This document shows, one piece after another, positions 1-64,000 of a stretch of 64,000 bases of DNA. The DNA comes from Acidimicrobiia bacterium. Lineage in GTDB: Bacteria > Actinomycetota > Acidimicrobiia > Acidimicrobiales > Poriferisodalaceae. The DNA is taken from positions 3,577 through 67,576 of the forward strand of contig JAJDZE010000004.1 in NCBI GenBank assembly GCA_022824805.1. Reading direction: 5' to 3'. Below the pieces are notes generated by a model. That model was not told where the DNA came from, ran no database searches, and saw only the letters and a program-made list of their open reading frames with translations. The position numbers and the translations under genes were made by a program. The first letter of the stretch is position 1; every line of letters begins with the position of its first letter.

Positions 1-238
1 CTGGAGCCTCGCCTCGGTTGAGTTGCCGCCACGACTCCGCGAGTTCGGTCCGGTGGAGCTCGGCCCATTCAGCAACGAGATTGCGCGCTCGGCGTGGCAG
101 GTCCCCGCGAATCATCCGGAGTGTTGCGATTTCCACGAGAGCTGATCGGTCTGCGTAGATGGCATGAAAATGAGGCGGCGCGTGATCGTTGCCGTACATC
201 CGGATGACGATTCCGTAGAAGCGGCTGAGTTCGGCCAT
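1..238 (-). CDS. DUF4160 domain protein (3' end runs off the window start)
   Basis: Absent from the ORF track because it is open at the window edge. Minus-strand ATG at 238-236 reads MAELSRFYGIVIRMYGNDHAPPHFHAIYADRSALVEIATLRMIRGDLPRRARNLVAEW..., which carries the FYGI.I.MY..DH.PPHFH signature of DUF4160. It lies 18 nt downstream of its usual DUF2442 partner. Confidence 0.75.
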   Translation of the reverse strand, partial: MAELSRFYGIVIRMYGNDHAPPHFHAIYADRSALVEIATLRMIRGDLPRRARNLVAEWAELHRTELAESWRQLNRGEAP

Positions 239-256
239 GAGGGGACTGCGATGATC

Positions 257-559
257 TCAGCCAACCAGTTCGGGCCACGGTTTCGGGTGCAGGTCTTCGA
301 AGCTCTTGCCGGTGAGGTCCAAGTACATGGCCGTGGGATCGAGTTCGAGCGCATCGTCTTCGCCCCAAGCGATGGCGCCATATGGACGCAGATGCGCAGT
401 CTTGAAGAAAGAGGCGTCCGACCAGGCAGCGAAGTTCCCTCGGTTTGACCACCGGGTGAGGTCCACGATGCCGCTCACGCCATCGTCGAACCTGATCCAC
501 AGCTTGAACGGCTGCCGCGCGTCAACCTCGACAGCCTGTGGCGGCAGCGACACGTGCAT
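257..559 (-). CDS. DUF2442 domain protein
   Basis: 100-aa ORF with ...FKLWIRFDDGVSGIVDLTRW...GAIAWGEDDALELDPTAMY, typical of DUF2442. Paired with DUF4160 as a TA-like two-gene module. Confidence 0.8.
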   Translation of the reverse strand: MHVSLPPQAVEVDARQPFKLWIRFDDGVSGIVDLTRWSNRGNFAAWSDASFFKTAHLRPYGAIAWGEDDALELDPTAMYLDLTGKSFEDLHPKPWPELVG

Positions 560-678
560 GCCACGAACTCTAGGTGAGTTGGAGGCCTGCCGAACTGACC
601 AGGCCTTGTGGTCGGCCCGCGCGAATCATGCTGGGCCTTGGAGGCCTCTTGGGTCTGAGAGGGCCTTCGTGGTTGTAT

Positions 679-695
679 GTACGTATAATACGTAC
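679..695 (+). promoter_or_regulatory. Perfect 8-1-8 palindrome GTACGTAT-A-ATACGTAC containing TATAAT; putative operator/-10 of the RHH-MazF operon
   Basis: Read directly from the sequence. TATAAT at 684-689 lies 6 nt before the GTG at 696, which suggests a leaderless, autoregulated TA transcript. Confidence 0.45.
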
Positions 696-926
696 GTGCC
701 CAATAAGACGATCAGTGTGCCTGATGATGTCGTGCCGGTTATCGAGAGCTTGCACGTCCCATTCTCGAGGTGGGTGACCGATCAGCTGCGGCGCCATGCG
801 GCCAAGTCGACCATGTCATTCGCCGATCAGCTTGTTGCGGATGCGGCCCTGGCCGCTCCGGAGGGATTGACGTCTGCGGACTCCTCGGCAGTCGGCGAGC
901 GGATGGAGCGATCCGCGCCGTGGTAG
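696..926 (+). CDS. Ribbon-helix-helix type antitoxin (MazE-position partner of MazF)
   Basis: GTG start at 696 in the frame of ORF 306..926: VPNKTISVPDDVVPVIESLHVPFSRWVTDQLRRH... (beta-strand plus helices, RHH-like). The stop at 924-926 overlaps the toxin GTG at 920. Confidence 0.6.
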   Translation: MPNKTISVPDDVVPVIESLHVPFSRWVTDQLRRHAAKSTMSFADQLVADAALAAPEGLTSADSSAVGERMERSAPW

Positions 927-1237
927 TGCGCGGCGGGGTGTACTGGATCGATCTCGACAAGCGTCGGCCGTGCGTGGTCGTCTCGTCCGACGACGTTCTG
1001 GGTGTTGACGTCTGGCAAACCCATGTTGTGCCGCTGACCACGAATCTCGATCGGGCAGGTCTCGCCGGCAACGTCCTGCTCGACGCTGCGGTGACCGGTT
1101 TGCCCTACGACTCTGTGGCCGTGCCACTCGGACTGGAGCTGGTCGAACGCACTTGGCTGGAGGAGCGTGCGGGCTTGCTCCCGAAGGTCTTAGTCGATGC
1201 CATCGACGACGGAGTGCGAGCCGTCCTGGGTCTGTGA
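920..1237 (+). CDS. mazF: MazF/PemK family type II toxin endoribonuclease
   Basis: VVVRGGVYWIDLDKRRPCVVVSSDDVLGVDVWQTHVVPLTTN...GNVLL...TGLPYDSVA is a PemK/MazF-like pattern. The start overlaps the stop of the upstream antitoxin by 7 nt. Confidence 0.8.
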   Translation: MVVRGGVYWIDLDKRRPCVVVSSDDVLGVDVWQTHVVPLTTNLDRAGLAGNVLLDAAVTGLPYDSVAVPLGLELVERTWLEERAGLLPKVLVDAIDDGVRAVLGL

Positions 1238-1297
1238 CTATGTGTGGTCAGCCGAGCTCATCGGCTGGCGATACCCGGCAAGCGGGAGAGGAACCGC

Positions 1298-1981
1298 ATG
1301 ACATCACCGCTGCATGATCCTGTGCTGGAGGGGCTGCTCGACCGGCTGCACGCCCAGAGCGACGAGCAAGTTGCCGAGACGTCGGCGTTCACTGCGTCCC
1401 AACGGCGTTTGAGCGGCCGGGACCGCAGCCAGCGCGGCTTCGACGACAACATGCGCCGTTTCTATAGCGACAAGCTCGTCGCGCTCGATCGTGACAAGGC
1501 GGCGTTCTGCTACCAGGTCTGCCGTGCTCTGGGCGCTCGCCGTGTTGTGGAGGCCGGTACGTCACACGGCGTGTCGACGCTGTATCTGGCTGCCGCGGTG
1601 CGGGACAACGGTCACGACGACGGCGTGGTGATCGCCACCGAGTACGAGCCGGCCAAGGCTGCCATTGCTCGGGCCAACTTCGCCGAGGCGGGTCTCGCGC
1701 CGTGGATCGAGCTTCGGGAGGGTGATCTGCGCGAAACGCTGGTCGACTGCGGGGGACCGGTCGACGTCCTGCTCGTCGACATCTGGCATGTCGCGCTCGA
1801 CGCGCTTGAGCTGGTCGCGCCAGCCCTGCGTCCCGGCGCGGTCGTCGTCACCGACAACACCATCGCGTCTGCTGAGGGCTACGCGCCCTACTTCGAATTC
1901 CTCAACGATCCCGCCAACAAGCTCCGCACGATGACCCTGCCCTTCACGGGAGGCCTCGAATTCACCGTCCGCATCGACTAG
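1298..1981 (+). CDS. Class I SAM-dependent O-methyltransferase (family 3-like)
   Basis: ATG at 1298 preceded by GGGAGAGG. Contains VVEAGTSHGVSTLYLAAAV, LLVDIWH and VVVTDN, typical of the O-methyltransferase family. Confidence 0.8.
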   Translation: MTSPLHDPVLEGLLDRLHAQSDEQVAETSAFTASQRRLSGRDRSQRGFDDNMRRFYSDKLVALDRDKAAFCYQVCRALGARRVVEAGTSHGVSTLYLAAAVRDNGHDDGVVIATEYEPAKAAIARANFAEAGLAPWIELREGDLRETLVDCGGPVDVLLVDIWHVALDALELVAPALRPGAVVVTDNTIASAEGYAPYFEFLNDPANKLRTMTLPFTGGLEFTVRID

Positions 1982-2071
1982 CCGATCTCAGGCTCAAACG
2001 CCAACCTAAACATTTGCTTTCAAAGTTAAGGTAATTACTGTTAACCTTACACATATTGTTCCGGCGTTAAG

Positions 2072-3358
2072 GTGCGGAGGCGGCAAGTGTCCCGATGGCC
2101 GGCAGCGCAATTCCAGACCGCGACCGTAGAGAACGAGCTGTGGCGGTCATGGGACGACGAGAGCCCGCGCACTATCACGGTCTCCCAGACCGTGCCCCCA
2201 CACATCGGCGATCTTGGGATTCCCGCACTTGAGCCGGCCACGGGTGAGGCGCTGGACAACGCAACGCGCGCGGTGGGCGACCTTCGTGACCGCGCCGCCG
2301 AAACGGCCGGTGTCCTCGGGCACCTCAGCGCCGTGCTCATCCGGGCCGATGCAGTCGCGTCGTCTCAGATCGAGCACATCACGACCTCAAGCGAGGCACT
2401 GGCGGTCGCTCTCGCCGATCTTGGCGACGACGATGCCGACCAGAGCCCGTACCTGGTCGCGACCGAGTTGGTCGCTGCGAACGTCACCGTTGCGCTGAGC
2501 GCTCAACGTGGCGGCGAGGATCTGACCGAGGATTGGTTCCACCGGCGGCACCGCAGCTTGCTCTCGGCGGATCCGGAAATCGAGCGGCGACACCTCGGCG
2601 CGTGGCGGGATTGTGCGGTGTGGATCGGTCAGACCCGCCAGAGCGCCGAATTCGAAGCCCCGCCGTGGAAGCAAGTTCCCGCGTTGATGGCCGACCTTGT
2701 GCGCTTCGCCACCCGAAGAGACGTGCATCCCGTAGTGCACGCTGCCATCGCGCACGCCCAGTTTGAAACGATCCACCCGTACGTCGACGGCAACGGCCGC
2801 GTCGGTCGGCTGTTGATCCACCGGTTGCTCGAAGCTAGGCCCGCAGCGGCGACGGCACCGGTGCCGGTCGCGCATGGCCTGCTGCACAATCCAGATGGCT
2901 ACATCAGCGGCCTGACCGCGTACCGCCGGGGCGATCTTGACGACTGGATCAGCGTGTTTGCGACAGCGGTGATTGACGGGGCACACGCTGCTGTCCGTCT
3001 CGTTGACCGAATCGCCGGCATCGCGCGCGACTACCGCCTGCGGGTTCGTACCCGCCGGGGGTCCGCGGTTTCGCAGATCCTTGACGGGCTGCTGCACACC
3101 CCCGCGATCACGGCAGGCGAGATCCAATTCAGCTACAAGCTGACACCGGCTCGTGCTTCGCAGATCCTGCACCAGCTCGCCGATGCCGGGATCGTGCGGC
3201 TCAGCGAACACCGCGCCGGTCGATCCCGCGTGTGGGTGGCCCACGACGTCATCGACGCAATCGACACCATCAACGCCACCATCCCCCGACGCCTCATCGA
3301 CACCCCCGACCCCAACGACCCCGATTCCGCGGGAGCAAAAGGGTTGGGTGATGGATGA
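2072..3358 (+). CDS. Fic family protein (AMPylase-type) with Fic_N-like inhibitory motif and C-terminal winged helix
   Basis: Fic motif HPYVDGNGRVGRLL. N-terminal SSQIEH matches the (S/T)xxxE(G/N) inhibitory helix but has H at the last position. C-terminal SQILHQLADAGIVRL is wHTH-like. GTG start at 2072; the exact start is uncertain. Confidence 0.9.
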   Translation: MRRRQVSRWPAAQFQTATVENELWRSWDDESPRTITVSQTVPPHIGDLGIPALEPATGEALDNATRAVGDLRDRAAETAGVLGHLSAVLIRADAVASSQIEHITTSSEALAVALADLGDDDADQSPYLVATELVAANVTVALSAQRGGEDLTEDWFHRRHRSLLSADPEIERRHLGAWRDCAVWIGQTRQSAEFEAPPWKQVPALMADLVRFATRRDVHPVVHAAIAHAQFETIHPYVDGNGRVGRLLIHRLLEARPAAATAPVPVAHGLLHNPDGYISGLTAYRRGDLDDWISVFATAVIDGAHAAVRLVDRIAGIARDYRLRVRTRRGSAVSQILDGLLHTPAITAGEIQFSYKLTPARASQILHQLADAGIVRLSEHRAGRSRVWVAHDVIDAIDTINATIPRRLIDTPDPNDPDSAGAKGLGDG

Positions 3359-3382
3359 CGAGCGGGCGTTGTCCCAGTGGGG

Positions 3383-4027
3383 TCAGAGGACGCCGGCGAG
3401 CCACTCGCGGGCGTCGATCATCATTTCGATGGTCTGGCTGTGGGCCATGTCGTAGGCGTGGTGCCGCAGGTTCCACCCGCCGTCGCCAAGGGCTGCGATC
3501 ACCTCTTTGGGCTGCTCTTGGCCGATGAAGATGTCGCGGGTTCCCCACTGGAAGAGCACCGGTCGACCGTCGCCGTCGGACAGGTCGAGGTTGAGCCCCG
3601 GCGCGCTCGGAAGGCCGCAGCAGATGGCCCACACGCCGGCGTAGCGGGGCGCACCAGCCCTGCCGGCGAGCGCCAGCGACAGGTAGCCGCCTTGGCTGAA
3701 CCCCCCCACGATGCATCGTTCGAGCGGCACGCCGGCCTTGCCGGCCTCGTCCGCGATGAACGACTCGAGCATCTCGAGCGAGGGAACGAACTGCGAGATG
3801 TCTTGTTCGAACGTCTCGAGGTCGATCGACCACCAACCTGCACCGTCGCCGTCGGGCATGTCGATCGGTCCCCGTGGCGCGATAGCGGTGAAGCGTTCGT
3901 CAGGGTCGACGAGCGGCACGTACGACGCGAGGTGGTGCTGCTCGGCGGTGTAGCCGTGCATGAGGAAGAGCAGACGGTCTGCGCCGTCACGGTCAATCCG
4001 GTACTGGGTCAGTGGCATGGAATGCAA
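3383..4027 (-). CDS. Phospholipase/carboxylesterase family alpha/beta hydrolase
   Basis: 214 aa, GFSQGG nucleophile elbow, LFLMHGY motif. Confidence 0.8.
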   Translation of the reverse strand: MHSMPLTQYRIDRDGADRLLFLMHGYTAEQHHLASYVPLVDPDERFTAIAPRGPIDMPDGDGAGWWSIDLETFEQDISQFVPSLEMLESFIADEAGKAGVPLERCIVGGFSQGGYLSLALAGRAGAPRYAGVWAICCGLPSAPGLNLDLSDGDGRPVLFQWGTRDIFIGQEQPKEVIAALGDGGWNLRHHAYDMAHSQTIEMMIDAREWLAGVL

Positions 4028-4133
4028 CGCTCCTGTGCTGCTCGCTGTGCGTTGGATGAACCTATGCGCTCACCGCACCTATGGCATGGGTTGGAGCGTG
4101 TAGCTGCTCATCTGTCGCGGAATCGCTCTGCTG

Positions 4134-4976
4134 TTGTTTTCGCGCAGGGCGCTGGTGTGCGGGAGTGCTAGAACCGCACCCGTGCCTATGTTCGCCGGGT
4201 CCGAGGGGTCGATTCACTACGAGCGATGGGCACCCGACGGCCCCGCGCGCCGCATCGTGGTGGTGGTGCACGGCTACGCCGAGTACGCGGCCCGGTATGG
4301 CCACCTGGCCGAGCGGCTGATGGCCGACGGCGCAGTGATCTACGGCGAGGATCACATGGGGCACGGTCGCAGCGACGGCGAGCAGGCCCTCATCACCGAC
4401 TTCGAGCACGTGGTCGACGACCTGCGGACGCTCGTCGACCTAGCACAGGCCGAGCACCCGGGGCTGCCGGTGGTGATGATCGGGCATTCGATGGGCGGGC
4501 TGCTCACTTCCAGGTTCGCGCAGGAGTACCCCGACGATGTCGCCGGCATCACCTTGCTCGGTGCAGTGATCGGCGACTGGAACTGGGCCCGGGAGGCCTT
4601 GGCGCAGCCAGAGTTGCCTCCCGCCACGACCGACTTCTCGGGCATGTCCCGTGACACGGCCGCAGTCGAGGCCTACGCCACCGATCCGCTCATCTATCGA
4701 GGCAGGTACAAGCGGCCCTTGCTCGAAGCCGAGGTCATCGCCCTCGACCGATTCCGGGCTCAAGTCAGCACCCTCACGATGGCCGTGCTGTTCTGCCACG
4801 GCACCGATGATCCCTTTGTGGACTACCGCACCTCGCTCGAGGCGGTGCAGTCGATGCCCAGCGACGACAAGACTGTCCGCCTCTACGAGGGCGCCCGCCA
4901 CGAGCTCGTGAACGAGACCAATCGGGACGAGGTGATCGAAGAGATCGCCGCATTCGTCGCCCGTGTCACCGAATAG
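4134..4976 (+). CDS. Alpha/beta hydrolase, lysophospholipase/monoacylglycerol lipase-like
   Basis: VVVHGYAEYAARYGHLAERL and the GHSMGG nucleophile motif. An alternative start at 4188 (MFAGSEG) is possible. Confidence 0.8.
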   Translation: MFSRRALVCGSARTAPVPMFAGSEGSIHYERWAPDGPARRIVVVVHGYAEYAARYGHLAERLMADGAVIYGEDHMGHGRSDGEQALITDFEHVVDDLRTLVDLAQAEHPGLPVVMIGHSMGGLLTSRFAQEYPDDVAGITLLGAVIGDWNWAREALAQPELPPATTDFSGMSRDTAAVEAYATDPLIYRGRYKRPLLEAEVIALDRFRAQVSTLTMAVLFCHGTDDPFVDYRTSLEAVQSMPSDDKTVRLYEGARHELVNETNRDEVIEEIAAFVARVTE

Positions 4977-5186
4977 CGGCGATGCAGTGCCGTACTGCGT
5001 CGACCTCATCGGCGGGCCGTACATCTCGACCGACGCCGAGCACATAGACGCGTTCCGGCCGGCTTCAGCCATCCGACCAGCCGCAGTGGACTAACGGCAG
5101 AAACCGCCGACAGCGAGGCGTCTCGGCAGGGATCGGCTTCCGACACCCCAGCGACGGTGTCGTGCGCGGCTGAGAAATAGGGTCGG

Positions 5187-5981
5187 GTGATGGGTGACGA
5201 GCGGGTGATGCACTTGGGCGTGACTGCCGCCGATCTGGGTGGGGCCACGCTGGCGATCGTGCCTGGCGACCCTGCCCGGGTGGCGAGGATCGCCGAGACG
5301 ATGGACGAGCCGGCGCACCTGGCCTCCGTCCGGGAGTTCACGACCTGTCGAGCGTCGATCGGCGGGCAACCGGTGGTGGTCTGCTCGACCGGCGTCGGCG
5401 GGCCGTCCACCTCGGTTGCGGTCGAGGAGCTGGCGCAGCTCGGCGTGCGGACGTTCCTGCGGGTCGGCACCACCGGGTCGATCCAACCTGATCTGCGGAT
5501 CGGTGACCTGGTCATCACCCAAGCCGCGGTCCGTCTCGACGGTGCGAGCCGGCATTTCGCTCCGCTGGAGTACCCGGCCGCGTCCTCGTTCGAGTGCACC
5601 CGGGCTCTGGTCGATGCCGCAGTCGCCCTCGACGCTTCCCATCAGGTGGGGATCACGGCGTCGAGCGACACCTTCTATCCCGGCCAGGAGCGCTACGACA
5701 CCGTGGCCGGCGACGTCGTCGGGTGGCTGCGGGGCAGCCTGGCCGAGTGGCGCCGGATCGGCGTGCTCAACTACGAGATGGAATCGGCGACGCTGTTCAC
5801 GATGTGTGCGGCCAACGGCTGGCGGGCCGGGTGCGTCGCCGGGGTGATCGCCCAGCGCACCGAGTCCGAGGCCGTCGTCGACGAGGCCCGCATCGCCGCC
5901 ACCGAGGAGCGGGCAGTCGGCGTGGTCGTCGAGGCCGCCCGCCGCCTGCTTCAACAGGAATCTCAGCGAGGTGAACCATGA
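5187..5981 (+). CDS. udp: Uridine phosphorylase
   Basis: Near-colinear with my recollection of E. coli Udp: ATLAIVPGDP.RV..IA, REFTT, VVVCSTGVGGPSTSVAVEELAQLGVRTFLRVGTTG, VRLDGAS.HFAPLE.PA, SSDTFYPGQERYDT, NYEMESATLFTMC. Confidence 0.9.
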   Translation: MMGDERVMHLGVTAADLGGATLAIVPGDPARVARIAETMDEPAHLASVREFTTCRASIGGQPVVVCSTGVGGPSTSVAVEELAQLGVRTFLRVGTTGSIQPDLRIGDLVITQAAVRLDGASRHFAPLEYPAASSFECTRALVDAAVALDASHQVGITASSDTFYPGQERYDTVAGDVVGWLRGSLAEWRRIGVLNYEMESATLFTMCAANGWRAGCVAGVIAQRTESEAVVDEARIAATEERAVGVVVEAARRLLQQESQRGEP

Positions 5982-7141
5982 GCAAGATCAGCCGCATCGT
6001 CGTTCAGGCCTACACGTATCAGCTTCGCGATGTCGGTCCGACGATCTGGACCTACTCACCGGGGGCAGAGACGAGCGTCTCGAAGTTCGTGGTGTCGATC
6101 GAGTCCGACGACGGGCTCACGGGCAGCTACGCACCCCACTACGGCGCAACCGAGCACGCCATGGCGCAGGTCTGCGACATGGCGCCGCTGCTGATCGGCA
6201 GGGACCCAGCGCAGCGCGAACGGATCTTCGAACTCCTCAAAATCCAGTTCCGGCACTTCGACAAGGTCGGCATCGCCGCACTCGACACCGCCCTGTGGGA
6301 CCTCGCAGGCAAGAAGCACGGCGCGTCGGTCAGCCAGTTGCTGGGCGGGTACCGGGAGCGGCTGCCGACGTACGCGAGCACGACTCCGGGCCAGCAGACT
6401 CCCGGCGGCCTCGACAGCATCGAGAAGTACGCAGACTTCGCCGAGGAATGCCAGGAACGCGGATTGCCGGGTTACAAGATTCACGGCTTCTTCGACGGCA
6501 GCGTGAGCAACGAGGTCGGCATCATGACCGCGGTTCGCGACCGTGTCGGGTCCTCGATGAAGCTGATGACCGACCCCGCATCGTCCTTGGGGTCGTTCAT
6601 GGATGCCGTGGAAGTCGGTCGGGCGTGCGACGACTTGGGATTCTTCTGGTACGAAGACCCCTACCGCGATGCCTCTTCGAGCGCCGCCGCTCACCAGCGC
6701 CTGCGGGAATTCATCCGCACGCCGATGCTCATCGCCGAGCACATCCGGGGATTCGAGCACAAGGCCGACTTCGTGCTGGCTCGTGGCACCGACATCATGC
6801 ACGTCGATCCCGAGTTGGACGGCGGCATCACCGGCACGATGAAGCTGGCCCACTTCTGCGACGCCATCGGCATGGAGGTTCAGCTCCACACGGCCGGCCC
6901 GATGCACCGGCACTGCATGTCGGCGATTCCCAACACGCTGTTCTACGAGCTCGGCCTGGTCAATCCCGACACATCGCAGAACTGCCTGCAGCCGCCGATC
7001 TACGCCGACGGCTACGGCGATGGCCTCGACGACGTGGGTGCCGACGGATGCGTCGCGGTGCCCACCGGCCCGGGGCTGGGCGTGGAATACGACTGGGACA
7101 AGATCAACGCCTGGGAAACGGCCAGGCGCACCTTCGAGTAA
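5978..7141 (+). CDS. Enolase-superfamily enzyme (mandelate racemase/muconate lactonizing family)
   Basis: 387 aa; GYKIHG, MKLMTDPAS, FWYEDP and IAEH are consistent with the metal-ligand and acid/base positions of MR/MLE enzymes. The ATGA start overlaps the udp stop. Confidence 0.85.
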   Translation: MSKISRIVVQAYTYQLRDVGPTIWTYSPGAETSVSKFVVSIESDDGLTGSYAPHYGATEHAMAQVCDMAPLLIGRDPAQRERIFELLKIQFRHFDKVGIAALDTALWDLAGKKHGASVSQLLGGYRERLPTYASTTPGQQTPGGLDSIEKYADFAEECQERGLPGYKIHGFFDGSVSNEVGIMTAVRDRVGSSMKLMTDPASSLGSFMDAVEVGRACDDLGFFWYEDPYRDASSSAAAHQRLREFIRTPMLIAEHIRGFEHKADFVLARGTDIMHVDPELDGGITGTMKLAHFCDAIGMEVQLHTAGPMHRHCMSAIPNTLFYELGLVNPDTSQNCLQPPIYADGYGDGLDDVGADGCVAVPTGPGLGVEYDWDKINAWETARRTFE

Positions 7142-7160
7142 CCCGGCCCGCCGTTTCGTC

Positions 7161-8333
7161 TCAGCGACTTCGCTGTCGGGGGCGGGCCGTCGGGGACTCG
7201 GTGCCGAGGCCTCGCCCGCCGGGCTCGGGCGCTCGGCCGGCGGGAACGTGCTGGAACTCGCGGTTCACCCTGCGGACTGCCGGTGTGATGGCCACGGCGT
7301 AGCCGACCAGAGCGAGCAGGACCCGGCGAGCCGGCAGGAGCACGAAGCAGATGGCCCACGCCGCGGCGAACCCAATGAGTCGTGGTTTCATCGCGGACAC
7401 GCGAGCGGACGGCTTGTCGTCGGGGCGGCCGAGCGGGAATCGCTTCGGCTTGATGAACCATCCATGGGCGAACAGCTGAGCGACGAAGTACGGCCAGAAG
7501 GCGTCTGGGGCGTCGAGTGGGGGATCGGTGTCCCAAGCGGCGTCGGTGTCGCTGGCTAGCCCGGCCCGGACGCGAGACCACACATGCGGGGCGGTGACTC
7601 GACCAGAAGCGCCACCGCGGTTCTGATGGGTCGGGCGACAGTGCCACCGGTACAGCACTCGGCCGTCCTGGGCCAAGGCCAGAACGCCGGCCTGGAAGAG
7701 GCCGTTTGGGTGCGACGACCAGTGTCGTTCCAGCACCCCGGTGTCGCCGATATAGAGGTCGAACCGGTCATTCTCACGGCATTCGTCGAGGATCTCGTGG
7801 TGCGGATCGCCGACCGCTTGATATTCCAGTTCCCATGTGTCCTGCGCTTCGCTCGCAAGACTCTGGGGTTCACTGGTGACGGCGAAGATCTCGCCGCCCG
7901 CGGCCCGGATCTCCTCGATGACTCCCGATTTGCCGAAGCCACGCAACTCGCGGCGGCATGGAGGTCACCACAGCCCGCGGTAGAACACCAAGACGACAAA
8001 CTTGTGCTTGTCGAGTTGGGCGTTGAGCCACCCGGTGCGTACTCCGATCGGCGGGTCGAGCAGCGGCGGGATCAGCGGATCGTCAACTTCGGCGGCCGAC
8101 ACTCGGAAGCCCTCAGCTGATCTTTCGATCACCACCTGCTCACGGGCACAGACGTCGCCGTCGCACAGCACCAAACCCAGTTCGAAGGACCCAGCTCGCG
8201 CTCGTGCCACGGTGTCCTCGGCGTCGATAACTCCGGTGATCTCGAAGTGAGACTCTCGCGTTGCGTTGATCCACTCGAGCGCGGCTTCCGAAGCGGCCTG
8301 AAGCTCAGTGGGGATTTCTTCGCTCACGTTCAT
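7161..8333 (-). CDS. PRX_like2 (AhpC/TSA-type) thiol oxidoreductase, probable selenoprotein with in-frame UGA (Sec) at 7967-7965; C-terminal membrane segment
   Basis: ORFs 7965..8333 and 7161..7946 are in the same frame, separated only by TGA at 7967-7965. Read-through gives KFVVLVFYRGLW-U-PPCRRELRGFGKSGV..., the FYRG.WCP.C redox motif with TGA at the first Cys. The track start of the lower ORF is an artificial TTG. A stem-loop follows the TGA. Confidence 0.65.
7938..7957 (-). promoter_or_regulatory. Candidate bacterial SECIS hairpin of selenoprotein 1
   Basis: mRNA reads UGA CCUCCAU GCCGC(C)GC GAGUU GCGUGGC: 7 bp (one G-U, one bulged C) and a 5-nt loop starting with G. The stem begins 8 nt after the UGA and the loop 15 nt after it. 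Folded by eye only. Confidence 0.4.
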
Positions 8334-8395
8334 GCGTCGCAGTGCCCCAGATTCCTCGGGTCGAATCGGCGTCAGGCCATATCGCGTCGGGGACT

Positions 8396-8668
8396 CTAGG
8401 TGTGGTCGAAGCCAGCGCTGATGGCCGCCCGGACGCGGTCATCGACGACCCGGACCGCTGCCACACCCGCGATTGACTCAAGTTCGGCAACCGCGGACTG
8501 GACGGCATCTTCGAGAGTGTCGGCCTCGCGATCGAAATCGGCTAGCTGGACGCCGTCGGCCCAGCCGATCAGAGCGTCATCGCAGCCAGCCTCGAACACG
8601 TGGTCGGCGAGTTCGCCCGCTTGAAGATCAGGGCCGTCAACGATCAGGGTGAAGGTGTGGGTGGTCAT
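8396..8668 (-). CDS. Hypothetical acidic 90-aa protein
   Basis: ORF with coding-like GC3, divergent from the BrnT-like gene. I recognise no motif. Confidence 0.45.
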   Translation of the reverse strand: MTTHTFTLIVDGPDLQAGELADHVFEAGCDDALIGWADGVQLADFDREADTLEDAVQSAVAELESIAGVAAVRVVDDRVRAAISAGFDHT

Positions 8669-8817
8669 AGTCAGGAGTCATTGTCGCGCCCGGGAACGTG
8701 ATTGCGTCGGCTCAGCCTGTGTCCTCGAGTTCAGCCAATGCAGCTTGCTCTCGCGACTCAAGACTGCGGTCGCTACAGGGTTGTATGAGGTCAAGATTCG
8801 TATTACGATATTTGTAT

Positions 8818-9081
8818 GTGGAGTTCCACCGCTCGGCGTTCAAGCACAGCCACAGCGAGCGAGACATCCTGCATGCCGTCGAGCACGCCTTCGTTATCGT
8901 CGATCTCGATCCGGACGCCGACCCGCCCAGAGTGCTCGCGATCGGGCCAGACGCCGCCGGCAACTTCCTCGAAGTCATATGGCTCGAGCTCGCCGGGCAT
9001 GTTGAACTCGTGATCCACGCCATGCACCTGCGACCAGTGTTCTACGGCCTGCTCACGCCAGGCGAGGGTCCGACACCATGA
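8818..9081 (+). CDS. BrnT-like (DUF497) toxin
   Basis: GTG at 8818: VEFHRSAFKHSHSERDILHAVEHAFVIVD...RVLAIGPDAAGNFLEVIWLE..VELVIHAMHLR resembles the BrnT layout (KHG.s.eE...vf; core beta-sheet; ...I.A). Toxin-first order with an ATGA overlap to an RHH gene, as in BrnTA. Confidence 0.55.
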   Translation: MEFHRSAFKHSHSERDILHAVEHAFVIVDLDPDADPPRVLAIGPDAAGNFLEVIWLELAGHVELVIHAMHLRPVFYGLLTPGEGPTP

Positions 9082-9350
9082 CTATTCGCGTGACCAAGAC
9101 GGGACTGACCCTCACAGACACCGATCTCGATGCCATCGCGGAGGAAGTCGAATCGACTGACTTCGACGTCGAGGCGCTGAAGACCCGTCGGCGTGGCCGC
9201 CCCGCTATGGGTTCGGGCCCCGCTGACGTCGTACCGGTGCGGATCGATCCTGAGCTGAAGGCGGCGATTGAGTCCCGAGCCGAAGCCGATCACACCACTA
9301 CCAGCGAGATTATCCGAACAGCTCTCCGCGAGTTCCTCGACGTCGCCTGA
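9078..9350 (+). CDS. CopG/RHH antitoxin (BrnA-like)
   Basis: C-terminal VVPVRIDPELKAAIESRAEADHTTTSEIIRTALREFL is a ribbon-helix-helix motif. The start overlaps the toxin stop (ATGA). Confidence 0.7.
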   Translation: MTIRVTKTGLTLTDTDLDAIAEEVESTDFDVEALKTRRRGRPAMGSGPADVVPVRIDPELKAAIESRAEADHTTTSEIIRTALREFLDVA

Positions 9351-9391
9351 CTTCGGCAGGGCTGGCGCCCCGGATGAGCCCCCAGCCGCCG

Positions 9392-10057
9392 CTAGAAGAC
9401 GGGGAAGATGGTTCCTGTTGAGCGTTCGGTTCGGGTCAGGGCGTAGAGGACGCCCCAGTCGCCGTTGCGGTCTCGGGCGATGTTGATGCAGATGTCGATG
9501 ATGATCGCTGCGCCCTCTGGGTCGGTGGCTGGGCGGGGCTGGCCGATGCTGACGGCAAGGTCGTCGAGATGGAGGAGCACTTCGATCAGCCTGGTGCGGC
9601 AGAAGTCGTCAAGCGTGAGGAGTCGGCCTCCCAGCGCGGCCACGAGGCGGTCGGCGGGTTCCTCGGCCAGCCGTGTTTCGAGGTCGGCGGCCAGTTGGAG
9701 GCATTTGGCAACGGTGGCTTCGTGACCGATGGCCGATTCGGTGGCGGAGACGTCCTTGATCTGGTCGTGGATGGGGGAGTCGACCGCGGCGTGAAAGTAG
9801 GTGACCGCCGTGAGCAAGTCGCCGTCGGGGCGCCGGTCGGGCGGGGTGCGGTCGAGGTAGGCGATGGTGGCGCCGGCGGCGCGTACGAGGTGGGCCGAGA
9901 GCGCCCCGACCGTCATACCGTCAAGAGCCGAAGGCTGGTCCCACCGTTCTGCTGCGGCCGGAGTGGCGATGAGTTCGGTTGCTTGGGCGACAGCCTCGAC
10001 CACGAGCGCTCTGACCCGGGCCGAGTCGTTCGACGGTTCGGTGGCGGGCGTGCTCAT
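9392..10057 (-). CDS. Maleylpyruvate isomerase-family mycothiol-dependent enzyme (DinB/TIGR03083-like)
   Basis: N-terminal WDQPSALDGMTVGALSAHLV pattern typical of the actinobacterial DinB-like MDMPI_N domain. Confidence 0.65.
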   Translation of the reverse strand: MSTPATEPSNDSARVRALVVEAVAQATELIATPAAAERWDQPSALDGMTVGALSAHLVRAAGATIAYLDRTPPDRRPDGDLLTAVTYFHAAVDSPIHDQIKDVSATESAIGHEATVAKCLQLAADLETRLAEEPADRLVAALGGRLLTLDDFCRTRLIEVLLHLDDLAVSIGQPRPATDPEGAAIIIDICINIARDRNGDWGVLYALTRTERSTGTIFPVF

Positions 10058-10069
10058 GTCAGATCTCCT

Positions 10070-11413
10070 TCAGCGGGGGCGGGGGTAGGTGGGGTGCAGG
10101 TGGCGTTGGCCGGGGCCGAAGAAGTTCTCCCGGAAGGTGGTGCCCTCGTAGCTGGTGCGGAACCGGCCTCGCCGCTGGAGCTCGGGCACGAGGAAGTCGA
10201 CGATCTGGGAGAAACCCCAGGGGACGGGTGCCGTTGTCACGTTGAATCCGTCGACTCCTGTGGTCTCCATGAACGCCTCGAGCTGGTCGGCGACAGTGCT
10301 GGGCGAACCCACGAACCCCAGCCCGCCCGCGGTGTCGGACAGCCGCCGGGCGACATCGCCGACGGTCCAGACCTTGTCGGGGTCCTCCAGCTTCCAGCGC
10401 TCGACCTGGGTGCGGATCGCGTTCGCCTGGATGTCGTCGATGGGCGTGTCGGGCGGGTGGCCGCCCAGGTCGATGCCCGTCCAGCCGCAGTACAGGGCCA
10501 GGTAGCCGTCGACCGAGAACAGCCGTGACCACTCGTCGCGCATCGCCCGCGCCTCGGCGTCGGTCTCGGCAACCACCACCCGCGCCACCTGCAAGGCCCG
10601 GATGTGCTCGGGGTCGCGGCCGGCCGCTGCCGCCTGCTCGCGCAGCGACGCCACGACGGCGGCGCCCTTGTCGTTGCCCGGCACCGACATGAACACGACC
10701 TCGCCGGTGTTGGCTGCGAACTCGACGCCGCGTGCCGAGTTCCCCGCCTGGTACAGCACCGGCGTGCGCTGCGGCGAGGGCTCGACCATGTGTGGGCCTT
10801 GCACCGTGAACCAGTCGCCGGCATGGTCGATCTCGTGCACCTTGGCCGGGTCCGTGAACGTGTCGGCGGCGGCATCGCGCACGATCGCCCCCTCGTCCCA
10901 GCTCTGCTCCCACAGCTTCAGGCAGACATCGACGTACTCGTCGGCCCGGTCGTACCGGGTGTCGTGGGCGAGGATCTGACCGAGCCCTTGACGTTCGGCA
11001 TCGGACAGGTACGAGGTCACGATGTTCCAGCCGACACGGCCGCCGGTGAGGTGGTCGAGCGTCGAGAACAGCCGGGCCGTGTGGTACGGCGCGTGGTGGC
11101 TCGTTGAGAAGGTCACGGCGAAGCCAAGGTGCTCGGTGCATGCCGCCAGCGCCGGGATCAGCAGCGTGGGGTCGATGCCGGGAATCTGGACCGCGCCGCG
11201 CAACGCCGCCTCGCGACTCTCCCCGTACACGTCGTAGGTGCCCAGCACATCTGCGAAGAAGATCCCGTCGAAGCAGCCCCGCTCCAAGGTGCGAACCAGG
11301 TCCTGCCACCAGCTCAGCGTCCGGTACCCCCACGACGTCTCGTCGGCAGGGTGCTTCCACATCCCCTTGATCTGATGATTCGGAGACGCCTGGATGAATG
11401 CGCTCAGGTGCAT
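10070..11413 (-). CDS. NtaA/SnaA/DmoA-family FMN-dependent LLM monooxygenase
   Basis: MHLSAFIQASPNHQIKGMWKHP...GRVGWNIVTSY...VLYQAGNSARG is typical of the nitrilotriacetate monooxygenase component A family. ATG at 11413 chosen because the longer ORF would overlap vapC. Confidence 0.85.
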   Translation of the reverse strand: MHLSAFIQASPNHQIKGMWKHPADETSWGYRTLSWWQDLVRTLERGCFDGIFFADVLGTYDVYGESREAALRGAVQIPGIDPTLLIPALAACTEHLGFAVTFSTSHHAPYHTARLFSTLDHLTGGRVGWNIVTSYLSDAERQGLGQILAHDTRYDRADEYVDVCLKLWEQSWDEGAIVRDAAADTFTDPAKVHEIDHAGDWFTVQGPHMVEPSPQRTPVLYQAGNSARGVEFAANTGEVVFMSVPGNDKGAAVVASLREQAAAAGRDPEHIRALQVARVVVAETDAEARAMRDEWSRLFSVDGYLALYCGWTGIDLGGHPPDTPIDDIQANAIRTQVERWKLEDPDKVWTVGDVARRLSDTAGGLGFVGSPSTVADQLEAFMETTGVDGFNVTTAPVPWGFSQIVDFLVPELQRRGRFRTSYEGTTFRENFFGPGQRHLHPTYPRPR

Positions 11414-11424
11414 AGCGCCACGGC

Positions 11425-11826
11425 TCATCGGTCCGCTGGCTCGAATATGGGGAGATCCATGGCGTCGGCAGCCGCAACGAGTCGACGGTCGTAGCTGGCG
11501 AGCGTCACCGACTGGCCGAGGCCGACCAAGTAAGCGCACGAGGCGAGATGCAAGGCGTCGAGCGTGCGCACAGGGTGTGAGCCGGGGAAGGGCTCCAGGG
11601 CGCGCGCCAGAACCGTCGGGGTCAGCTCAAGAATGGCGATCCGACCGATGAGCGAACGGGCCGCGTCGCCATGGGACTCGGCCAGGCCACGCCGATGCAG
11701 CGGCGTCCACAGTTCGTATTCCAGCAGCCGGCTCGAGACCAGCGTCTCCTGCCAGATCTCACCGGGCGGTCGATGGTCTTCGGCGAGCAAATGGGCGAGC
11801 GCGACCGAGGTGTCGAGGTAGATCAA
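11425..11826 (-). CDS. vapC: PIN-domain type II toxin VapC
   Basis: MIYLDTSVALAHLL..., LDALHLASC. 4-nt overlap with the upstream antitoxin. Confidence 0.85.
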   Translation of the reverse strand: MIYLDTSVALAHLLAEDHRPPGEIWQETLVSSRLLEYELWTPLHRRGLAESHGDAARSLIGRIAILELTPTVLARALEPFPGSHPVRTLDALHLASCAYLVGLGQSVTLASYDRRLVAAADAMDLPIFEPADR

Positions 11827-12116
11827 CGGTCGCTTCGGCTCTGGTCAAGCTCGGCGAGGAGCTGCTCCAGCGGAGCGATGGGCTTGGGGACAGGTGGCGG
11901 TGCAGAGCCGCTGAGCGTCGGTGGGGTCAACGCCCCGCTCCGAACTGACTCGGCGAGGTATGCGTCGGCGAGGATCGGGCTCCGAGACTCCCTGATCGGT
12001 CCGAGCTCGGCGACTACCCGGTCTCTATCCGTTACGAGAATCGTCTCGCCGGATGCCGCGAGCCGCACATACTCGCTCAGACGGCTGTTCAATATCTTGA
12101 TGCCAACCGATCTCAT
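11823..12116 (-). CDS. Phd/YefM-type antitoxin (VapB position)
   Basis: LNSRLSEYVRLAASGETILVTDRDRVVAELGP is a Phd/YefM N-terminal fold signature. Confidence 0.8.
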   Translation of the reverse strand: MRSVGIKILNSRLSEYVRLAASGETILVTDRDRVVAELGPIRESRSPILADAYLAESVRSGALTPPTLSGSAPPPVPKPIAPLEQLLAELDQSRSDR

Positions 12117-12121
12117 GACTT

Positions 12122-12147
12122 CAAAGTAGCTACTAGTAGTTACTTTG
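12122..12147. promoter_or_regulatory. 26-bp near-perfect palindrome CAAAGTAGCTACTAGTAGTTACTTTG immediately upstream of the antitoxin start; putative operator
   Basis: Read directly: 24 of 26 positions are self-complementary. It lies 6 nt upstream of the minus-strand ATG at 12116. Confidence 0.5.
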
Positions 12148-12191
12148 GCAACACGAGCCTACACGCGGTTCGTCGACGGGTGCGCTGCTCG

Positions 12192-12605
12192 CTAGGCGGC
12201 TGCTACGGCCGGTTGTGTGGTCAGCAGGTCTTGGCAGAGCAATCCGGCGGCGCGGTGGCGGTGCATCTCGGCGTAGTCGGCATGGTTCAGGGTCGCGATG
12301 AACGCAGCCCGGTTGGGGAAGTGCATGATCAGCACGGCGTCCCAGTCTCCCTGGCCGATGAAGTAGCGCTCGGCGTGGCCGTAGAGCAGGCAGCTCCCGC
12401 CGACCTCGGCTGCGGCGGCCCGGAAGGCATCGACGTAACGCTGGTAGGCGGCGACGCCGGACTCGTCGTTGTCGTGCTCGGGCTCATCGGGCCCGTAGGC
12501 GGCCTTGACCCGGAACTTCAGCAGGTTGACCTGCGCGATGGGCCCGTCGTGGGGGTCATCGCGGAAGGCGCGGAACTGGTCGGCGGTCGGCTGCATTGCA
12601 GGCAT
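12192..12605 (-). CDS. DUF1330 domain protein
   Basis: GPIAQVNLLKFR...AVLIMHFPNRAAFIATLNHADYAEMHRHRAAGL, typical of DUF1330. Confidence 0.8.
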   Translation of the reverse strand: MPAMQPTADQFRAFRDDPHDGPIAQVNLLKFRVKAAYGPDEPEHDNDESGVAAYQRYVDAFRAAAAEVGGSCLLYGHAERYFIGQGDWDAVLIMHFPNRAAFIATLNHADYAEMHRHRAAGLLCQDLLTTQPAVAAA

Positions 12606-12692
12606 GGCACCTCGCTGTCGGTTCGGGGCAGTCGCACGGGCCGTGCGAAGCGAGCCCCCTCAGTGAAGCGCACGACGCTCGCCGCCGCCGAC

Positions 12693-12727
12693 GGCGACCC
12701 GCAGGTCTGGCAACAATGGCGAACCCT
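12693..12727 (+). pseudogene. Stub of a paralogue of the 3' end of gene 13081..13833
   Basis: ggcgacccgcaggtctggcaacaatggcgaaccct versus 13762-13796 ggcgacccgcaggtttggcagcactggcggaccct (31/35 identical; both encode GDPQVWQ.WRTL). There is no intact ORF around it. Confidence 0.6.
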
Positions 12728-13080
12728 AGATGCGGCGGGCGGCTATGTCGTTGATGTTCGACATGGAATGTCTCCCTCGGTCGCTCGTGCTCCCGTCGGC
12801 GCAAGCCTTTCAGACCGCGTCACACATGTCCATGTGCGACCCGGCGGCCAGCCGAATCGCCCGTGGGGCCGGGCAGCTGGCCCGGGGCTCACACCAGGAA
12901 CCTGCTGGTGGGCTGGTCGAGCAGGATGCGTCCGTAGTCGGCGTAGCGGACCTCGCGGTCGAAGATGAGGTGATTGGAATCGGTTGTGATGTCGCGCAGC
13001 GCCCGCTCCTGACAGACTGCGGCGGGCATATCCACGCTGTGCTGACGACGGGGAACGAATGCGAACGCTGGGACTGGACA

Positions 13081-13833
13081 ATGCTTGATCATTCCGAACG
13101 GGTCGCGGCAGCGCGGTCCGCCATCGACTACATCTGCGACCGCAATGATGAAGAGCAGGCGGTGCCGGTTCCGAACTGCCCGGGATGGACGGTCTACAAC
13201 GCGGCGTCGCACATCGGCCGGGTCGGGATCGCGTGGGAGGAGATGATCACCTCCACACCCGACGACCCCGAGTCTCGGGCACGGGGTTACGAGCGCGCCG
13301 GTCGCCAACCGGCCGGAACCTCGACGGCAGAGCTCGCAGCGTGGGCCCGCTCAGCTATCGATCAACTCGTCGACGACCTCGACCGGCGTTGCTACTTCTC
13401 GATGACCGGAGGCGAAGGCAATCCGCGGTTGTGGGCTTGGCACGCGGCCTCCGAGCTCGGCATGCACCGCCTCGACGTCGAGGCGGCGCTGGGCCATGAG
13501 CACCCCATGACGCCGTCGCAAGCACTCGACGCCGCCGACTACACGTGCCAGTTCTTCCTGCAGGCGATGCGCCGCGTCCTCGAACGAGACCCCGGCAGGC
13601 TCACCGCCCGGCTCGTCGATGCCGGCGGCGAGGTCGGCAGCGTGACCATCGAGCCCCTGCCCGAGTCCGAGTCGCCTGCATCGGTCATCGTCGAGGGCCC
13701 GCCGATCCAAGTGCTGCTCGCACTCTGGGGCCGCCCCCACGTCGGTGTCGAGATCACCGAAGGCGACCCGCAGGTTTGGCAGCACTGGCGGACCCTGCCC
13801 AGCGAAGCCTTCCAGTTCGGCACCTGGGATTGA
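13081..13833 (+). CDS. Maleylpyruvate isomerase-family/DinB-like (TIGR03083-type) protein
   Basis: ATG at 13081: MLDHSERVAAARSAIDYI...CPGWTVYNAASHIGRV. The upstream part of ORF 12730.. does not look coding. Confidence 0.7.
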   Translation: MLDHSERVAAARSAIDYICDRNDEEQAVPVPNCPGWTVYNAASHIGRVGIAWEEMITSTPDDPESRARGYERAGRQPAGTSTAELAAWARSAIDQLVDDLDRRCYFSMTGGEGNPRLWAWHAASELGMHRLDVEAALGHEHPMTPSQALDAADYTCQFFLQAMRRVLERDPGRLTARLVDAGGEVGSVTIEPLPESESPASVIVEGPPIQVLLALWGRPHVGVEITEGDPQVWQHWRTLPSEAFQFGTWD

Positions 13834-13854
13834 CCGCGACGGAGAAGAGGCACG

Positions 13855-14082
13855 ATGGATGGCACGACGTCAATCGGGGATCTCTCAGGCCTCGACATGG
13901 CTATGAGTTCGGAGGGGGCAGCGCTCAACGTCGTTCGCAGGCTGACCAGCCAAAAGGAAGACTTGGCATCGCAGTGGGCGACTGCGATCCGGCTCGCCCA
14001 GGCAAATGGAGCATCGCTGCGGGACATCGGCGCTGTAGCTAACGCCTCGCCGCAGACGATTGCCAAGATCTGCGACGAGTGA
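13855..14082 (+). CDS. Small putative HTH protein
   Basis: 75 aa; ASLRDIGAVANASPQTIAKI resembles a helix-turn-helix. Weak support. Confidence 0.4.
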   Translation: MDGTTSIGDLSGLDMAMSSEGAALNVVRRLTSQKEDLASQWATAIRLAQANGASLRDIGAVANASPQTIAKICDE

Positions 14083-14113
14083 TGCAGCACCCGGATGCTG
14101 GCGGGAGGATTGT

Positions 14114-14467
14114 CTAGTAGGCCTCGAAGCGGGCGCTCAGCCTGGTCATGTCGTCGCGGTCGGTCGTGAGAATGAAGGTACCGAGGCGTTCTGCGACCAC
14201 AACGAGATGGGCGTCGACGACGTCAGCTGTTCCGGAACTCGCGAGGCGGCGGCCCACCGTCACGGATTCGTCGAGGGGGTGGACGTCGAAGTGCCGTAGC
14301 GCTCGAGCGAGATTCGCCTGTCTTGGGGGATCTCGCCATACCTGGGCGAGCACCGGATGGGTGGTGTGCAGCTCATCGCCCCGTTCGGTGGCCCGCTTCA
14401 CTAGTGCCCACAGGCGGGAATTCACGCTCTCGGCATCTGCGATGAATGGGCCTGCGTCGACTATCAA
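14114..14467 (-). CDS. PIN-domain toxin (VapC-like)
   Basis: MIVDAGPFIA..., VVDAHLVVVAERL, ILTTDRDD. 4-nt overlap with the upstream small gene. Confidence 0.75.
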   Translation of the reverse strand: MIVDAGPFIADAESVNSRLWALVKRATERGDELHTTHPVLAQVWRDPPRQANLARALRHFDVHPLDESVTVGRRLASSGTADVVDAHLVVVAERLGTFILTTDRDDMTRLSARFEAY

Positions 14468-14709
14468 GGTCCGACGCCCTGGCGGTCTAGCACCGCATCA
14501 GCCCAGGCAAGGTGCTCACGGTCAATGGGGCCTTCGTCTGCTTCCCAAGACGCGATCAGGTCGAGCATCGCCTGGCTGCGGCGCCGGCGCTTGACCTCGG
14601 CAAGGAGTGATCGCTTGACCGCCAGCTTCTTCGTGCCGTCCATCTCGACGAGTTCGGCGAGCGCCATTTCCATCTCATCATCGAAGTCGATGGTTGTCTT
14701 GATTGCCAT
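14464..14709 (-). CDS. Putative antitoxin of the PIN toxin
   Basis: 81 aa; N-terminal MAIKTTIDFDDEMEMAL (RHH/VapB-like beta-strand). Operon position is upstream of the PIN gene. Confidence 0.6.
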   Translation of the reverse strand: MAIKTTIDFDDEMEMALAELVEMDGTKKLAVKRSLLAEVKRRRRSQAMLDLIASWEADEGPIDREHLAWADAVLDRQGVGP

Positions 14710-14713
14710 AGTT

Positions 14714-14751
14714 ATACGGTAATCAGCCCGTACTTATGTTGACAACCGTAT
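14714..14751. promoter_or_regulatory. Inverted repeat ATACGGT-N24-ACCGTAT upstream of the antitoxin gene
   Basis: Read directly; an extra CCGTA copy sits in the spacer. Lies in the 45-bp gap between 14709 and the cysC stop. Confidence 0.3.
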
Positions 14752-14754
14752 TTC

Positions 14755-15366
14755 TCAGGCGTCGAGCCCCAACGGGAGTGTGGCGAGGAGTTGGGTTATG
14801 CAGTCTTGTAGAGGTTGGGTGGTGTCGATGGTGATCTCGGGTGCGGGCGGTGGCTCGTAGGGGGCGGAGATGCCGCTGAAGTCGGGGATCTCGCCAGCGC
14901 GGGCCTTGCTGTAGAGGCCCTTGGGGTCGCGGGCCTCGCAGACTTCGAGCGGGGTGTCGACGAATACTTCGATGAAGGCGCCTTCGGGATGGATCGCCCG
15001 TACTTGCTCACGGTCGGCCACGTAGGGGGAGATAAACGCCGTCAGTACGACGATGCCGGCGTCTTGGAACAGGCGGCACACTTCGCCGATGCGGCGGATG
15101 TTCTCGGTGCGGTCGTCTGGCGAGAAGCCGAGATCGCGGTTGAGGCCGAAGCGGACGTTGTCGACGTCGAGCACGTAGGCAGCGATACCGCGTTCGAGCA
15201 GGACCGCTTCGAGGGCGAATGCGAGGGTGGACTTGCCGCTGCCCGAGAGCCCAGTGAACCAAACCGTCACCGCACGGTGGCCGAAGTGTGCCTCGCGGTC
15301 GGCGCCGGTGACGTGCCCCTCGGCGCGCACGATGTTGCGCGACACCGGCCGTTCTGCGGCGCTCAT
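14755..15366 (-). CDS. cysC: Adenylylsulfate (APS) kinase
   Basis: [43 protein letters not shown] and LTAFISPY are a near-canonical CysC pattern. Confidence 0.9.
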
Positions 15367-15475
15367 AGCGTGCTCGGGCCGTGGGACGGACGTGCCGAGA
15401 GGCGCAGCAGGGACCTGAGCGGTTGGCGGGCGAGGCGCACGAGAGCGGGAGGCATGTGGGGGTGAGGCGAGAGGT

Positions 15476-17419
15476 TCATGCGTTGGGAAGCCCTCGCAGG
15501 AAGCCGCGCTCGGTCAGCTTGCGCACGATGGCGTCGATGCACTCGTCGACGTCCTGGGCTGAGGTGTCGACGCGCAGGTCGGCATCGGTCGGCTTGTCGA
15601 AGTCTGCGGAGACGCCGGGGAATCGGGGGATCTCGCCGCTGTCGGCCATCGCGTACAGGCCGTGGGGGTCACGCTCGCGGCACACCTCGATGGGTGTGTC
15701 CACGAAGACCTCGACATAGCGGTCCACGCCCACTAGGTCACGGGCTCGTTGCCGCACGTCACGGTCGGGGGCCACCATTGCGGCGATCGCGATCAGGCCC
15801 TGGCCGTTGACGAGCCGTGCCACTTCCGAAACCCGGCGCAGGTTCTCCGAGCGTTCCTGGGTGCTGAAGCCCAAGTCACGGGAGATGCCCATGCGCACGT
15901 TTTCGCCGTCGAGACGGATCGACACCTTGCCCCGATCGAACAGCTCCCGCTCGAGTGCTGTGGCAAGGGTGGACTTGCCGGCGGCCGTGAGCCCCGTGAG
16001 CAGGATGGTGCACGGCTGCTGGCCGAAGCGGATGGCCCGCTCCGCATCGCTGATCTCCGAGCGCTGGCGAACCAGTGCCGCATCGGGTGTGCGATCCCAC
16101 GCAGATGCCGCGCCCAGGATCATGCCTGCGCCCACTGTCGCGTTCGTGAGCCGGTCGACGAGCACGAACGAACCGGTCGCCCGGTTGGCGCTGTAGGGGT
16201 CGAAGGCGAGCTCCCGGTCTGAGGTGATGACGCAGTGCCCGATGTCGTTGAGCCCGAGTCCCGGGGCCTGCTCGTGTGCGCCGGTATTGATGTCGACGCG
16301 GTGCCGGAGGCTCCGGATGGCGCAGTTGGAAACCGTGTTGGCCGTCTGCAGCAGGTAGGAGCTGCCGGGCTCGGCGCCGGTTTCCGACATCCACACCACC
16401 ATGGCGTCGAGGTCGTGCGCTCGCTGCGGTTCGCTTCCTGGGGTCACCAGCAGATCGCCCCGGCTGACGTCGATGTCGTCGTCGAGCGTCACCGTGACCG
16501 CCCGACCCGGCCCGGCCACATCGAGGTCGCCGTCGAAGGTCGCAATCCGCTCCACCGTCGAGCTGAGCCCCGACGGCAGCGCCACCACCTCATCACCGGG
16601 CCGGAGCACTCCCGAGGCGATGGTGCCCGCGTACCCGCGGAAGTCTGCATCGGGGCGGGAGACCAGCTGCACCGGCATGCGGAAGTGCTCCAGGTCGACG
16701 CTGGCATCGATGTCCACCGTCTCGAGGTGCTCCAGCAGCGGCGGACCGTCGAACCAGCCCAGATTGCCGCTGGCGTCGACGACGTTGTCACCTGCCAGCG
16801 CGGACATCGGCAGGAAGTACGGCTGTCCGAACCCGAGCTCCTTGGCGAATGAGCGGTAGTCCTCGCAGATCTCGGTAAAGCGATCCTGCGACCAGCCGAC
16901 GAGATCCATCTTGTTGACCGCCACGACGACTCGACCGATGCCCAGCAGGCTGGCGATGTAGCTGTGGCGCTTGGTCTGTGCCAGCACGCCGTGGCGGGCG
17001 TCGATGAGGATGACCGCCAGATCGCAGGTCGACGCACCCGTCGCCATGTTGCGGGTGTACTGGGGGTGCCCCGGAGTGTCGGCGATGATGAACGTGCGGC
17101 GGGCCGTGGAGAAGTAGCGGTAGGCCACGTCGATGGTGATGCCCTGCTCGCGCTCGGCGCGCAGGCCGTCCATGAGCAGAGCCAAGTCGACCCCGTCGCC
17201 CGCCGAGCCGTGGGCAGCCGAGTCGGCTTCGAGGCTGGCGAGCACGTCCTCGTAGATCAACTGCGCGTCGTGCAGCAGCCGCCCGATCAGCGTCGATTTT
17301 CCGTCGTCGACGCTGCCGCACGTCAGCAGGCGCAGCAGGTCCTTCTGCCGATGGGAGGCCAGGTACGCCTCGACATCCGACACGTCGAAGCCGTCACGAG
17401 CGGGCAGCTCGGCGGCCAT
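15476..17419 (-). CDS. cysNC: Sulfate adenylyltransferase subunit 1 fused to an APS-kinase-like domain (CysNC)
   Basis: GTPase motifs [14 protein letters not shown] and NKMD, plus a C-terminal kinase-like domain [14 protein letters not shown]...DGENVR...[14 protein letters not shown]. Confidence 0.9.
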
Positions 17420-18342
17420 CAGAAGTACCCCTCACGCTTCTTCTGCTCCATGGAGCCCGACTGGTCGAAGTCGATCACCCGGCCTTCCCGCTCGGAGCGG
17501 GTTGCCACCAGCATCTCGTCGATGATCTCGGGCAGCGTGGTGGCCGTCGATTCGATGGCCCCCGACAGCGGGTAGCAGCCCAATGTGCGGAAACGCACCA
17601 GCCGCTGTTCGGCCACCTCGCCCTCGTCGAACACGAACCGGTCGTCGTCCACCATGATCAGCACGCCGTCGCGTTCCACCACCGGCCGTTCGGCCGCAAA
17701 GTACAGCGGCACGATGGGGATCTGCTCGACGTGGATGTACTGCCACACGTCGAGCTCGGTCCAGTTGCTCATCGGGAACACCCGGATCGACTCGCCCTGG
17801 TTGACCCGGCCGTTGTAGAGATTCCACAGCTCGGGCCGCTGGTTCTTGGGATCCCAGCGATGATGGGCATCGCGGAAGCTGAACACCCGCTCCTTGGCCC
17901 GCGACTTCTCCTCGTCGCGCCGGGCGCCGCCGAACGCCGCATCGAACCGGCCGGCGTCGAGCGCCTGGCGCAGCGCCTGAGTCTTCATGATGTCGGTGTA
18001 GTTCTTCGACCCGTGGTCGAAGGGGTTGATGCCCTGCGCGACCCCCTCCGCGTTGGTGTGCACGATCAGCTCGAAGCCGATCTCGTCGGCCATGCGCTGG
18101 CGGAAGACGATCATCTCGCGGAACTTCCACGTCGTGTCCACGTGCAGCAGCGGGAACGGGATCTTGCCGGGGAAGAAGGCCTTGCGGGCGAGATGCAGCA
18201 GCACCGAGGAGTCCTTGCCGATCGAGTACAGCATGACCGGCCGCTCGCACTGGGCGACCACTTCGCGCATGATCCCGATCGCCTCGGATTCGAGCTGCTG
18301 CAGGTGGGTCAGCCGCAGCTCGGCGGGCAGCGTCGCGCTCAT
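17419..18342 (-). CDS. cysD: Sulfate adenylyltransferase subunit 2
   Basis: Start [28 protein letters not shown] at 18342. Contains [15 protein letters not shown] (PAPS reductase/ATP-PPase fold). The stop overlaps the cysNC ATG (TGATG). Confidence 0.9.
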
Positions 18343-20798
18343 TGCGTACCCCTCGATTGCTCCACCATGGCCTGGCTGGTTTCCCACAGCATGGCCCCGT
18401 TTGCGGGGTCCGCGGCGCTCTCGGACACCTGCTTGCGGTGCATCAGGTGCAGGTAGAGCCCGGTGGAACTGCCGGCCTCGGGCGCGCAGCACAACCAGAC
18501 GACGGGCTCGACGGCTTCTTCGGGCGACCGGAACAGCCGTCGAAGCAGCGGGTCGACGACCGATCGGAGAGGCGCAGGCGCACCGCGGGTGATGTTCGTG
18601 GCGACGCCGCCCGGGCACAGTGCATGCACCGCCACCTCGACCCCGTCACCGTCGGGGCCGTCGCCGTCGAGGCCCTCCACGCCATCGCCATCGCCAACGC
18701 CAACGTCGCCTTCGCCGGGGCGATGCAGCCGACGCGACAGCTCCGTGGCGTAGGTGCACAGCACAAGCTTGCTCAAGCCGTAGTGCCGCATGCTGTCTTT
18801 CATGCCATAGGGGGCGAACTCGCCGAGGTGATCGAAATCGATGGCGGCACTGGATCGGTGGGCTTCCGAAGAGACGAACACGATCCGTGGCGGGTCACCC
18901 TCTGGAACTGCCGGAACAACGACACCGTCGGACAGCCAGCGGTCGATCATCACCCGGTTGGCCAGGAAATGGACGGCGAACATCTCGTCGTAGCCCTGCG
19001 CTGTCTGCCTCGCAGCGGGGGTCATGAGGCCCGCGTTCATCAGCGCGATGTCGACGCGGACGCCACGATCACGCAGTTCGTCGCAGCAGCGGTGCACCGA
19101 CCGGAGATCGGCAAGGTCGACCTCGACCAGCTCCACGGTCTCCGAACCGGATTCGCGCGTGATCTCCTCGCAGATGCCGTGATGGCCGGGGCGGCAGGCC
19201 AGGATCATGCGGCCGCCGCGCCGCGCGAGCTCTACAGCGGCTGCCCTGCCGAGGCCGCTGTTGGCCCCGGTCACCAGGCAGGTCTTGCCGTCGATCCTCA
19301 CGTCGTCGGGGACTGGCTCGATGTCTGGCGACTTGGGATTTCGGAGGTCACGGAAGGCGGTTGCGACAGCACCGATGAAGCCGGTGTCGCCTATAGCGCG
19401 TGCCGGCTGTTCGCCGACCCAAGGCGTCTCGGCAGAGCGAACCACGACGGCCTGCTCACCAGCCGCGTGCATCTTGCGCTCTGTCGAAGGTGGCGACGGG
19501 GGATCGGCGCTGGGCGACGGGTGCTGGTCGTCTTCGAACTGCACGGCAAAGGCGTCGCGGTATGCAGCGAACGTCTCGTCGATGTCGGGTCCCGTCAGCC
19601 CGAAGTCTTCGAGCCGGTAGTCGTGCTTGCCGAATCGGTTCTGAGGGTTCGCCGCCATGAACTGCGCGGCCGCCCGCTCGGCCGTCTCGTCGAAGCCGAT
19701 GCCGGCCGTCTCGCAGATCTGCCGAGCTTCGTTGATCGGATCGGCGATCAGGTCGTAGTACGACACATCGACAAATGAAGCACCGCCAGGCTCGTCGGCC
19801 GGCTGCCTCGCCTGAGCTTCGGCCCGAGCCTGCATGGCCCGCTCGACCATCCGGTGCGTCTTGTAGTGCCAGTGCCGCCCGATCTCGACAGCATCGACCG
19901 AATCGCTGAAGATGCCGTGGCCGTGGGCGACCATGCTGCAGAACGACGCCAACGTGACACGGGGGTCACGGTGGGCTTGGACCACGGTGGCGCCCCCGAA
20001 CACCCTGCAGAACGCGTCGAGGAACTCCAGGTGATGCGGCGTCTTGAGCACCCACGCGCCGGCAGGCCGCTGCCATGCCAGCACCTGCAGGACCCGGCGG
20101 AGGAACTCGTAGTTCTGGGTGTGGTCTTGTTCTTCCAGCCAGCGGGAATAGCTCGGCACCGTCATGGTGGCTTCGGCTGTCTGGCTCATGAAGTTCAGGT
20201 CGAGCAGCAGGACGTCCTCTTCGGCCTGGTCGTGGCCCACCGGATGGATCGCCTGAAAGTCGGGTGCCAGGTACGAGACGGTTCGCTGGGCGAGCATCGC
20301 ACGCCACCTGCGGGACCGCTCGGAGCGTTCTGCGGTCTCGCCCCTCGCCACCGGAACGAGCGCTTCGGCGCCGGTGATGCCCCGGATCTGCGGGTGCGAG
20401 CACAACAGCCGCTGCAACAGGGTTGTGCCGGCGCGCTGCAATCCGGTGATCAGGATGATCGTGCCCAGATCGATGTTCTCGATCTCGGGGTGCCGCGTCA
20501 CCAAATCCTGAATCCGCAAGCGCTGCACCAGCGCATCGGTGAGCCGTGATTTCTGGATCAGGCGGCCGGCCGCACTCAGGCGGGCTTCGGCGTTGATCGA
20601 GGTGACCAGCACCTCGAGAGCTTCGGCGTGACCGTCGTCGCCGAAGTCGCTGAGACCGGTCTTGCGCCGTGCGGCGCTGCGCAGTGCGCCGATCTCGAGA
20701 CGTTCTGACAGTCCAAAGTTCGCCCCGGCCCTGCCGAGCCGGTTGAAGGCTCGCACCCCCAGCGGCCGGTAGGGGTGCTCGTAGTCCGTGGAAGTCAC
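18339..20798 (-). CDS. Sulfotransferase (N-terminal) fused to a short-chain dehydrogenase/reductase (C-terminal)
   Basis: The N-terminal half has [19 protein letters not shown] (5'-PSB-like P-loop of sulfotransferases). The C-terminal half has [21 protein letters not shown] and YGLSKL (SDR). ATGA overlap with cysD. Confidence 0.8.
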
Positions 20799-20897
20799 TT
20801 CGCCCCCTGAAGATCGCAGGGAGGCGTTGTGAGTGTGGATGAGCCGCGTCCGGCGGCAACGACACCTTCAAAACGGGCGAAGTCAGCGGACACGGGC

Positions 20898-22082
20898 CTA
20901 GCCCCGCAGGCTGGCGTGCTTGACCACCCGGCAGCTCGGCTGGGGATGCTCGGCGGCTCGAACCCAGCGGAAGCACATTGTTCCCGAAGAGTGGCCTGCG
21001 GTGTCGATCCAGTTCGGCAGGCCGGGATCGTCGTGAGCCACCACGATGCGCACCGAGCCGTCGGCTTCGTAGCTTGCGAGGTGGTTGTTGGTGTGGATGG
21101 TGAAGTGCCGGTAGTCCAGCGATTCCATCCAGTAGTTGTTGAGCTGGAAGTTCCAGAGCTCGCACTCCGGCGGCATGGCTTCGATCACCAATGCTTCGTC
21201 GGGCTCGAGCGCCCAGTGGCTGTGGTAGTACGCGATGTTGGGATCGCCGCCGGCAGCGAGCGAAACGTCCGGGTTGAACCGGGGCAGCTCGTTGGTGTGC
21301 TGCTGGAAGTCGCGCGCCCACTTCGCAAACAGCAACGGCGCCCCGATCACCAGCGAGCCGGCATTGCGGAGCCCCGCATCGAGCGCCGCAGCTGTCAGGT
21401 GCGAAGGACGGGCCTCGCTGGGGGCGCAGTTGACGCGCTCGATGGTGAGCTCGGCGGGAGTCTCCGTGTTCCGGTCGCCGAAGGTCTGGCGCACCACAAG
21501 AGCGCCGGTCTCGGGCGTCATCGGCAGCCAATTGCCGTCATGCCGGGTGCTGCTGAGGACCAGCTCGAAGCACCCGTCGGCGTCCATGTCGATGTCGTCA
21601 GACTCGATGTAGCCGGTCGGCGGCAGGCCGCCGCCTTGCCCATAGTGCCCCGCTTGGGTTCCGAAGCTCAGGTAGGCGATGTCGTTGCGGCGGCCTGTGA
21701 TCTTGTAGTCGAACGACCCGTCCAGCGTGGCCATGAGGTAGAAGTTGTCGGGGTTGTCTGCGCCCATCTTGGTGGTCTCGCCGACCACGCGGTGCAGTGT
21801 CGGGGCCTTGGGATCGGCGTGCTCGACGAAGGCCATCAGCCCCGCTCGGGCGATGCGGCTCAGGTACCGGTAGCCCTCGGCCTGGTTGAACGCATCCCTC
21901 GGCGCCCCGGGGAAATGCAGCGCAGCTCCGGCTGCCTTGAGCGAATCGCAGAACTCATCCCACGACTGCCCGGTCGTGATCCGCTGCTCGGCCATGTCGT
22001 CGGGCGACTTGCCCCGGAGTTTCCACACCCACCTCGAGATGCCCCGAATCGCAGCCAGCAGACCGATGACGATTCTTCGCAT
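20898..22082 (-). CDS. DUF1214-type protein (N-terminal membrane anchor)
   Basis: 394 aa; EGYRYLSRIARAGL...DNPDNFYL pattern as I recall for DUF1214 proteins. First gene of the sulfotransferase operon. Confidence 0.6.
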   Translation of the reverse strand: MRRIVIGLLAAIRGISRWVWKLRGKSPDDMAEQRITTGQSWDEFCDSLKAAGAALHFPGAPRDAFNQAEGYRYLSRIARAGLMAFVEHADPKAPTLHRVVGETTKMGADNPDNFYLMATLDGSFDYKITGRRNDIAYLSFGTQAGHYGQGGGLPPTGYIESDDIDMDADGCFELVLSSTRHDGNWLPMTPETGALVVRQTFGDRNTETPAELTIERVNCAPSEARPSHLTAAALDAGLRNAGSLVIGAPLLFAKWARDFQQHTNELPRFNPDVSLAAGGDPNIAYYHSHWALEPDEALVIEAMPPECELWNFQLNNYWMESLDYRHFTIHTNNHLASYEADGSVRIVVAHDDPGLPNWIDTAGHSSGTMCFRWVRAAEHPQPSCRVVKHASLRG

Positions 22083-22284
22083 GGCCTACATCTACTGACT
22101 CCGACGGCTCAGCGGCAACGGGCGCTGCTACTACGGCGCGGGCCGGAGGCGATGGGTGGCCATGGCCTCGCACAAGGGCCGGCTGCGCTCGTACATTTCC
22201 GCCAGGCGCGGGGTGGCCCACAGTGTCAGGAACATCGGCCCGCCGTTCGGCGGCACTCATGCTGACTCACGCCGGTCTCCCGTC

Positions 22285-22824
22285 TCACGATGTTCCGGCC
22301 CGCTTACGGGCGCGATGGACCAGCACCTCAGCACCCTTCGGCGTTCCGTCGTGCCAGGCGCCGAGCAGCTCGTCCAGCGGCGACTCGTAGCCCCCGTAGT
22401 TGCATTCGATGAACCGGTGGTGGATCTGGTGGTGGAAATCGCCCAGCTCGAACCGCGCTTGGCGGCCGGCCCGCGGCCCCAGCAGCAGGGCGTCTCCTTG
22501 GCGACGCACGACGTAGAACCAGACATGCAGCCCGCCGGCGACCAGCGTCACCAAGATCAGATTGCGAAGCCAGATCCCGAAGATCCAGCTGAACTCGAAG
22601 CTCTCCGTGCGTTCGAGCGACGGCATGAACCACGCCCAGACGGCGAACGAGACGGCCAGCATGAAGAACCGCGACCGCAGCGGCAGCCATGTGCGCCCGA
22701 TGTGCCTTGCGATGGGGCTCGGCCGCAGGGGCCAGTGCAGGAATGGCGCTGAGCGCAACGGCAGTTCAGGCGTGTAGTTCCACGCTGCCCGCCCGCCTTC
22801 GGGCGACGATGACATCAAGGGCAT
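22285..22824 (-). pseudogene. Fatty-acid hydroxylase/sterol desaturase family remnant (only the last His box retained)
   Basis: Ends with DFHHQIHHRFIECNYGGYESPLDELLGAWHDG (third His box plus the NYG motif). Only about 90 aa of TM region precede it and the HxxxH and first HxxHH boxes are absent. There is no room for them between the neighbouring genes. Confidence 0.5.
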
Positions 22825-22955
22825 CGCATCACCCCCGAGCAGCCCCACGCTGCTGCCGTCAGGCCTGTCAGCCTGCTGCCCACACCAGTGTATGTTCGAA
22901 AATGAGGTGGCAGAACGCAATATCACCGCCATTTCACCGCCCGAAACGGGACAGC

Positions 22956-23384
22956 ATGAGCAATCTGCAGTTCAACGAGCACGGGGCCGAGATCACGCGC
23001 CGGCGAATCTTCGGCTGGGACGAACTCGACACGACGCGCTGGGATGCCGACCAAGTGGAGGCGCAGATTCTGACCGGCGAGCACATGCACCTGATCCGGG
23101 CGATGTACGAGCCGGGCGCCACCTATGAGATGCACAGCCATCCCCACGAGCAGTTCAGCCTGCTGCTGGCGGGTCGCATGCTGCTGACGGTGGGTGAGGA
23201 GACCCGCGAGATCGGGCCGGGTGATGGCTGGTACGCGCCAGGCGGTGTTCCCCACGGTGGTGAAGTCCTCGGTGACGAACCGGCCGTGTTCATCGATGTC
23301 TATGCGCCGGCAACCACCTGGATCCTGGACGTGTTCGCCCAGGGCCGGTGTATTGAGGGCGATCGGGCGCAGCCCGCTGGGTGA
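22956..23384 (+). CDS. Cupin domain protein
   Basis: ATG at 22956. YEMHSHPHEQFSLLLAGRMLLTVGEE...GDGWYAPGGVPHG is a cupin two-motif pattern. Confidence 0.75.
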   Translation: MSNLQFNEHGAEITRRRIFGWDELDTTRWDADQVEAQILTGEHMHLIRAMYEPGATYEMHSHPHEQFSLLLAGRMLLTVGEETREIGPGDGWYAPGGVPHGGEVLGDEPAVFIDVYAPATTWILDVFAQGRCIEGDRAQPAG

Positions 23385-23516
23385 TTCGGTGGCTCGACGA
23401 CAATCAGTCGGCGAAAGTCCGAAAAGCTAAGGGGATGGGCGAGCAGACGACGCTCGGATTGTGCTGGTCGAGGCAGTTGACTGGTGGGCCGCCGCCCACG
23501 ACAGGAGCGTGACCCG

Positions 23517-23939
23517 ATGGAGGTCGTCAACGAAGTGGTGCCCACGAGCCCCGAGCGCATCGACGAGATGATGCAGCCCGGGCCTGACGGGCCGATCTAC
23601 ATGGTCAACCTGCTGAAGTTCAAGGACAAGGCCGAGTATGAGGACGGCCGCGAGACCGATCTGACCGGCTTCGAGGCGTACCAGCTGTACGGCCGGGCGG
23701 TGTCGAGGATCATCCGCGACTACGGCGGCGAGATCCAGTTCGCAGCGAACGTGACGTTCCTGTCGCTCGGCCAGGTCGAGGAATTGTGGGACGAGATCGC
23801 CATCGCCAAGTACCCGAACCGGGGAGCGCTGCTGGCGATGTCGTCGTCACCGGAATGGCGCGAGGCAGCGGTGCATCGCACGGCCGGGCTGGCCGGTCAG
23901 TTGAACATCGAGACGGTCGCCCAGTTCGTCCGCGAGTGA
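23517..23939 (+). CDS. DUF1330 domain protein
   Basis: GPIYMVNLLKFK...IAIAKYPNRGALLAMSSSPEWREAAVHRTAGL; paralogue of 12192..12605. Confidence 0.8.
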   Translation: MEVVNEVVPTSPERIDEMMQPGPDGPIYMVNLLKFKDKAEYEDGRETDLTGFEAYQLYGRAVSRIIRDYGGEIQFAANVTFLSLGQVEELWDEIAIAKYPNRGALLAMSSSPEWREAAVHRTAGLAGQLNIETVAQFVRE

Positions 23940-24027
23940 GCCCGAGGCGGCTCGGCTGCACAGACTCTTGCTGGCCGGCCATGCGCTGACTTGCCTCCGG
24001 CAGGCACGGCGAATTTAGAGTGGTCAT

Positions 24028-26175
24028 GTGACGGCGGCGACCGCTCGATCCGACTTGGCAATCGACGGCATGACGTGCGCAGCGTGCGCGAGCCGGATCC
24101 AGCACCGGCTCGACGAGCTGGACGCCGTGGCGGCGGCGCAGGTGAACTTCGCCACCGGGCGGGCTTCAGTCACCCACGACGGGTCGCTCGACGAAGCCTT
24201 CGTCGCGGCGGAGATCGCAGCGCTGGGCTACGCGGTCATCGAAGAAGGCGAAAGCGAGGCGGCCGAGCGGCGCCGCCAGGCCGACCTGCTGGCCCGGCTG
24301 GTCACCGGCGCAGTGCTGACGGTGCCGTCAGTGCTGATCTCGATGATCCCGGCGCTGCAGTTCAGCGGCTGGGAATGGCTGGTCGCCGTGCTGGCGGCCG
24401 TGGTGGTCGTGGGAGCGGGCTGGCCGTTCCATCGAGCCGCAGCGGTCAACCTGCGACACGGCGCCACCACCATGGACACGCTCGCGTCGATGGGGTCGAT
24501 TGCGGCGCTGGCGTGGTCGCTGACGGTGTCGATCACCGGCATCGGCGACGGCCACGTGTACTTCGAGACCGGCGCCGTGATCGTCACGCTGATCCTGCTG
24601 GGCAAGTGGCTGGAGCTGCGGGCCAAGCGCCGCTCGGGCGACGCCATCCGGGCGCTGGCAGATCTGGGCGTGAGGACCGCCCGCTTGGTCGATGGCCGCG
24701 AGATCGCGCTTGACGATCTGGCAGTCGGCATGCGGTTCGTGGTGCGGCCCGGTGAGCGTATCGCCACCGACGGCGTGATCACCGACGGCCGCTCGGCAGT
24801 CGATGCGTCGATGGTGACCGGCGAGCCGGTGCCGACCGAGGTCGGGCCCGGCGACGAGGTGATCGGTGCCACGATCAACGCCAACGGAGCGCTCGTCGTG
24901 GAGGCGACCAAGGTGGGCGCAGACACGGCGCTGGCGCAGATCATCCGTTTGGTTGACGAAGCCCAAGGCAGCCGCGCAGAAGTGCAGCGGCTCGCCGACC
25001 GGGTGTCGGCGGTGTTCGTGCCCATTGCCATCGTCATCGGGATCCTCACGCTGGCGGCGTGGTTGTTGCTCGGCAACGAGGCCAGTGCGGCATTCAGTGC
25101 GGCGGTGGCGGTGCTGATCATCGCTTGCCCGTGTGCTCTGGGGCTGGCGACGCCGCTCGGGATCATGGTGGGGACCGGTCGGGGCGCCCAGCTCGGCGTG
25201 ATCATCAAGGGGGGCGAGGTGCTCGAGGACACTCGCTCGGTGGACGTGGTGCTGGTGGACAAGACCGGCACGATCACCGAGGGCGCCATGACGCTCGCCG
25301 ATGTCCAGGCGGGACAGCTTCCGGCCGCCGAGCGCGACGAGGTGCACCGGCTTGCAGCATCGGCTGAGGCCCTGTCGTCGCATCCGATCGCTGAAGCCAT
25401 CGCGGGCTCGGTCGATGAGCTGGCCGGCGTGGACGAGTTCGAGACTGCGCCGGGCTCGGGCGTGACCGCAACGGTCGACGGGGTCGAGGTAAGGGTGGGC
25501 CGGCGCAGCCTCTTCGACGCTGTGCCGGCCGACGTGGCGGCACTGGCTGCCGATGCTGAGGCCACCGGGGCCACGGCTGTGCTTGCTGGCCGCGATGGCA
25601 CCGCGGAGATCGTTCTGGTAGTTGCCGATCGCATCAGGCCGACCTCGGCGGAGGCGATAGCGGCGCTTCGAGACCAGGGTCTGGCGGTGACGCTGCTCAC
25701 CGGCGACAACGAGCGCACTGCACGGACGGTCGCCGCCGAAGCCGGCATCGAGTCGGTGATCGCCGAGGTCTATCCCGACGACAAGGCCGCCGCCGTGCAG
25801 CGTCTTCAGGCCGCCGGCAAGCGAGTGGCGATGGTGGGAGATGGCATCAACGATGCTCCCGCGCTGGCGCAGGCCGACCTGGGCATTGCCGTCGGCACCG
25901 GTACGGATGTGGCCATCGAGGCGTCCGACCTCACCGTCGTGAGCGGCGATCTGCGGGCTGTTGCGGATGCCATCGCGCTGTCACGTCGCACCCTGTCGAC
26001 GATCAAGGGAAACCTGTTCTGGGCCTTCGCCTACAACGCCGCCGCGATCCCGCTCGCGGCGCTCGGCATCCTGAATCCCATGATTGCTGCGGGTGCGATG
26101 GGTGTCTCGTCGCTGTTCGTGGTGACGAACAGCCTCCGCCTGCGGCGATTCACAGGCTGCCGCCAGACTGTCTGA
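24028..26175 (+). CDS. copA: Copper-translocating P1B-type ATPase
   Basis: N-terminal [15 protein letters not shown], transmembrane [10 protein letters not shown], phosphorylation site DKTGTIT, hinge [10 protein letters not shown]. Confidence 0.9.
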
Positions 26176-26179
26176 CTGA

Positions 26180-27094
26180 GTGAGCGGCGACACGTGGACA
26201 GCTGAGGACATTCCCGATCAGTCGGGCCGGGTCGCGGTGGTGACCGGGGCCAACTCGGGGAACGGATTCGAAACGGCGCGGGTGCTTGCCGGCCGCGGTG
26301 CGCTGGTGGTGCTGGCGGTCCGCGACCTCGCCAAGGGCGCTGCAGCCGCCGACGCCATACGCGCCGAGCATCCCGGCGCTGAACTGGCGCTGCAGGAGGC
26401 GGACCTGGCATCGCTCGAATCGGTGCGGGAAGCGGCTGCGGCCATCGCAGACCGGTACGAGCGCATCGACCTGCTCGTCAACAATGCGGGGGTCTTCCAC
26501 ACGCCTCGACGAGAGACCTCCGACGGGTTCGAGATCCGCTTCGGCACCAATCACCTCGGACACTTCGCATGGACTGGCCTGCTGCTGGATCGCCTGCTGC
26601 CTGTCGCCGGCTCGCGAGTCGTCTCCGTGAGCAGCAACGCCCACCGGTATCGCGCTCGGATCGACTTCGAACGCTTCGGGGCGGCCCAAGGTCGCAGCCA
26701 GTCGGCCGCCTACGGTCGTTCAAAGCTGGCGAACCTGCTGTTCACCCACGAACTGCAGCGCCGGTTGGCCGCAGCCGAGGCGGAGACCATCGCATTGGCG
26801 GCCCATCCCGGATGGGCCGAAACGGAGATCCTGCGCGACTTCCCGCTCATCGGGCTGATGCGGCCGCTGATCCGTCCGCTGCAGCACAGCGCGGCCGGCG
26901 GGGCTTTGGCCACCCTGCGGGCTGCGACCGATCCGGCCGCTGCCGGGGGCGAGTTCTACGGCCCCGACGGACTGTGGGAGATGCGAGGCCATCCGGTGCT
27001 GGTGGGATCCAGCGACCGCTCACGCGATCCAGAGCTGCAGCGGCAGACGTGGGAGGCGTCAGAACAGGTCACCGGGATCAGCTTCGAGGTGTGA
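26180..27094 (+). CDS. SDR family oxidoreductase (retinol dehydrogenase-like)
   Basis: VVTGANSGNGFETA, NNAG, YGRSKLAN. Confidence 0.85.
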   Translation: MSGDTWTAEDIPDQSGRVAVVTGANSGNGFETARVLAGRGALVVLAVRDLAKGAAAADAIRAEHPGAELALQEADLASLESVREAAAAIADRYERIDLLVNNAGVFHTPRRETSDGFEIRFGTNHLGHFAWTGLLLDRLLPVAGSRVVSVSSNAHRYRARIDFERFGAAQGRSQSAAYGRSKLANLLFTHELQRRLAAAEAETIALAAHPGWAETEILRDFPLIGLMRPLIRPLQHSAAGGALATLRAATDPAAAGGEFYGPDGLWEMRGHPVLVGSSDRSRDPELQRQTWEASEQVTGISFEV

Positions 27095-27105
27095 CCCGCT
27101 GCGTT

Positions 27106-27345
27106 CTATGCGGGTGATCCCACCAATGCGAAGCCCTCGTCGAGCCAGCCGATAGCGCCGCCGATCATCTTCTTGACTGGCCGGCCCAGTCGGGCGAGCC
27201 GGACAGCCGCCTTGTCTGCCGCGTTGCAGTGCGGTCCGGCGCAGTACACGACATGCTGCCGGCCCAGGAGGTCCTCGAACGCAGTCGCGTGGGAGCGGCG
27301 TGGGTACGATCTCGCCGGACTTCTTCCCGTCAGGAGAGCACTCAT
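27106..27345 (-). pseudogene. Rhodanese-domain fragment (C-terminal half only)
   Basis: VVYCAGPHCNAADKAAVRLARLGRPVKKMIGGAIGWLDEGFAL is the active-site-loop half of a rhodanese domain. The N-terminal half is missing. Its only ATG (27345-27343) overlaps the divergent SRPBCC ATG (27344-27346). Confidence 0.45.
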
Positions 27346-27787
27346 GGTCGAGACCACCGCCAGCACCAGCATCGATATTGCCGCTAGCCCCGAGGCCGTG
27401 TACGGGATCCTGACCGATCTGTCCCGGGTCAGCGAGATCAGCCCCGAGTGCTACCGGTCCGAATGGGAAGACGGCGCGACCGGTCCCGAGGTCGGGGCGA
27501 AGTTCCGTGGCTACAACCAGGCCGGCGACATGAAGTGGGATGCCGGCTGCGTCGTCGTGGCTGCCGAGCCCGGCCGGGAATGGGCATTCGAGGTGCCTGC
27601 CCCAGACGGACGCAAGACGCTCTGGCGCTACGAGATCGAGGCAACCGGCGATGGCTGCCGGGTCACCGAGAGCTTCGACTCGCCGATCCTCGACCAGGAG
27701 TTCTTCCAGAAGATGAACCGCCACAGCCTGCTGGCCAACAACATCGCCCAGTCGCTGCAGAATCTCAAGGCTGTCGCCGAGGCCTGA
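27344..27787 (+). CDS. SRPBCC family protein
   Basis: MVETTASTSIDIAASPEAVYGILTDLSRVSEISPE... is a typical SRPBCC/polyketide-cyclase-like N-terminus. Confidence 0.75.
   Translation: MVETTASTSIDIAASPEAVYGILTDLSRVSEISPECYRSEWEDGATGPEVGAKFRGYNQAGDMKWDAGCVVVAAEPGREWAFEVPAPDGRKTLWRYEIEATGDGCRVTESFDSPILDQEFFQKMNRHSLLANNIAQSLQNLKAVAEA
27728..27787 (+). repeat. Direct repeat copy A (functional 3' end of the SRPBCC gene)
   Basis: 60 nt encoding LLANNIAQSLQNLKAVAEA*; 52/60 identical to 30107-30166. Confidence 0.8.
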
Positions 27788-27930
27788 GGGGCGTCAGGCT
27801 CTCGGCCTGCTCACATCGAGCCAGAGAGGCGCTCACGGCATCGATGTGCTCATGCAATCGCCGCTGTTCAGAGGGTTGATGCAGTGGTCGTCGCGGCGTA
27901 CGTGTCACAGGGTCTACGTACGGTGGACAC

Positions 27931-29184
27931 GTGGCCGGTTCTCTCTTCGATGTCCAAGCGAGCAGCGGTGCTTCAGCCAGTGCCGAGTTGCAAGCATGTA
28001 GTTTGAGTGGCGTGGAGACGCGCAGCTCATTGAGCGTGGCTGGCTTGTTCGCTGGCATCGGCGGGATCGAACTGGGTCTGCACGATGCAGGCGCGAGAAC
28101 CGAATTGCTGTGCGAGTCGTGGGCGCCTGCCCAGGAAGTGCTGGCCAATCGGTTCCCAGGCGTGCCGATTGCGGGAGATGTGCGGGATCTGGACCGCCTC
28201 CCCGACGTGGATCTGGTGACTGCAGGGTTTCCCTGCACCGACCTCACCCAAGCCGGGCGGATGCAAGGCATCGGGGGCGAGGCCTCGGGGCTCGTCGCCG
28301 AGGTGTTCCGGCTTCTTCGGGGCCGTCGAGTGCCGCTGCTGATGCTTGAGAACGTGCGCAACATGCTCGTGCTCAACAAGGGCGAGGCCATGCGGTATCT
28401 GGTCGATGAGATCGAAGCGCTCGGTTACCGCTGGGCATACCGACTCGTCGACTCGCGATTCACGGGGGTGCCGCAGCGCCGTCAGCGGGTCATCTTCATC
28501 GCGTCCCTCGATCTTGACCCTCGCTCGGTGCTGTTCGCTGATGAGGCTGGGGAGCCCAGCGATGACCATTTCCGAGACGACGCATTCGGCTTCTACTGGA
28601 CTGAAGGCCACCGCGGCCTCGGCTGGGCGAAAGACGCCGTACCGACACTCAAGAACGGCTCGACCATCGGCATCCCGTCACCGCCGGCCATTTGGAACCC
28701 GGCGGGCCTTGCTGGTGGGCGAATCCTCACGCCTTCCATCGAGGAAGCGGAGCAGATGCAGGGTTTCGAGCGCGGCTGGACTGCGCCTGCGGCGCTGGCG
28801 TCCAATCGGAAGGGCACCCGCTGGAAGCTGGTCGGCAATGCTGTCACCGTGGGAGTGTCACGGTGGGTCGGCGAACGGCTTGCGAGTCCGGGATCACCCG
28901 TGTCCGAGGGCCAACCGCTGCAACGAGGCCAGCGGTGGCCTACGGCTGCCCATGGCGACCGGGGGGCTGTGCGAGCTATGGACCTCTCGCTGTGGCCACG
29001 TCACGAGCGGTATCAGCACCTGTCGGAGGCCGTCGATTTCGCAAGTGCCACGCCGCTTTCTGCCCGTGCGACCGCCGGCTTCTACGGCCGAACTCAGAAG
29101 GGTTCGCTGCGATTCGTCGATCAGTTCCTCGTCGACGTCGCCGAGCACGCAGCCTGCATGGCCGGAAAACTCGCCGCCGCCTGA
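27931..29184 (+). CDS. DNA (cytosine-5)-methyltransferase
   Basis: Motif I LFAGIGG, motif IV GFPCTDLTQAG, motif VI LMLENV, motif VIII QRRQRVIFIAS, motif X LVGNAVTVGV. Start uncertain (GTG 27931, or GTG 28012 closer to motif I). Confidence 0.85.
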   Translation: MAGSLFDVQASSGASASAELQACSLSGVETRSSLSVAGLFAGIGGIELGLHDAGARTELLCESWAPAQEVLANRFPGVPIAGDVRDLDRLPDVDLVTAGFPCTDLTQAGRMQGIGGEASGLVAEVFRLLRGRRVPLLMLENVRNMLVLNKGEAMRYLVDEIEALGYRWAYRLVDSRFTGVPQRRQRVIFIASLDLDPRSVLFADEAGEPSDDHFRDDAFGFYWTEGHRGLGWAKDAVPTLKNGSTIGIPSPPAIWNPAGLAGGRILTPSIEEAEQMQGFERGWTAPAALASNRKGTRWKLVGNAVTVGVSRWVGERLASPGSPVSEGQPLQRGQRWPTAAHGDRGAVRAMDLSLWPRHERYQHLSEAVDFASATPLSARATAGFYGRTQKGSLRFVDQFLVDVAEHAACMAGKLAAA

Positions 29185-29242
29185 CGATGATCGGCCGCAC
29201 CGTTAGCTCGGTGCTGGGGTGCTACGATGTACGCTCGCGAGA

Positions 29243-30085
29243 ATGGATGGGGCGGAGATTCTTGTTGCTTCGCTGCGGCGAGCGCTGATCGCTGACAAGT
29301 ACGGCAACAACTGGCAGTATCACTCGCGTAGCGATCGTCACTCCAAGGTCGCCTGCTGGGGCATAGCGTTCGACCTGCTTCAGACATCCTCGCTGCTGCG
29401 GCACCATGTCGCCGAGGGCAAGGTTGTGATCGGCGTCAACCACACGATGAGGGACTTCGGCACCGGGCGAAAGAAGGATCTGGACTTGGTGCTGGCCCGA
29501 CCGGCAGGCCAGATCGATGAGGGTGTGACGCTCTCAGGACTGGCTCAGCACTATGACGTCGAACTCAGCGGTGATCAACGTCGCCAACTGAACGCGCTGC
29601 CCGACTGCCGGGTGGGACCCGTCGGGGCAGTACTCGTGGCGCTGGAAGCCAAGGCAACGATGACGGCCCACATCAGGGCGTTGCCGCGTTTGTATGACGA
29701 ACTGAACTCGTCGCACCTGTGCGTCCACGGCGCTAGCAAGCAGGCGCTGGCCGTGGGATTCGTGATGGTGAATGCCTCCGACGCCTTCGCTTCCTCAGAC
29801 ATGAACAAGGGTGATATCTCGCAGGGGCTCGCCTTCACGACGGAGCCTCAACCACGCTCCGTGGAGCGAGTGCTGGCGAAGGTGGCGGAGATTCCTCGGC
29901 GGTCGAACGTCAGGGACAACGGCTTCGACGGCATCGGCGTCGTCGTGGTCAATGGCAGAAACGATGGAACGCCGTACACGCTTGAGGACGGCGCGCCAGC
30001 GCCGCGGCCCGGAGAGCCGTTCCACTACGACGGCATGATCGCCCGCATGGCCAACGAGTACGACACCACCTTCGCCAGCATCTGA
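29243..30085 (+). CDS. Putative PD-(D/E)XK restriction endonuclease partner of the MTase
   Basis: I recognise no family, but KKDLDLVLARP ... VLVALEAKATM fits a D...E-x-K nuclease core. Lies immediately downstream of the C5-MTase inside the same insert. Confidence 0.45.
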   Translation: MDGAEILVASLRRALIADKYGNNWQYHSRSDRHSKVACWGIAFDLLQTSSLLRHHVAEGKVVIGVNHTMRDFGTGRKKDLDLVLARPAGQIDEGVTLSGLAQHYDVELSGDQRRQLNALPDCRVGPVGAVLVALEAKATMTAHIRALPRLYDELNSSHLCVHGASKQALAVGFVMVNASDAFASSDMNKGDISQGLAFTTEPQPRSVERVLAKVAEIPRRSNVRDNGFDGIGVVVVNGRNDGTPYTLEDGAPAPRPGEPFHYDGMIARMANEYDTTFASI

Positions 30086-30106
30086 AATGAGATGCACAGC
30101 CACACC

Positions 30107-30166
30107 TTGCTGGCCAACAACATCGCCCCGTCGCTGGAGAACCTCGATGCTGTCGCAGCGGCCTGA
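30107..30166 (+). repeat. Direct repeat copy B (orphan, diverged stub of an SRPBCC 3' end)
   Basis: Encodes ...HTLLANNIAPSLENLDAVAAA* with no upstream gene body; 87 % identical to 27728-27787. Confidence 0.8.
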
Positions 30167-30181
30167 AGGGGACGCTGGCGG

Positions 30182-30826
30182 TCAGCACGCGCCTTCGATG
30201 AGCGCAGCGTCGGCCACCACTTCGCCGGTCCAGCAGTAGAGCAGCACCGTCGGCGTCGCGCCGAAGTCCTGCTGATGCGGCTGCCACGGTGCGTGATGCA
30301 CGGCGTCGCCGGGCTGCGCGGTTCGAGGCACGCCTTCGCCGCTGGTGAACGTCGGCTCGCCGGCCAGCACGTGATACAGCTCCTCGGCCTCATGGTGGTG
30401 GCTGGGGTAGTGCAGGTTCGGTCCCCAGACGCCGATGCCGACTCGCACCGAGCGGTGCTCGACAATTGATGTCGGGCCGATGAGTTGTACGTAGCCGTAG
30501 TTGTCGTGAAAGTCCTGGCTCAGCGCGCCCCTATAGCCGGCGGTCTGGATCCACGGCAGCGCTGGCGCGAGCGACAGGAACTCCTTGAGCACGGCATCCA
30601 CAGCGCCGTCGCCACAGAGCTGGACTGCGTCGAGATGCCGCAGCACCGGCAAGTGCCGGGCTTCGACCACCGCCGGACTGCGGGCGTCGTCGAGTGCATC
30701 GAGCACCGTGGCAACCATCGGGTACTCCGGGACAACCGCTCGGCTGCGATGAAACTCAGCAATCCGCCCCAGCAGCTCATCAATGACGCCCGCCACGCCG
30801 CAATTGTCCCAGCCGCAGCCAGTCAT
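30182..30826 (-). CDS. DMSP lyase (DddL-like) family cupin protein
   Basis: C-terminal part of the 707-aa track ORF from ATG 30826. Contains NLHYPSHHHEAEELYHVLAGE...GDAVHHAPWQPH (cupin metal motifs), as in proteins annotated dimethylsulfoniopropionate lyase family. Confidence 0.6.
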   Translation of the reverse strand: MTGCGWDNCGVAGVIDELLGRIAEFHRSRAVVPEYPMVATVLDALDDARSPAVVEARHLPVLRHLDAVQLCGDGAVDAVLKEFLSLAPALPWIQTAGYRGALSQDFHDNYGYVQLIGPTSIVEHRSVRVGIGVWGPNLHYPSHHHEAEELYHVLAGEPTFTSGEGVPRTAQPGDAVHHAPWQPHQQDFGATPTVLLYCWTGEVVADAALIEGAC

Positions 30827-30936
30827 TAGTGCGCATACGGCTTCACCGGTTCCGCCTTCCGTCGAGTGGGCGGCACCGGTCAGCACACCCAAGACGCGCT
30901 CGCTGGCGGCTGGGCGATTTTTGTCCGGTAGTGGTT

Positions 30937-30964
30937 TTGGACTTTGTCCAGAACCTGATATGGT
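30937..30964 (+). promoter_or_regulatory. Putative furA promoter (TTGGAC-N16-TATGGT) giving a leaderless transcript
   Basis: The -10-like hexamer ends 6 nt before ATG 30971. The short palindrome GGACTTTGTCC overlaps the -35. Mycobacterial furA is known to be essentially leaderless and autoregulated. Confidence 0.35.
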
Positions 30965-30970
30965 CGCCAC

Positions 30971-31411
30971 ATGCCTCGGGACACCGTGCAGATGTTGCGG
31001 GAGCGTGGGATCCAGGTGACCGCGCAGCGGTTGGCGGTGTTCAACGCCGTTGGTGGCCGGCCGCATGCAACTGCTGACGATCTCATCGACGATGTGCGTG
31101 CCAGTATCGGGTCTGTATCCAGACAGGCAGTGTTCGACGCCTTGGCCATGTTGACCGAAGAGGGTCTGATCCGTCGCATCCAGCCGGCACGGTCGGCAGC
31201 CCGATACGAGGACCGGGTCGACGACAACCATCACCACCTGGTGTGTCGGGCCTGCGGCCGGATGGTCGACGTCGACTGCGCCGTGGGGTACCGGCCGTGC
31301 CTTGAGGCCGCCGAAGACCACGGCTTCACGATCGACGAGGCCGAGGTCATCTATTGGGGTATCTGCCCGGTCTGCCAAACAGAGCCCGTCGCCGCCGAGA
31401 GCTCGACATGA
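30971..31411 (+). CDS. furA: Fur family regulator FurA (peroxide-responsive)
   Basis: QRLAVFNAV..., [10 protein letters not shown]...CPVC, located directly upstream of katG. Confidence 0.85.
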
Positions 31412-33679
<2,268 letters not shown>

Positions 33680-33727
33680 GCCACGCCGCCGAGCGCGGCA
33701 CTACGTTGGGCGGCAGGGGATGATCCC

Positions 33728-34561
33728 ATGACCCAGCGCCAGCGACCGCTCATGATCGGTGCCACGGCCGCCGATCCGAAGCGTGCCGTCTTCATCTGGA
33801 ACGCCATCCGCAAGTACTTCAACGAGGCTGGCCTCGAGACGGAGTACGCGCTGTATTCCACCTACGACGCCCTGTGCGGAGCGGTGCTCGACGGCCACGT
33901 CGACATTGCCTGGAACGCCCCGATGGCTCACGCACAGCTGCTGCTGCACGCGCCGGGAACCTGCCGGACGCTGGCGATGCGAGACACCGATGAGGACGTC
34001 CACTCGCTGATCGTCGCCAGGCCGGACGCCGCCATTGCCGATCTCGACGATCTGCGTGGGCGGCGTCTGGCATTGGGTGTGGACATCTCCAGCGAGCTAT
34101 ACCTGCTGCCGTCGGCCCAGCTCGCCGCAGACGGCTTCGACATCAAATCGGACTGTGAACTCGTCGAGCTCGAGCCCACCGAGTACTCCAACCTGCAGAT
34201 GTGGGTGGACGACCGAACGATCTTCGGGGCCGTCATGGACGGCCGTGCCGACGCTGGAGTGATCTTCGAGCCATGGCTCGGGTACCTGCTGCGCCGCCAC
34301 GAGCTGGCCCCCGAAGACATCGTCGAGGTGTGGCGCACCCGCCCGTACTGCCACTGCGCCTTCACGTCCAGTCCTGGCCTGAGTGATGAGAGCAGCGAAC
34401 GGTTCACCGAGCTGCTGGTTGCCATGGACCCCGATGATCCCGAGATCGCCGAGATGATGCGCATGGAGCACCTCACCAAGTGGGTGCGCGCCACCGACGA
34501 CGGTTGGACCGACCTCATGACTGCCGTCCAGAACGCCGACCTCGTCGGCAAGATCTTCTAG
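33728..34561 (+). CDS. PhnD-like (phosphonate/phosphite-type) substrate-binding-fold protein, no obvious signal peptide
   Basis: YDALCGAVLDGHVDIAWNAPMAH and RGRRLALGVDISSELYLLP resemble the PF12974 family. Confidence 0.6.
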   Translation: MTQRQRPLMIGATAADPKRAVFIWNAIRKYFNEAGLETEYALYSTYDALCGAVLDGHVDIAWNAPMAHAQLLLHAPGTCRTLAMRDTDEDVHSLIVARPDAAIADLDDLRGRRLALGVDISSELYLLPSAQLAADGFDIKSDCELVELEPTEYSNLQMWVDDRTIFGAVMDGRADAGVIFEPWLGYLLRRHELAPEDIVEVWRTRPYCHCAFTSSPGLSDESSERFTELLVAMDPDDPEIAEMMRMEHLTKWVRATDDGWTDLMTAVQNADLVGKIF

Positions 34562-34583
34562 GCCTATCAGAGAGGAATCTGAC

Positions 34584-35609
34584 ATGTCGAAACCCGCGCT
34601 TGGACTGTTGCTTGGCTTTGAGGACACGATGGCCGACTTTGTCGAGCTGGCCCGTGAGGGCGAGGCCGCGGGGATGGACTCGATGTACACGGTCGAGGCC
34701 GGGCGCAGCGCGTTCGTGTCGGCTGCCGCGGTCATCGCGGCGACCGAGCGGGTCACCGTCGGCACCTACATCGCGAATGCGTATGCCCGGGAGCCGTGGC
34801 TCACGGCGATCGCTGCCCGAGATCTCGACGAGATGAGCGGCGGGCGGTTCACCCTCGGCCTCGGCACGGGCAACCGCCACTTCAACGAGTGGTACATGGG
34901 CGTCGACGACTTCCGGCCGCTCGGCAAGCTGCGCGACTACATCGAGATCGTGCGCGGCGCCGTGGCTGGCCGTGCGGGAGAGCCGGTGCGCTACGAGGGC
35001 GAGCACCACCGGATCCGCTGGCGGGCGAGCTGGGAGCCGACCCGGCCGTCGATACCGGTGTACCTGTCGGCATCGGGACCCAAGATGGTGCGGCTCGCGG
35101 GCGAGGTGGCCGACGGGGTCGGCGTCGGCGTGATGTCGTCGGTCGAATTCATGCGCGACATCGTCCGCCCCGCAGCCCAGCAGGCCGCCGGGGAGGCAGG
35201 CCGAGACCCCGACGGCGTGGGGTTCCTGATGGGGTCGTTCCTGAGCGTCAACGACGACGAAGGGCTGGCCCGCAATGCCGCCAAGGCCACCATCTGCGGG
35301 CTGTTCCACCCGGTACCTCACCCGTACTACGACTCACAGCTGCGTCAGCTCGGCTACGCCGAGTTTGCTGACGCCGCAACCCGGCTGATGCCCGAAGGCC
35401 ACATGCGCGAGGCGATCAGCCTGGTGCCCGACGAGGTGGTCGACACCATGACCATCACCGGGACGCCCGCCCAGTGCGCCAACCGCATCGCCGACTACAG
35501 CGGCCTGATCGCAGAGATCATCCTGTTCCGAGTCCCGCAACGCACCGACCGGCCAGGCCTCGCCGGCTACGAGTCCATGTTCGAGGTCATCTCACTCGCC
35601 AGCACCTGA
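34584..35609 (+). CDS. LLM class (F420/FMN-dependent) oxidoreductase
   Basis: GMDSMYTVEAGRSAF...GRFTLGLGTG is typical of the luciferase-like family. Confidence 0.8.
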   Translation: MSKPALGLLLGFEDTMADFVELAREGEAAGMDSMYTVEAGRSAFVSAAAVIAATERVTVGTYIANAYAREPWLTAIAARDLDEMSGGRFTLGLGTGNRHFNEWYMGVDDFRPLGKLRDYIEIVRGAVAGRAGEPVRYEGEHHRIRWRASWEPTRPSIPVYLSASGPKMVRLAGEVADGVGVGVMSSVEFMRDIVRPAAQQAAGEAGRDPDGVGFLMGSFLSVNDDEGLARNAAKATICGLFHPVPHPYYDSQLRQLGYAEFADAATRLMPEGHMREAISLVPDEVVDTMTITGTPAQCANRIADYSGLIAEIILFRVPQRTDRPGLAGYESMFEVISLAST

Positions 35610-36764
35610 GTCGGTACCGGCACGGCGGTCGATCAGACGTTGGAAGTGGTGTGCCCCGTTCATCGCGGGCACCCGGCCGACGCCGGGGCCCATGTCGCCG
35701 AGCACCGGGAAGCCCGCCTCGACGCGGAAGCTGAAGGGCATCGACTCGGGGAGGAAGCACTCGACGTCGTCACAGGCTTGCCAGCGGACCAGGCCGCTGA
35801 TGGTGACGAAGCGCCCGTCGTCGTCCTTCTGCATGTTCCGTGCGTTCTGTGCAACCGGCAGCCGCAGGACGACATCGCCCTCGTACACGGCGAGGGTGTC
35901 GCCCGAACCAGACAGCGTCAACGGTGAGGTCGGCGGCATCACCGGCTCGTAGGACAGGATCCCGTCGTTGTCGTCGAGCTCGATTGCGGCGGCCACCAAG
36001 CCGTCGGGTACGGGCTCGCTGTACAGATGCTGACCCTCGGGAACCCGGAACGTGGCGACGATCTGGCGTGTGACGCCCATCGGCAGGCGATCGCCGTCGA
36101 TGGCCACGTCCACTGACATCCGATCGGGCGGCCGCTCGATTTCCGGTACATCGAACTCGGTGCCCAGGGCTGCAGCGAGCAGCTGCTCGGGGCCCGGCCG
36201 GATGGCGAAGTTGTGCTCGAAGAACTTCGCCACAACGATGCCGTCTGCATCGACGACGTACGACCCCGGGAACGGCAGGCCGTACCACGGGTGGTCATCG
36301 GGCGGGATCAGCGTGTTGAGAATCCCGAACGACCGGATCACCTCGCTGTCGGGATCCGACAGCAGCGTGAACGTGGTGCCGTGAGCCTCCGCGTAGTCAG
36401 CCAGCGCATCAGGTTCGTCGTAGCTCAGCGCATACAGCCGGACTCCCGCTGCCCGGTAGGCGTCCATGCCTCGTTCCAGCTCGACCAGCTGGGTGCGGCA
36501 GGGCGGTCACCACACAGCCGAGCGATAGAACACCACCACCGCCGGCTGTCCATCGCGGTCGTCGTGCAGGTCCAGCTGACGACCGGTGTGGTCGGTGGCC
36601 ACGATGTCGGGCAGTCGGGTACCGACCTCAGGACCAGTGGGGAAGTCTCCACGCGGGATCCGTCGGCTTCCATGACCTGGCGCCTCAGGCATGTTGAAGC
36701 CTTCGACGTCCTCGTAGTACGGCCCGCTTGTCGGGCCGCCCCTGGTGTCGAGTTCGATTTCCAT
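35592..36764 (-). CDS. PRX_like2 thiol oxidoreductase with DsbD-N-like C-terminal domain, probable selenoprotein with in-frame UGA (Sec) at 36509-36507
   Basis: ORFs 36507..36893 and 35592..36467 share a frame, separated by TGA plus 13 sense codons. Read-through gives PAVVVFYRSAVW-U-PPCRTQLVELERGMDAYRAAGVRLYALSYDEP... A perfect hairpin follows the TGA. The C-terminus VRWQACDDVECFLPE resembles a DsbD N-terminal-type domain. Start at 36764 (MEIELD) chosen over 36893, whose extension looks non-coding. Confidence 0.65.
36467..36500 (-). promoter_or_regulatory. Candidate bacterial SECIS element of selenoprotein 2
   Basis: mRNA reads UGA CCGCCC UGCC GCAC CCAGCU GGUCG AGCUGG AACGA GGCA. It has a perfect 6-bp upper stem, a 5-nt loop GGUCG (G in the first positions, loop starting 20 nt after the UGA), a 4-bp lower stem and an internal loop. 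Folded by eye only. Confidence 0.5.
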
Positions 36765-36900
36765 TTCCCGTTCCGATCGTCTTCCCGCAAGTGCCGAGTC
36801 TCGGCATCGATCATGGCACGCCGATCTTCGACGCTCCCGGTTCGCATGGCTCGCCCCGATCGCGGGGGTTGCCGTCCGGAGTGTTGCGGTCATCTGAGGG

Positions 36901-39183
36901 TTGGGGCGCTACGTTGCGGCGGTGGCCGACACACCATTCGAGGGACGGCGGGAAGACGAGCCGCTGCTGCGCGGACAGAGCACCTACATCGACGGGCTGG
37001 ATACCCCTGAGCTCGCGGGTGCAGCGCATGCCGTTTTCGTGCGATCGGCTGAAGCCCATGCACGCCTCGCCTCCGTCGACGTGACCGACGCCCGGAAGGC
37101 GGCCGGGGTGATCGCTGTGTATCTCGGACCGGAGGTAGACGGCTGGCCATTCCCGCCTCGGCTGCCGTCGATGAACCGCGACCTGTGGCGACCGCTCATG
37201 GCCTACGACACCGTCCGCTTTGTCGGCGAGCCCATTGCGATGGTGATTGCCGAAACCCGTGTCGCAGCAACCGACGCCGCCGAACTCGTGATCGTCGACT
37301 ATGAGCCGCTGCCACCGGTGGTGGATCTGGATTCCAGTCTCGGCGGTGAGACCTTGGTGCACGAACACGCCGGCACCAACGTGGCCTTGGCCTGGGAGCT
37401 CGACCCAGTCCCCAACGAGGTGTGGGACGGCTGCGACGTGACGGTGGAATTCGATCTGGCACATGCGCGCCTCGGGCCGCACCCCATCGAACCCTTGGCC
37501 GGCGCTTCGTCTTGGGGTGACGACGGGCGTTGCACGGCATGGGTGTGCTCGCAGCGGCCAGCCGGCGCCAAGCACGTCATCGAGACGCTGCTCGGTCTCG
37601 AACCTGGCACCGTGCGAGCCATCTCGCCCGATGTCGGTGGTGGCTTCGGCGCCAAGGGCGGCTGGGGCTGCTACCCCGAGGATGTCGCTGTGGCGTGGGC
37701 GGCCCGCGAGCTGGGCAGACCGATCCGCTGGGCGCAGACTCGCTCGGAAGCGTCCCTCGCCATGGGTCACGGTCGGGCATCCCGCCATCGCATCCGCATC
37801 GGCGGCAATCGTGACGGCGCCATCGTGGCCTACGCCGTCGACGCCCTCCAGGACAGCGGGGCGTACCCGGCAATGGGCACCAACGTCACTACCAATCTTC
37901 GCAACAGCGGTACCGGTGTCTACGACATCGCGCACGCCACGCTGCGCGGCACGTCGGTGGTGACGAACACCACGCCCACGGTGGCGTTCCGGGGCGCCGG
38001 CCGACCCGAAGCGGCGTGCTCCATTGAGCGGGCGGTCGATCGGTTTGCTGCAGCGATCGGCCGCGATCCGCTTGAGGTCCGCCTCGCCAATCTCGTGCCA
38101 GCCGACCGGTTCCCGTACCGCACCGCGGTGGGGGCCACCTACGACAGCGGCAACTATCCCGAAGCGCTGGCCATGGCGGCGCATCTGGCCGATTACGAGG
38201 GGCTGCGAGCCGAACAGGCCGCCCGTCGCGTAAGCGGCGACGGCGACACCCTGCTCGGCATCGGCGTGAGCTGCACCACCGAGGTCACCGGCGGCGGCGA
38301 GGGTGAGCGGGCGACAGCGCTGCTGCTCGAAGACGGCACCGTCGACGTGGTCGTGGGAACTTCACCGCACGGGCAAGGGCATGAGACCACCTTCGCCCCG
38401 ATCGTGGCCGACCAGCTCGGCCACGATGTCGATCAGATCGTCATCTCCCACGACGACTCGGACCGCTCGCCTGTGGGCGGGGGCACCATCGGGTCCCGTT
38501 CTGCGCAGCTCGGCGGTTCGGCCGCCCACGGCGCCGCCATCGACCTAGTGGCAGCCGCCCGCGAGCGTGCAGCCGAGATGCTTGAAGCCGACCTCGATGA
38601 CGTCGTGCTCGACTCCGGCCGTGGGCTGTTCCATGTCGTGGGAACGCCGGCCCGGTCGCTCGGCTGGGCCGATGTCGCCACGGGGGGCGAACTCCGCGTC
38701 GATCACCACTTCCGAACCGAGGGCGGAGCTGGATCATTCTCCTTCGGTGCCTGCGTGGCTGCTGTGGAGATCGACCCGGCTACCGGCGAGGTGCAGGTGC
38801 GGCGCTTGCTCAGCGTCGACGACGCCGGCGTGATCCTGCAGCCGGTGCTGGCCCATGGGCAGGTGCACGGCGGCCTCGCACTGGCCGTCGGGGCGGCGTT
38901 GTACGAGGAGATGTACTACGACGACGATGGCATCCCGATGACGGTCGGGCTGGCCGACTACGCCTTGCCGTCCGCTGCGGAGCTGCCGCACTTCGAGACC
39001 CACGAGACGGTGACGCCCTCGCCGCTCAATCCGCTGGGCGTCAAGGGCCTCGGCGAGTCTGGGACGGTAGTGGCAACCCCGGCTATCCACAGTGCAGTGC
39101 TCGATGCGCTGGCGCCGTTCGGCGTCGAGCATCTGGATCTGCCGCTGACCCCCGAGAAGATCTGGCGCGCTCTGCGGACCTAG
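36901..39183 (+). CDS. Xanthine dehydrogenase/aldehyde oxidase family molybdopterin-binding (large) subunit
   Basis: 760 aa; EDEPLLRGQSTYIDGL N-terminus, DVGGGFGAKGG, two a/b-hammerhead plus Mo-binding domains. TTG start is uncertain. Confidence 0.85.
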   Translation: MGRYVAAVADTPFEGRREDEPLLRGQSTYIDGLDTPELAGAAHAVFVRSAEAHARLASVDVTDARKAAGVIAVYLGPEVDGWPFPPRLPSMNRDLWRPLMAYDTVRFVGEPIAMVIAETRVAATDAAELVIVDYEPLPPVVDLDSSLGGETLVHEHAGTNVALAWELDPVPNEVWDGCDVTVEFDLAHARLGPHPIEPLAGASSWGDDGRCTAWVCSQRPAGAKHVIETLLGLEPGTVRAISPDVGGGFGAKGGWGCYPEDVAVAWAARELGRPIRWAQTRSEASLAMGHGRASRHRIRIGGNRDGAIVAYAVDALQDSGAYPAMGTNVTTNLRNSGTGVYDIAHATLRGTSVVTNTTPTVAFRGAGRPEAACSIERAVDRFAAAIGRDPLEVRLANLVPADRFPYRTAVGATYDSGNYPEALAMAAHLADYEGLRAEQAARRVSGDGDTLLGIGVSCTTEVTGGGEGERATALLLEDGTVDVVVGTSPHGQGHETTFAPIVADQLGHDVDQIVISHDDSDRSPVGGGTIGSRSAQLGGSAAHGAAIDLVAAARERAAEMLEADLDDVVLDSGRGLFHVVGTPARSLGWADVATGGELRVDHHFRTEGGAGSFSFGACVAAVEIDPATGEVQVRRLLSVDDAGVILQPVLAHGQVHGGLALAVGAALYEEMYYDDDGIPMTVGLADYALPSAAELPHFETHETVTPSPLNPLGVKGLGESGTVVATPAIHSAVLDALAPFGVEHLDLPLTPEKIWRALRT

Positions 39184-39256
39184 CGGCCGTCAGGATCGTC
39201 CAGCAGCTCCCGAGCCTTTTCGAATCTTGAGTTGGCGATGCCGTCCGTGCCTGGCA

Positions 39257-40474
39257 TCAGTCGGCTTCGGCTGCGGTGCCCACGTTGGGTGTGAAGCCTG
39301 ACTTGGGCGTCCCCACACCCTTCAGCGCCGCAGCGGCCCGTTCGTTCTCGAAGATCTTCGCCAGGATCGCCTTGCCGGCCCGGTCGAAGTACTCCCGGTT
39401 CTCGATCACGAACTCGTTGGACTCAGCCATCGACGCGAGCTGTCCGTTGACCGCAGGCATGACGTGACGCGCCACCAGGTCCCAGCTGCGGAACATGGCC
39501 TCGGGCTCGGCCCAGTCGTTGACGAAGCCCATCATCACGCCGAACCCGCCCGTGATCTCCTGCATCCGCAGGATGTTCTCGATGAGGTCGTCGGGGGTGC
39601 CGATGACGCCGGCTGCGGAGTCGGCGTCGGCGTAGAAGTCGATGGCCTCTGCCGTCGAGGCCAGCGGCTCCAGCCCCGGTCGCTGCAGCGTGGCGACGTT
39701 GTAGTCGTTGTGCCAGCGCAGCAGCCCGTGCTCGACGTCACGCCGAGCCTGGTCGCGGGTGAGCGCCACGTGGAAGTTGAACATCACCCGCCAGTCGGCC
39801 CGGTCCACGACTCGGTCGTGCTTGGCGGCAGCCTCCTCGGCGAAGCTCCACTGCAGCGGCAGCGACGCCAGGCCCTCGGTGGACATGGAGCCGATTGAGA
39901 GCACGCCCATGCCGTGCTTGCCGGCCAGCGTCATGCCCGACGGGCTGATCATCGACGCCGTCACCATCGGGATCTTGTGCTGATAGGGCAGGATCTGCAG
40001 CTTCGCGTCGTATAGCGAGAACCAGTCGCATTCGTAGGTGAAGCGCTCGCCGCCCGCCAGCAGGCGCTGGATGACCGGGATTGCCTCGTCCTGGCGGTCG
40101 CGCAGCAACATCGGGTCGATGCCCAGCGTGTGTGCATCAGAGGGCAGCGCACCCGGCCCGGTGCCGAGGATCGCCCGCCCGAAGCTCATCTGGTCGAGCT
40201 GGACGATGCGCTGGGCGACCATGAACGGATGGTGATAAGGGATCGAGGTCACCCCGGTGCCCAGCTTGATGCGGCCGGTGCGCACCGCGGCGGCAGCCAG
40301 GAACATCTCGGGCGAGCCGATGGTCTCCCAACCTGTCGAGTGATGCTCGCCACACCAGAACTCGTCGTACCCCAGCCGGTCGAGGAGGGTGACCAGGTCG
40401 AGGTCACGCTGCAGTTGCAGCGCCGGGCTCTCCCCAGGCAGATGATGCGGTGCCAGAAACGCTGCGAACTTCAC
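39257..40474 (-). CDS. LLM class flavin-dependent monooxygenase (limonene monooxygenase-like)
   Basis: MKFAAFLAPHH...YDEFWCGEHHS...IKLGTGV. Confidence 0.8.
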   Translation of the reverse strand: MKFAAFLAPHHLPGESPALQLQRDLDLVTLLDRLGYDEFWCGEHHSTGWETIGSPEMFLAAAAVRTGRIKLGTGVTSIPYHHPFMVAQRIVQLDQMSFGRAILGTGPGALPSDAHTLGIDPMLLRDRQDEAIPVIQRLLAGGERFTYECDWFSLYDAKLQILPYQHKIPMVTASMISPSGMTLAGKHGMGVLSIGSMSTEGLASLPLQWSFAEEAAAKHDRVVDRADWRVMFNFHVALTRDQARRDVEHGLLRWHNDYNVATLQRPGLEPLASTAEAIDFYADADSAAGVIGTPDDLIENILRMQEITGGFGVMMGFVNDWAEPEAMFRSWDLVARHVMPAVNGQLASMAESNEFVIENREYFDRAGKAILAKIFENERAAAALKGVGTPKSGFTPNVGTAAEAD

Positions 40475-40858
40475 GGTGTGGACCCTACTGACGCGCTGCT
40501 GTCGCCCAATGAGCGACCGCGCGGATAGGTGGAGCAGATTTCAGCGCATTTCATGCGGAGCATCGACCTCGGCCGCGAACTTGCAGGTCAGAGGATCGGC
40601 TAGCGAGTCAACGGTCACAGCATTTCCGCGGATCAGCGCCTATCCGCTCATCCTCTATGCGACGAGTGCCAGCTGATGCTGCGACCCCCGTCGACGTCGA
40701 GGCAGACGCCGGTGAGGAAGCCGGCCGGTTACGCTCGCACTCAGAGGCCAGCCACCCCGGAGTTGGCAGAGCAACCCACTTGGGTAGCCGCCGGGGGGCT
40801 GGCCCTTTCGCGACGGTAGTCACGTTCCGCTGCGCACAGGCCTGAATTTCGATGCATT

Positions 40859-42049
40859 TCAAGGCGCTGTCAGCACGTCGTCGCCGATGAGGCTGTCGAT
40901 GGCTGTGGCGTCGTAGCCGATCTCGCTCAGTATCTGCCGGCCGTGCTCACCGATGTCCGGGGCGGGCCGCCGGACGCTGGGCGGCGTCTCGGAGAACTGC
41001 TCGGGGGGTGGGATGACCCGGTACGGGCCCGCAACCGGGTGCTCGTCGATCGGAAGATCCGACACAAGTCCGTCGAGCGTCGCCGCCTCGGTTGCGGGGA
41101 TGCCGTGTTCCTCGCACAGCTCCAGCCACTCGGCCGTGGTGCGCTGGCCCAGCACCGAGGCCACGTCGCGGTACAGGCTGTCGCTGTGGGTGACGCGCTC
41201 GATGGGTGTCGCGAAGCGCTCGTCGGCGGCGAGATCGTGCCGACCCCCGGCTTCGAACAGCGCGACGTAGTGCTCGTGGTCGTAGGGGAGGATGTTGATC
41301 CAGCCGTCCGCAGTCCGCTGGGGCTTGCGCTCGGGTGTGAGGATGCGGGCATACCCGGCGCTCGCCACCGGCGGCTCGGAGATGGCGCCCGCACCGTGCT
41401 CGGCGAGCACGAAGGCGCGCATCACATCGATCATCGGGATCTCGATGCACTGGCCTTGGCTGGTCTGTGCCCGGTGGTACAGCGCCGCGGTCACCGAGTT
41501 GGCGATCGTCAGCCCGCAGAACTTGTCGGCGACGAGGCTGGGCAGCAGCATCGGCTCGGCGCCCATGCGGCGGAACAGGTCGCCGATGCCGCTGGCGGAC
41601 TGGATGATGTCGTCGTATGCGGGTGCATCGGCCTGCTCGCTGGCAGACGGGTAGCCGTGCGCCCGGCAGAACACGATGTCGGGCCGAACCTGCTGCACGG
41701 CCTCGTAGTGCAACCCGAGGCGACGCAGCGGTCCCGGGCGCAGGTTGGTGATCATCACGTCGCACGTGGCGACGATGTCGAGAAATGCCTGGCGGCCCCG
41801 CTCGTGCTTGAGATCCAACGAGATGCTGCGCTTGTTGCGCAGCAGGTTGAGCGAGACGCCCGAGAACCCGTCCACCGGGCCTGAGCCCATGCTCCGATTC
41901 CGGTCGCCAGCGGCCGATTCGACCAAGATGACGTCAGCGCCGAAGTCGCCGAGCGTCCGTGTCGCCGCGGGCCCCATGAGCACCGACGACAGGTCCAGCA
42001 CCCGGACGCCCGCCAGCGGCCCCGCCGCTCCCTCGCTCTCGCTCATCAC
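40859..42049 (-). CDS. CaiB/BaiF family (class III) CoA-transferase
   Basis: PLAGVRVLDLSSVLMGPAATRTLGDFGADVILVE is the typical N-terminus. Confidence 0.85.
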   Translation of the reverse strand: MMSESEGAAGPLAGVRVLDLSSVLMGPAATRTLGDFGADVILVESAAGDRNRSMGSGPVDGFSGVSLNLLRNKRSISLDLKHERGRQAFLDIVATCDVMITNLRPGPLRRLGLHYEAVQQVRPDIVFCRAHGYPSASEQADAPAYDDIIQSASGIGDLFRRMGAEPMLLPSLVADKFCGLTIANSVTAALYHRAQTSQGQCIEIPMIDVMRAFVLAEHGAGAISEPPVASAGYARILTPERKPQRTADGWINILPYDHEHYVALFEAGGRHDLAADERFATPIERVTHSDSLYRDVASVLGQRTTAEWLELCEEHGIPATEAATLDGLVSDLPIDEHPVAGPYRVIPPPEQFSETPPSVRRPAPDIGEHGRQILSEIGYDATAIDSLIGDDVLTAP

Positions 42050-42121
42050 ACTCCCGTTACGTTGCGAAGCAAGCCCGCAGGCCTATCAGATGTTCTTGCT
42101 GCTCCGAGCCCGGTCGAGCCT

Positions 42122-42781
42122 TCAGGCACTTGGCGTCAATCCCCACAGCGCGACGCTGACGCTCTCTTGCAACTGGAGCACCATGTCGTCGTAGTCGAGC
42201 CGATCGGTGACGAGACGCCGCATGAGCACCTGCCACTGCGCGTAGAGGTTGTGGGCAAGCATCATCTTGGGAACGTCGGCGTCGAGCTTGCCGCTTGCGC
42301 TCGCGGCACTGAGCACCGATGAAAGCCCGCTCAGAAACCAGTCGGTGAACTCTTCGACGCCGGCGCGTCCAGAGTCGCTGGCGAAAGGAAGCTCCTTGAA
42401 GAACGAGCGAGCGAGGCGGCGATCTGCCCTGTGGTGGTCGGTGACATGCATCAGCAACGTCATGATCTGGCTGACAGCGTCGGTCGAGGGGTCGACGAGG
42501 TCGAAGGCCTCCCGCCACGCATCGCCCGCCACGTTCACGAATGCGCTGACTAGCAGGTCCTCCTTGGACTCCACGTAGAGGTAGAGCGTCCCGGCACCGA
42601 TCCCCGCAGCCGAGGCGATCTCAGCCGTGGTGGTGTCGTCGAAGCCTTTCTCCTGGAACAGCGCCGTGGCAGCAGCCACGATGCGCCTCCGCTTGTCGAG
42701 CTTGTTCCGCTCGCGCTTGCCCAACTCGGTCTCATCGAAAGCGGCGTCGCCGCGCAGGAGCGTGGGGTAGGCAACTGACAT
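42122..42781 (-). CDS. TetR family transcriptional regulator
   Basis: RRRIVAAATALFQEKGFDDTTTAEIASAAGIGAGTLYLYVESKEDL is the HTH signature. Confidence 0.85.
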   Translation of the reverse strand: MSVAYPTLLRGDAAFDETELGKRERNKLDKRRRIVAAATALFQEKGFDDTTTAEIASAAGIGAGTLYLYVESKEDLLVSAFVNVAGDAWREAFDLVDPSTDAVSQIMTLLMHVTDHHRADRRLARSFFKELPFASDSGRAGVEEFTDWFLSGLSSVLSAASASGKLDADVPKMMLAHNLYAQWQVLMRRLVTDRLDYDDMVLQLQESVSVALWGLTPSA

Positions 42782-43003
42782 CGCCGAACAACGCTAGCCG
42801 CAGCAAAATGGGCGCCTCTCCGGCGGGAATCCAAGGACTCGAGCGGGCAGGCGGCGAGGCGTCGGCAGGAGGCCCGCATTTGCACCTCGCTTGCCTGGTG
42901 ATGTCCAGCTACCCGAGCGGCTCCTCAGTCGGTGCGTTCTCACCGCAGCGAGCGGTTCGGCGGTCGTTTGACGGCGCGGGGTGTTCTCGGTAGACCATCG
43001 CCT

Positions 43004-43843
43004 ATGGGGATTGACATCGAACCGACCGGCGCTGCGCTCGGAGCGTTCGTGTCGGGTCTGGAATTGGGCAAGCTCGACGCGGAGCAATCCGCCACGGTGA
43101 TCGAGGCGCTCGGCGAGCACGGGGTGCTGTTCTTCCGCGACCAAGATGTGTCGCCCGAAGGGCACATCGCATTCGCTGAGTCGTTCGGGGAGATCGACGT
43201 CAACGCGTACTTCGCGCCGAACGGGACCTATCCCCAGATCGCCGAGGTGCGCACCCGACCGGAGAACACCTACGTGATCGGGGAGGCGTGGCACACCGAT
43301 CATTCCTACGAGGAAGCTCCTGCGCTCGGCTCGATCCTCGTCGCCCGGGAGCTGCCGTCACACGGCGGCGACACCGCCTTCAGCTCGATGTACGCCGCCT
43401 ACGACGCGTTGTCCGACGGCATGAAGGAGACGCTGCGGGGCCTGCGAGCGGTGCATTCGTCGTACGAGGCGTTCGGCGTGGGGTTGTCGAAGCTGCCAGA
43501 GGCCGAGCGGGCTGATCGATTCACAGACGAATTCCCCTTCGGGCCCGACATCGTGCATCCGGTGGTGATCTCCCACCCGGTGAGCGGCCGCCCGGTGCTG
43601 TACGTCAATCGCTCGTTCACGACCCGCATCGACGGGTGGACGGCGGCCGAGAGCCGACCCCTGCTCGAGTTCCTGTTCGAGCACGGTTCGAGCGTGGAAT
43701 TCACCTACCGCTTCGGTTGGGAGCCCGGCTCGGTCGCCATGTGGGACAACCGCTGCACCTGGCACAAGGCGCTCAACGACTACCGCGGGCAGACCCGCCT
43801 GATGCACCGCATCACGGTGAAAGGCTGCCCGATCGCAGCCTGA
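43004..43843 (+). CDS. TauD/TfdA family Fe(II)/2-oxoglutarate dioxygenase
   Basis: ATG at 43004. WHTDHSYEEAP (HxD), GGDTAFSSM and WDNRCTWHKA are typical of TauD. Confidence 0.85.
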   Translation: MGIDIEPTGAALGAFVSGLELGKLDAEQSATVIEALGEHGVLFFRDQDVSPEGHIAFAESFGEIDVNAYFAPNGTYPQIAEVRTRPENTYVIGEAWHTDHSYEEAPALGSILVARELPSHGGDTAFSSMYAAYDALSDGMKETLRGLRAVHSSYEAFGVGLSKLPEAERADRFTDEFPFGPDIVHPVVISHPVSGRPVLYVNRSFTTRIDGWTAAESRPLLEFLFEHGSSVEFTYRFGWEPGSVAMWDNRCTWHKALNDYRGQTRLMHRITVKGCPIAA

Positions 43844-43916
43844 TGTTGCGGCGACAGTTGGCGTTCGTCGCCGGCCGGGCTTTATCACATGAGCCACCAT
43901 CGCGAGAGCGTGCCTG
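43782..43916 (+). repeat. Direct repeat copy 1 (last 62 nt of tauD plus 73 nt downstream)
   Basis: 43782-43845 is identical over 64 nt to 46160-46223. The next approx. 70 nt are a diverged match ending in the shared block ccaccatcgcgagagcgtgcctg. Confidence 0.9.
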
Positions 43917-43917
43917 G

Positions 43918-43967
43918 CTAGCCCTGATTGGGGCCTGTCGAATCTGACAGAACTCAATCAGGGCTAG
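43918..43967 (+). other. 13-bp perfect inverted repeat CTAGCCCTGATTG-N24-CAATCAGGGCTAG at the left island junction
   Basis: Read directly. It starts exactly where repeat copy 1 ends. No T-tract follows, so it could be a terminator for tauD or a recombination-site remnant. Confidence 0.45.
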
Positions 43968-44124
43968 GCGCCGCGACCTGCCACGGCAGCACTCCCGTGC
44001 TAGCGCCTCGCTTGGGGCGGGCCGCTCATGCTGCTCGGGACGCGCCCGCTCGCCCGCGCGGCCCTACACTTGAACACCTCCGACCGACCCCGTAGCACAG
44101 CCATCGAATCCTTGAGGTGCACTC

Positions 44125-45552
44125 ATGTTCACGTCAATGAGACTCCGGGATTTCAAATCTTGGTCGAATACCGGACGAATCCGCCTTGCCCCCATCACTG
44201 GCTTCTTCGGTGCCAACAGCTCCGGAAAGTCAAGTCTTCTCCAATCGCTGGTCTTGATGAAGCAAACAGCTCAATCGAGCGACCAGAAGACGCTCTTGAA
44301 CATTTCCGGTCATGACAGCATCATTGATTTTGGCAACTATGGGCACATAGGGCATCAGGACAGCTTCAGTTTTCTCCTCATGGAGTTCCAGTGGCAGCAG
44401 GCTCACTATGCGGACGTGCTGGACCCAAGCCTCCTTGGCGCGATATATGACTCCGAGTCCAGCACTGAGGTTGCCGTCAGCAAAGAGCCGGCCCAGGAAC
44501 TCCGGTTCCGACTCGGGGTCCTGCTTCAAAAGGGGTGGCCTGAACTCTCCGATCTGGCCCAGATCGAATATGAGACAGGATCAGCAAAAGTCAGCTATTT
44601 GCCATCGGACCTTCAGTTATCAAATTGGAGCCGGGGTCATCGGCTCCAGATTGAAGCAAAGTCCTCTGGCTCGGACGCACCGCATATCTACCATGCTCTC
44701 GCCGAACTGCCTCGGCCTGCGAAGTGCTATGGCTTTCCGAACACTGCCGACATCGATGCGGACACGAAAGGCCTGCTCAGGCTGCTGGAAGTCAGCTTTG
44801 AGCAGCAGTTTCTCGACAAGCTTTTCTACCTTGGCCCGCTGCGTCAGAGCGCTTCGCGGACCTATCTCTGGAGGCAGTCAGCCCCGGCCGATGTTGGCAC
44901 TGACGGGTCGAATGCAATTCAAGCGCTGCTCGCTGCGCGGGATCGCGGCAAGACCAACACACGAAAACTTGCTGCAGACCGAACACCTGCCGAACCGATC
45001 ACCATTGAAGAACATGTCTCGCAATGGCTGCAGGAACTCGGGCTTGCCTCGGTATTCGAGACTCGAAGGCTGAGCGACGAGGATTATTTCTATGAGGTGA
45101 TCCTGCGAGCTGCTCCAGGCGCTCGCCAGATTCCGCTTGTTGACGTGGGCTTCGGTCTCTCTCAGGTGCTCCCCGTGCTCGTGCTTTTGGCCTACGTACC
45201 GGAACATACGACTGTGCTGCTTGAACAACCTGAGATGCATCTCCATCCTGCGGCTCAAGCGGGACTCGCTGACATCTTGATCGAAGTCGCCAAGGTGCGG
45301 AAGCTGCAAATAATCGTCGAGAGCCATAGCGAACACCTGCTGGCGCGTCTCCAGCGACGGATGGCGGAAGAAAGGATCGACGGCGACGATGTGGCGCTGT
45401 ACTTCTGCGAGCACGATGGGTACAAGTCCGAGATCACCTCGCTCGAACTCAACGAGTTCGGGGAAATCCGGAACTGGCCGAAACACTTCTTCGGAGATGC
45501 GATGGGCGAAGCGGTGGCCATGATCGAAGCGCGGGCGCGCCGCGAAGACTGA
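44125..45552 (+). CDS. ABC/AAA_15-21-type ATPase with DUF3696-like C-terminus
   Basis: Walker A GANSSGKSS (K35), YLGPLRQSASRTY motif, signature-like GFGLSQVLPVL, Walker B VLLEQPEMHLHP, H-loop ESHSEHLL, C-terminal EIRNWPKHFFGD. RBS GAGGTG lies upstream of the ATG. Confidence 0.8.
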   Translation: MFTSMRLRDFKSWSNTGRIRLAPITGFFGANSSGKSSLLQSLVLMKQTAQSSDQKTLLNISGHDSIIDFGNYGHIGHQDSFSFLLMEFQWQQAHYADVLDPSLLGAIYDSESSTEVAVSKEPAQELRFRLGVLLQKGWPELSDLAQIEYETGSAKVSYLPSDLQLSNWSRGHRLQIEAKSSGSDAPHIYHALAELPRPAKCYGFPNTADIDADTKGLLRLLEVSFEQQFLDKLFYLGPLRQSASRTYLWRQSAPADVGTDGSNAIQALLAARDRGKTNTRKLAADRTPAEPITIEEHVSQWLQELGLASVFETRRLSDEDYFYEVILRAAPGARQIPLVDVGFGLSQVLPVLVLLAYVPEHTTVLLEQPEMHLHPAAQAGLADILIEVAKVRKLQIIVESHSEHLLARLQRRMAEERIDGDDVALYFCEHDGYKSEITSLELNEFGEIRNWPKHFFGDAMGEAVAMIEARARRED

Positions 45553-45581
45553 TCTACTGATCGCCTACAGCACCACTGGGC

Positions 45582-46067
45582 ATGGATCTCCAAGTCATCG
45601 ACACGAATGTGCTGGTTGCCGCCAACGGCACCGAGACGCACGCTGACCAGGCGTGCACGCTGGCTTGTGCACGACGGTTGCAGGAGACTCAGGACAACGC
45701 CGTTCTCGTCCTGGACGCGCAGCGGAACATCATGAGGGAATACCAGCGAAGAATCGGATCCGAAAGTCGCAACACAGCAGCCAAGAGGTTCTTCGTGTGG
45801 GCATCAAGGACCGCTCCGGGACTCGACGTGCAGCTCACACCCCATGCGAACCGGGTGTTCGAGGAATTCCCACCGAGCGATCGTCTTCGAGACTTCGACG
45901 AAGATGATCGGATGTTCGTTGCGGCGGCTGCTGTTGCTTCACAGTCCCGCCCGACAGTTCTTGCCAACGCGCTCGATAATGACTACGCCGAACACCGAGC
46001 AGCTCTTCAAGAGGCAGGCATCCCGGTTGAAGAACTCTGTCCGCATCACCTACGGGTCGAGTCATAG
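45582..46067 (+). CDS. PIN-like nuclease domain protein
   Basis: MDLQVIDTNVLVAANG (first acidic residue D7), EY, DFDEDDRMFVAAA and NALDND give a PIN-like acidic-residue arrangement. Starts 29 nt after the ATPase stop. Confidence 0.6.
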   Translation: MDLQVIDTNVLVAANGTETHADQACTLACARRLQETQDNAVLVLDAQRNIMREYQRRIGSESRNTAAKRFFVWASRTAPGLDVQLTPHANRVFEEFPPSDRLRDFDEDDRMFVAAAAVASQSRPTVLANALDNDYAEHRAALQEAGIPVEELCPHHLRVES

Positions 46068-46159
46068 CTGCGCCGCCACACGGCGTCTGCCACATCGCGG
46101 CCACCGCTGCGTTGTGCGATGTCGCTTGTGTCGTGTAGCCGAGGCTGTCAGATGCCAGC

Positions 46160-46293
46160 ACCGCGGGCAGACCCGCCTGATGCACCGCATCACGGTGAAA
46201 GGCTGCCCGATCGCAGCCTGATGCTGGAGCGACGGCCGGTCCTCGTCGTCGGCCGGGCGCTTCGCATACGCCACCATCGCGAGAGCGTGCCTG
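46160..46293 (+). repeat. Direct repeat copy 2 (orphan tauD 3' stub plus ancestral tauD-arylsulfatase spacer)
   Basis: Encodes ...RGQTRLMHRITVKGCPIAA* without a gene body. It runs straight into the arylsulfatase start at 46307. Confidence 0.9.
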
Positions 46294-46306
46294 CTAGACG
46301 AAGGCG

Positions 46307-48568
46307 ATGCGCGACCGCGAACGCCCTGGAACCACCGCCGCAGAGCTGAAGCCGCACTGGGACCCGAGCCCCGCGCCGCCCCACGGCGCGCCCAACGTCG
46401 TAGTGATCGTGCTCGACGACACGGGATTTGCGCACCTCGGCTGCTACGGCAGCGACATCGACACGCCCAACATCGATCGGCTCGCCGCGGGCGGGCTCCG
46501 TTACACCAACTTCCACACGACAGCATTGTGCTCGCCGACACGGGCCTGCCTGCTCAGCGGCCGCAACCATCACTCGGTGGGCATGCGGTTCCTGTCGAAT
46601 GTCGACACGGGTTTCTCGAACTGCCGCGGCGTGATCGCGCCGTCGGCGGCCACCTTCGCCGAAGTGCTCTCCAGTTACGGCTACGCGAACTTCGCCCTGG
46701 GCAAATGGCACCTCGCCAACCTCGCGGACTGCGGCCCGGCGGGCCCGTTCGATCATTGGCCGCTAGGCCGCGGCTTCGACCGCTTCTACGGCTTCCTGGG
46801 CGGGGCAACCGACCAGTTCTCGCCCGAGCTCGTCATCGACAACCACCCGGTGGCCCCTCCGAGCACGCCCGGCTATCACCTGTCCGAGGACCTTGTCGAG
46901 CAGGCGATCGCCATGATCGCTGCACAGCAGGCCACAGCGCCGTCGCGCAGATTCCTGACCTACTTCGCATTCGGTGCCACGCACTCGCCACATCAAGCTC
47001 CGCAGGACTACTTGGACAAGTACCGGGGCCGCTACGACGACGGCTGGGACGTGGCGCGGGCGCGTTGGTTCGAACGCCAGCGGGAGCTGGGCGTGGTGCC
47101 GGCCGACGCCGAGCTGTCGCCGCGGAACCCCGGGGTGCAGGCATGGGACGAGCTCGACGACGACCAGCGGTTGCTCTATTGCCGTATGCAGGAGACCTTC
47201 GCCGCATTCTTGGACCACACCGACGATCAGATCGGCCGGCTCGTCGACTACCTGGAGCGCACCGGCCTGCTGGACGACACCCTCATCGTGCTGCTGTCCG
47301 ACAACGGCGCCTCGCAGGAGGGCGGCCGACACGGCCTAACCAACGAGAACATCTTCTTCAATCGCCAGCGGCTCAGCGTCGCCGACATGGTGCCGTTCGT
47401 GGACCAGATCGGCGGCCCCAACCTCTACAACAACTACCCGTGGGGCTGGGCGCAGGCCGGCAACACGCCGCTTCGCTTCTACAAGCAGAACACCTACGAG
47501 GGCGGCATCCGAGACCCGCTGATCGTGCACTGGCCGGCCGGCATCGACGACGCCGGGGGGATCCGCGACCAGTACCACCATGTCATCGACGTGATGCCGA
47601 CGATCCTCGAGGTGGTCGGGGTCGAAGCACCCCAAGTGCACAACGGCGTGCCGCAGCAGCCCGTCGAAGGCATCTCGATGCTCCCCACGTTCGCAGCAGG
47701 AAGCGCAGATGCCCCGTCGTCTCGCACCACGCAGTACTACGAGATGCTCGGCCACCGGGCCGTATACCACGATGGCTGGAAAGCGGTGACGTTGCACCGC
47801 CAGGGGACGCCGTTCGGCGAGGACGAATGGGCGCTGTATGACACCCGCAGCGATTTTGCTGAGATCCATGACGTGTCTGAGACCCACCCGGACAAGCTGC
47901 GCGAGCTGATCGAGCTGTGGTGGGACGAGGCCGACACCTACAACGTGCTGCCGCTCGACGATCGGGGGGTCGAACTGTTCGTACTGCGTCAGCCCGGTCC
48001 CGAGTCCTCAGCGGGACTGCTGCGCTACCCGGCCGGCATGCCACACCTGGAGCGCTTCAAATGCCCCGATGTGCGGAACCGCTCCTTCGAGATCGCAGTT
48101 TCGGCCGATACCTCGACAGGAACCGACGGTGTGCTGGTGGCCTACGGGTCACGCACCGGCGGGCTCGTGCTGTGGGTCGCCGACGGGAGGCTGTGCTTCG
48201 AATACAACTACCTCGGCCGTCCGACCGGGATGCGGGCCAGCGCGCCGGTGCCGCTCGGCGACGTCGAGTTGGGCGTGCGTTACGCGAAGACGGCCGAGCA
48301 TGCCGGCACGGCCACACTGTGGCAGCGCGCCGGCGACGGGCCCGAGCAGGAACTCGCAACGGCCGACCTCGTGACCATGCCATACCGCCAATCGCTGTAC
48401 GGGATGGACGTGGGGCGCGACCTCGGCCCCACCGTGAGTGCCGCCTACACCGGACCGAACGAGTTCCACGGACTGTTGCGGTACGTGGAGTTCCGCTTGG
48501 AGAACGACCGCGACGACCTGCGCGCAGCAGCAGCCGTCGAAGCCGAGAACGCGCTGGTCGACCAGTAG
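46307..48568 (+). CDS. Arylsulfatase (Cys-type, formylglycine-dependent)
   Basis: VVVIVLDDTGFAHLGCYGS...TALCSPTRACLLSGRNHH (CxPxR), DNGAS. 753 aa with a C-terminal extension. Confidence 0.85.
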   Translation: MRDRERPGTTAAELKPHWDPSPAPPHGAPNVVVIVLDDTGFAHLGCYGSDIDTPNIDRLAAGGLRYTNFHTTALCSPTRACLLSGRNHHSVGMRFLSNVDTGFSNCRGVIAPSAATFAEVLSSYGYANFALGKWHLANLADCGPAGPFDHWPLGRGFDRFYGFLGGATDQFSPELVIDNHPVAPPSTPGYHLSEDLVEQAIAMIAAQQATAPSRRFLTYFAFGATHSPHQAPQDYLDKYRGRYDDGWDVARARWFERQRELGVVPADAELSPRNPGVQAWDELDDDQRLLYCRMQETFAAFLDHTDDQIGRLVDYLERTGLLDDTLIVLLSDNGASQEGGRHGLTNENIFFNRQRLSVADMVPFVDQIGGPNLYNNYPWGWAQAGNTPLRFYKQNTYEGGIRDPLIVHWPAGIDDAGGIRDQYHHVIDVMPTILEVVGVEAPQVHNGVPQQPVEGISMLPTFAAGSADAPSSRTTQYYEMLGHRAVYHDGWKAVTLHRQGTPFGEDEWALYDTRSDFAEIHDVSETHPDKLRELIELWWDEADTYNVLPLDDRGVELFVLRQPGPESSAGLLRYPAGMPHLERFKCPDVRNRSFEIAVSADTSTGTDGVLVAYGSRTGGLVLWVADGRLCFEYNYLGRPTGMRASAPVPLGDVELGVRYAKTAEHAGTATLWQRAGDGPEQELATADLVTMPYRQSLYGMDVGRDLGPTVSAAYTGPNEFHGLLRYVEFRLENDRDDLRAAAAVEAENALVDQ

Positions 48569-48574
48569 GCCCCC

Positions 48575-48607
48575 TCAGGGCTCGATCAGACGTGCCGCGG
48601 GTGACCG
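48575..48607 (-). pseudogene. Stub resembling the 3' end of the alkylsulfatase gene
   Basis: tcagggctcgatcagacgtgccgcgggtgacc versus 50006-50036 tcagggctcgatcaaacgtgccgtggtgaac (about 28/32). On the minus strand it reads ...AARLIEP* versus TTARLIEP* of the intact gene. Confidence 0.55.
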
Positions 48608-48694
48608 GCTGCAGGCTCGTGTTGCCGCCCGTGCTGGGCGTCGTGTTATGGCGCGGCAGCCGCATCAGGCGTTGCCTCGGATACAGTTCGGGAT

Positions 48695-49315
48695 ATGCGT
48701 AATCTCCGTATTGCGTCCATTGCGGGTCCATTCGACGATGTCGGACTGGCGACGCGTGCTGCTGCGGCATTGAGCCGTGCCGACGCAATGGGCCTGCTGA
48801 GCGGGGCGATCACCTGCCTGGACTACTCCGCGCTTGAAGAGCTTCGGTCGGGCATGGCTGACGCCGGTATCGGTCGTGTATTCGTCACCGAGCTCGATCA
48901 ACTTGGCGCTCGTGAGCCGGAGCGGCTTTCGGCACTGGTGGCGAAGATCATCGAGGCCTTGGAGCAGTCGCCTGCGCCAGCCCACGAATGGCCCGCTGTG
49001 GCACAGATGCTCGGGCTCGACCTGCTGGTTCGGCTCCTCGGCATCTCGCTGTCGAGCGCTCGGCGGTACCTCTCGGGCGAGCGGGCGACACCCGACGCGG
49101 TGGCCGCTCGCTTGCACTTCTTGGCTCTCGTTGCGGGCGACTTGGCGGGTGCGTACAACGACATCGGTGTCCGGCGATGGTTCGACCGACCACGGTCACG
49201 GCTGGGTGGTGCCGCCCCCGCCGAAGAGCTCGGTCAGGACTGGTCGCCCGACGACCCCGCAGCGCAAGGGGTTCGCGAACTCGCCGCTGCACTGGTCTCG
49301 TCACCGGCGACATGA
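48695..49315 (+). CDS. Xre-like antitoxin with DUF2384 (MbcA/ParS-type) C-terminal domain
   Basis: C-terminal GVRRWFDRPRSRLGGAAPAEEL matches the DUF2384 pattern (W...P...LgG..P..ll). ATGA overlap with the RES gene. Confidence 0.7.
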   Translation: MRNLRIASIAGPFDDVGLATRAAAALSRADAMGLLSGAITCLDYSALEELRSGMADAGIGRVFVTELDQLGAREPERLSALVAKIIEALEQSPAPAHEWPAVAQMLGLDLLVRLLGISLSSARRYLSGERATPDAVAARLHFLALVAGDLAGAYNDIGVRRWFDRPRSRLGGAAPAEELGQDWSPDDPAAQGVRELAAALVSSPAT

Positions 49316-49830
49316 TCGCCTTCCGTCACACTGATCCGCGCTTTCCTTTTCTTTGGGAGGGCGTGTTGCAGCCCGCGGCCCGTTGGAACGACGACGGTGA
49401 CCTCACTCACTACTTCTGCGACACGCCCGACGGCGCGTGGGCCGAGTTACTGCGTCACGAAGAGATCAGTGACCCGGCCGATGTCGAAACGATCCGACGT
49501 GCGCTGTGGGCGGTCGAGATCGGAGAACCTCCGTCGCTTCGGCCCGATCTGCCACAGGCGACGATGACCGGCGATCCGTCGACCTGGCCGGAGTGCAGAG
49601 AGTTCGCGCGTTCGCGCCGAGACGAGGCCGCCGGCCTCACCGCGCCGTCAGCGGCGTTGAAACCAGGTGGAGCTCGGGGCTGGCGGGTCGACAACGGCCT
49701 GCAGTCCGGACCCGAACGGGACGGAGGCGTCTTCGTCCTCTTCGGTCCCCGGCCGGATCTTGTGGGATGGGCTGCGACCGCCGAGGGTTGCCCCGACCAG
49801 ACGTTGCTGGACAGCGTGGCCCATTTCTGA
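49312..49830 (+). CDS. RES domain toxin (NAD+-targeting family)
   Basis: ATG at 49312: MIAFRHTDPRFPFLWEGVLQPAARWNDDG..YFCDTPDGAWAELLRHE...LTAPSAAL has the R...E...S arrangement of RES domains. Confidence 0.75.
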   Translation: MIAFRHTDPRFPFLWEGVLQPAARWNDDGDLTHYFCDTPDGAWAELLRHEEISDPADVETIRRALWAVEIGEPPSLRPDLPQATMTGDPSTWPECREFARSRRDEAAGLTAPSAALKPGGARGWRVDNGLQSGPERDGGVFVLFGPRPDLVGWAATAEGCPDQTLLDSVAHF

Positions 49831-50005
49831 AGCACCGCCACGATGTGGCGCTTCGTATTTTGCCGGGGTGAAGAGGATCGGGGGTCCGCAGGTCACCCCC
49901 AAGATCTCCGACCGTCTTCGCACGGCACCTGCCGTTTGACCGCTGCTGCCGCATTCTGATCATCAGGACCTGCGTCCTCCGACGTGACCGGTCGCCATCT
50001 CGCCG

Positions 50006-51904
50006 TCAGGGCTCGATCAAACGTGCCGTGGTGAACGCAGTGAGGCCGGCCAGCAGCGACTGCAGCAGGGCCCGATCGCCGGTGATCTCGGCACCGTCGA
50101 GCGCGCTGGCGTCGTTGAGTGCAGCGAAGAGGGTGGCACGGTCGGTCCGGACCGAGGCGACGGCAGCAGGATCGACCGCATTGGCCCGGTGGTGCACAGC
50201 GGAACGGCCGACACCGAGTACGTGATCCTCACCGAGGTCGGTGAACCGGAAGTTGAACGTAATCGGCCCCGCATCGAAGACGTCGGGATCGAACCGAACG
50301 CCGATCACGTCGAACAGGTGCTCAGCGCTCATGGCCTGGGACATGTCGCGGGTGGGCACGCGGCCCCAGTCGGGCGTGCCTTCACGCAGTTCCTTGGCGC
50401 CCATCAGGTAGGCGTTGCGCCACGTCGCCGACTCCGACTGGTAGCCGAGCTGTTCGAGCGCGTCGGCCTGCAGGCTGCGAGCTTCGCGGTTCGCCGGGTC
50501 GGCAAAGACCACGTGGTTGACCACTTGGGCCACCCAGCGGTACTCGCCCCGCTCGTAGCACGCGCGGGCTCTGGCCAGCACGGCACTTGCGCCGCCCATG
50601 AACTCGACGTAGTTGGCGCCCGCCTCAGCCGGCGGCAGCGGATTGAGATTGGCCGGGTTGCCGTCGTACCAGCCGAGGTAGCGGTTGTACACCGAGCGGC
50701 AGTTGTGCGACACCGTGCCGTAGTAGCCCTGCACATGCGACTCGCTGAACTCAGCCGGCAGCCGCAGCCGGGCGGCGATCTCGGTCGGTCGCAGTCCTTG
50801 GTTGGCCAGGCGCATCGTCTGGTCGTGCATCCAGCGGTACAGGTCGCGCTGCATCGACAGGAAGCCCCGCACGTCGGCGTTGCCGAACCGGGGCCAGTGG
50901 TGGCTGGCGAACATGACGTCGGTGTCGTCGCCCCACATTTCGAGCGCCTCGCCGATGTACTTGCTCCACGCCAGCGCGTCGCGGGTCTGCGCACCCCGGA
51001 TCGGGTAGAGGTTGTGCATCGTGTGCGTGCAGTTCTCGGCCATGCACAGCAGGTTCTTGTCTGGGAAGAAGAAGTTCATCTCCGCGGGCGCTTCGGCGTC
51101 GGGCGTGTTCTGGAACACGATCCGGATGCCGCTGAGCTCGCGCTCCTCCCCGGTGCGGGTGATGACGTCGGTGGGCGCCAGCAGATCCGATCGGGCCAGA
51201 CACATCGCCGAGCCCAAGCCGCAGTCGACGTGGCCCAGCGGCCCCGGAGGCAGCAGCGGCCCGAACTGGTACGCGGCCCGCCTGCCCATGATCGGGCCGG
51301 CAATGACGAACTCGCTGACCACCTCTTCGAGGAATCCGTCAGGCGCCACGATCTCCACCTCGCCGCGGGCCACCGACTCGGCGTCGGTCACGCCGAGCAC
51401 GCCGCCGAAATGGTCTGCGTGCGAATGCGTGTAGATGATTGCCCGCACCGGCCGCTCGCCCAGCGTGCGATTGGCCAGGTCCAGCGCTGCCGCCGCCGAG
51501 GGCCGGGTGGTGAGGGGATCGATGATCAGCCAACCGTCGGCGCCCGCCAGGAACGTGATGTTGGCAATGTCGTAACCACGCACCTGCCAGACACCGTCGG
51601 CCACCTCGAACAGTCCGTGATGGACGTTGAGCCGTGCCTGCCGCCACAGGCTCGGATGCACCGACGGGGGCGCCTCGGCTGATTCGTCGACGAAGGCGTG
51701 CCGGGCCACGTCGAACACGACGTGGTTGCCCATCGTGACGCGACCGTCGTCAATCTGGGCGATGAGTCCACGAGAAGCTCGTTCAAAATCTCCCGGGTCG
51801 TCGAATCGAATCACCGCGCCGGCTCGGGACGCCGCTTCATTCGCCGCAACGGTGAACTGCGTCGGGGGCTTCGACGCTTCGGGCCCGGCGTTGTCGGTGG
51901 TCAT
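50006..51904 (-). CDS. MBL-fold alkyl/aryl-sulfatase (SdsA1/Bds1-like) with C-terminal SCP2-like domain
   Basis: Start MTTDNAGPEA at 51904. IIYTHSHADHFGG metallo-beta-lactamase motif and the dimerisation/SCP2-like tail typical of alkyl sulfatases. Confidence 0.85.
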   Translation of the reverse strand: MTTDNAGPEASKPPTQFTVAANEAASRAGAVIRFDDPGDFERASRGLIAQIDDGRVTMGNHVVFDVARHAFVDESAEAPPSVHPSLWRQARLNVHHGLFEVADGVWQVRGYDIANITFLAGADGWLIIDPLTTRPSAAAALDLANRTLGERPVRAIIYTHSHADHFGGVLGVTDAESVARGEVEIVAPDGFLEEVVSEFVIAGPIMGRRAAYQFGPLLPPGPLGHVDCGLGSAMCLARSDLLAPTDVITRTGEERELSGIRIVFQNTPDAEAPAEMNFFFPDKNLLCMAENCTHTMHNLYPIRGAQTRDALAWSKYIGEALEMWGDDTDVMFASHHWPRFGNADVRGFLSMQRDLYRWMHDQTMRLANQGLRPTEIAARLRLPAEFSESHVQGYYGTVSHNCRSVYNRYLGWYDGNPANLNPLPPAEAGANYVEFMGGASAVLARARACYERGEYRWVAQVVNHVVFADPANREARSLQADALEQLGYQSESATWRNAYLMGAKELREGTPDWGRVPTRDMSQAMSAEHLFDVIGVRFDPDVFDAGPITFNFRFTDLGEDHVLGVGRSAVHHRANAVDPAAVASVRTDRATLFAALNDASALDGAEITGDRALLQSLLAGLTAFTTARLIEP

Positions 51905-51992
51905 TGCGCGCTCCTGCGTTGGGGTCGTGAGGCTTCCGGCTCGCCGCGGGCCACCGACTCGGCGTCTGTCGCGCCGAGGATGCTGGGCCGGA

Positions 51993-53231
51993 TCAGCCGG
52001 CCGACGGGAAGCGGATAGGCAGATGTCGCGGTCCTCGGACCTGACCACCCGCCCAGGTGACCTCGTCGGGTTCGCTCACTTCGAAGTCCGGGATGCGCCG
52101 GAACCACGTCCGCAGTGCGATGTCCATTTCGAGCCGAGCCAGGTTCGAGCCCGCGCAACGGTGGATGCCCGCGCCAAAGGCGACATGGCGGTTGTGCGGC
52201 CGGTCCAGGACGACCTCATCGGGCCGGTCGAAGACCTCCGGGTCGCGATTCGCGCCGGGGAAGTTCATCAGCACCTTGCTGCCCGCAGGGATCGTGACGC
52301 CGCCGTACTCCACGTCTTGGGCGGCTCGGCGCCCCATGGTGACCGGGGCGTAGAAGCGCAGCAGCTCCTCGATCGCCGACGGCCACAGCTGAGGCTCGGC
52401 CACCATGCGCTCACGGTCTGCGGGGTGCGTGCCGAAGTGCCACAGGGCCGAGCCGATCGAGCTCCATGTGGTGTCGATGCCCGCGATGAGCTGCAGATTG
52501 AGCATGCCCACCACCATGACGGGATCGATCGGGTTGCCCTGATCGTCGGTTCCGGCGAGCAGCGCCGAGACAAAGCCGTCGTCGGGATTGGCCCGCTTCT
52601 CCTCGACGACCTCGTAGAAGAACGCCCGGATCACCTTGCGGTATTTGATGCGGAGTTGGGGATCGGTCAGGCCCAGCTCCAGCAGGCAGCGCACCCAGTG
52701 GGTGAACTCCTCCACCCGGCCCTCGTCGATTCCCAGCAGGTGCGCGATGACCCGCGGCGGGATCTGCTGCGCGTAGTGCCCGGCACCATCGACCTTGCCG
52801 GCATCGATGAAGTCGTCGATCAGGCGATCCGTGAGTTCTTGGGTGTACTCGCGGTGCGACTCGACCGCCTTGGGCGAGAAGTGCGGCAGCAGCAGCCGGC
52901 GGGTCCAGCCGTGAATGGGCGGGTCTTCGGAGATCGGTGCGGCGTTGGTGCCGTACTTCTCGAACGTCGGGTCCGACAAGAGATCTTCGATCACCTCTGG
53001 CGGCGGGGAGGTCACCAAGGGGTCGCTGCTGGAGAGTTCGGGCACCATCTTGGCCATGGCCTGGACGTCCTCGTAGCGAGTCGGCAGGAACGAGCCGCCC
53101 CAGCGCTCTGTGTGAGCGATGGGGCAACGGCCCCGCAGCTCCTCCCACACCGGGGCGGGATCGCGGACGTAGCCCGGGTCGAAGATGTCGTAGTCGGTGT
53201 CCCAGTCGTCCACTGGTGCCGTGTCGGTCAT
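51993..53231 (-). CDS. Cytochrome P450
   Basis: Start MTDTAPVDDWDTDYDIFDP at 53231. AGIDTT I-helix, EELLR, heme loop FGAGIHRCAGSNLA. Confidence 0.9.
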   Translation of the reverse strand: MTDTAPVDDWDTDYDIFDPGYVRDPAPVWEELRGRCPIAHTERWGGSFLPTRYEDVQAMAKMVPELSSSDPLVTSPPPEVIEDLLSDPTFEKYGTNAAPISEDPPIHGWTRRLLLPHFSPKAVESHREYTQELTDRLIDDFIDAGKVDGAGHYAQQIPPRVIAHLLGIDEGRVEEFTHWVRCLLELGLTDPQLRIKYRKVIRAFFYEVVEEKRANPDDGFVSALLAGTDDQGNPIDPVMVVGMLNLQLIAGIDTTWSSIGSALWHFGTHPADRERMVAEPQLWPSAIEELLRFYAPVTMGRRAAQDVEYGGVTIPAGSKVLMNFPGANRDPEVFDRPDEVVLDRPHNRHVAFGAGIHRCAGSNLARLEMDIALRTWFRRIPDFEVSEPDEVTWAGGQVRGPRHLPIRFPSAG

Positions 53232-53280
53232 CGGAGTGCTCCTGTGTCGAGGGCGGGTTCGGTTCTGCCAGAGTGCATGA

Positions 53281-53304
53281 TCGTGTCGAATGTCGTGTCG
53301 AATG
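53281..53304. repeat. Tandem 12-mer TCGTGTCGAATG x2 in the TetR-P450 spacer
   Basis: Read directly, with TCATGA-like flanks. It produces the RHDIRHDIRHD artefact in the over-long P450 ORF. Confidence 0.6.
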
Positions 53305-54486
53305 TCATGACGAGGAGTGCTGCTCGAAGTTGAGCATGCGCGCGAGCAGGGTTGCTGCCATCGGCTCGAGTTCATTCAAGCTGCGGCGGAATGCGGTGGC
53401 GAACAGCGGCTCGAACAGCGACCACGCCAACTGGGCAGCGGCGACCTGCAAGTACCGGCAGCGCTGCTGCGGGTTCGGCTCGCCATGACGGCTGCGATGA
53501 CGGTCGAGCATCGCGCTCACCACCGGGAAATGGTCGCCCGCCAGCGCCAGCTTGGCGTCGAGCGCAACGTGGGTCAGCGCTCGCACATAGCCCGGATGGG
53601 CCTGCATGGAGAAGAAGCCCGGCAGCAGCCCCGGGCCGGCCTCGGCTGTGTAGTACTGGTCGCGAATGTGCCGGGATGCCTGCGCCAGCACCTCGCTTGC
53701 AGACCCGAAGTAATGATGGATGAGGCCGTAGTTGACGCCGGCTCGCGAGGCGAGCTGGCGCCCTGAGATGGAGTCCGGCGTCCTGCTGGCCAGGAGTTCG
53801 ACGGCGGCTGCCACGAGTCGCTCCTCGGCTCGAGCGCGCCCGGTGGCATGCGACGGTGCAGCGGGGCGTGGCCCGCGGACGCGCAATGTCCGGGGAGAAA
53901 TCTCGCCGCCGGCGAACGGCCCGCGCCCCGCGTGCAGCTGCTCGATCGTCAGCACCAGCTCGCGGTCGACGAGCTCGGCAGCATCTTCGAGCCCGACCGA
54001 GCGCACCAGCCCGGTGCGGTGGATGCTCACGCCCAGCTGCATGGCGCACGACAGGGCTACGGCAGTATCGACAGCATCAGGGGTCAGCTCGGGCCGCAGC
54101 GTGCGCAGCCCATCGCAGTAGCGGTGAATGATCGGTTGCTCGGGCCGCAGGTCGACCGTGGCCCGGTCGAGCTGGATCTGGGTCAGCACCCGCACGAACG
54201 AGTCGTGCCGTATCACCGTCCCCGGCGTGGGCACCAGGGCACCCGGTGGGAAGGCGTCAGCGACGAATGCATCGCTGAGCCGGTCGAGCACATGGCGGCA
54301 CAATTCCCGCTTGGAACCGAAGTGCCGGTGTATCTGCGCATAGTTGACACCGGCGGCCGTCGCGATGCGCCGACCTGAGACCGCGGAGGGCGGCTGGGCC
54401 GAGAGCATCTCGGTGGCTGCGGCGACCAGAGCGGCTGCAGGGTGGGCTTCGCGACCGTTTGCGTGGTCGGCGTCGATTGCAGCCAT
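53305..54486 (-). CDS. Tandem-duplicated (two-module) TetR family regulator
   Basis: Two HTH signatures: SGRRIATAAGVNYAQIHRHFGSKRELC (N-terminal half) and SGRQLASRAGVNYGLIHHYFGSASEVL (second half). Confidence 0.8.
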   Translation of the reverse strand: MAAIDADHANGREAHPAAALVAAATEMLSAQPPSAVSGRRIATAAGVNYAQIHRHFGSKRELCRHVLDRLSDAFVADAFPPGALVPTPGTVIRHDSFVRVLTQIQLDRATVDLRPEQPIIHRYCDGLRTLRPELTPDAVDTAVALSCAMQLGVSIHRTGLVRSVGLEDAAELVDRELVLTIEQLHAGRGPFAGGEISPRTLRVRGPRPAAPSHATGRARAEERLVAAAVELLASRTPDSISGRQLASRAGVNYGLIHHYFGSASEVLAQASRHIRDQYYTAEAGPGLLPGFFSMQAHPGYVRALTHVALDAKLALAGDHFPVVSAMLDRHRSRHGEPNPQQRCRYLQVAAAQLAWSLFEPLFATAFRRSLNELEPMAATLLARMLNFEQHSSS

Positions 54487-54550
54487 ACGGCTAATCTAGG
54501 GCCAGGGCGCAGCGGCGGAATGCCGCGAACTGCTGCAGAGGGGAACCGAC

Positions 54551-55396
54551 GTGCGTATCAACGCCGTGCTACCGAACGACTACAACCGCATCCGGGTCGA
54601 GCCGCTGACCGGCACGATCGGCGCCGAGATCCCCGATGTCGACCTGCGTGAAATCGACGACGAGCTGATCGCCGAGCTGCACGCTGCCTGGATGGACCAC
54701 AAGGTGCTGTTCTTCCGCGATCAGGACCTGACTCAGGCCCAGCATGTGGCGTACGTGCGGGCCTTCGGCGAGCTCGAGGTCCACCCCTTCACGCGCAACG
54801 CCGACGGGCACCCCGAGATCATCGTGCTCGAATCGACTGCCGAGAAGTTCCAGGCCGCCGAGACCTGGCATTCCGATGTCACCTTCCGGGAGTGCCCCCC
54901 GCTGGGCTCGGTGCTGCTGGGCCGCGTGATCCCGCCGCACGGCGGCGACACCTGCTGGGCGAACATGGAACTCGCCTACGAGACGCTGCCCGACAAGGTC
55001 AAAGAGCAGATCGACGGGCGCTACGCCATCCATTCCTATGTGAAGGCGTTCGGCAAGTCGATGAGCGAAGCCGAACGGGCCGAGACGGCCGAGCGCTTCC
55101 CCGACCAGAAGCACCCGATCGTGCGCACGCACCCGGTGACCGGCCGCAAGAGCCTCTATGTGAACCGGACGTTCACGCTCACCATCGACGGGATGACGCC
55201 CGCCGAGTGCCGCGACCTGCGGTACCTCCTCTACGACCAGGCCAGCACGCCGGAGTTCCAGTGCCGATTCCGCTGGCGTCGGGGGTCGATCGCCCAGTGG
55301 GACAACCGCTGCACCCAGCACTACGCGGTACCCGATCATGGCGGTCTGCATCGCCGGATGGAGCGGGTCACGCTGGCCGGCGACCGTCCGGTCTGA
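54551..55396 (+). CDS. TauD/TfdA family Fe(II)/2-oxoglutarate dioxygenase (second copy)
   Basis: WHSDVTFRECPP (HxD), GGDTCWANM, WDNRCTQHYA. GTG start. Confidence 0.85.
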   Translation: MRINAVLPNDYNRIRVEPLTGTIGAEIPDVDLREIDDELIAELHAAWMDHKVLFFRDQDLTQAQHVAYVRAFGELEVHPFTRNADGHPEIIVLESTAEKFQAAETWHSDVTFRECPPLGSVLLGRVIPPHGGDTCWANMELAYETLPDKVKEQIDGRYAIHSYVKAFGKSMSEAERAETAERFPDQKHPIVRTHPVTGRKSLYVNRTFTLTIDGMTPAECRDLRYLLYDQASTPEFQCRFRWRRGSIAQWDNRCTQHYAVPDHGGLHRRMERVTLAGDRPV

Positions 55397-55426
55397 GCCT
55401 GGGCATCTCTCGCTAGGAGCGTCGCC

Positions 55427-56653
55427 ATGACCTACACCGATGACTCGATCATCGACGATGCGGCGTCTGCCATCCCGCCCGTCGACGATTTCGCCACCGA
55501 CTGGGACTTCAACGATCCCGCGTGGGTGAACGACCCGTTCCCCATCTGGGAGGACCTGCGCGGACGCTGCCCGATGGGCCATTCGGAGCGGTTCAACGAG
55601 GGGGTGTGGCTGCCGTTGCAGTACGACGACATCGTCGAGATCGCCGGCGACACCGCGACGTTCTCCAACGTGCATCACGGCATCCGCCGCGGCGGGACCG
55701 TCGACCGGGGCCACTTCCCGCCGATCAACAGCGATCCGCCCGACCACATGGAGATTCGCCGCACGCTGCTGCCGTTCTTCGCTCCTAGGCGCATCGAGGG
55801 CTGGCGCAGCCACATTGCCGCCGACTGCGAGTCGCGGGCCGCCGCCATCGCCGAGCAGGGTCACGGCGACGCAGCCGTCGACTACAGCCAGCACATCCCG
55901 GTCGGCGCGATCGCAGCCATCCTGGGCATCGACCCCGCCGACGGCGACAAGTTCCGGGCCTGGATCTTCGACATCCTCTCCGTCGGGCCCAGCGACGGCG
56001 CCGTAATGCAGCAGGCGATCATCGCGGTGCGCGAGTACATGGCCAAGGTCATGGCGGAGCGGCGAGCAGTTCCCGGCGACGATCTGATCAGCCACTTGGT
56101 CACGACCGAGATGGGTGGCGAGCCGTTGCCCGATCACCTCATCGAGCGGATGCTGGTGCTGCAGCTCATCGCTGGCATCGACACCACGTGGAGCTCGATC
56201 GGCGCTGCGCTGTGGCACCTCGCCACCCATGACGACGACCGCCGCCGGCTTGTCGCCGAACCCGAGCTGCTGCCTACCGCCATGGAGGAGTTCCTGCGGG
56301 CGTACGCCCCGGTCAATGTCGTGCGGCGGGTCACCACTGACGCCGAGGTGAACGGCGTCGAGATGAAGGCGGGGGATCACGTCATGATGACGTTCCCCAT
56401 CGGGTGCCGCGATCCCGAGCGGTTCGAGCGGGCCGACGAGGTCGTGATCGACCGGGGCGAGAACCGTCACATCGCCTTCGGGGCCGGCATTCACCGCTGC
56501 ATCGGCTCGAACCTCGCCCGCCTCGAGATGGAGATTGCGCTCGAGACCTGGCTCCGGCACATCCCGGAGTACTCGATTGCTCCTGGGGCCGAGGTCACCT
56601 GGTCCACCGGTCAGATCCGAGGACCGCGGTCGATTCCCATCGTCGTCGATTGA
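55427..56653 (+). CDS. Cytochrome P450 (second copy)
   Basis: AGIDTT, EEFLR, FGAGIHRCIGSNLA. Clearly paralogous to 51993..53231. Confidence 0.9.
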   Translation: MTYTDDSIIDDAASAIPPVDDFATDWDFNDPAWVNDPFPIWEDLRGRCPMGHSERFNEGVWLPLQYDDIVEIAGDTATFSNVHHGIRRGGTVDRGHFPPINSDPPDHMEIRRTLLPFFAPRRIEGWRSHIAADCESRAAAIAEQGHGDAAVDYSQHIPVGAIAAILGIDPADGDKFRAWIFDILSVGPSDGAVMQQAIIAVREYMAKVMAERRAVPGDDLISHLVTTEMGGEPLPDHLIERMLVLQLIAGIDTTWSSIGAALWHLATHDDDRRRLVAEPELLPTAMEEFLRAYAPVNVVRRVTTDAEVNGVEMKAGDHVMMTFPIGCRDPERFERADEVVIDRGENRHIAFGAGIHRCIGSNLARLEMEIALETWLRHIPEYSIAPGAEVTWSTGQIRGPRSIPIVVD

Positions 56654-56801
56654 CGACCGATGCCCAATCGTCGCGTGTCGCGGCGCGCGGCACCTCGCAG
56701 TCTCACTAACGTGCAGCCAATTGGCTAGCGCCGTGAACATCAGGGGTCGGCGCGGAGGAATCTGGGAGGGCAATCTCGTGAGAGGGCCTACGCGGCGTGT
56801 G

Positions 56802-58475
56802 ATGCGCCTCATGACCGTGCTGTTGGCGTTCGTTCTTGCAGCAAGCGCCTGCGGCGGCGGCGATTCGGACTCCGGGTCGGGAACGGCGTCGGCGACGAGC
56901 GCAGCGCCGGCGACGACTGCTGCGGCAGCACCTGCGCCTGCCACCACCCAGGCACAGACACAGGTGACCATTGCGGCGGTCGAGCAGACCACCACCACCC
57001 AAGGCGCCGTGACCACGACCCAAGCGCCGCTGCCGGCACCCGAAGGCACGCTGCGCATGGTCGAGTTCTCCCCGGTGACGAGCTTCAACCCGGCCGCATC
57101 GCAGTCGGCGCAGAGCGCCTATCACTACCCGGCGTATGACACGCTCACCCGCCAGCGCAACGACTTCAGCCTGGCGCCGTCGCTGGCGACCTCATGGACG
57201 CAGCCGTCGCCGAACGTGTGGCGCTTCACCGTGCGCGACGACGTGGTGTTCCACGACGGCGCTGCATTCAACGCCCAGGTGGCCGCAGACAACATACTGT
57301 ACCACGCCAACTTCGCAGGCAATCCGAACGCGGCAACGTGGGCGGCATTCCTCGACGCCCGTGTGATCGACGACACCACCTTCGAGGTCGAGTTCTCGGT
57401 GCCGGCACCGCAGTTCCCTCTGGAGATGTCGATGGTGATGGGCATGATGATCAGCCCGAACGCGCTCGACGGCCGCGACCTCACCCGTGACCCGCAGGGT
57501 TCGGGGCCGTGGATCTGGTCTGACGCCGACAGCCAGGCCGGCGTGACCGAGGTGTACCACCTCAACCCGAACTACTGGAATCCGGCCGACCAGGGCGTCG
57601 AGACCGTGACGGTGACGGCCGTGCCCGACAACAACGCACGCCTGAACGCGCTGCTGACCGGCGAGGCAGACATCATGTCCACCACCCGTGACGCCCAGAT
57701 CGACGCAGGCGTCGAGGCCGGGAACGTGCTGATCTCGGTGCCGAACTTCTTCGCCTATCTCATCGTCACCGACCGTGCCGGCGAGTTCGACTCCCCGCTC
57801 GCCGACGAAAGGGTGCGCAGGGCGATCCTGCTCTCGCTGGACCGTGACGCGTATGCGGATGCGATGCACTTCGGCAAGGCGGACAGCCTCGGCGGCATCT
57901 ACCCACCGGCGTTCAGCCAGTTCAACGTTCCCGAGCTCGACACCAAGTACAACTACGATCCCGAAGAGGCCCGGCGCCTGCTGGCCGAAGCGGGCTACCC
58001 CGACGGGGTGACCATCCGCATGCCGATCATGCCGGCCATCAACCCGATCGTGGAGTTCGTGGTGCAGATGCTGGGAGCGTCGGGCATCAACATCGATCTG
58101 ATCCAGATCAACAACGGCGAGTTGGGCCCCGGCACCGCCACTGCGCAGTGGGGCATCTCGTGGTTCCGCGACCTGCTGGTGCACCCGGCGCGTGACCTGG
58201 GCAAGTTCATGGGCGAGAGCGGCCGCTTCAACGCATTCGGCCTCAGCGACCTCGACGATCTCGAAGCCACCCTGGTCGAAGCGCTGAATGCGCCGTCGCC
58301 CGAGGAGGGCTACGAGTTGTACGCGGCGGTCATGGAGGGTCTCATCGACCGCGGCGCGGTGATGCCGCTGGCCCACGGCGGTCAGAACGCCCTGTACGCA
58401 CCGTACGTGACCGGCGTGTCGCTGGGGCTGAACATGCAAGCGCCGATGCCCTATGGCGTCCGGATCGACGGCTAG
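56802..58475 (+). CDS. ABC transporter substrate-binding lipoprotein, family 5 (peptide/nickel/opine type)
   Basis: ATG at 56802: MRLMTVLLAFVLAASACGGG (lipobox), then a Thr/Ala-rich linker and an SBP_bac_5-like body. Confidence 0.85.
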   Translation: MRLMTVLLAFVLAASACGGGDSDSGSGTASATSAAPATTAAAAPAPATTQAQTQVTIAAVEQTTTTQGAVTTTQAPLPAPEGTLRMVEFSPVTSFNPAASQSAQSAYHYPAYDTLTRQRNDFSLAPSLATSWTQPSPNVWRFTVRDDVVFHDGAAFNAQVAADNILYHANFAGNPNAATWAAFLDARVIDDTTFEVEFSVPAPQFPLEMSMVMGMMISPNALDGRDLTRDPQGSGPWIWSDADSQAGVTEVYHLNPNYWNPADQGVETVTVTAVPDNNARLNALLTGEADIMSTTRDAQIDAGVEAGNVLISVPNFFAYLIVTDRAGEFDSPLADERVRRAILLSLDRDAYADAMHFGKADSLGGIYPPAFSQFNVPELDTKYNYDPEEARRLLAEAGYPDGVTIRMPIMPAINPIVEFVVQMLGASGINIDLIQINNGELGPGTATAQWGISWFRDLLVHPARDLGKFMGESGRFNAFGLSDLDDLEATLVEALNAPSPEEGYELYAAVMEGLIDRGAVMPLAHGGQNALYAPYVTGVSLGLNMQAPMPYGVRIDG

Positions 58476-58614
58476 GCCCGCACGTCACACGATCTTGAGC
58501 CGTCAAGTAGCTTTCGCGGACTTGGCGGCCCAGCGCAGACGGCACACCGACGTGGTAGCCGGGCCGCCACGGCACGGCCACCGCGACTGCCGTTGCCGAA
58601 CAGGGGGGTGCTAG

Positions 58615-59559
58615 GTGCTTCGACTGCTGGCCAGTCGAGTTCTCGCGGCGATCCCGCTGATGCTCATGGTGGCCACGCTGGTGTTCTTCTTGGCCCAGCT
58701 CAACCCGGTCGACCCGGCAGCCACCATCATGGGCGACGACGCCGACTTGGAGTCGCTGGCTGAGAAGCGCGCCGAGCTGGGCATCGATCGCCCGCTCGTA
58801 GTGCAGTACTGGGACTGGCTGAACAGCGCCGTCGTCGGAGATCTCGGCACCAACTGGTTCAACGGCGAGCAGATCACCACCGAACTGCGCGACCGCATCC
58901 CGGTCACGCTGTCGATGGTGTTCGGGTCGCTGATCGTGGCGCTGGCCATCGGCAGCGCGTTCGGCGTGCTGGCGGCGCTCAAGGCCGGCAGATGGCCCGA
59001 CCGCACCATCACGGTCGCCTCATCGCTGGGGCTCGCGGTGCCCAACTTCTGGATCGGCCTGGTGCTCGCCTACTACGTCGGCGTCAAGCTGCAGTGGCTG
59101 CCGGCCATCTGGCCCACGACCCGGCCTGATTCGCTCGCCAGGTGGGTCGAAGCACTGATCCTGCCGTGCGTGGCACTGGGAATCTCGGCATCGGCGGCCA
59201 TCGCCAGGCAGGCCCGCTCGTCGATGATCGGGGTGCTCCAGCGCGACTACGTGCGCACAGCACTGGCCAAGGGACTGCCAGTGCGCCGCGTGGTCTCGCG
59301 TCACGCCGTCCGCAATGCGGCGATTCCGGTGGTGACGCTGGCGGGCTTCCAGACCTCGGCGCTGATCGGCGGGTCGATCTTCGTCGAGTTCGTGTTCAAC
59401 GTGCCCGGGCTCGGCCGGTTCGGTGTCGACGCCATCCTGCGCCAGAACATGCCCGCACTGCTCGGCTTCGTGATGGTCACTGCCGCGGTGGTCGTCGTGG
59501 TCAACATCGTGCTGGATCTCAGTTACGCCTGGCTGAACCCGAAGGTGAGGCCGGAGTGA
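58615..59559 (+). CDS. ABC transporter permease (DppB/OppB-like)
   Basis: 314 aa, 6 TM segments, BPD_transp_1-like region ...YVRTALAKGLP. Confidence 0.85.
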   Translation: MLRLLASRVLAAIPLMLMVATLVFFLAQLNPVDPAATIMGDDADLESLAEKRAELGIDRPLVVQYWDWLNSAVVGDLGTNWFNGEQITTELRDRIPVTLSMVFGSLIVALAIGSAFGVLAALKAGRWPDRTITVASSLGLAVPNFWIGLVLAYYVGVKLQWLPAIWPTTRPDSLARWVEALILPCVALGISASAAIARQARSSMIGVLQRDYVRTALAKGLPVRRVVSRHAVRNAAIPVVTLAGFQTSALIGGSIFVEFVFNVPGLGRFGVDAILRQNMPALLGFVMVTAAVVVVVNIVLDLSYAWLNPKVRPE

Positions 59560-61652
59560 GCGACGCGCTGGCAGGACTGGGCGGCGCTGGCGACGCAGAC
59601 GAGATTGCGAGCCCTGCGCCTGTGCCTGAGGAGTCGGCCGCGGGGGCCAACCGGAGCCGCTTCTGGGCACGCCTGCGGCGCAACAAAGTCGCTATGACCG
59701 GAGCGATCTACCTGGTAATCGTGGTGATAGCGGCAGTCTTCGCACCGCTGCTCACCTCGCACGACGAGACGTTCGCCACCCGCTTCCAGGACATCCTGTT
59801 CAGCCCGGGCGAGGCGGGCTATGTGCTCGGCACCGACCACGTCGGGCGGGACATCCTGACGCGCATCTTCTTCGGGGCGCGGTACGCCCTCATCGCGGGG
59901 GCCGAAGCCGTGCTGGTGGCGCTGGTCATCGGCGTTCCATTCGGGCTGGCCATCGGCTACTTCCGTGGCTGGGCCGACCGGATCGGGATGCGGTTCGTCG
60001 AGATCGTGGTGGCCGTGCCTGCCGTCGTGATGGCGATGGCCATCATCACCGGGCTGGGCACGGGACTCACCAACGCCATGCTGGCGATCGGCTTGGTGTT
60101 CTCGATGATCATCACCCGCCTGGTGCGGGCGGAAGTGTTCGCTGCCCGCGAGGAGTTCTACGTGGACGGCGCCCGAGCGGCGGGCGCCTCGGACCGGCGT
60201 GTCATGTGGCGGCACATCCTGCCCAATGTGGCGCCCCCGCTGATCGTGCAGACCACGCTGCTGTTCGCCCAGGCGGTGCTGGCCGAGGCGGCACTCAGCT
60301 TCTTGGGCATCGGCGCCGATGCCAGCCAGGCGAGCTGGGGCCGGATGCTGCGCGATGCAGAGCTCAGCATCGATCGCACGATCTGGCCGGCCATCCCGCC
60401 GGGGATCGCCATCTTCCTCACGGTGGTGGCGTTCAACGTCTTCGGCGATGGCTTGCGTGACGCATTCGCCCGAGAGGCCCGCGGCGGGCGGGTCGGCGTC
60501 GGCGACGTCGTGCCCAAAGCGCGCAGCGCAGCAGCGGCGCCTCCATGGCCGCCCGGCAGCGACGACCCCCTGCTGAGCCTGCGAGGGCTCGACATCGTGT
60601 TTCCCAAGCCCGGCGAGGGCACCGACATGACGGTCGTGAGCGATGTCTACCTCGACATCGGCCGGGGTGAGGTGATGGCGCTCGTCGGCGAGTCGGGTTC
60701 GGGCAAGACCATCACGGGACTGTCACTGATGGGCTTGGTGCCCGACCCGGGTCAGGCCAGCGCCGAGTCGATCGTGCTGGACGGCCGGGAACTGGTCGGG
60801 ATGGACTTCAACGATCTCCGATGGATCCGCGGCCGTGAGATCGGCATCATCTTCCAGGAGCCCTCGGCGGCGCTGAACCCTGCCTACACGGTCGGCCGAC
60901 AGGTTGCCGAACCGCTGCGGGTCCACTTGGGCATGTCGAAGCGCGAAGCCCGCGAGCGTGTGATCGAGCTGTTCACCGAAGTCGGCATACCCGACCCCCA
61001 CAAGCGCATCGACGCGTTCCCGCACCAGTTCTCCGGCGGCATGGCCCAGCGGGTCATGATCGCGATGGCGCTGTCGTGCGAACCGAAGCTGCTGATCGCG
61101 GATGAGCCCACGACGGCGCTGGACGTGACCGTGCAGGGCCAGATGCTCGATCTGGTGGGCGAGTTGGCCCGCTCGCGTGGCGTGTCGGTGCTGCTGATCA
61201 CCCATGACCTGGGTGTCGTGGCCGACCTGGCCGACCGGGTTGCGGTCATGTATGCGGGCGAGATCGTCGAGACGGGCCGCCTCGCCGATGTCTTCGCCAC
61301 GCCGCGCCACCCCTACACCGAAGGCCTCATTGCGGCGATCCCGCGCAACGAGCCGCGCTCGGGCGACCTGCCCACCATTCCGGGCGTGGTGCCCCCGCCG
61401 TGGGAATGGCCCGACCGGTGCCACTTCGCAGACCGCTGCCCGTATGAGGCACTCGAGTGCCGGCGCGGCCCCGTGGAGCTGAGGTCCATGGGAGCATCGC
61501 TCACACGCTGCGAGCGCAGTCACGAACTTGAATTGCGCGGCGTGCAGCACGTCGCCGTTGTCGGGATCGCTGGTCGGGAACGGCTATCCGGCGAGCCGAC
61601 AGCCGGCGGTGTGACGCCCGGCCTCCAGGCAGGCGATGGAGAGCCGGCGTGA
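59556..61652 (+). CDS. Fused ABC permease (DppC-like) plus ATP-binding domain (DppD-like)
   Basis: GTG at 59556 (GTGA overlap). The permease part has GTDHVGRDILTR...DGARAAGAS. About 40-aa linker, then Walker A GESGSGKT, signature FSGGMAQR, Walker B LLIADEPTTALD, all in one uninterrupted frame. Confidence 0.8.
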   Translation: MSDALAGLGGAGDADEIASPAPVPEESAAGANRSRFWARLRRNKVAMTGAIYLVIVVIAAVFAPLLTSHDETFATRFQDILFSPGEAGYVLGTDHVGRDILTRIFFGARYALIAGAEAVLVALVIGVPFGLAIGYFRGWADRIGMRFVEIVVAVPAVVMAMAIITGLGTGLTNAMLAIGLVFSMIITRLVRAEVFAAREEFYVDGARAAGASDRRVMWRHILPNVAPPLIVQTTLLFAQAVLAEAALSFLGIGADASQASWGRMLRDAELSIDRTIWPAIPPGIAIFLTVVAFNVFGDGLRDAFAREARGGRVGVGDVVPKARSAAAAPPWPPGSDDPLLSLRGLDIVFPKPGEGTDMTVVSDVYLDIGRGEVMALVGESGSGKTITGLSLMGLVPDPGQASAESIVLDGRELVGMDFNDLRWIRGREIGIIFQEPSAALNPAYTVGRQVAEPLRVHLGMSKREARERVIELFTEVGIPDPHKRIDAFPHQFSGGMAQRVMIAMALSCEPKLLIADEPTTALDVTVQGQMLDLVGELARSRGVSVLLITHDLGVVADLADRVAVMYAGEIVETGRLADVFATPRHPYTEGLIAAIPRNEPRSGDLPTIPGVVPPPWEWPDRCHFADRCPYEALECRRGPVELRSMGASLTRCERSHELELRGVQHVAVVGIAGRERLSGEPTAGGVTPGLQAGDGEPA

Positions 61653-62725
61653 GCGAGCCGCTGCTGCACATCGACGACGTGACGATCGTCTTCCCGGGCG
61701 GGCGTGGAGCGCTGCCGTGGCAGAAGCTGCCCGACGTCCGGGCGGTGCAGCATGTGTCGTTGCAGATCGGCGCCGGCGACACGCTCGGGCTCGTCGGGGA
61801 GTCGGGGTCGGGCAAGACCACGCTCGGCCGTGCCGTGCTGCGCTTCCTGCGTCCCGAGAGCGGATCGATCCGGCTGGGCGACTTCGACGTCACCGGATTC
61901 GGCCGTCAGGTGCCGACCGAGTATCGCAAGACCGTGCAGGTGGTGTTCCAGGACCCGGTCGGCTCGTTGAATCCTTCCATGGTGATCGGCGCGATCATTG
62001 CCGAGCCCTTGCGCATCCACTTCGGCATGGATTCGAGCGCTGCGCGGGAGCGGGCCGGCGAACTGCTCGAGCAGGTCGGGCTGCAGCGTCATCACCTCGA
62101 CCGGTACCCCCATGAGTTCTCAGGCGGCCAACGGCAGCGGATCGCGGTCGCCCGAGCCCTGGCGACCGAGCCGGATCTGCTGGTGCTGGACGAGCCCGTC
62201 TCGGCGCTGGACGTCTCCACCCAGAGCCAGGTCATCAACCTGCTCGAACGCCTGCAACGCGAGACCGGTGCGGCCTACCTGCTGATCGCCCACGACTTGG
62301 CGGTGGTGCGCCATACGTGTCACCGCATCGCGGTCATGTACCACAGCCGCGTCGTCGAACTCGGCGAGTCCGACGACATCTGCGAGCGCCCGGCGCATCC
62401 CTACACCGAGCTGCTGCTGGCGTCGATTCCCGACCCCGACCCTGCCGTGCAGCACGTCAAGTCGCAACGCCGCCGTGAGCTGGCCCAAGGCGTGGCGGGG
62501 GCCAGCGGGCGAGCGCCCACCGACAGCTGCCCGTTCGCCGAGCGATGCCCGCATGTGATGGACGTGTGCCGGGAGTCCTTCCCCGAGCCGATCCCCACGG
62601 CCGCAGGCGGGACAGTGTGGTGCCACCTGCACACCTGCGGTCCCGGGCTCGGAGGGCGTCCCGTGAGCGAACTGACCACCGAGTCGCGACCCCCTCAAAC
62701 ACCGGCACCCGACGCTGATGGCTGA
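61649..62725 (+). CDS. ABC transporter ATP-binding protein (DppF/OppF-like)
   Basis: GESGSGKTT, FSGGQRQR, LLVLDEPVSALD, C-terminal oligopeptide-type extension. Confidence 0.85.
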   Translation: MSEPLLHIDDVTIVFPGGRGALPWQKLPDVRAVQHVSLQIGAGDTLGLVGESGSGKTTLGRAVLRFLRPESGSIRLGDFDVTGFGRQVPTEYRKTVQVVFQDPVGSLNPSMVIGAIIAEPLRIHFGMDSSAARERAGELLEQVGLQRHHLDRYPHEFSGGQRQRIAVARALATEPDLLVLDEPVSALDVSTQSQVINLLERLQRETGAAYLLIAHDLAVVRHTCHRIAVMYHSRVVELGESDDICERPAHPYTELLLASIPDPDPAVQHVKSQRRRELAQGVAGASGRAPTDSCPFAERCPHVMDVCRESFPEPIPTAAGGTVWCHLHTCGPGLGGRPVSELTTESRPPQTPAPDADG

Positions 62726-64000
62726 GCGCAGCGGGTCCGACACGGGCCGTCAGAGTGCCGGCCGTCCGAACATCTTGTTCGTGTTCGTCGACAACCTCGG
62801 CTACGGCGAGTTGGGCTGCTACGGCGGCGGCGAGGTGCGGGGAGTGCCGACGCCGAACATCGATCGTCTGGCCGCTGAGGGCATGCGCCTCACCAACATG
62901 AACATGGAGGCCCAGTGCACGCCGTCGCGTTCGGCGGTGATGACTGGCCGCCTGCCGATCCGGTCCGGGACGATCCGCATCCCGCTTCCGGGCCAGCCGA
63001 GCGGTCTGACGCGCTGGGAGATCACGCTGGCCGAGCTGCTGTCCTCGCAGGGCTACCGCTGCGGGCACTACGGGAAGTGGCATCTGGGTGACGGGCCGGG
63101 ACGCCATCCGCACGAGCGGGGCTTCGACGAGTGGTGGGGCTTGACCGAGACACATGATTCGTCGTTGTGGTCCACCGAGGCGGGTTACGACCCCGCTGTG
63201 GTGCCTGCCGAGCAGCTGTTCGAGGGGCGCCGCGGCGGGCCGAGCACGCCCGTGGGCGACTACGACGTCACTCAGCGAGCGTTGTTCGACGCTGAGGCGT
63301 TCGGGCGGGGCGAAGATTTCATGCGTCGCTGCGTCTCTGACGGGCAGCCGTTCTTCGTGTACCTGCCGCTGGCATTCCCGCATTTCCCGACGCTGCCGCA
63401 CCCCGACTACGCCGGCGTCACCGGTCTCGGCGATTTTGCCGATGCCTTCCGCGAGACCGACGACCGGATAGGCCGCTTGGTCGGGGTGCTTGACGAGCTC
63501 GACATTGCCGGCGACACCTTGGTGATCTTCACGAGCGACAACGGCGCGGAGGACGTTCTGCCGTGGAGAGGCTGGACCGGTCCGTGGGGCGGCTCGTACT
63601 TCACCGCCATGGAGGGCAGCCTGCGGGTGCCGTTCATCGTCCGGTGGCCGGGCCGCATTCCCGCAGGACGGTCGAGCAACGAGCTGGCACACGCGACCGA
63701 CATCTTCACCACGCTGGCGAGGGTGGCCGGCGCCGAGGCCCCGACTGACCGGCCCATCGACGGCATCGACCTGATGCCGCTGTTGGGGGGCGCGTCGGAC
63801 AGATCCGGCCGTGAATCGGTGCTGTGCTTCGTGGCAGATCGGCTGCACGCCGTCAAGTGGCGCCACTGGAAGCTCCACTTCATCTGGCAGGAGTACATGG
63901 GCGACCCGCCGGTCGAGCTCAGCATCCCGCGAGCGTTCAATCTCTATGACGATCCCCGGGAACGCCACGACGTGTTCCTGCCGTCCAACACCTGGGTCCA
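62718..64000 (+). CDS. Arylsulfatase (Cys-type), 3' end beyond the window
   Basis: Absent from the ORF track because it is open-ended. ATG at 62718: MAERSGSDTGRQSAGRPNILFVFVDNLGYGELGCYGGG...EAQCTPSRSAVMTGR (CxPxR) ...FTSDNGAE...GSLRVPFIVRWPGRI. 8-nt overlap with the upstream ATPase gene. Confidence 0.8.
   Translation, partial: MAERSGSDTGRQSAGRPNILFVFVDNLGYGELGCYGGGEVRGVPTPNIDRLAAEGMRLTNMNMEAQCTPSRSAVMTGRLPIRSGTIRIPLPGQPSGLTRWEITLAELLSSQGYRCGHYGKWHLGDGPGRHPHERGFDEWWGLTETHDSSLWSTEAGYDPAVVPAEQLFEGRRGGPSTPVGDYDVTQRALFDAEAFGRGEDFMRRCVSDGQPFFVYLPLAFPHFPTLPHPDYAGVTGLGDFADAFRETDDRIGRLVGVLDELDIAGDTLVIFTSDNGAEDVLPWRGWTGPWGGSYFTAMEGSLRVPFIVRWPGRIPAGRSSNELAHATDIFTTLARVAGAEAPTDRPIDGIDLMPLLGGASDRSGRESVLCFVADRLHAVKWRHWKLHFIWQEYMGDPPVELSIPRAFNLYDDPRERHDVFLPSNTWV

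What the first reader, a model, noticed from the sequence alone, without database searches (positions are those of the whole stretch)
44125..46067. ABC-like ATPase (DUF3696-type) plus PIN-like nuclease gene pair in a low-GC island: candidate undescribed two-gene defence/abortive-infection system
Two co-oriented genes separated by 29 nt are the only cargo of a compositionally foreign 2.2-kb insert.

- Gene 1 (475 aa) has a complete ABC/AAA_15-21-type catalytic set: Walker A GANSSGKSS, YLGPLR motif, signature-like GFGLSQVLP, Walker B LLEQPEMHLHP, H-loop ESHSEHLL. It also has a large insertion between Walker A and the signature, and a DUF3696-like tail (NWPKHFFGD).
- Gene 2 (161 aa) has a PIN-like acidic constellation: IDTNV, DEDD, NALDND.

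A sensor-ATPase plus small-nuclease architecture parallels Septu (PtuA/PtuB-HNH), Gabija, PARIS (AriA/AriB-TOPRIM) and OLD-type systems. I do not recognise an ATPase+PIN pairing of this kind as a named system. The location in a cassette-like hotspot next to R-M and TA cassettes supports an immunity role.
Basis: partly seen in the sequence, partly recalled or inferred. Interest (0 to 1): 0.82.

Follow-up and report, generated by a model that had tools for sequence, protein, structure and literature searches.

The report
Known HEC-03 ATPase–PIN defence cassette
The two genes are a real, recently inserted anti-phage gene pair, but it belongs to an already named and lab-tested system (HEC-03), so only the way it was inserted (a 135-bp copy of the target on each side, no mobility gene) is still unusual.

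Summary
Window 44125-45552 encodes a 475-aa ABC ATPase with a DUF3696 tail. Window 45582-46067 encodes a 161-aa PIN-like protein. The genes are 29 nt apart, in the only low-GC patch of the 64-kb window.

The novelty claim fails. Both proteins match PADLOC's HEC-03 models end to end (E=1e-114 and 5e-26). They are collinear with the experimentally tested Pseudomonas cichorii HEC-03 (35% and 32% identity). That system reduces phage plaquing, needs both genes, and is toxic when induced (Payne et al., bioRxiv 2024). ATPase-then-PIN adjacency held in 80 of 80 surveyed genomes. It is therefore a new member of a known kind whose mechanism is still undescribed.

The likely mechanism is inferred, not shown: an ATP-binding sensor/clamp holds a VapC-like PIN nuclease through its DUF3696 tail and releases it on infection.

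Three results go beyond the finding.
- The host is a Candidatus Poriferisodalis sponge symbiont.
- Five related genomes show the empty site, so the insertion is exactly 2,378 bp: the cassette plus a duplicated 135-bp target, with no recombinase.
- Similar long flanking repeats bracket HEC-03 in 13 of 72 other genomes, against 4 of 279 controls. This matches the 'insertion with long target duplication' described for restriction-modification genes.

The parts
43782..43916 (+). Left copy of the 135-bp duplicated target: the last 62 nt of the TauD-like gene (stop codon at 43841-43843) plus 73 nt of intergenic DNA
   Evidence: Direct repeat with 46160-46293 at a spacing of 2378. The segment is single copy in the empty-site relatives L165, L166, L168, L169 and L170. 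The first 64 nt are identical between the two copies; the tail is 54/71 identical.
43918..43967 (+). Strong hairpin at the left edge of the inserted DNA; a possible insulator or terminator (inferred)
   Evidence: Found as inverted repeat I2. RNA fold gives -42 kcal/mol with z = -6.7. It is unique in the window and is not shared with the related cassettes L001-L003.
43968..44124 (+). 5' non-coding region of the cassette, with a presumed promoter and a GAGG ribosome-binding site 6 nt before the ATG
   Evidence: Nucleotide homology to the cassettes in L001-L003 begins in this region, at island positions 52-208. No sigma-70 consensus was found here.
44125..45552 (+). HEC-03 ABC ATPase, 475 aa, with a DUF3696 C-terminal tail
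   Evidence: PADLOC PDLC04148 at 1.1e-114 over residues 1-473. Pfam AAA_21, AAA_15 and DUF3696. 35% identity (E=2e-77) to the tested P. cichorii ATPase. The AF2 model has pTM 0.83, and its best PDB matches are Rad50, PtuA, SMC head and GajA.
45582..46067 (+). HEC-03 PIN-like effector, 161 aa
   Evidence: PADLOC PDLC04147 at 5.2e-26 over residues 4-156. 32% identity (E=7e-23) to the tested P. cichorii PIN protein. The AF2 model has pLDDT 92.3, and its top PDB matches are VapC (7vwo), the SMG6 PIN domain, HARP/PRORP and AF1683. 26 of 54 homologues give sub-threshold PIN_3 hits.
46068..46159 (+). 3' non-coding end of the cassette
   Evidence: The first ~58 nt are conserved with L001-L003. The sharp breakpoint with the right repeat copy lies at 46159/46160.
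46160..46293 (+). Right copy of the duplicated target: a non-functional fragment of the TauD 3' end plus the native intergenic DNA that leads into the sulfatase ATG at 46307
   Evidence: The Logan unitig L083 equals window 43816-46189, so it breaks inside the identical 64-nt core.

Best explanation
The pair is a member of the HEC-03 anti-phage defence family, an ABC ATPase with a DUF3696 tail followed by a stand-alone PIN-like nuclease. It is carried on a ~2.2-kb low-GC cassette that entered the chromosome of a Candidatus Poriferisodalis sponge symbiont between a TauD-like dioxygenase gene and an arylsulfatase gene.

Shown here:
- family membership;
- strict ATPase-then-PIN linkage;
- the PIN fold with a conserved acidic constellation;
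- the precise insertion with a 135-bp target duplication and no mobility gene.

Shown by others for a homologue sharing 32-35% identity: protection against phages, a requirement for both genes, and toxicity on induction.

Inferred mechanism. The ATPase oligomerises through its ABC head. The Walker B motif is invariantly E-Q where canonical ABC ATPases have D-E, which suggests an ATP-binding switch with slow hydrolysis. Paired C-terminal DUF3696 tails hold the PIN protein inactive. The variable insert between Walker A and the signature motif senses a phage cue. A nucleotide-dependent conformational change then frees or activates the PIN domain. The PIN domain cleaves RNA (most likely tRNA or rRNA, as VapC does) and halts translation, so the infection aborts.

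The cassette itself most likely moves by recombinase-free 'insertion with long target duplication', the mode described for restriction-modification genes.
For: Membership:
- Full-length PADLOC HEC-03 hits of 382 and 89.6 bits.
- BLASTP to the tested P. cichorii proteins gives 2e-77 and 7e-23, collinear, with the same gene order.
- Published phenotype: reduced plaquing of at least two phages, both genes required, toxic with IPTG.

Linkage:
- 80 of 80 PIN-anchored loci from GTDB species have the ATPase immediately upstream on the same strand.
- 2 of 2 ATPase-anchored loci have the PIN gene.

Effector:
- The AF2 model has pLDDT 92.3, and its top PDB matches are all PIN nucleases.
- D7, D45, E53, D106, D109 and D132 are conserved.
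- 26 of 54 homologues give weak PIN_3 hits.

ATPase:
- All motifs are invariant, including E367-Q368.
- The fold matches Rad50, PtuA, SMC and GajA.

Tail-to-PIN docking:
- The NsnB model hits gene 1 at 1.8e-59.
- The Menshen study predicts that two DUF3696 tails clamp a PIN-like domain.

Insertion:
- Empty sites are found in five relatives.
- A 135-bp repeat flanks the insert.
- There are no conserved ends or terminal inverted repeats.
- 13 of 72 other HEC-03 loci have flanking repeats against 4 of 279 controls, Fisher p=5e-7.
- The event fits the criteria of Furuta et al. 2010.
Against: - No experiment exists on this protein pair or on any actinobacterial homologue. Identity to the tested system is only 32-35%.
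- The PIN assignment rests on modest scores: Foldseek E=0.02 with TM ~0.5, and Pfam PIN_3 below threshold.
- Sequence searches against the PDB find no PIN protein.
- The substrate (RNA or DNA), the trigger, the stoichiometry and the role of ATP are all unknown. As of September 2026 HEC-03 was still cited as having an undescribed mechanism.
- The E-Q Walker B could also mean an unusual catalytic arrangement rather than slow hydrolysis.
- The tested homologue has Glu, not Asp, at the position of D7.
- The mechanism that produces the long target duplication is not known even for R-M systems.
Confidence: 0.85

Rival explanations
1. It is a selfish toxin-antitoxin-like addiction module. The PIN protein is a VapC-type toxin, the ATPase is its type IV-like antitoxin or regulator, and the pair stabilises itself after insertion rather than defending this host against phages.
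For: - The PIN fold is closest to the VapC toxin.
- Pfam describes AAA_21 as 'putative AbiEii toxin, Type IV TA system'.
- HEC-03 is toxic when induced in E. coli.
- The cassette behaves as a mobile unit with no recombinase and sits among metabolic genes.
- A genuine RES toxin module was inserted nearby in the same manner.
Against: - The tested homologue gives phage-specific protection that needs both genes.
- The family is repeatedly embedded in Hma and type I R-M operons.
- Addiction and abortive-infection defence are not mutually exclusive.
Confidence: 0.08
2. It is a reduced Menshen (NsnABC) system: an NsnB-like ATPase plus a truncated NsnC that has lost its C-terminal effector and its NsnA sensor.
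For: - Gene 1 hits the NsnB model at 1.8e-59 and has the same ABC + DUF3696 architecture.
- NsnC begins with a PIN-like domain that is predicted to dock onto DUF3696.
Against: - HEC-03 models score far higher than the NsnB model (382 against 200 bits). Gene 2 has no NsnC hit.
- There is no ParB/DUF262 gene in or beside the insert.
- The stand-alone 160-aa PIN protein keeps its acidic residues, unlike the inactive PIN domains of NsnC.
- The PIN protein is a conserved partner in 80 of 80 loci, so it is not a decay product.
Confidence: 0.03
3. The PIN-like protein is a DNA nuclease (FEN/ExoIX-like) or a non-catalytic adaptor. Defence would then work by DNA cleavage, or through the ATPase itself, rather than by RNA cleavage.
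For: - The PIN-like superfamily includes 5' DNA nucleases, and E. coli ExoIX appears among the weaker fold matches (ranks 28 and 42).
- Related ABC-ATPase systems use DNA nucleases (Gabija, OLD).
- Menshen PIN-like domains are adaptors.
Against: - The best structural matches are RNases: VapC, SMG6 and HARP/PRORP.
- The invariant acidic residues argue against a purely adaptor role.
- The closest mechanistic analogues with small separate effectors cleave tRNA: PARIS AriB and retron-Septu PtuAB (abstracts listed).
Confidence: 0.12
4. It is a genuinely undescribed defence system.
For: - Pfam and NCBIfam give no family name to gene 2, and only generic AAA/DUF3696 names to gene 1.
- There is no solved structure.
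Against: - Both genes hit PADLOC-DB HEC-03 models.
- The system is described in a preprint with experiments.
- The name is used in routine surveys in 2026.
Confidence: 0.02

Closest known systems
HEC-03 (Hma-embedded candidate 03; Payne et al., bioRxiv 10.1101/2024.01.29.577857; PADLOC-DB v2 models PDLC04147 and PDLC04148)
   Same: - Two co-oriented genes: a ~460-aa ABC ATPase with a DUF3696 tail, then a ~160-aa PIN protein.
- Full-length HMM matches.
- Collinear alignment to the tested P. cichorii ATCC 10857 pair.
- The same invariant motifs.
   Different: - Only 32-35% identity to the tested pair.
- An actinobacterial host (Ca. Poriferisodalis).
- Not embedded in an Hma system: it sits alone between metabolic genes.
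- D rather than E at the first PIN acidic position.
- The A and B labels in PADLOC-DB are the reverse of those in the preprint.
Menshen (NsnA-NsnB-NsnC)
   Same: - The ATPase is of the NsnB type: an ABC head with the Q-loop replaced by Arg, a GxG signature, a non-canonical Walker B and a DUF3696 tail.
- The partner begins with a PIN-like fold, which is predicted to be clamped by two DUF3696 tails.
   Different: - No NsnA ParB/DUF262 sensor.
- The partner is a stand-alone PIN protein that keeps its acidic residues, not an inactive PIN domain fused to a separate toxin domain.
PARIS (AriA-AriB) and Septu / retron-Septu (PtuA-PtuB)
   Same: - An ABC ATPase oligomer is paired with a small separate nuclease, held inactive and released on a phage cue.
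- The effectors cleave tRNA.
- PtuA is among the best structural matches to gene 1.
   Different: - The effector is PIN-like, not Toprim (AriB) or HNH (PtuB).
- Sequence similarity to AriA is limited to the C-terminal ATPase motifs (5e-22 over residues 326-405).
- The C-terminal docking element is different (DUF3696).
VapBC toxin-antitoxin modules
   Same: The effector has a VapC-like PIN fold with a conserved acidic cluster, and it is toxic on over-expression (reported for the tested HEC-03 homologue).
   Different: There is no VapB-type DNA-binding antitoxin. The partner is a 475-aa ABC ATPase encoded upstream.
R-M gene complexes inserted with long target duplication (Nobusato et al. 2000; Furuta, Abe and Kobayashi 2010, PMC2853133)
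   Same: - A small defence cassette with no mobility genes.
- Flanked by a direct repeat longer than 30 bp that is single copy in related genomes.
- The repeat overlaps the 3' end of the upstream gene.
- The insert has lower GC than the host.
   Different: The cargo is an ATPase-PIN abortive-infection-type system, not a restriction-modification system. The two repeat copies are mosaic: 64 nt identical, then 76% identity.

Membership tests
HEC-03 | ABC ATPase matching the HEC-03 ATPase profile over its full length, with a DUF3696 tail | tested here: met
   PDLC04148 at 1.1e-114 and 382 bits, protein residues 1-473 on profile positions 1-451 of 458. DUF3696 at 1.7e-12.
HEC-03 | Small PIN-domain partner matching the HEC-03 PIN profile | tested here: met
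   PDLC04147 at 5.2e-26, residues 4-156 on profile positions 3-154 of 159. PIN fold in the AF2 model.
HEC-03 | The two genes are adjacent and co-oriented, ATPase first | tested here: met
   29-nt gap. The tested P. cichorii locus has the same order. 80 of 80 surveyed loci agree, as do 2 of 2 reverse-anchored loci.
HEC-03 | Homology to the experimentally validated proteins (WP_025259138.1 and WP_025259137.1) | tested here: met
   BLASTP gives 35% identity (E=2e-77) and 32% identity (E=7e-23), both collinear.
HEC-03 | Anti-phage activity that requires both genes | not testable with these tools
   Shown only for the P. cichorii homologue in E. coli.
HEC-03 | Embedded inside an Hma (helicase-methylase-ATPase) system. 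This is how the family was discovered; it is not a strict requirement. | tested here: not met
   The flanks are a TauD-like gene and an arylsulfatase gene. Other members do sit in Hma or type I R-M operons: L004, L028, L046, L072 and L018.
Menshen (NsnABC) | NsnA sensor with ParB/DUF262 and ParBDB domains encoded in the operon | tested here: not met
   The 2.4-kb insert has only two genes, and its neighbours are metabolic.
Menshen (NsnABC) | NsnB-type ABC ATPase with a DUF3696 tail | tested here: met
   The NsnB model hits at 1.8e-59, weaker than the HEC-03 model. DUF3696 is present.
Menshen (NsnABC) | NsnC: an inactive PIN-like N-terminal domain fused to a C-terminal toxin domain | tested here: not met
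   Gene 2 is 161 aa, a single domain with conserved acidic residues, and has no NsnC hit.
PARIS | AriB Toprim (DUF4435) effector next to the AriA ATPase | tested here: not met
   Gene 2 is PIN-like. The AriA hit is partial, covering only residues 326-405.
Septu | PtuB HNH nuclease next to the PtuA ATPase | tested here: not met
   No HNH domain is present. PtuA matches only at the level of fold.
VapBC type II toxin-antitoxin | Small VapB antitoxin gene directly upstream of the PIN toxin gene | tested here: not met
   The upstream gene is the 475-aa ABC ATPase.
Insertion with long target duplication (criteria of Furuta et al. 2010) | Insert under 20 kb with no mobility genes, a direct target repeat over 30 bp, and that repeat single copy in a related genome lacking the insert | tested here: met
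   The gain is 2,378 bp, with two genes and a 135-bp repeat. The segment is single copy in L165, L166, L168, L169 and L170. The criteria themselves are quoted.

The most novel reading that the evidence does not exclude
HEC-03 pairs are autonomous mini-cassettes that spread without any recombinase by 'insertion with long target duplication', a mode so far documented for restriction-modification genes. On this reading, the same process is how small defence systems become embedded inside Hma and type I R-M operons and dropped into housekeeping loci. The flanking repeats would then allow excision as circles and re-entry at homologous sites. A bolder version holds that the cassette's own nuclease or ATPase promotes the event.
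Probability: 0.3. Interest if true: 0.6.

Novelty: new member of a known kind. Interest (0 to 1): 0.3.

Why it matters
As a defence system this adds little. It is a distant actinobacterial member of HEC-03, which PADLOC already annotates.

Three things are useful.

1. HEC-03 has a demonstrated phenotype but no described mechanism. Several family-wide features seen here give concrete, testable hypotheses for how an ABC ATPase controls a VapC-like nuclease:
   - an invariant E-Q Walker B;
   - a DUF3696 tail shared with Menshen NsnB;
   - a stand-alone PIN protein that keeps its acidic residues;
   - a conserved Cys triad.

2. The window, together with five empty-site relatives, is a very clean natural example of a defence cassette inserted with a 135-bp target duplication and no mobility gene. 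The same signature recurs around HEC-03 in about 18% of the genomes surveyed, including inside Hma systems. The HEC-03 preprint leaves open how embedding of defence genes arises, and this suggests one route.

3. The case shows that sponge-symbiont Acidimicrobiia exchange such cassettes within the genus.

Tried and rejected
- An exact look-up of the TauD-like protein found nothing, and a look-up of P0243 found nothing.
- A metagenome scan with the sulfatase returned only relatives at or below 69% identity with no conserved synteny, so it gave no empty site. The empty sites came instead from members of the sulfatase's 90% cluster.
- Sequence searches of the PIN protein and its profile against PDB chains gave only chance hits.
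- NCBIfam has no model for gene 2, and gives only far-below-cutoff hits for gene 1.
- A sigma-70 promoter and intrinsic-terminator scan found nothing upstream of gene 1.
- A search for conserved motifs or terminal inverted repeats at the cassette ends of 12 repeat-flanked loci found none. I therefore rejected an integron attC-like or transposon-like reading.
- The flanking repeats differ between genomes, apart from the orthologous loci L016 and L045 and a 35-nt similarity between L046 and L072. I therefore rejected element-borne terminal repeats.
- No extra repeat copies that would indicate stacked cassette arrays were found, except for dispersed repeats in L049.
- A viral-contig scan gave one weak hit, so there is no evidence that phages carry HEC-03.
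- The ABC ATPase classification paper PMC7544218 is not held, and one literature query was malformed.
- I could not model the ATPase-PIN complex, because no multimer tool is available. I could not measure distances in the PIN model, because its coordinates are not exposed.
Full report
**1. Observation**

GC falls to 0.54-0.60 across 44.0-46.0 kb, against 0.62-0.70 in every other kilobase of the window. Third-position GC is 0.63-0.65 for the two genes, against 0.81-0.90 for the surrounding genes.

Pfam finds AAA_21 (2e-22), AAA_15 (6e-21) and DUF3696 (1.7e-12, residues 418-463) in gene 1. In gene 2 it finds only a sub-threshold PIN_3 match (E=0.058). In an alignment of 120 homologues the following are invariant or nearly so:
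- Walker A, GxNSSGK[ST]S (K35)
- YLGPxR
- DVGFGxSQxLP
- LEQPExHLHP
- ESHSEH
- NWPxxFFGD

**2. Identity**

Against PADLOC-DB, gene 1 matches model PDLC04148 ('HEC-03B') at 1.1e-114 over residues 1-473. Gene 2 matches PDLC04147 ('HEC-03A') at 5.2e-26 over residues 4-156. The next-best ATPase hits are NsnB (1.8e-59), PDC-M55A (3.9e-52) and AriA (5e-22, C-terminal motifs only).

HEC-03 is one of nine 'Hma-embedded candidates' in Payne et al. (bioRxiv 10.1101/2024.01.29.577857). The preprint describes it as an ABC ATPase associated with a PIN-domain protein. It was cloned with its native promoter into E. coli. It reduced plaquing of at least two phages by orders of magnitude, both genes were required, and it was too toxic to induce with IPTG.

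The tested locus is Pseudomonas cichorii ATCC 10857, WP_025259138.1 (ATPase) followed by WP_025259137.1 (PIN). The window proteins align collinearly with them: 35% identity (E=2e-77) for the ATPase and 32% identity (E=7e-23) for the PIN protein. The preprint calls the ATPase 'A' and the PIN protein 'B', while the PADLOC HMM labels are the other way round. The name was in routine use in 2026 surveys, one of which states that the mechanism is undescribed.

**3. Linkage**

A single-sequence search found only 14 PIN homologues. A profile search found at least 2,446, none with a Pfam annotation. The ATPase family has more than 7,600 members at E<1e-10.

A scan of one genome per GTDB species with the PIN alignment confirmed 568 loci. 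In all 80 loci fetched, the DUF3696 ATPase lies immediately upstream on the same strand. It is frameshifted in five loci. Two loci anchored on distant ATPase homologues also carry the PIN gene directly downstream. The pair is therefore an obligate two-gene unit, found across Actinomycetota, Chloroflexota, Cyanobacteriota, Pseudomonadota, Bacteroidota, Planctomycetota, Latescibacterota and other phyla.

**4. The proteins**

The PIN model is confident (pLDDT 92.3, pTM 0.89). Its best PDB matches are all PIN nucleases: M. tuberculosis VapC 7vwo_A (probability 0.96, TM 0.49/0.53), the SMG6/EST1A PIN domains, HARP and PRORP RNase P, and AF1683. The scores are modest, with a best E-value of 0.02.

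Across 54 homologues, D7, D45 and D132 are invariant, and E53, D106 and D109 are conserved in at least 90%. They sit where PIN catalytic acids are expected: after strand 1, after strand 2 and in the following helix, at the start of helix 107-119, and after strand 125-129. Twenty-six of the 54 members give weak PIN_3 hits, and no other family recurs. C25 and C153 are also invariant, and C29 nearly so.

The ATPase model (pLDDT 76.8, pTM 0.83) matches Rad50, PtuA (Septu and retron-Septu), SMC heads and GajA at E=1e-9 to 1e-11. No close relative has a solved structure.

A notable family-wide feature is the Walker B motif. It reads h-h-h-L-E-Q-P-E, with E367 and Q368 invariant, where canonical ABC ATPases have D-E. 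In other ABC ATPases, Q at the catalytic-base position traps the ATP-bound state. This last point rests on established knowledge and was not tested here.

The Menshen study reports the same ABC + DUF3696 architecture for NsnB, with the Q-loop replaced by Arg, a GxG signature and a non-canonical Walker B. It also reports AlphaFold3 models in which two DUF3696 tails clamp the PIN-like N-terminal domain of NsnC.

**5. Mechanism (inferred)**

By analogy with PARIS, Septu and the Menshen models, I propose the following sequence:
- An ATPase oligomer holds the PIN protein inactive through paired DUF3696 tails.
- The variable insert between Walker A and the signature motif senses infection. This insert covers residues ~50-230 and is partly low-confidence in the model.
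- A nucleotide-dependent conformational change then releases or activates the PIN nuclease.
- The nuclease most likely cuts tRNA or rRNA, as VapC does, and translation stops.

The toxicity of induced HEC-03 fits an abortive-infection effector. None of these steps has been shown for any HEC-03.

**6. Host and insertion**

The window is from a metagenome (SAMN22237346, run SRR16351687). An ENA scaffold is 99.97% identical over 40307-51832, and a Logan unitig equals 43816-46189 exactly. The flanking sulfatase and TetR proteins fall in 90%-identity clusters with Candidatus Poriferisodalis and Acidimicrobiaceae proteins. The closest HEC-03 relatives (74-79% identity) are also in Acidimicrobiia and Ca. 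Poriferisodalis, but at other loci.

Five related assemblies have TauD followed by the sulfatase after 82-94 nt, with no HEC-03. They are L165, L166/L167, L168, L169 and L170/L171, and their genes are 83-91% identical to the window's.

Relative to them, the window has gained 2,378 bp. The gain consists of the cassette (43917-46159) plus a second copy of a 135-bp target segment, namely the last 62 nt of TauD and 73 nt of spacer. The two copies lie at 43782-43916 and 46160-46293. They are 64/64 identical in the coding part but only 54/71 identical in the tail. Both are equally distant from the relatives. This mosaic points to recombination or gene conversion within the repeat.

The insert carries no integrase or transposase. 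A strong hairpin (43918-43967, -42 kcal/mol, z = -6.7) marks its left edge.

**7. A recurrent signature**

Direct repeats of 36-263 bp (81-99% identity) bracket the pair in 13 of 72 testable loci, including the window. Shifted control windows gave 4 of 279, and those four came from only two loci (Fisher p=5e-7, or p=0.005 when counted per locus).

The repeats differ between genomes, apart from the orthologous loci L016 and L045 and a 35-nt similarity between L046 and L072, so they derive from the target rather than from the element. The upstream copy often ends at or near the stop codon of the upstream gene. The cassette ends share no motif and no inverted repeats, and in some loci only 15-20 nt of non-coding DNA accompanies the genes.

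The contexts are of two kinds:
- Defence operons: Hma components (DUF1156 methylase, SNF2/NOV_C helicase, HEPN-DUF499 ATPase) and type I HsdR.
- Ordinary genes: an ABC transporter, a GGDEF-EAL protein, DUF4432, and a solute-binding protein with an alcohol dehydrogenase.

The signature meets the published criteria for 'insertion with long target duplication', described for R-M systems of all types by Furuta, Abe and Kobayashi (PMC2853133). The HEC-03 preprint does not discuss repeats and leaves open how embedding arises.

In the same window, the RES/Xre toxin module (48695-49830) is a second strain-specific insertion. It is flanked by a 23-26-bp duplication of the 3' end of the convergent alkyl-sulfatase gene.

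**8. Context claim**

The neighbourhood is organosulfur and oxidative metabolism: TauD, an arylsulfatase, an alkyl sulfatase, a luciferase-like monooxygenase, P450s, TetR regulators and a CoA-transferase. The only R-M-like gene is a C5 methylase at 27931-29184, 15 kb away. With the site empty in five relatives, 'hotspot' is not supported.

**9. Verdict**

The feature is real, the functional reading is essentially right, and the novelty claim is refuted. This is a new and divergent member of the known, validated HEC-03 system. The remaining interest lies in the undescribed mechanism of HEC-03 and in the recombinase-free, long-target-duplication mode of insertion. That mode is documented here with empty sites, and it recurs across phyla.

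Noticed in passing
window 48575-50031: The RES/Xre-type toxin-antitoxin pair (48695-49315 and 49312-49830) is a second strain-specific insertion of 1,437 bp. It is absent from all five empty-site relatives. It is flanked by a 23-26-bp direct repeat (48575-48600 and 50006-50031) that is single copy in the relatives and is the 3' end of the convergent alkyl-sulfatase gene. Its GC (0.667) is like the host's.
   Followed up: partly
loci L004, L016, L018, L028, L033, L045, L057, L072, L043, L046, L049, L065 (flanks of the ATPase-PIN pair): Long direct repeats of target sequence (36-263 bp, 81-99% identical) bracket the HEC-03 pair in 13 of 72 testable loci (window included), against 4 of 279 shifted controls. 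They occur both inside Hma or type I R-M operons and between housekeeping genes. The cassette ends carry no conserved motif.
   Followed up: partly
window 45223-45228 (codons E367-Q368 of gene 1) and 119 homologues: The Walker B motif is invariantly L-E-Q-P-E, with Glu and Gln where canonical ABC ATPases have Asp and Glu. This is a natural equivalent of the hydrolysis-deficient 'E-to-Q' mutation, and it suggests an ATP-binding switch.
   Followed up: partly
window 45654-45668 and 46038-46040 (C25, C29 and C153 of gene 2): The PIN partner has invariant C25 and C153 and nearly invariant C29 (CxxxC ... LCP). This may be a metal site or a disulfide tying the C-terminus to helix 2. The preprint passages I read do not mention it.
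   Followed up: no
window 43918-43967: A hairpin with near-perfect 22-nt arms (-42 kcal/mol, z = -6.7) lies at the very left edge of the inserted DNA. It is unique in the window and absent from the related cassettes L001-L003.
   Followed up: partly
PADLOC-DB v2.0.0 models PDLC04147 and PDLC04148: The protein labels are swapped relative to the preprint. The HMM named HEC-03B is the ATPase and HEC-03A is the PIN protein, whereas the paper calls the ATPase HEC-03A.
   Followed up: yes
window 27931-30085: A C5 cytosine DNA methylase (27931-29184) is followed by a 288-aa ORF with no Pfam match (29219-30085).
   Followed up: partly
loci L008, L022, L023, L052, L059: The HEC-03 ATPase gene is split by frameshifts or truncated while the PIN gene stays intact. 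These are possible pseudogenised systems, or sequencing errors in the MAGs.
   Followed up: no
window and loci L001-L080: The pair has lower GC than its flanks in nearly every genome, by 0.03-0.18. This holds even in Ca. Poriferisodalis relatives whose cassettes are 21-28% diverged, so low GC looks like a persistent property of the cassette rather than a sign of recent arrival alone.
   Followed up: no
locus L081 (ENA scaffold_1926), 5276-5761: The gene list for the ENA assembly of the same sample includes the ATPase but not the 161-aa PIN gene. Automated annotation there may therefore have missed the pair.
   Followed up: no
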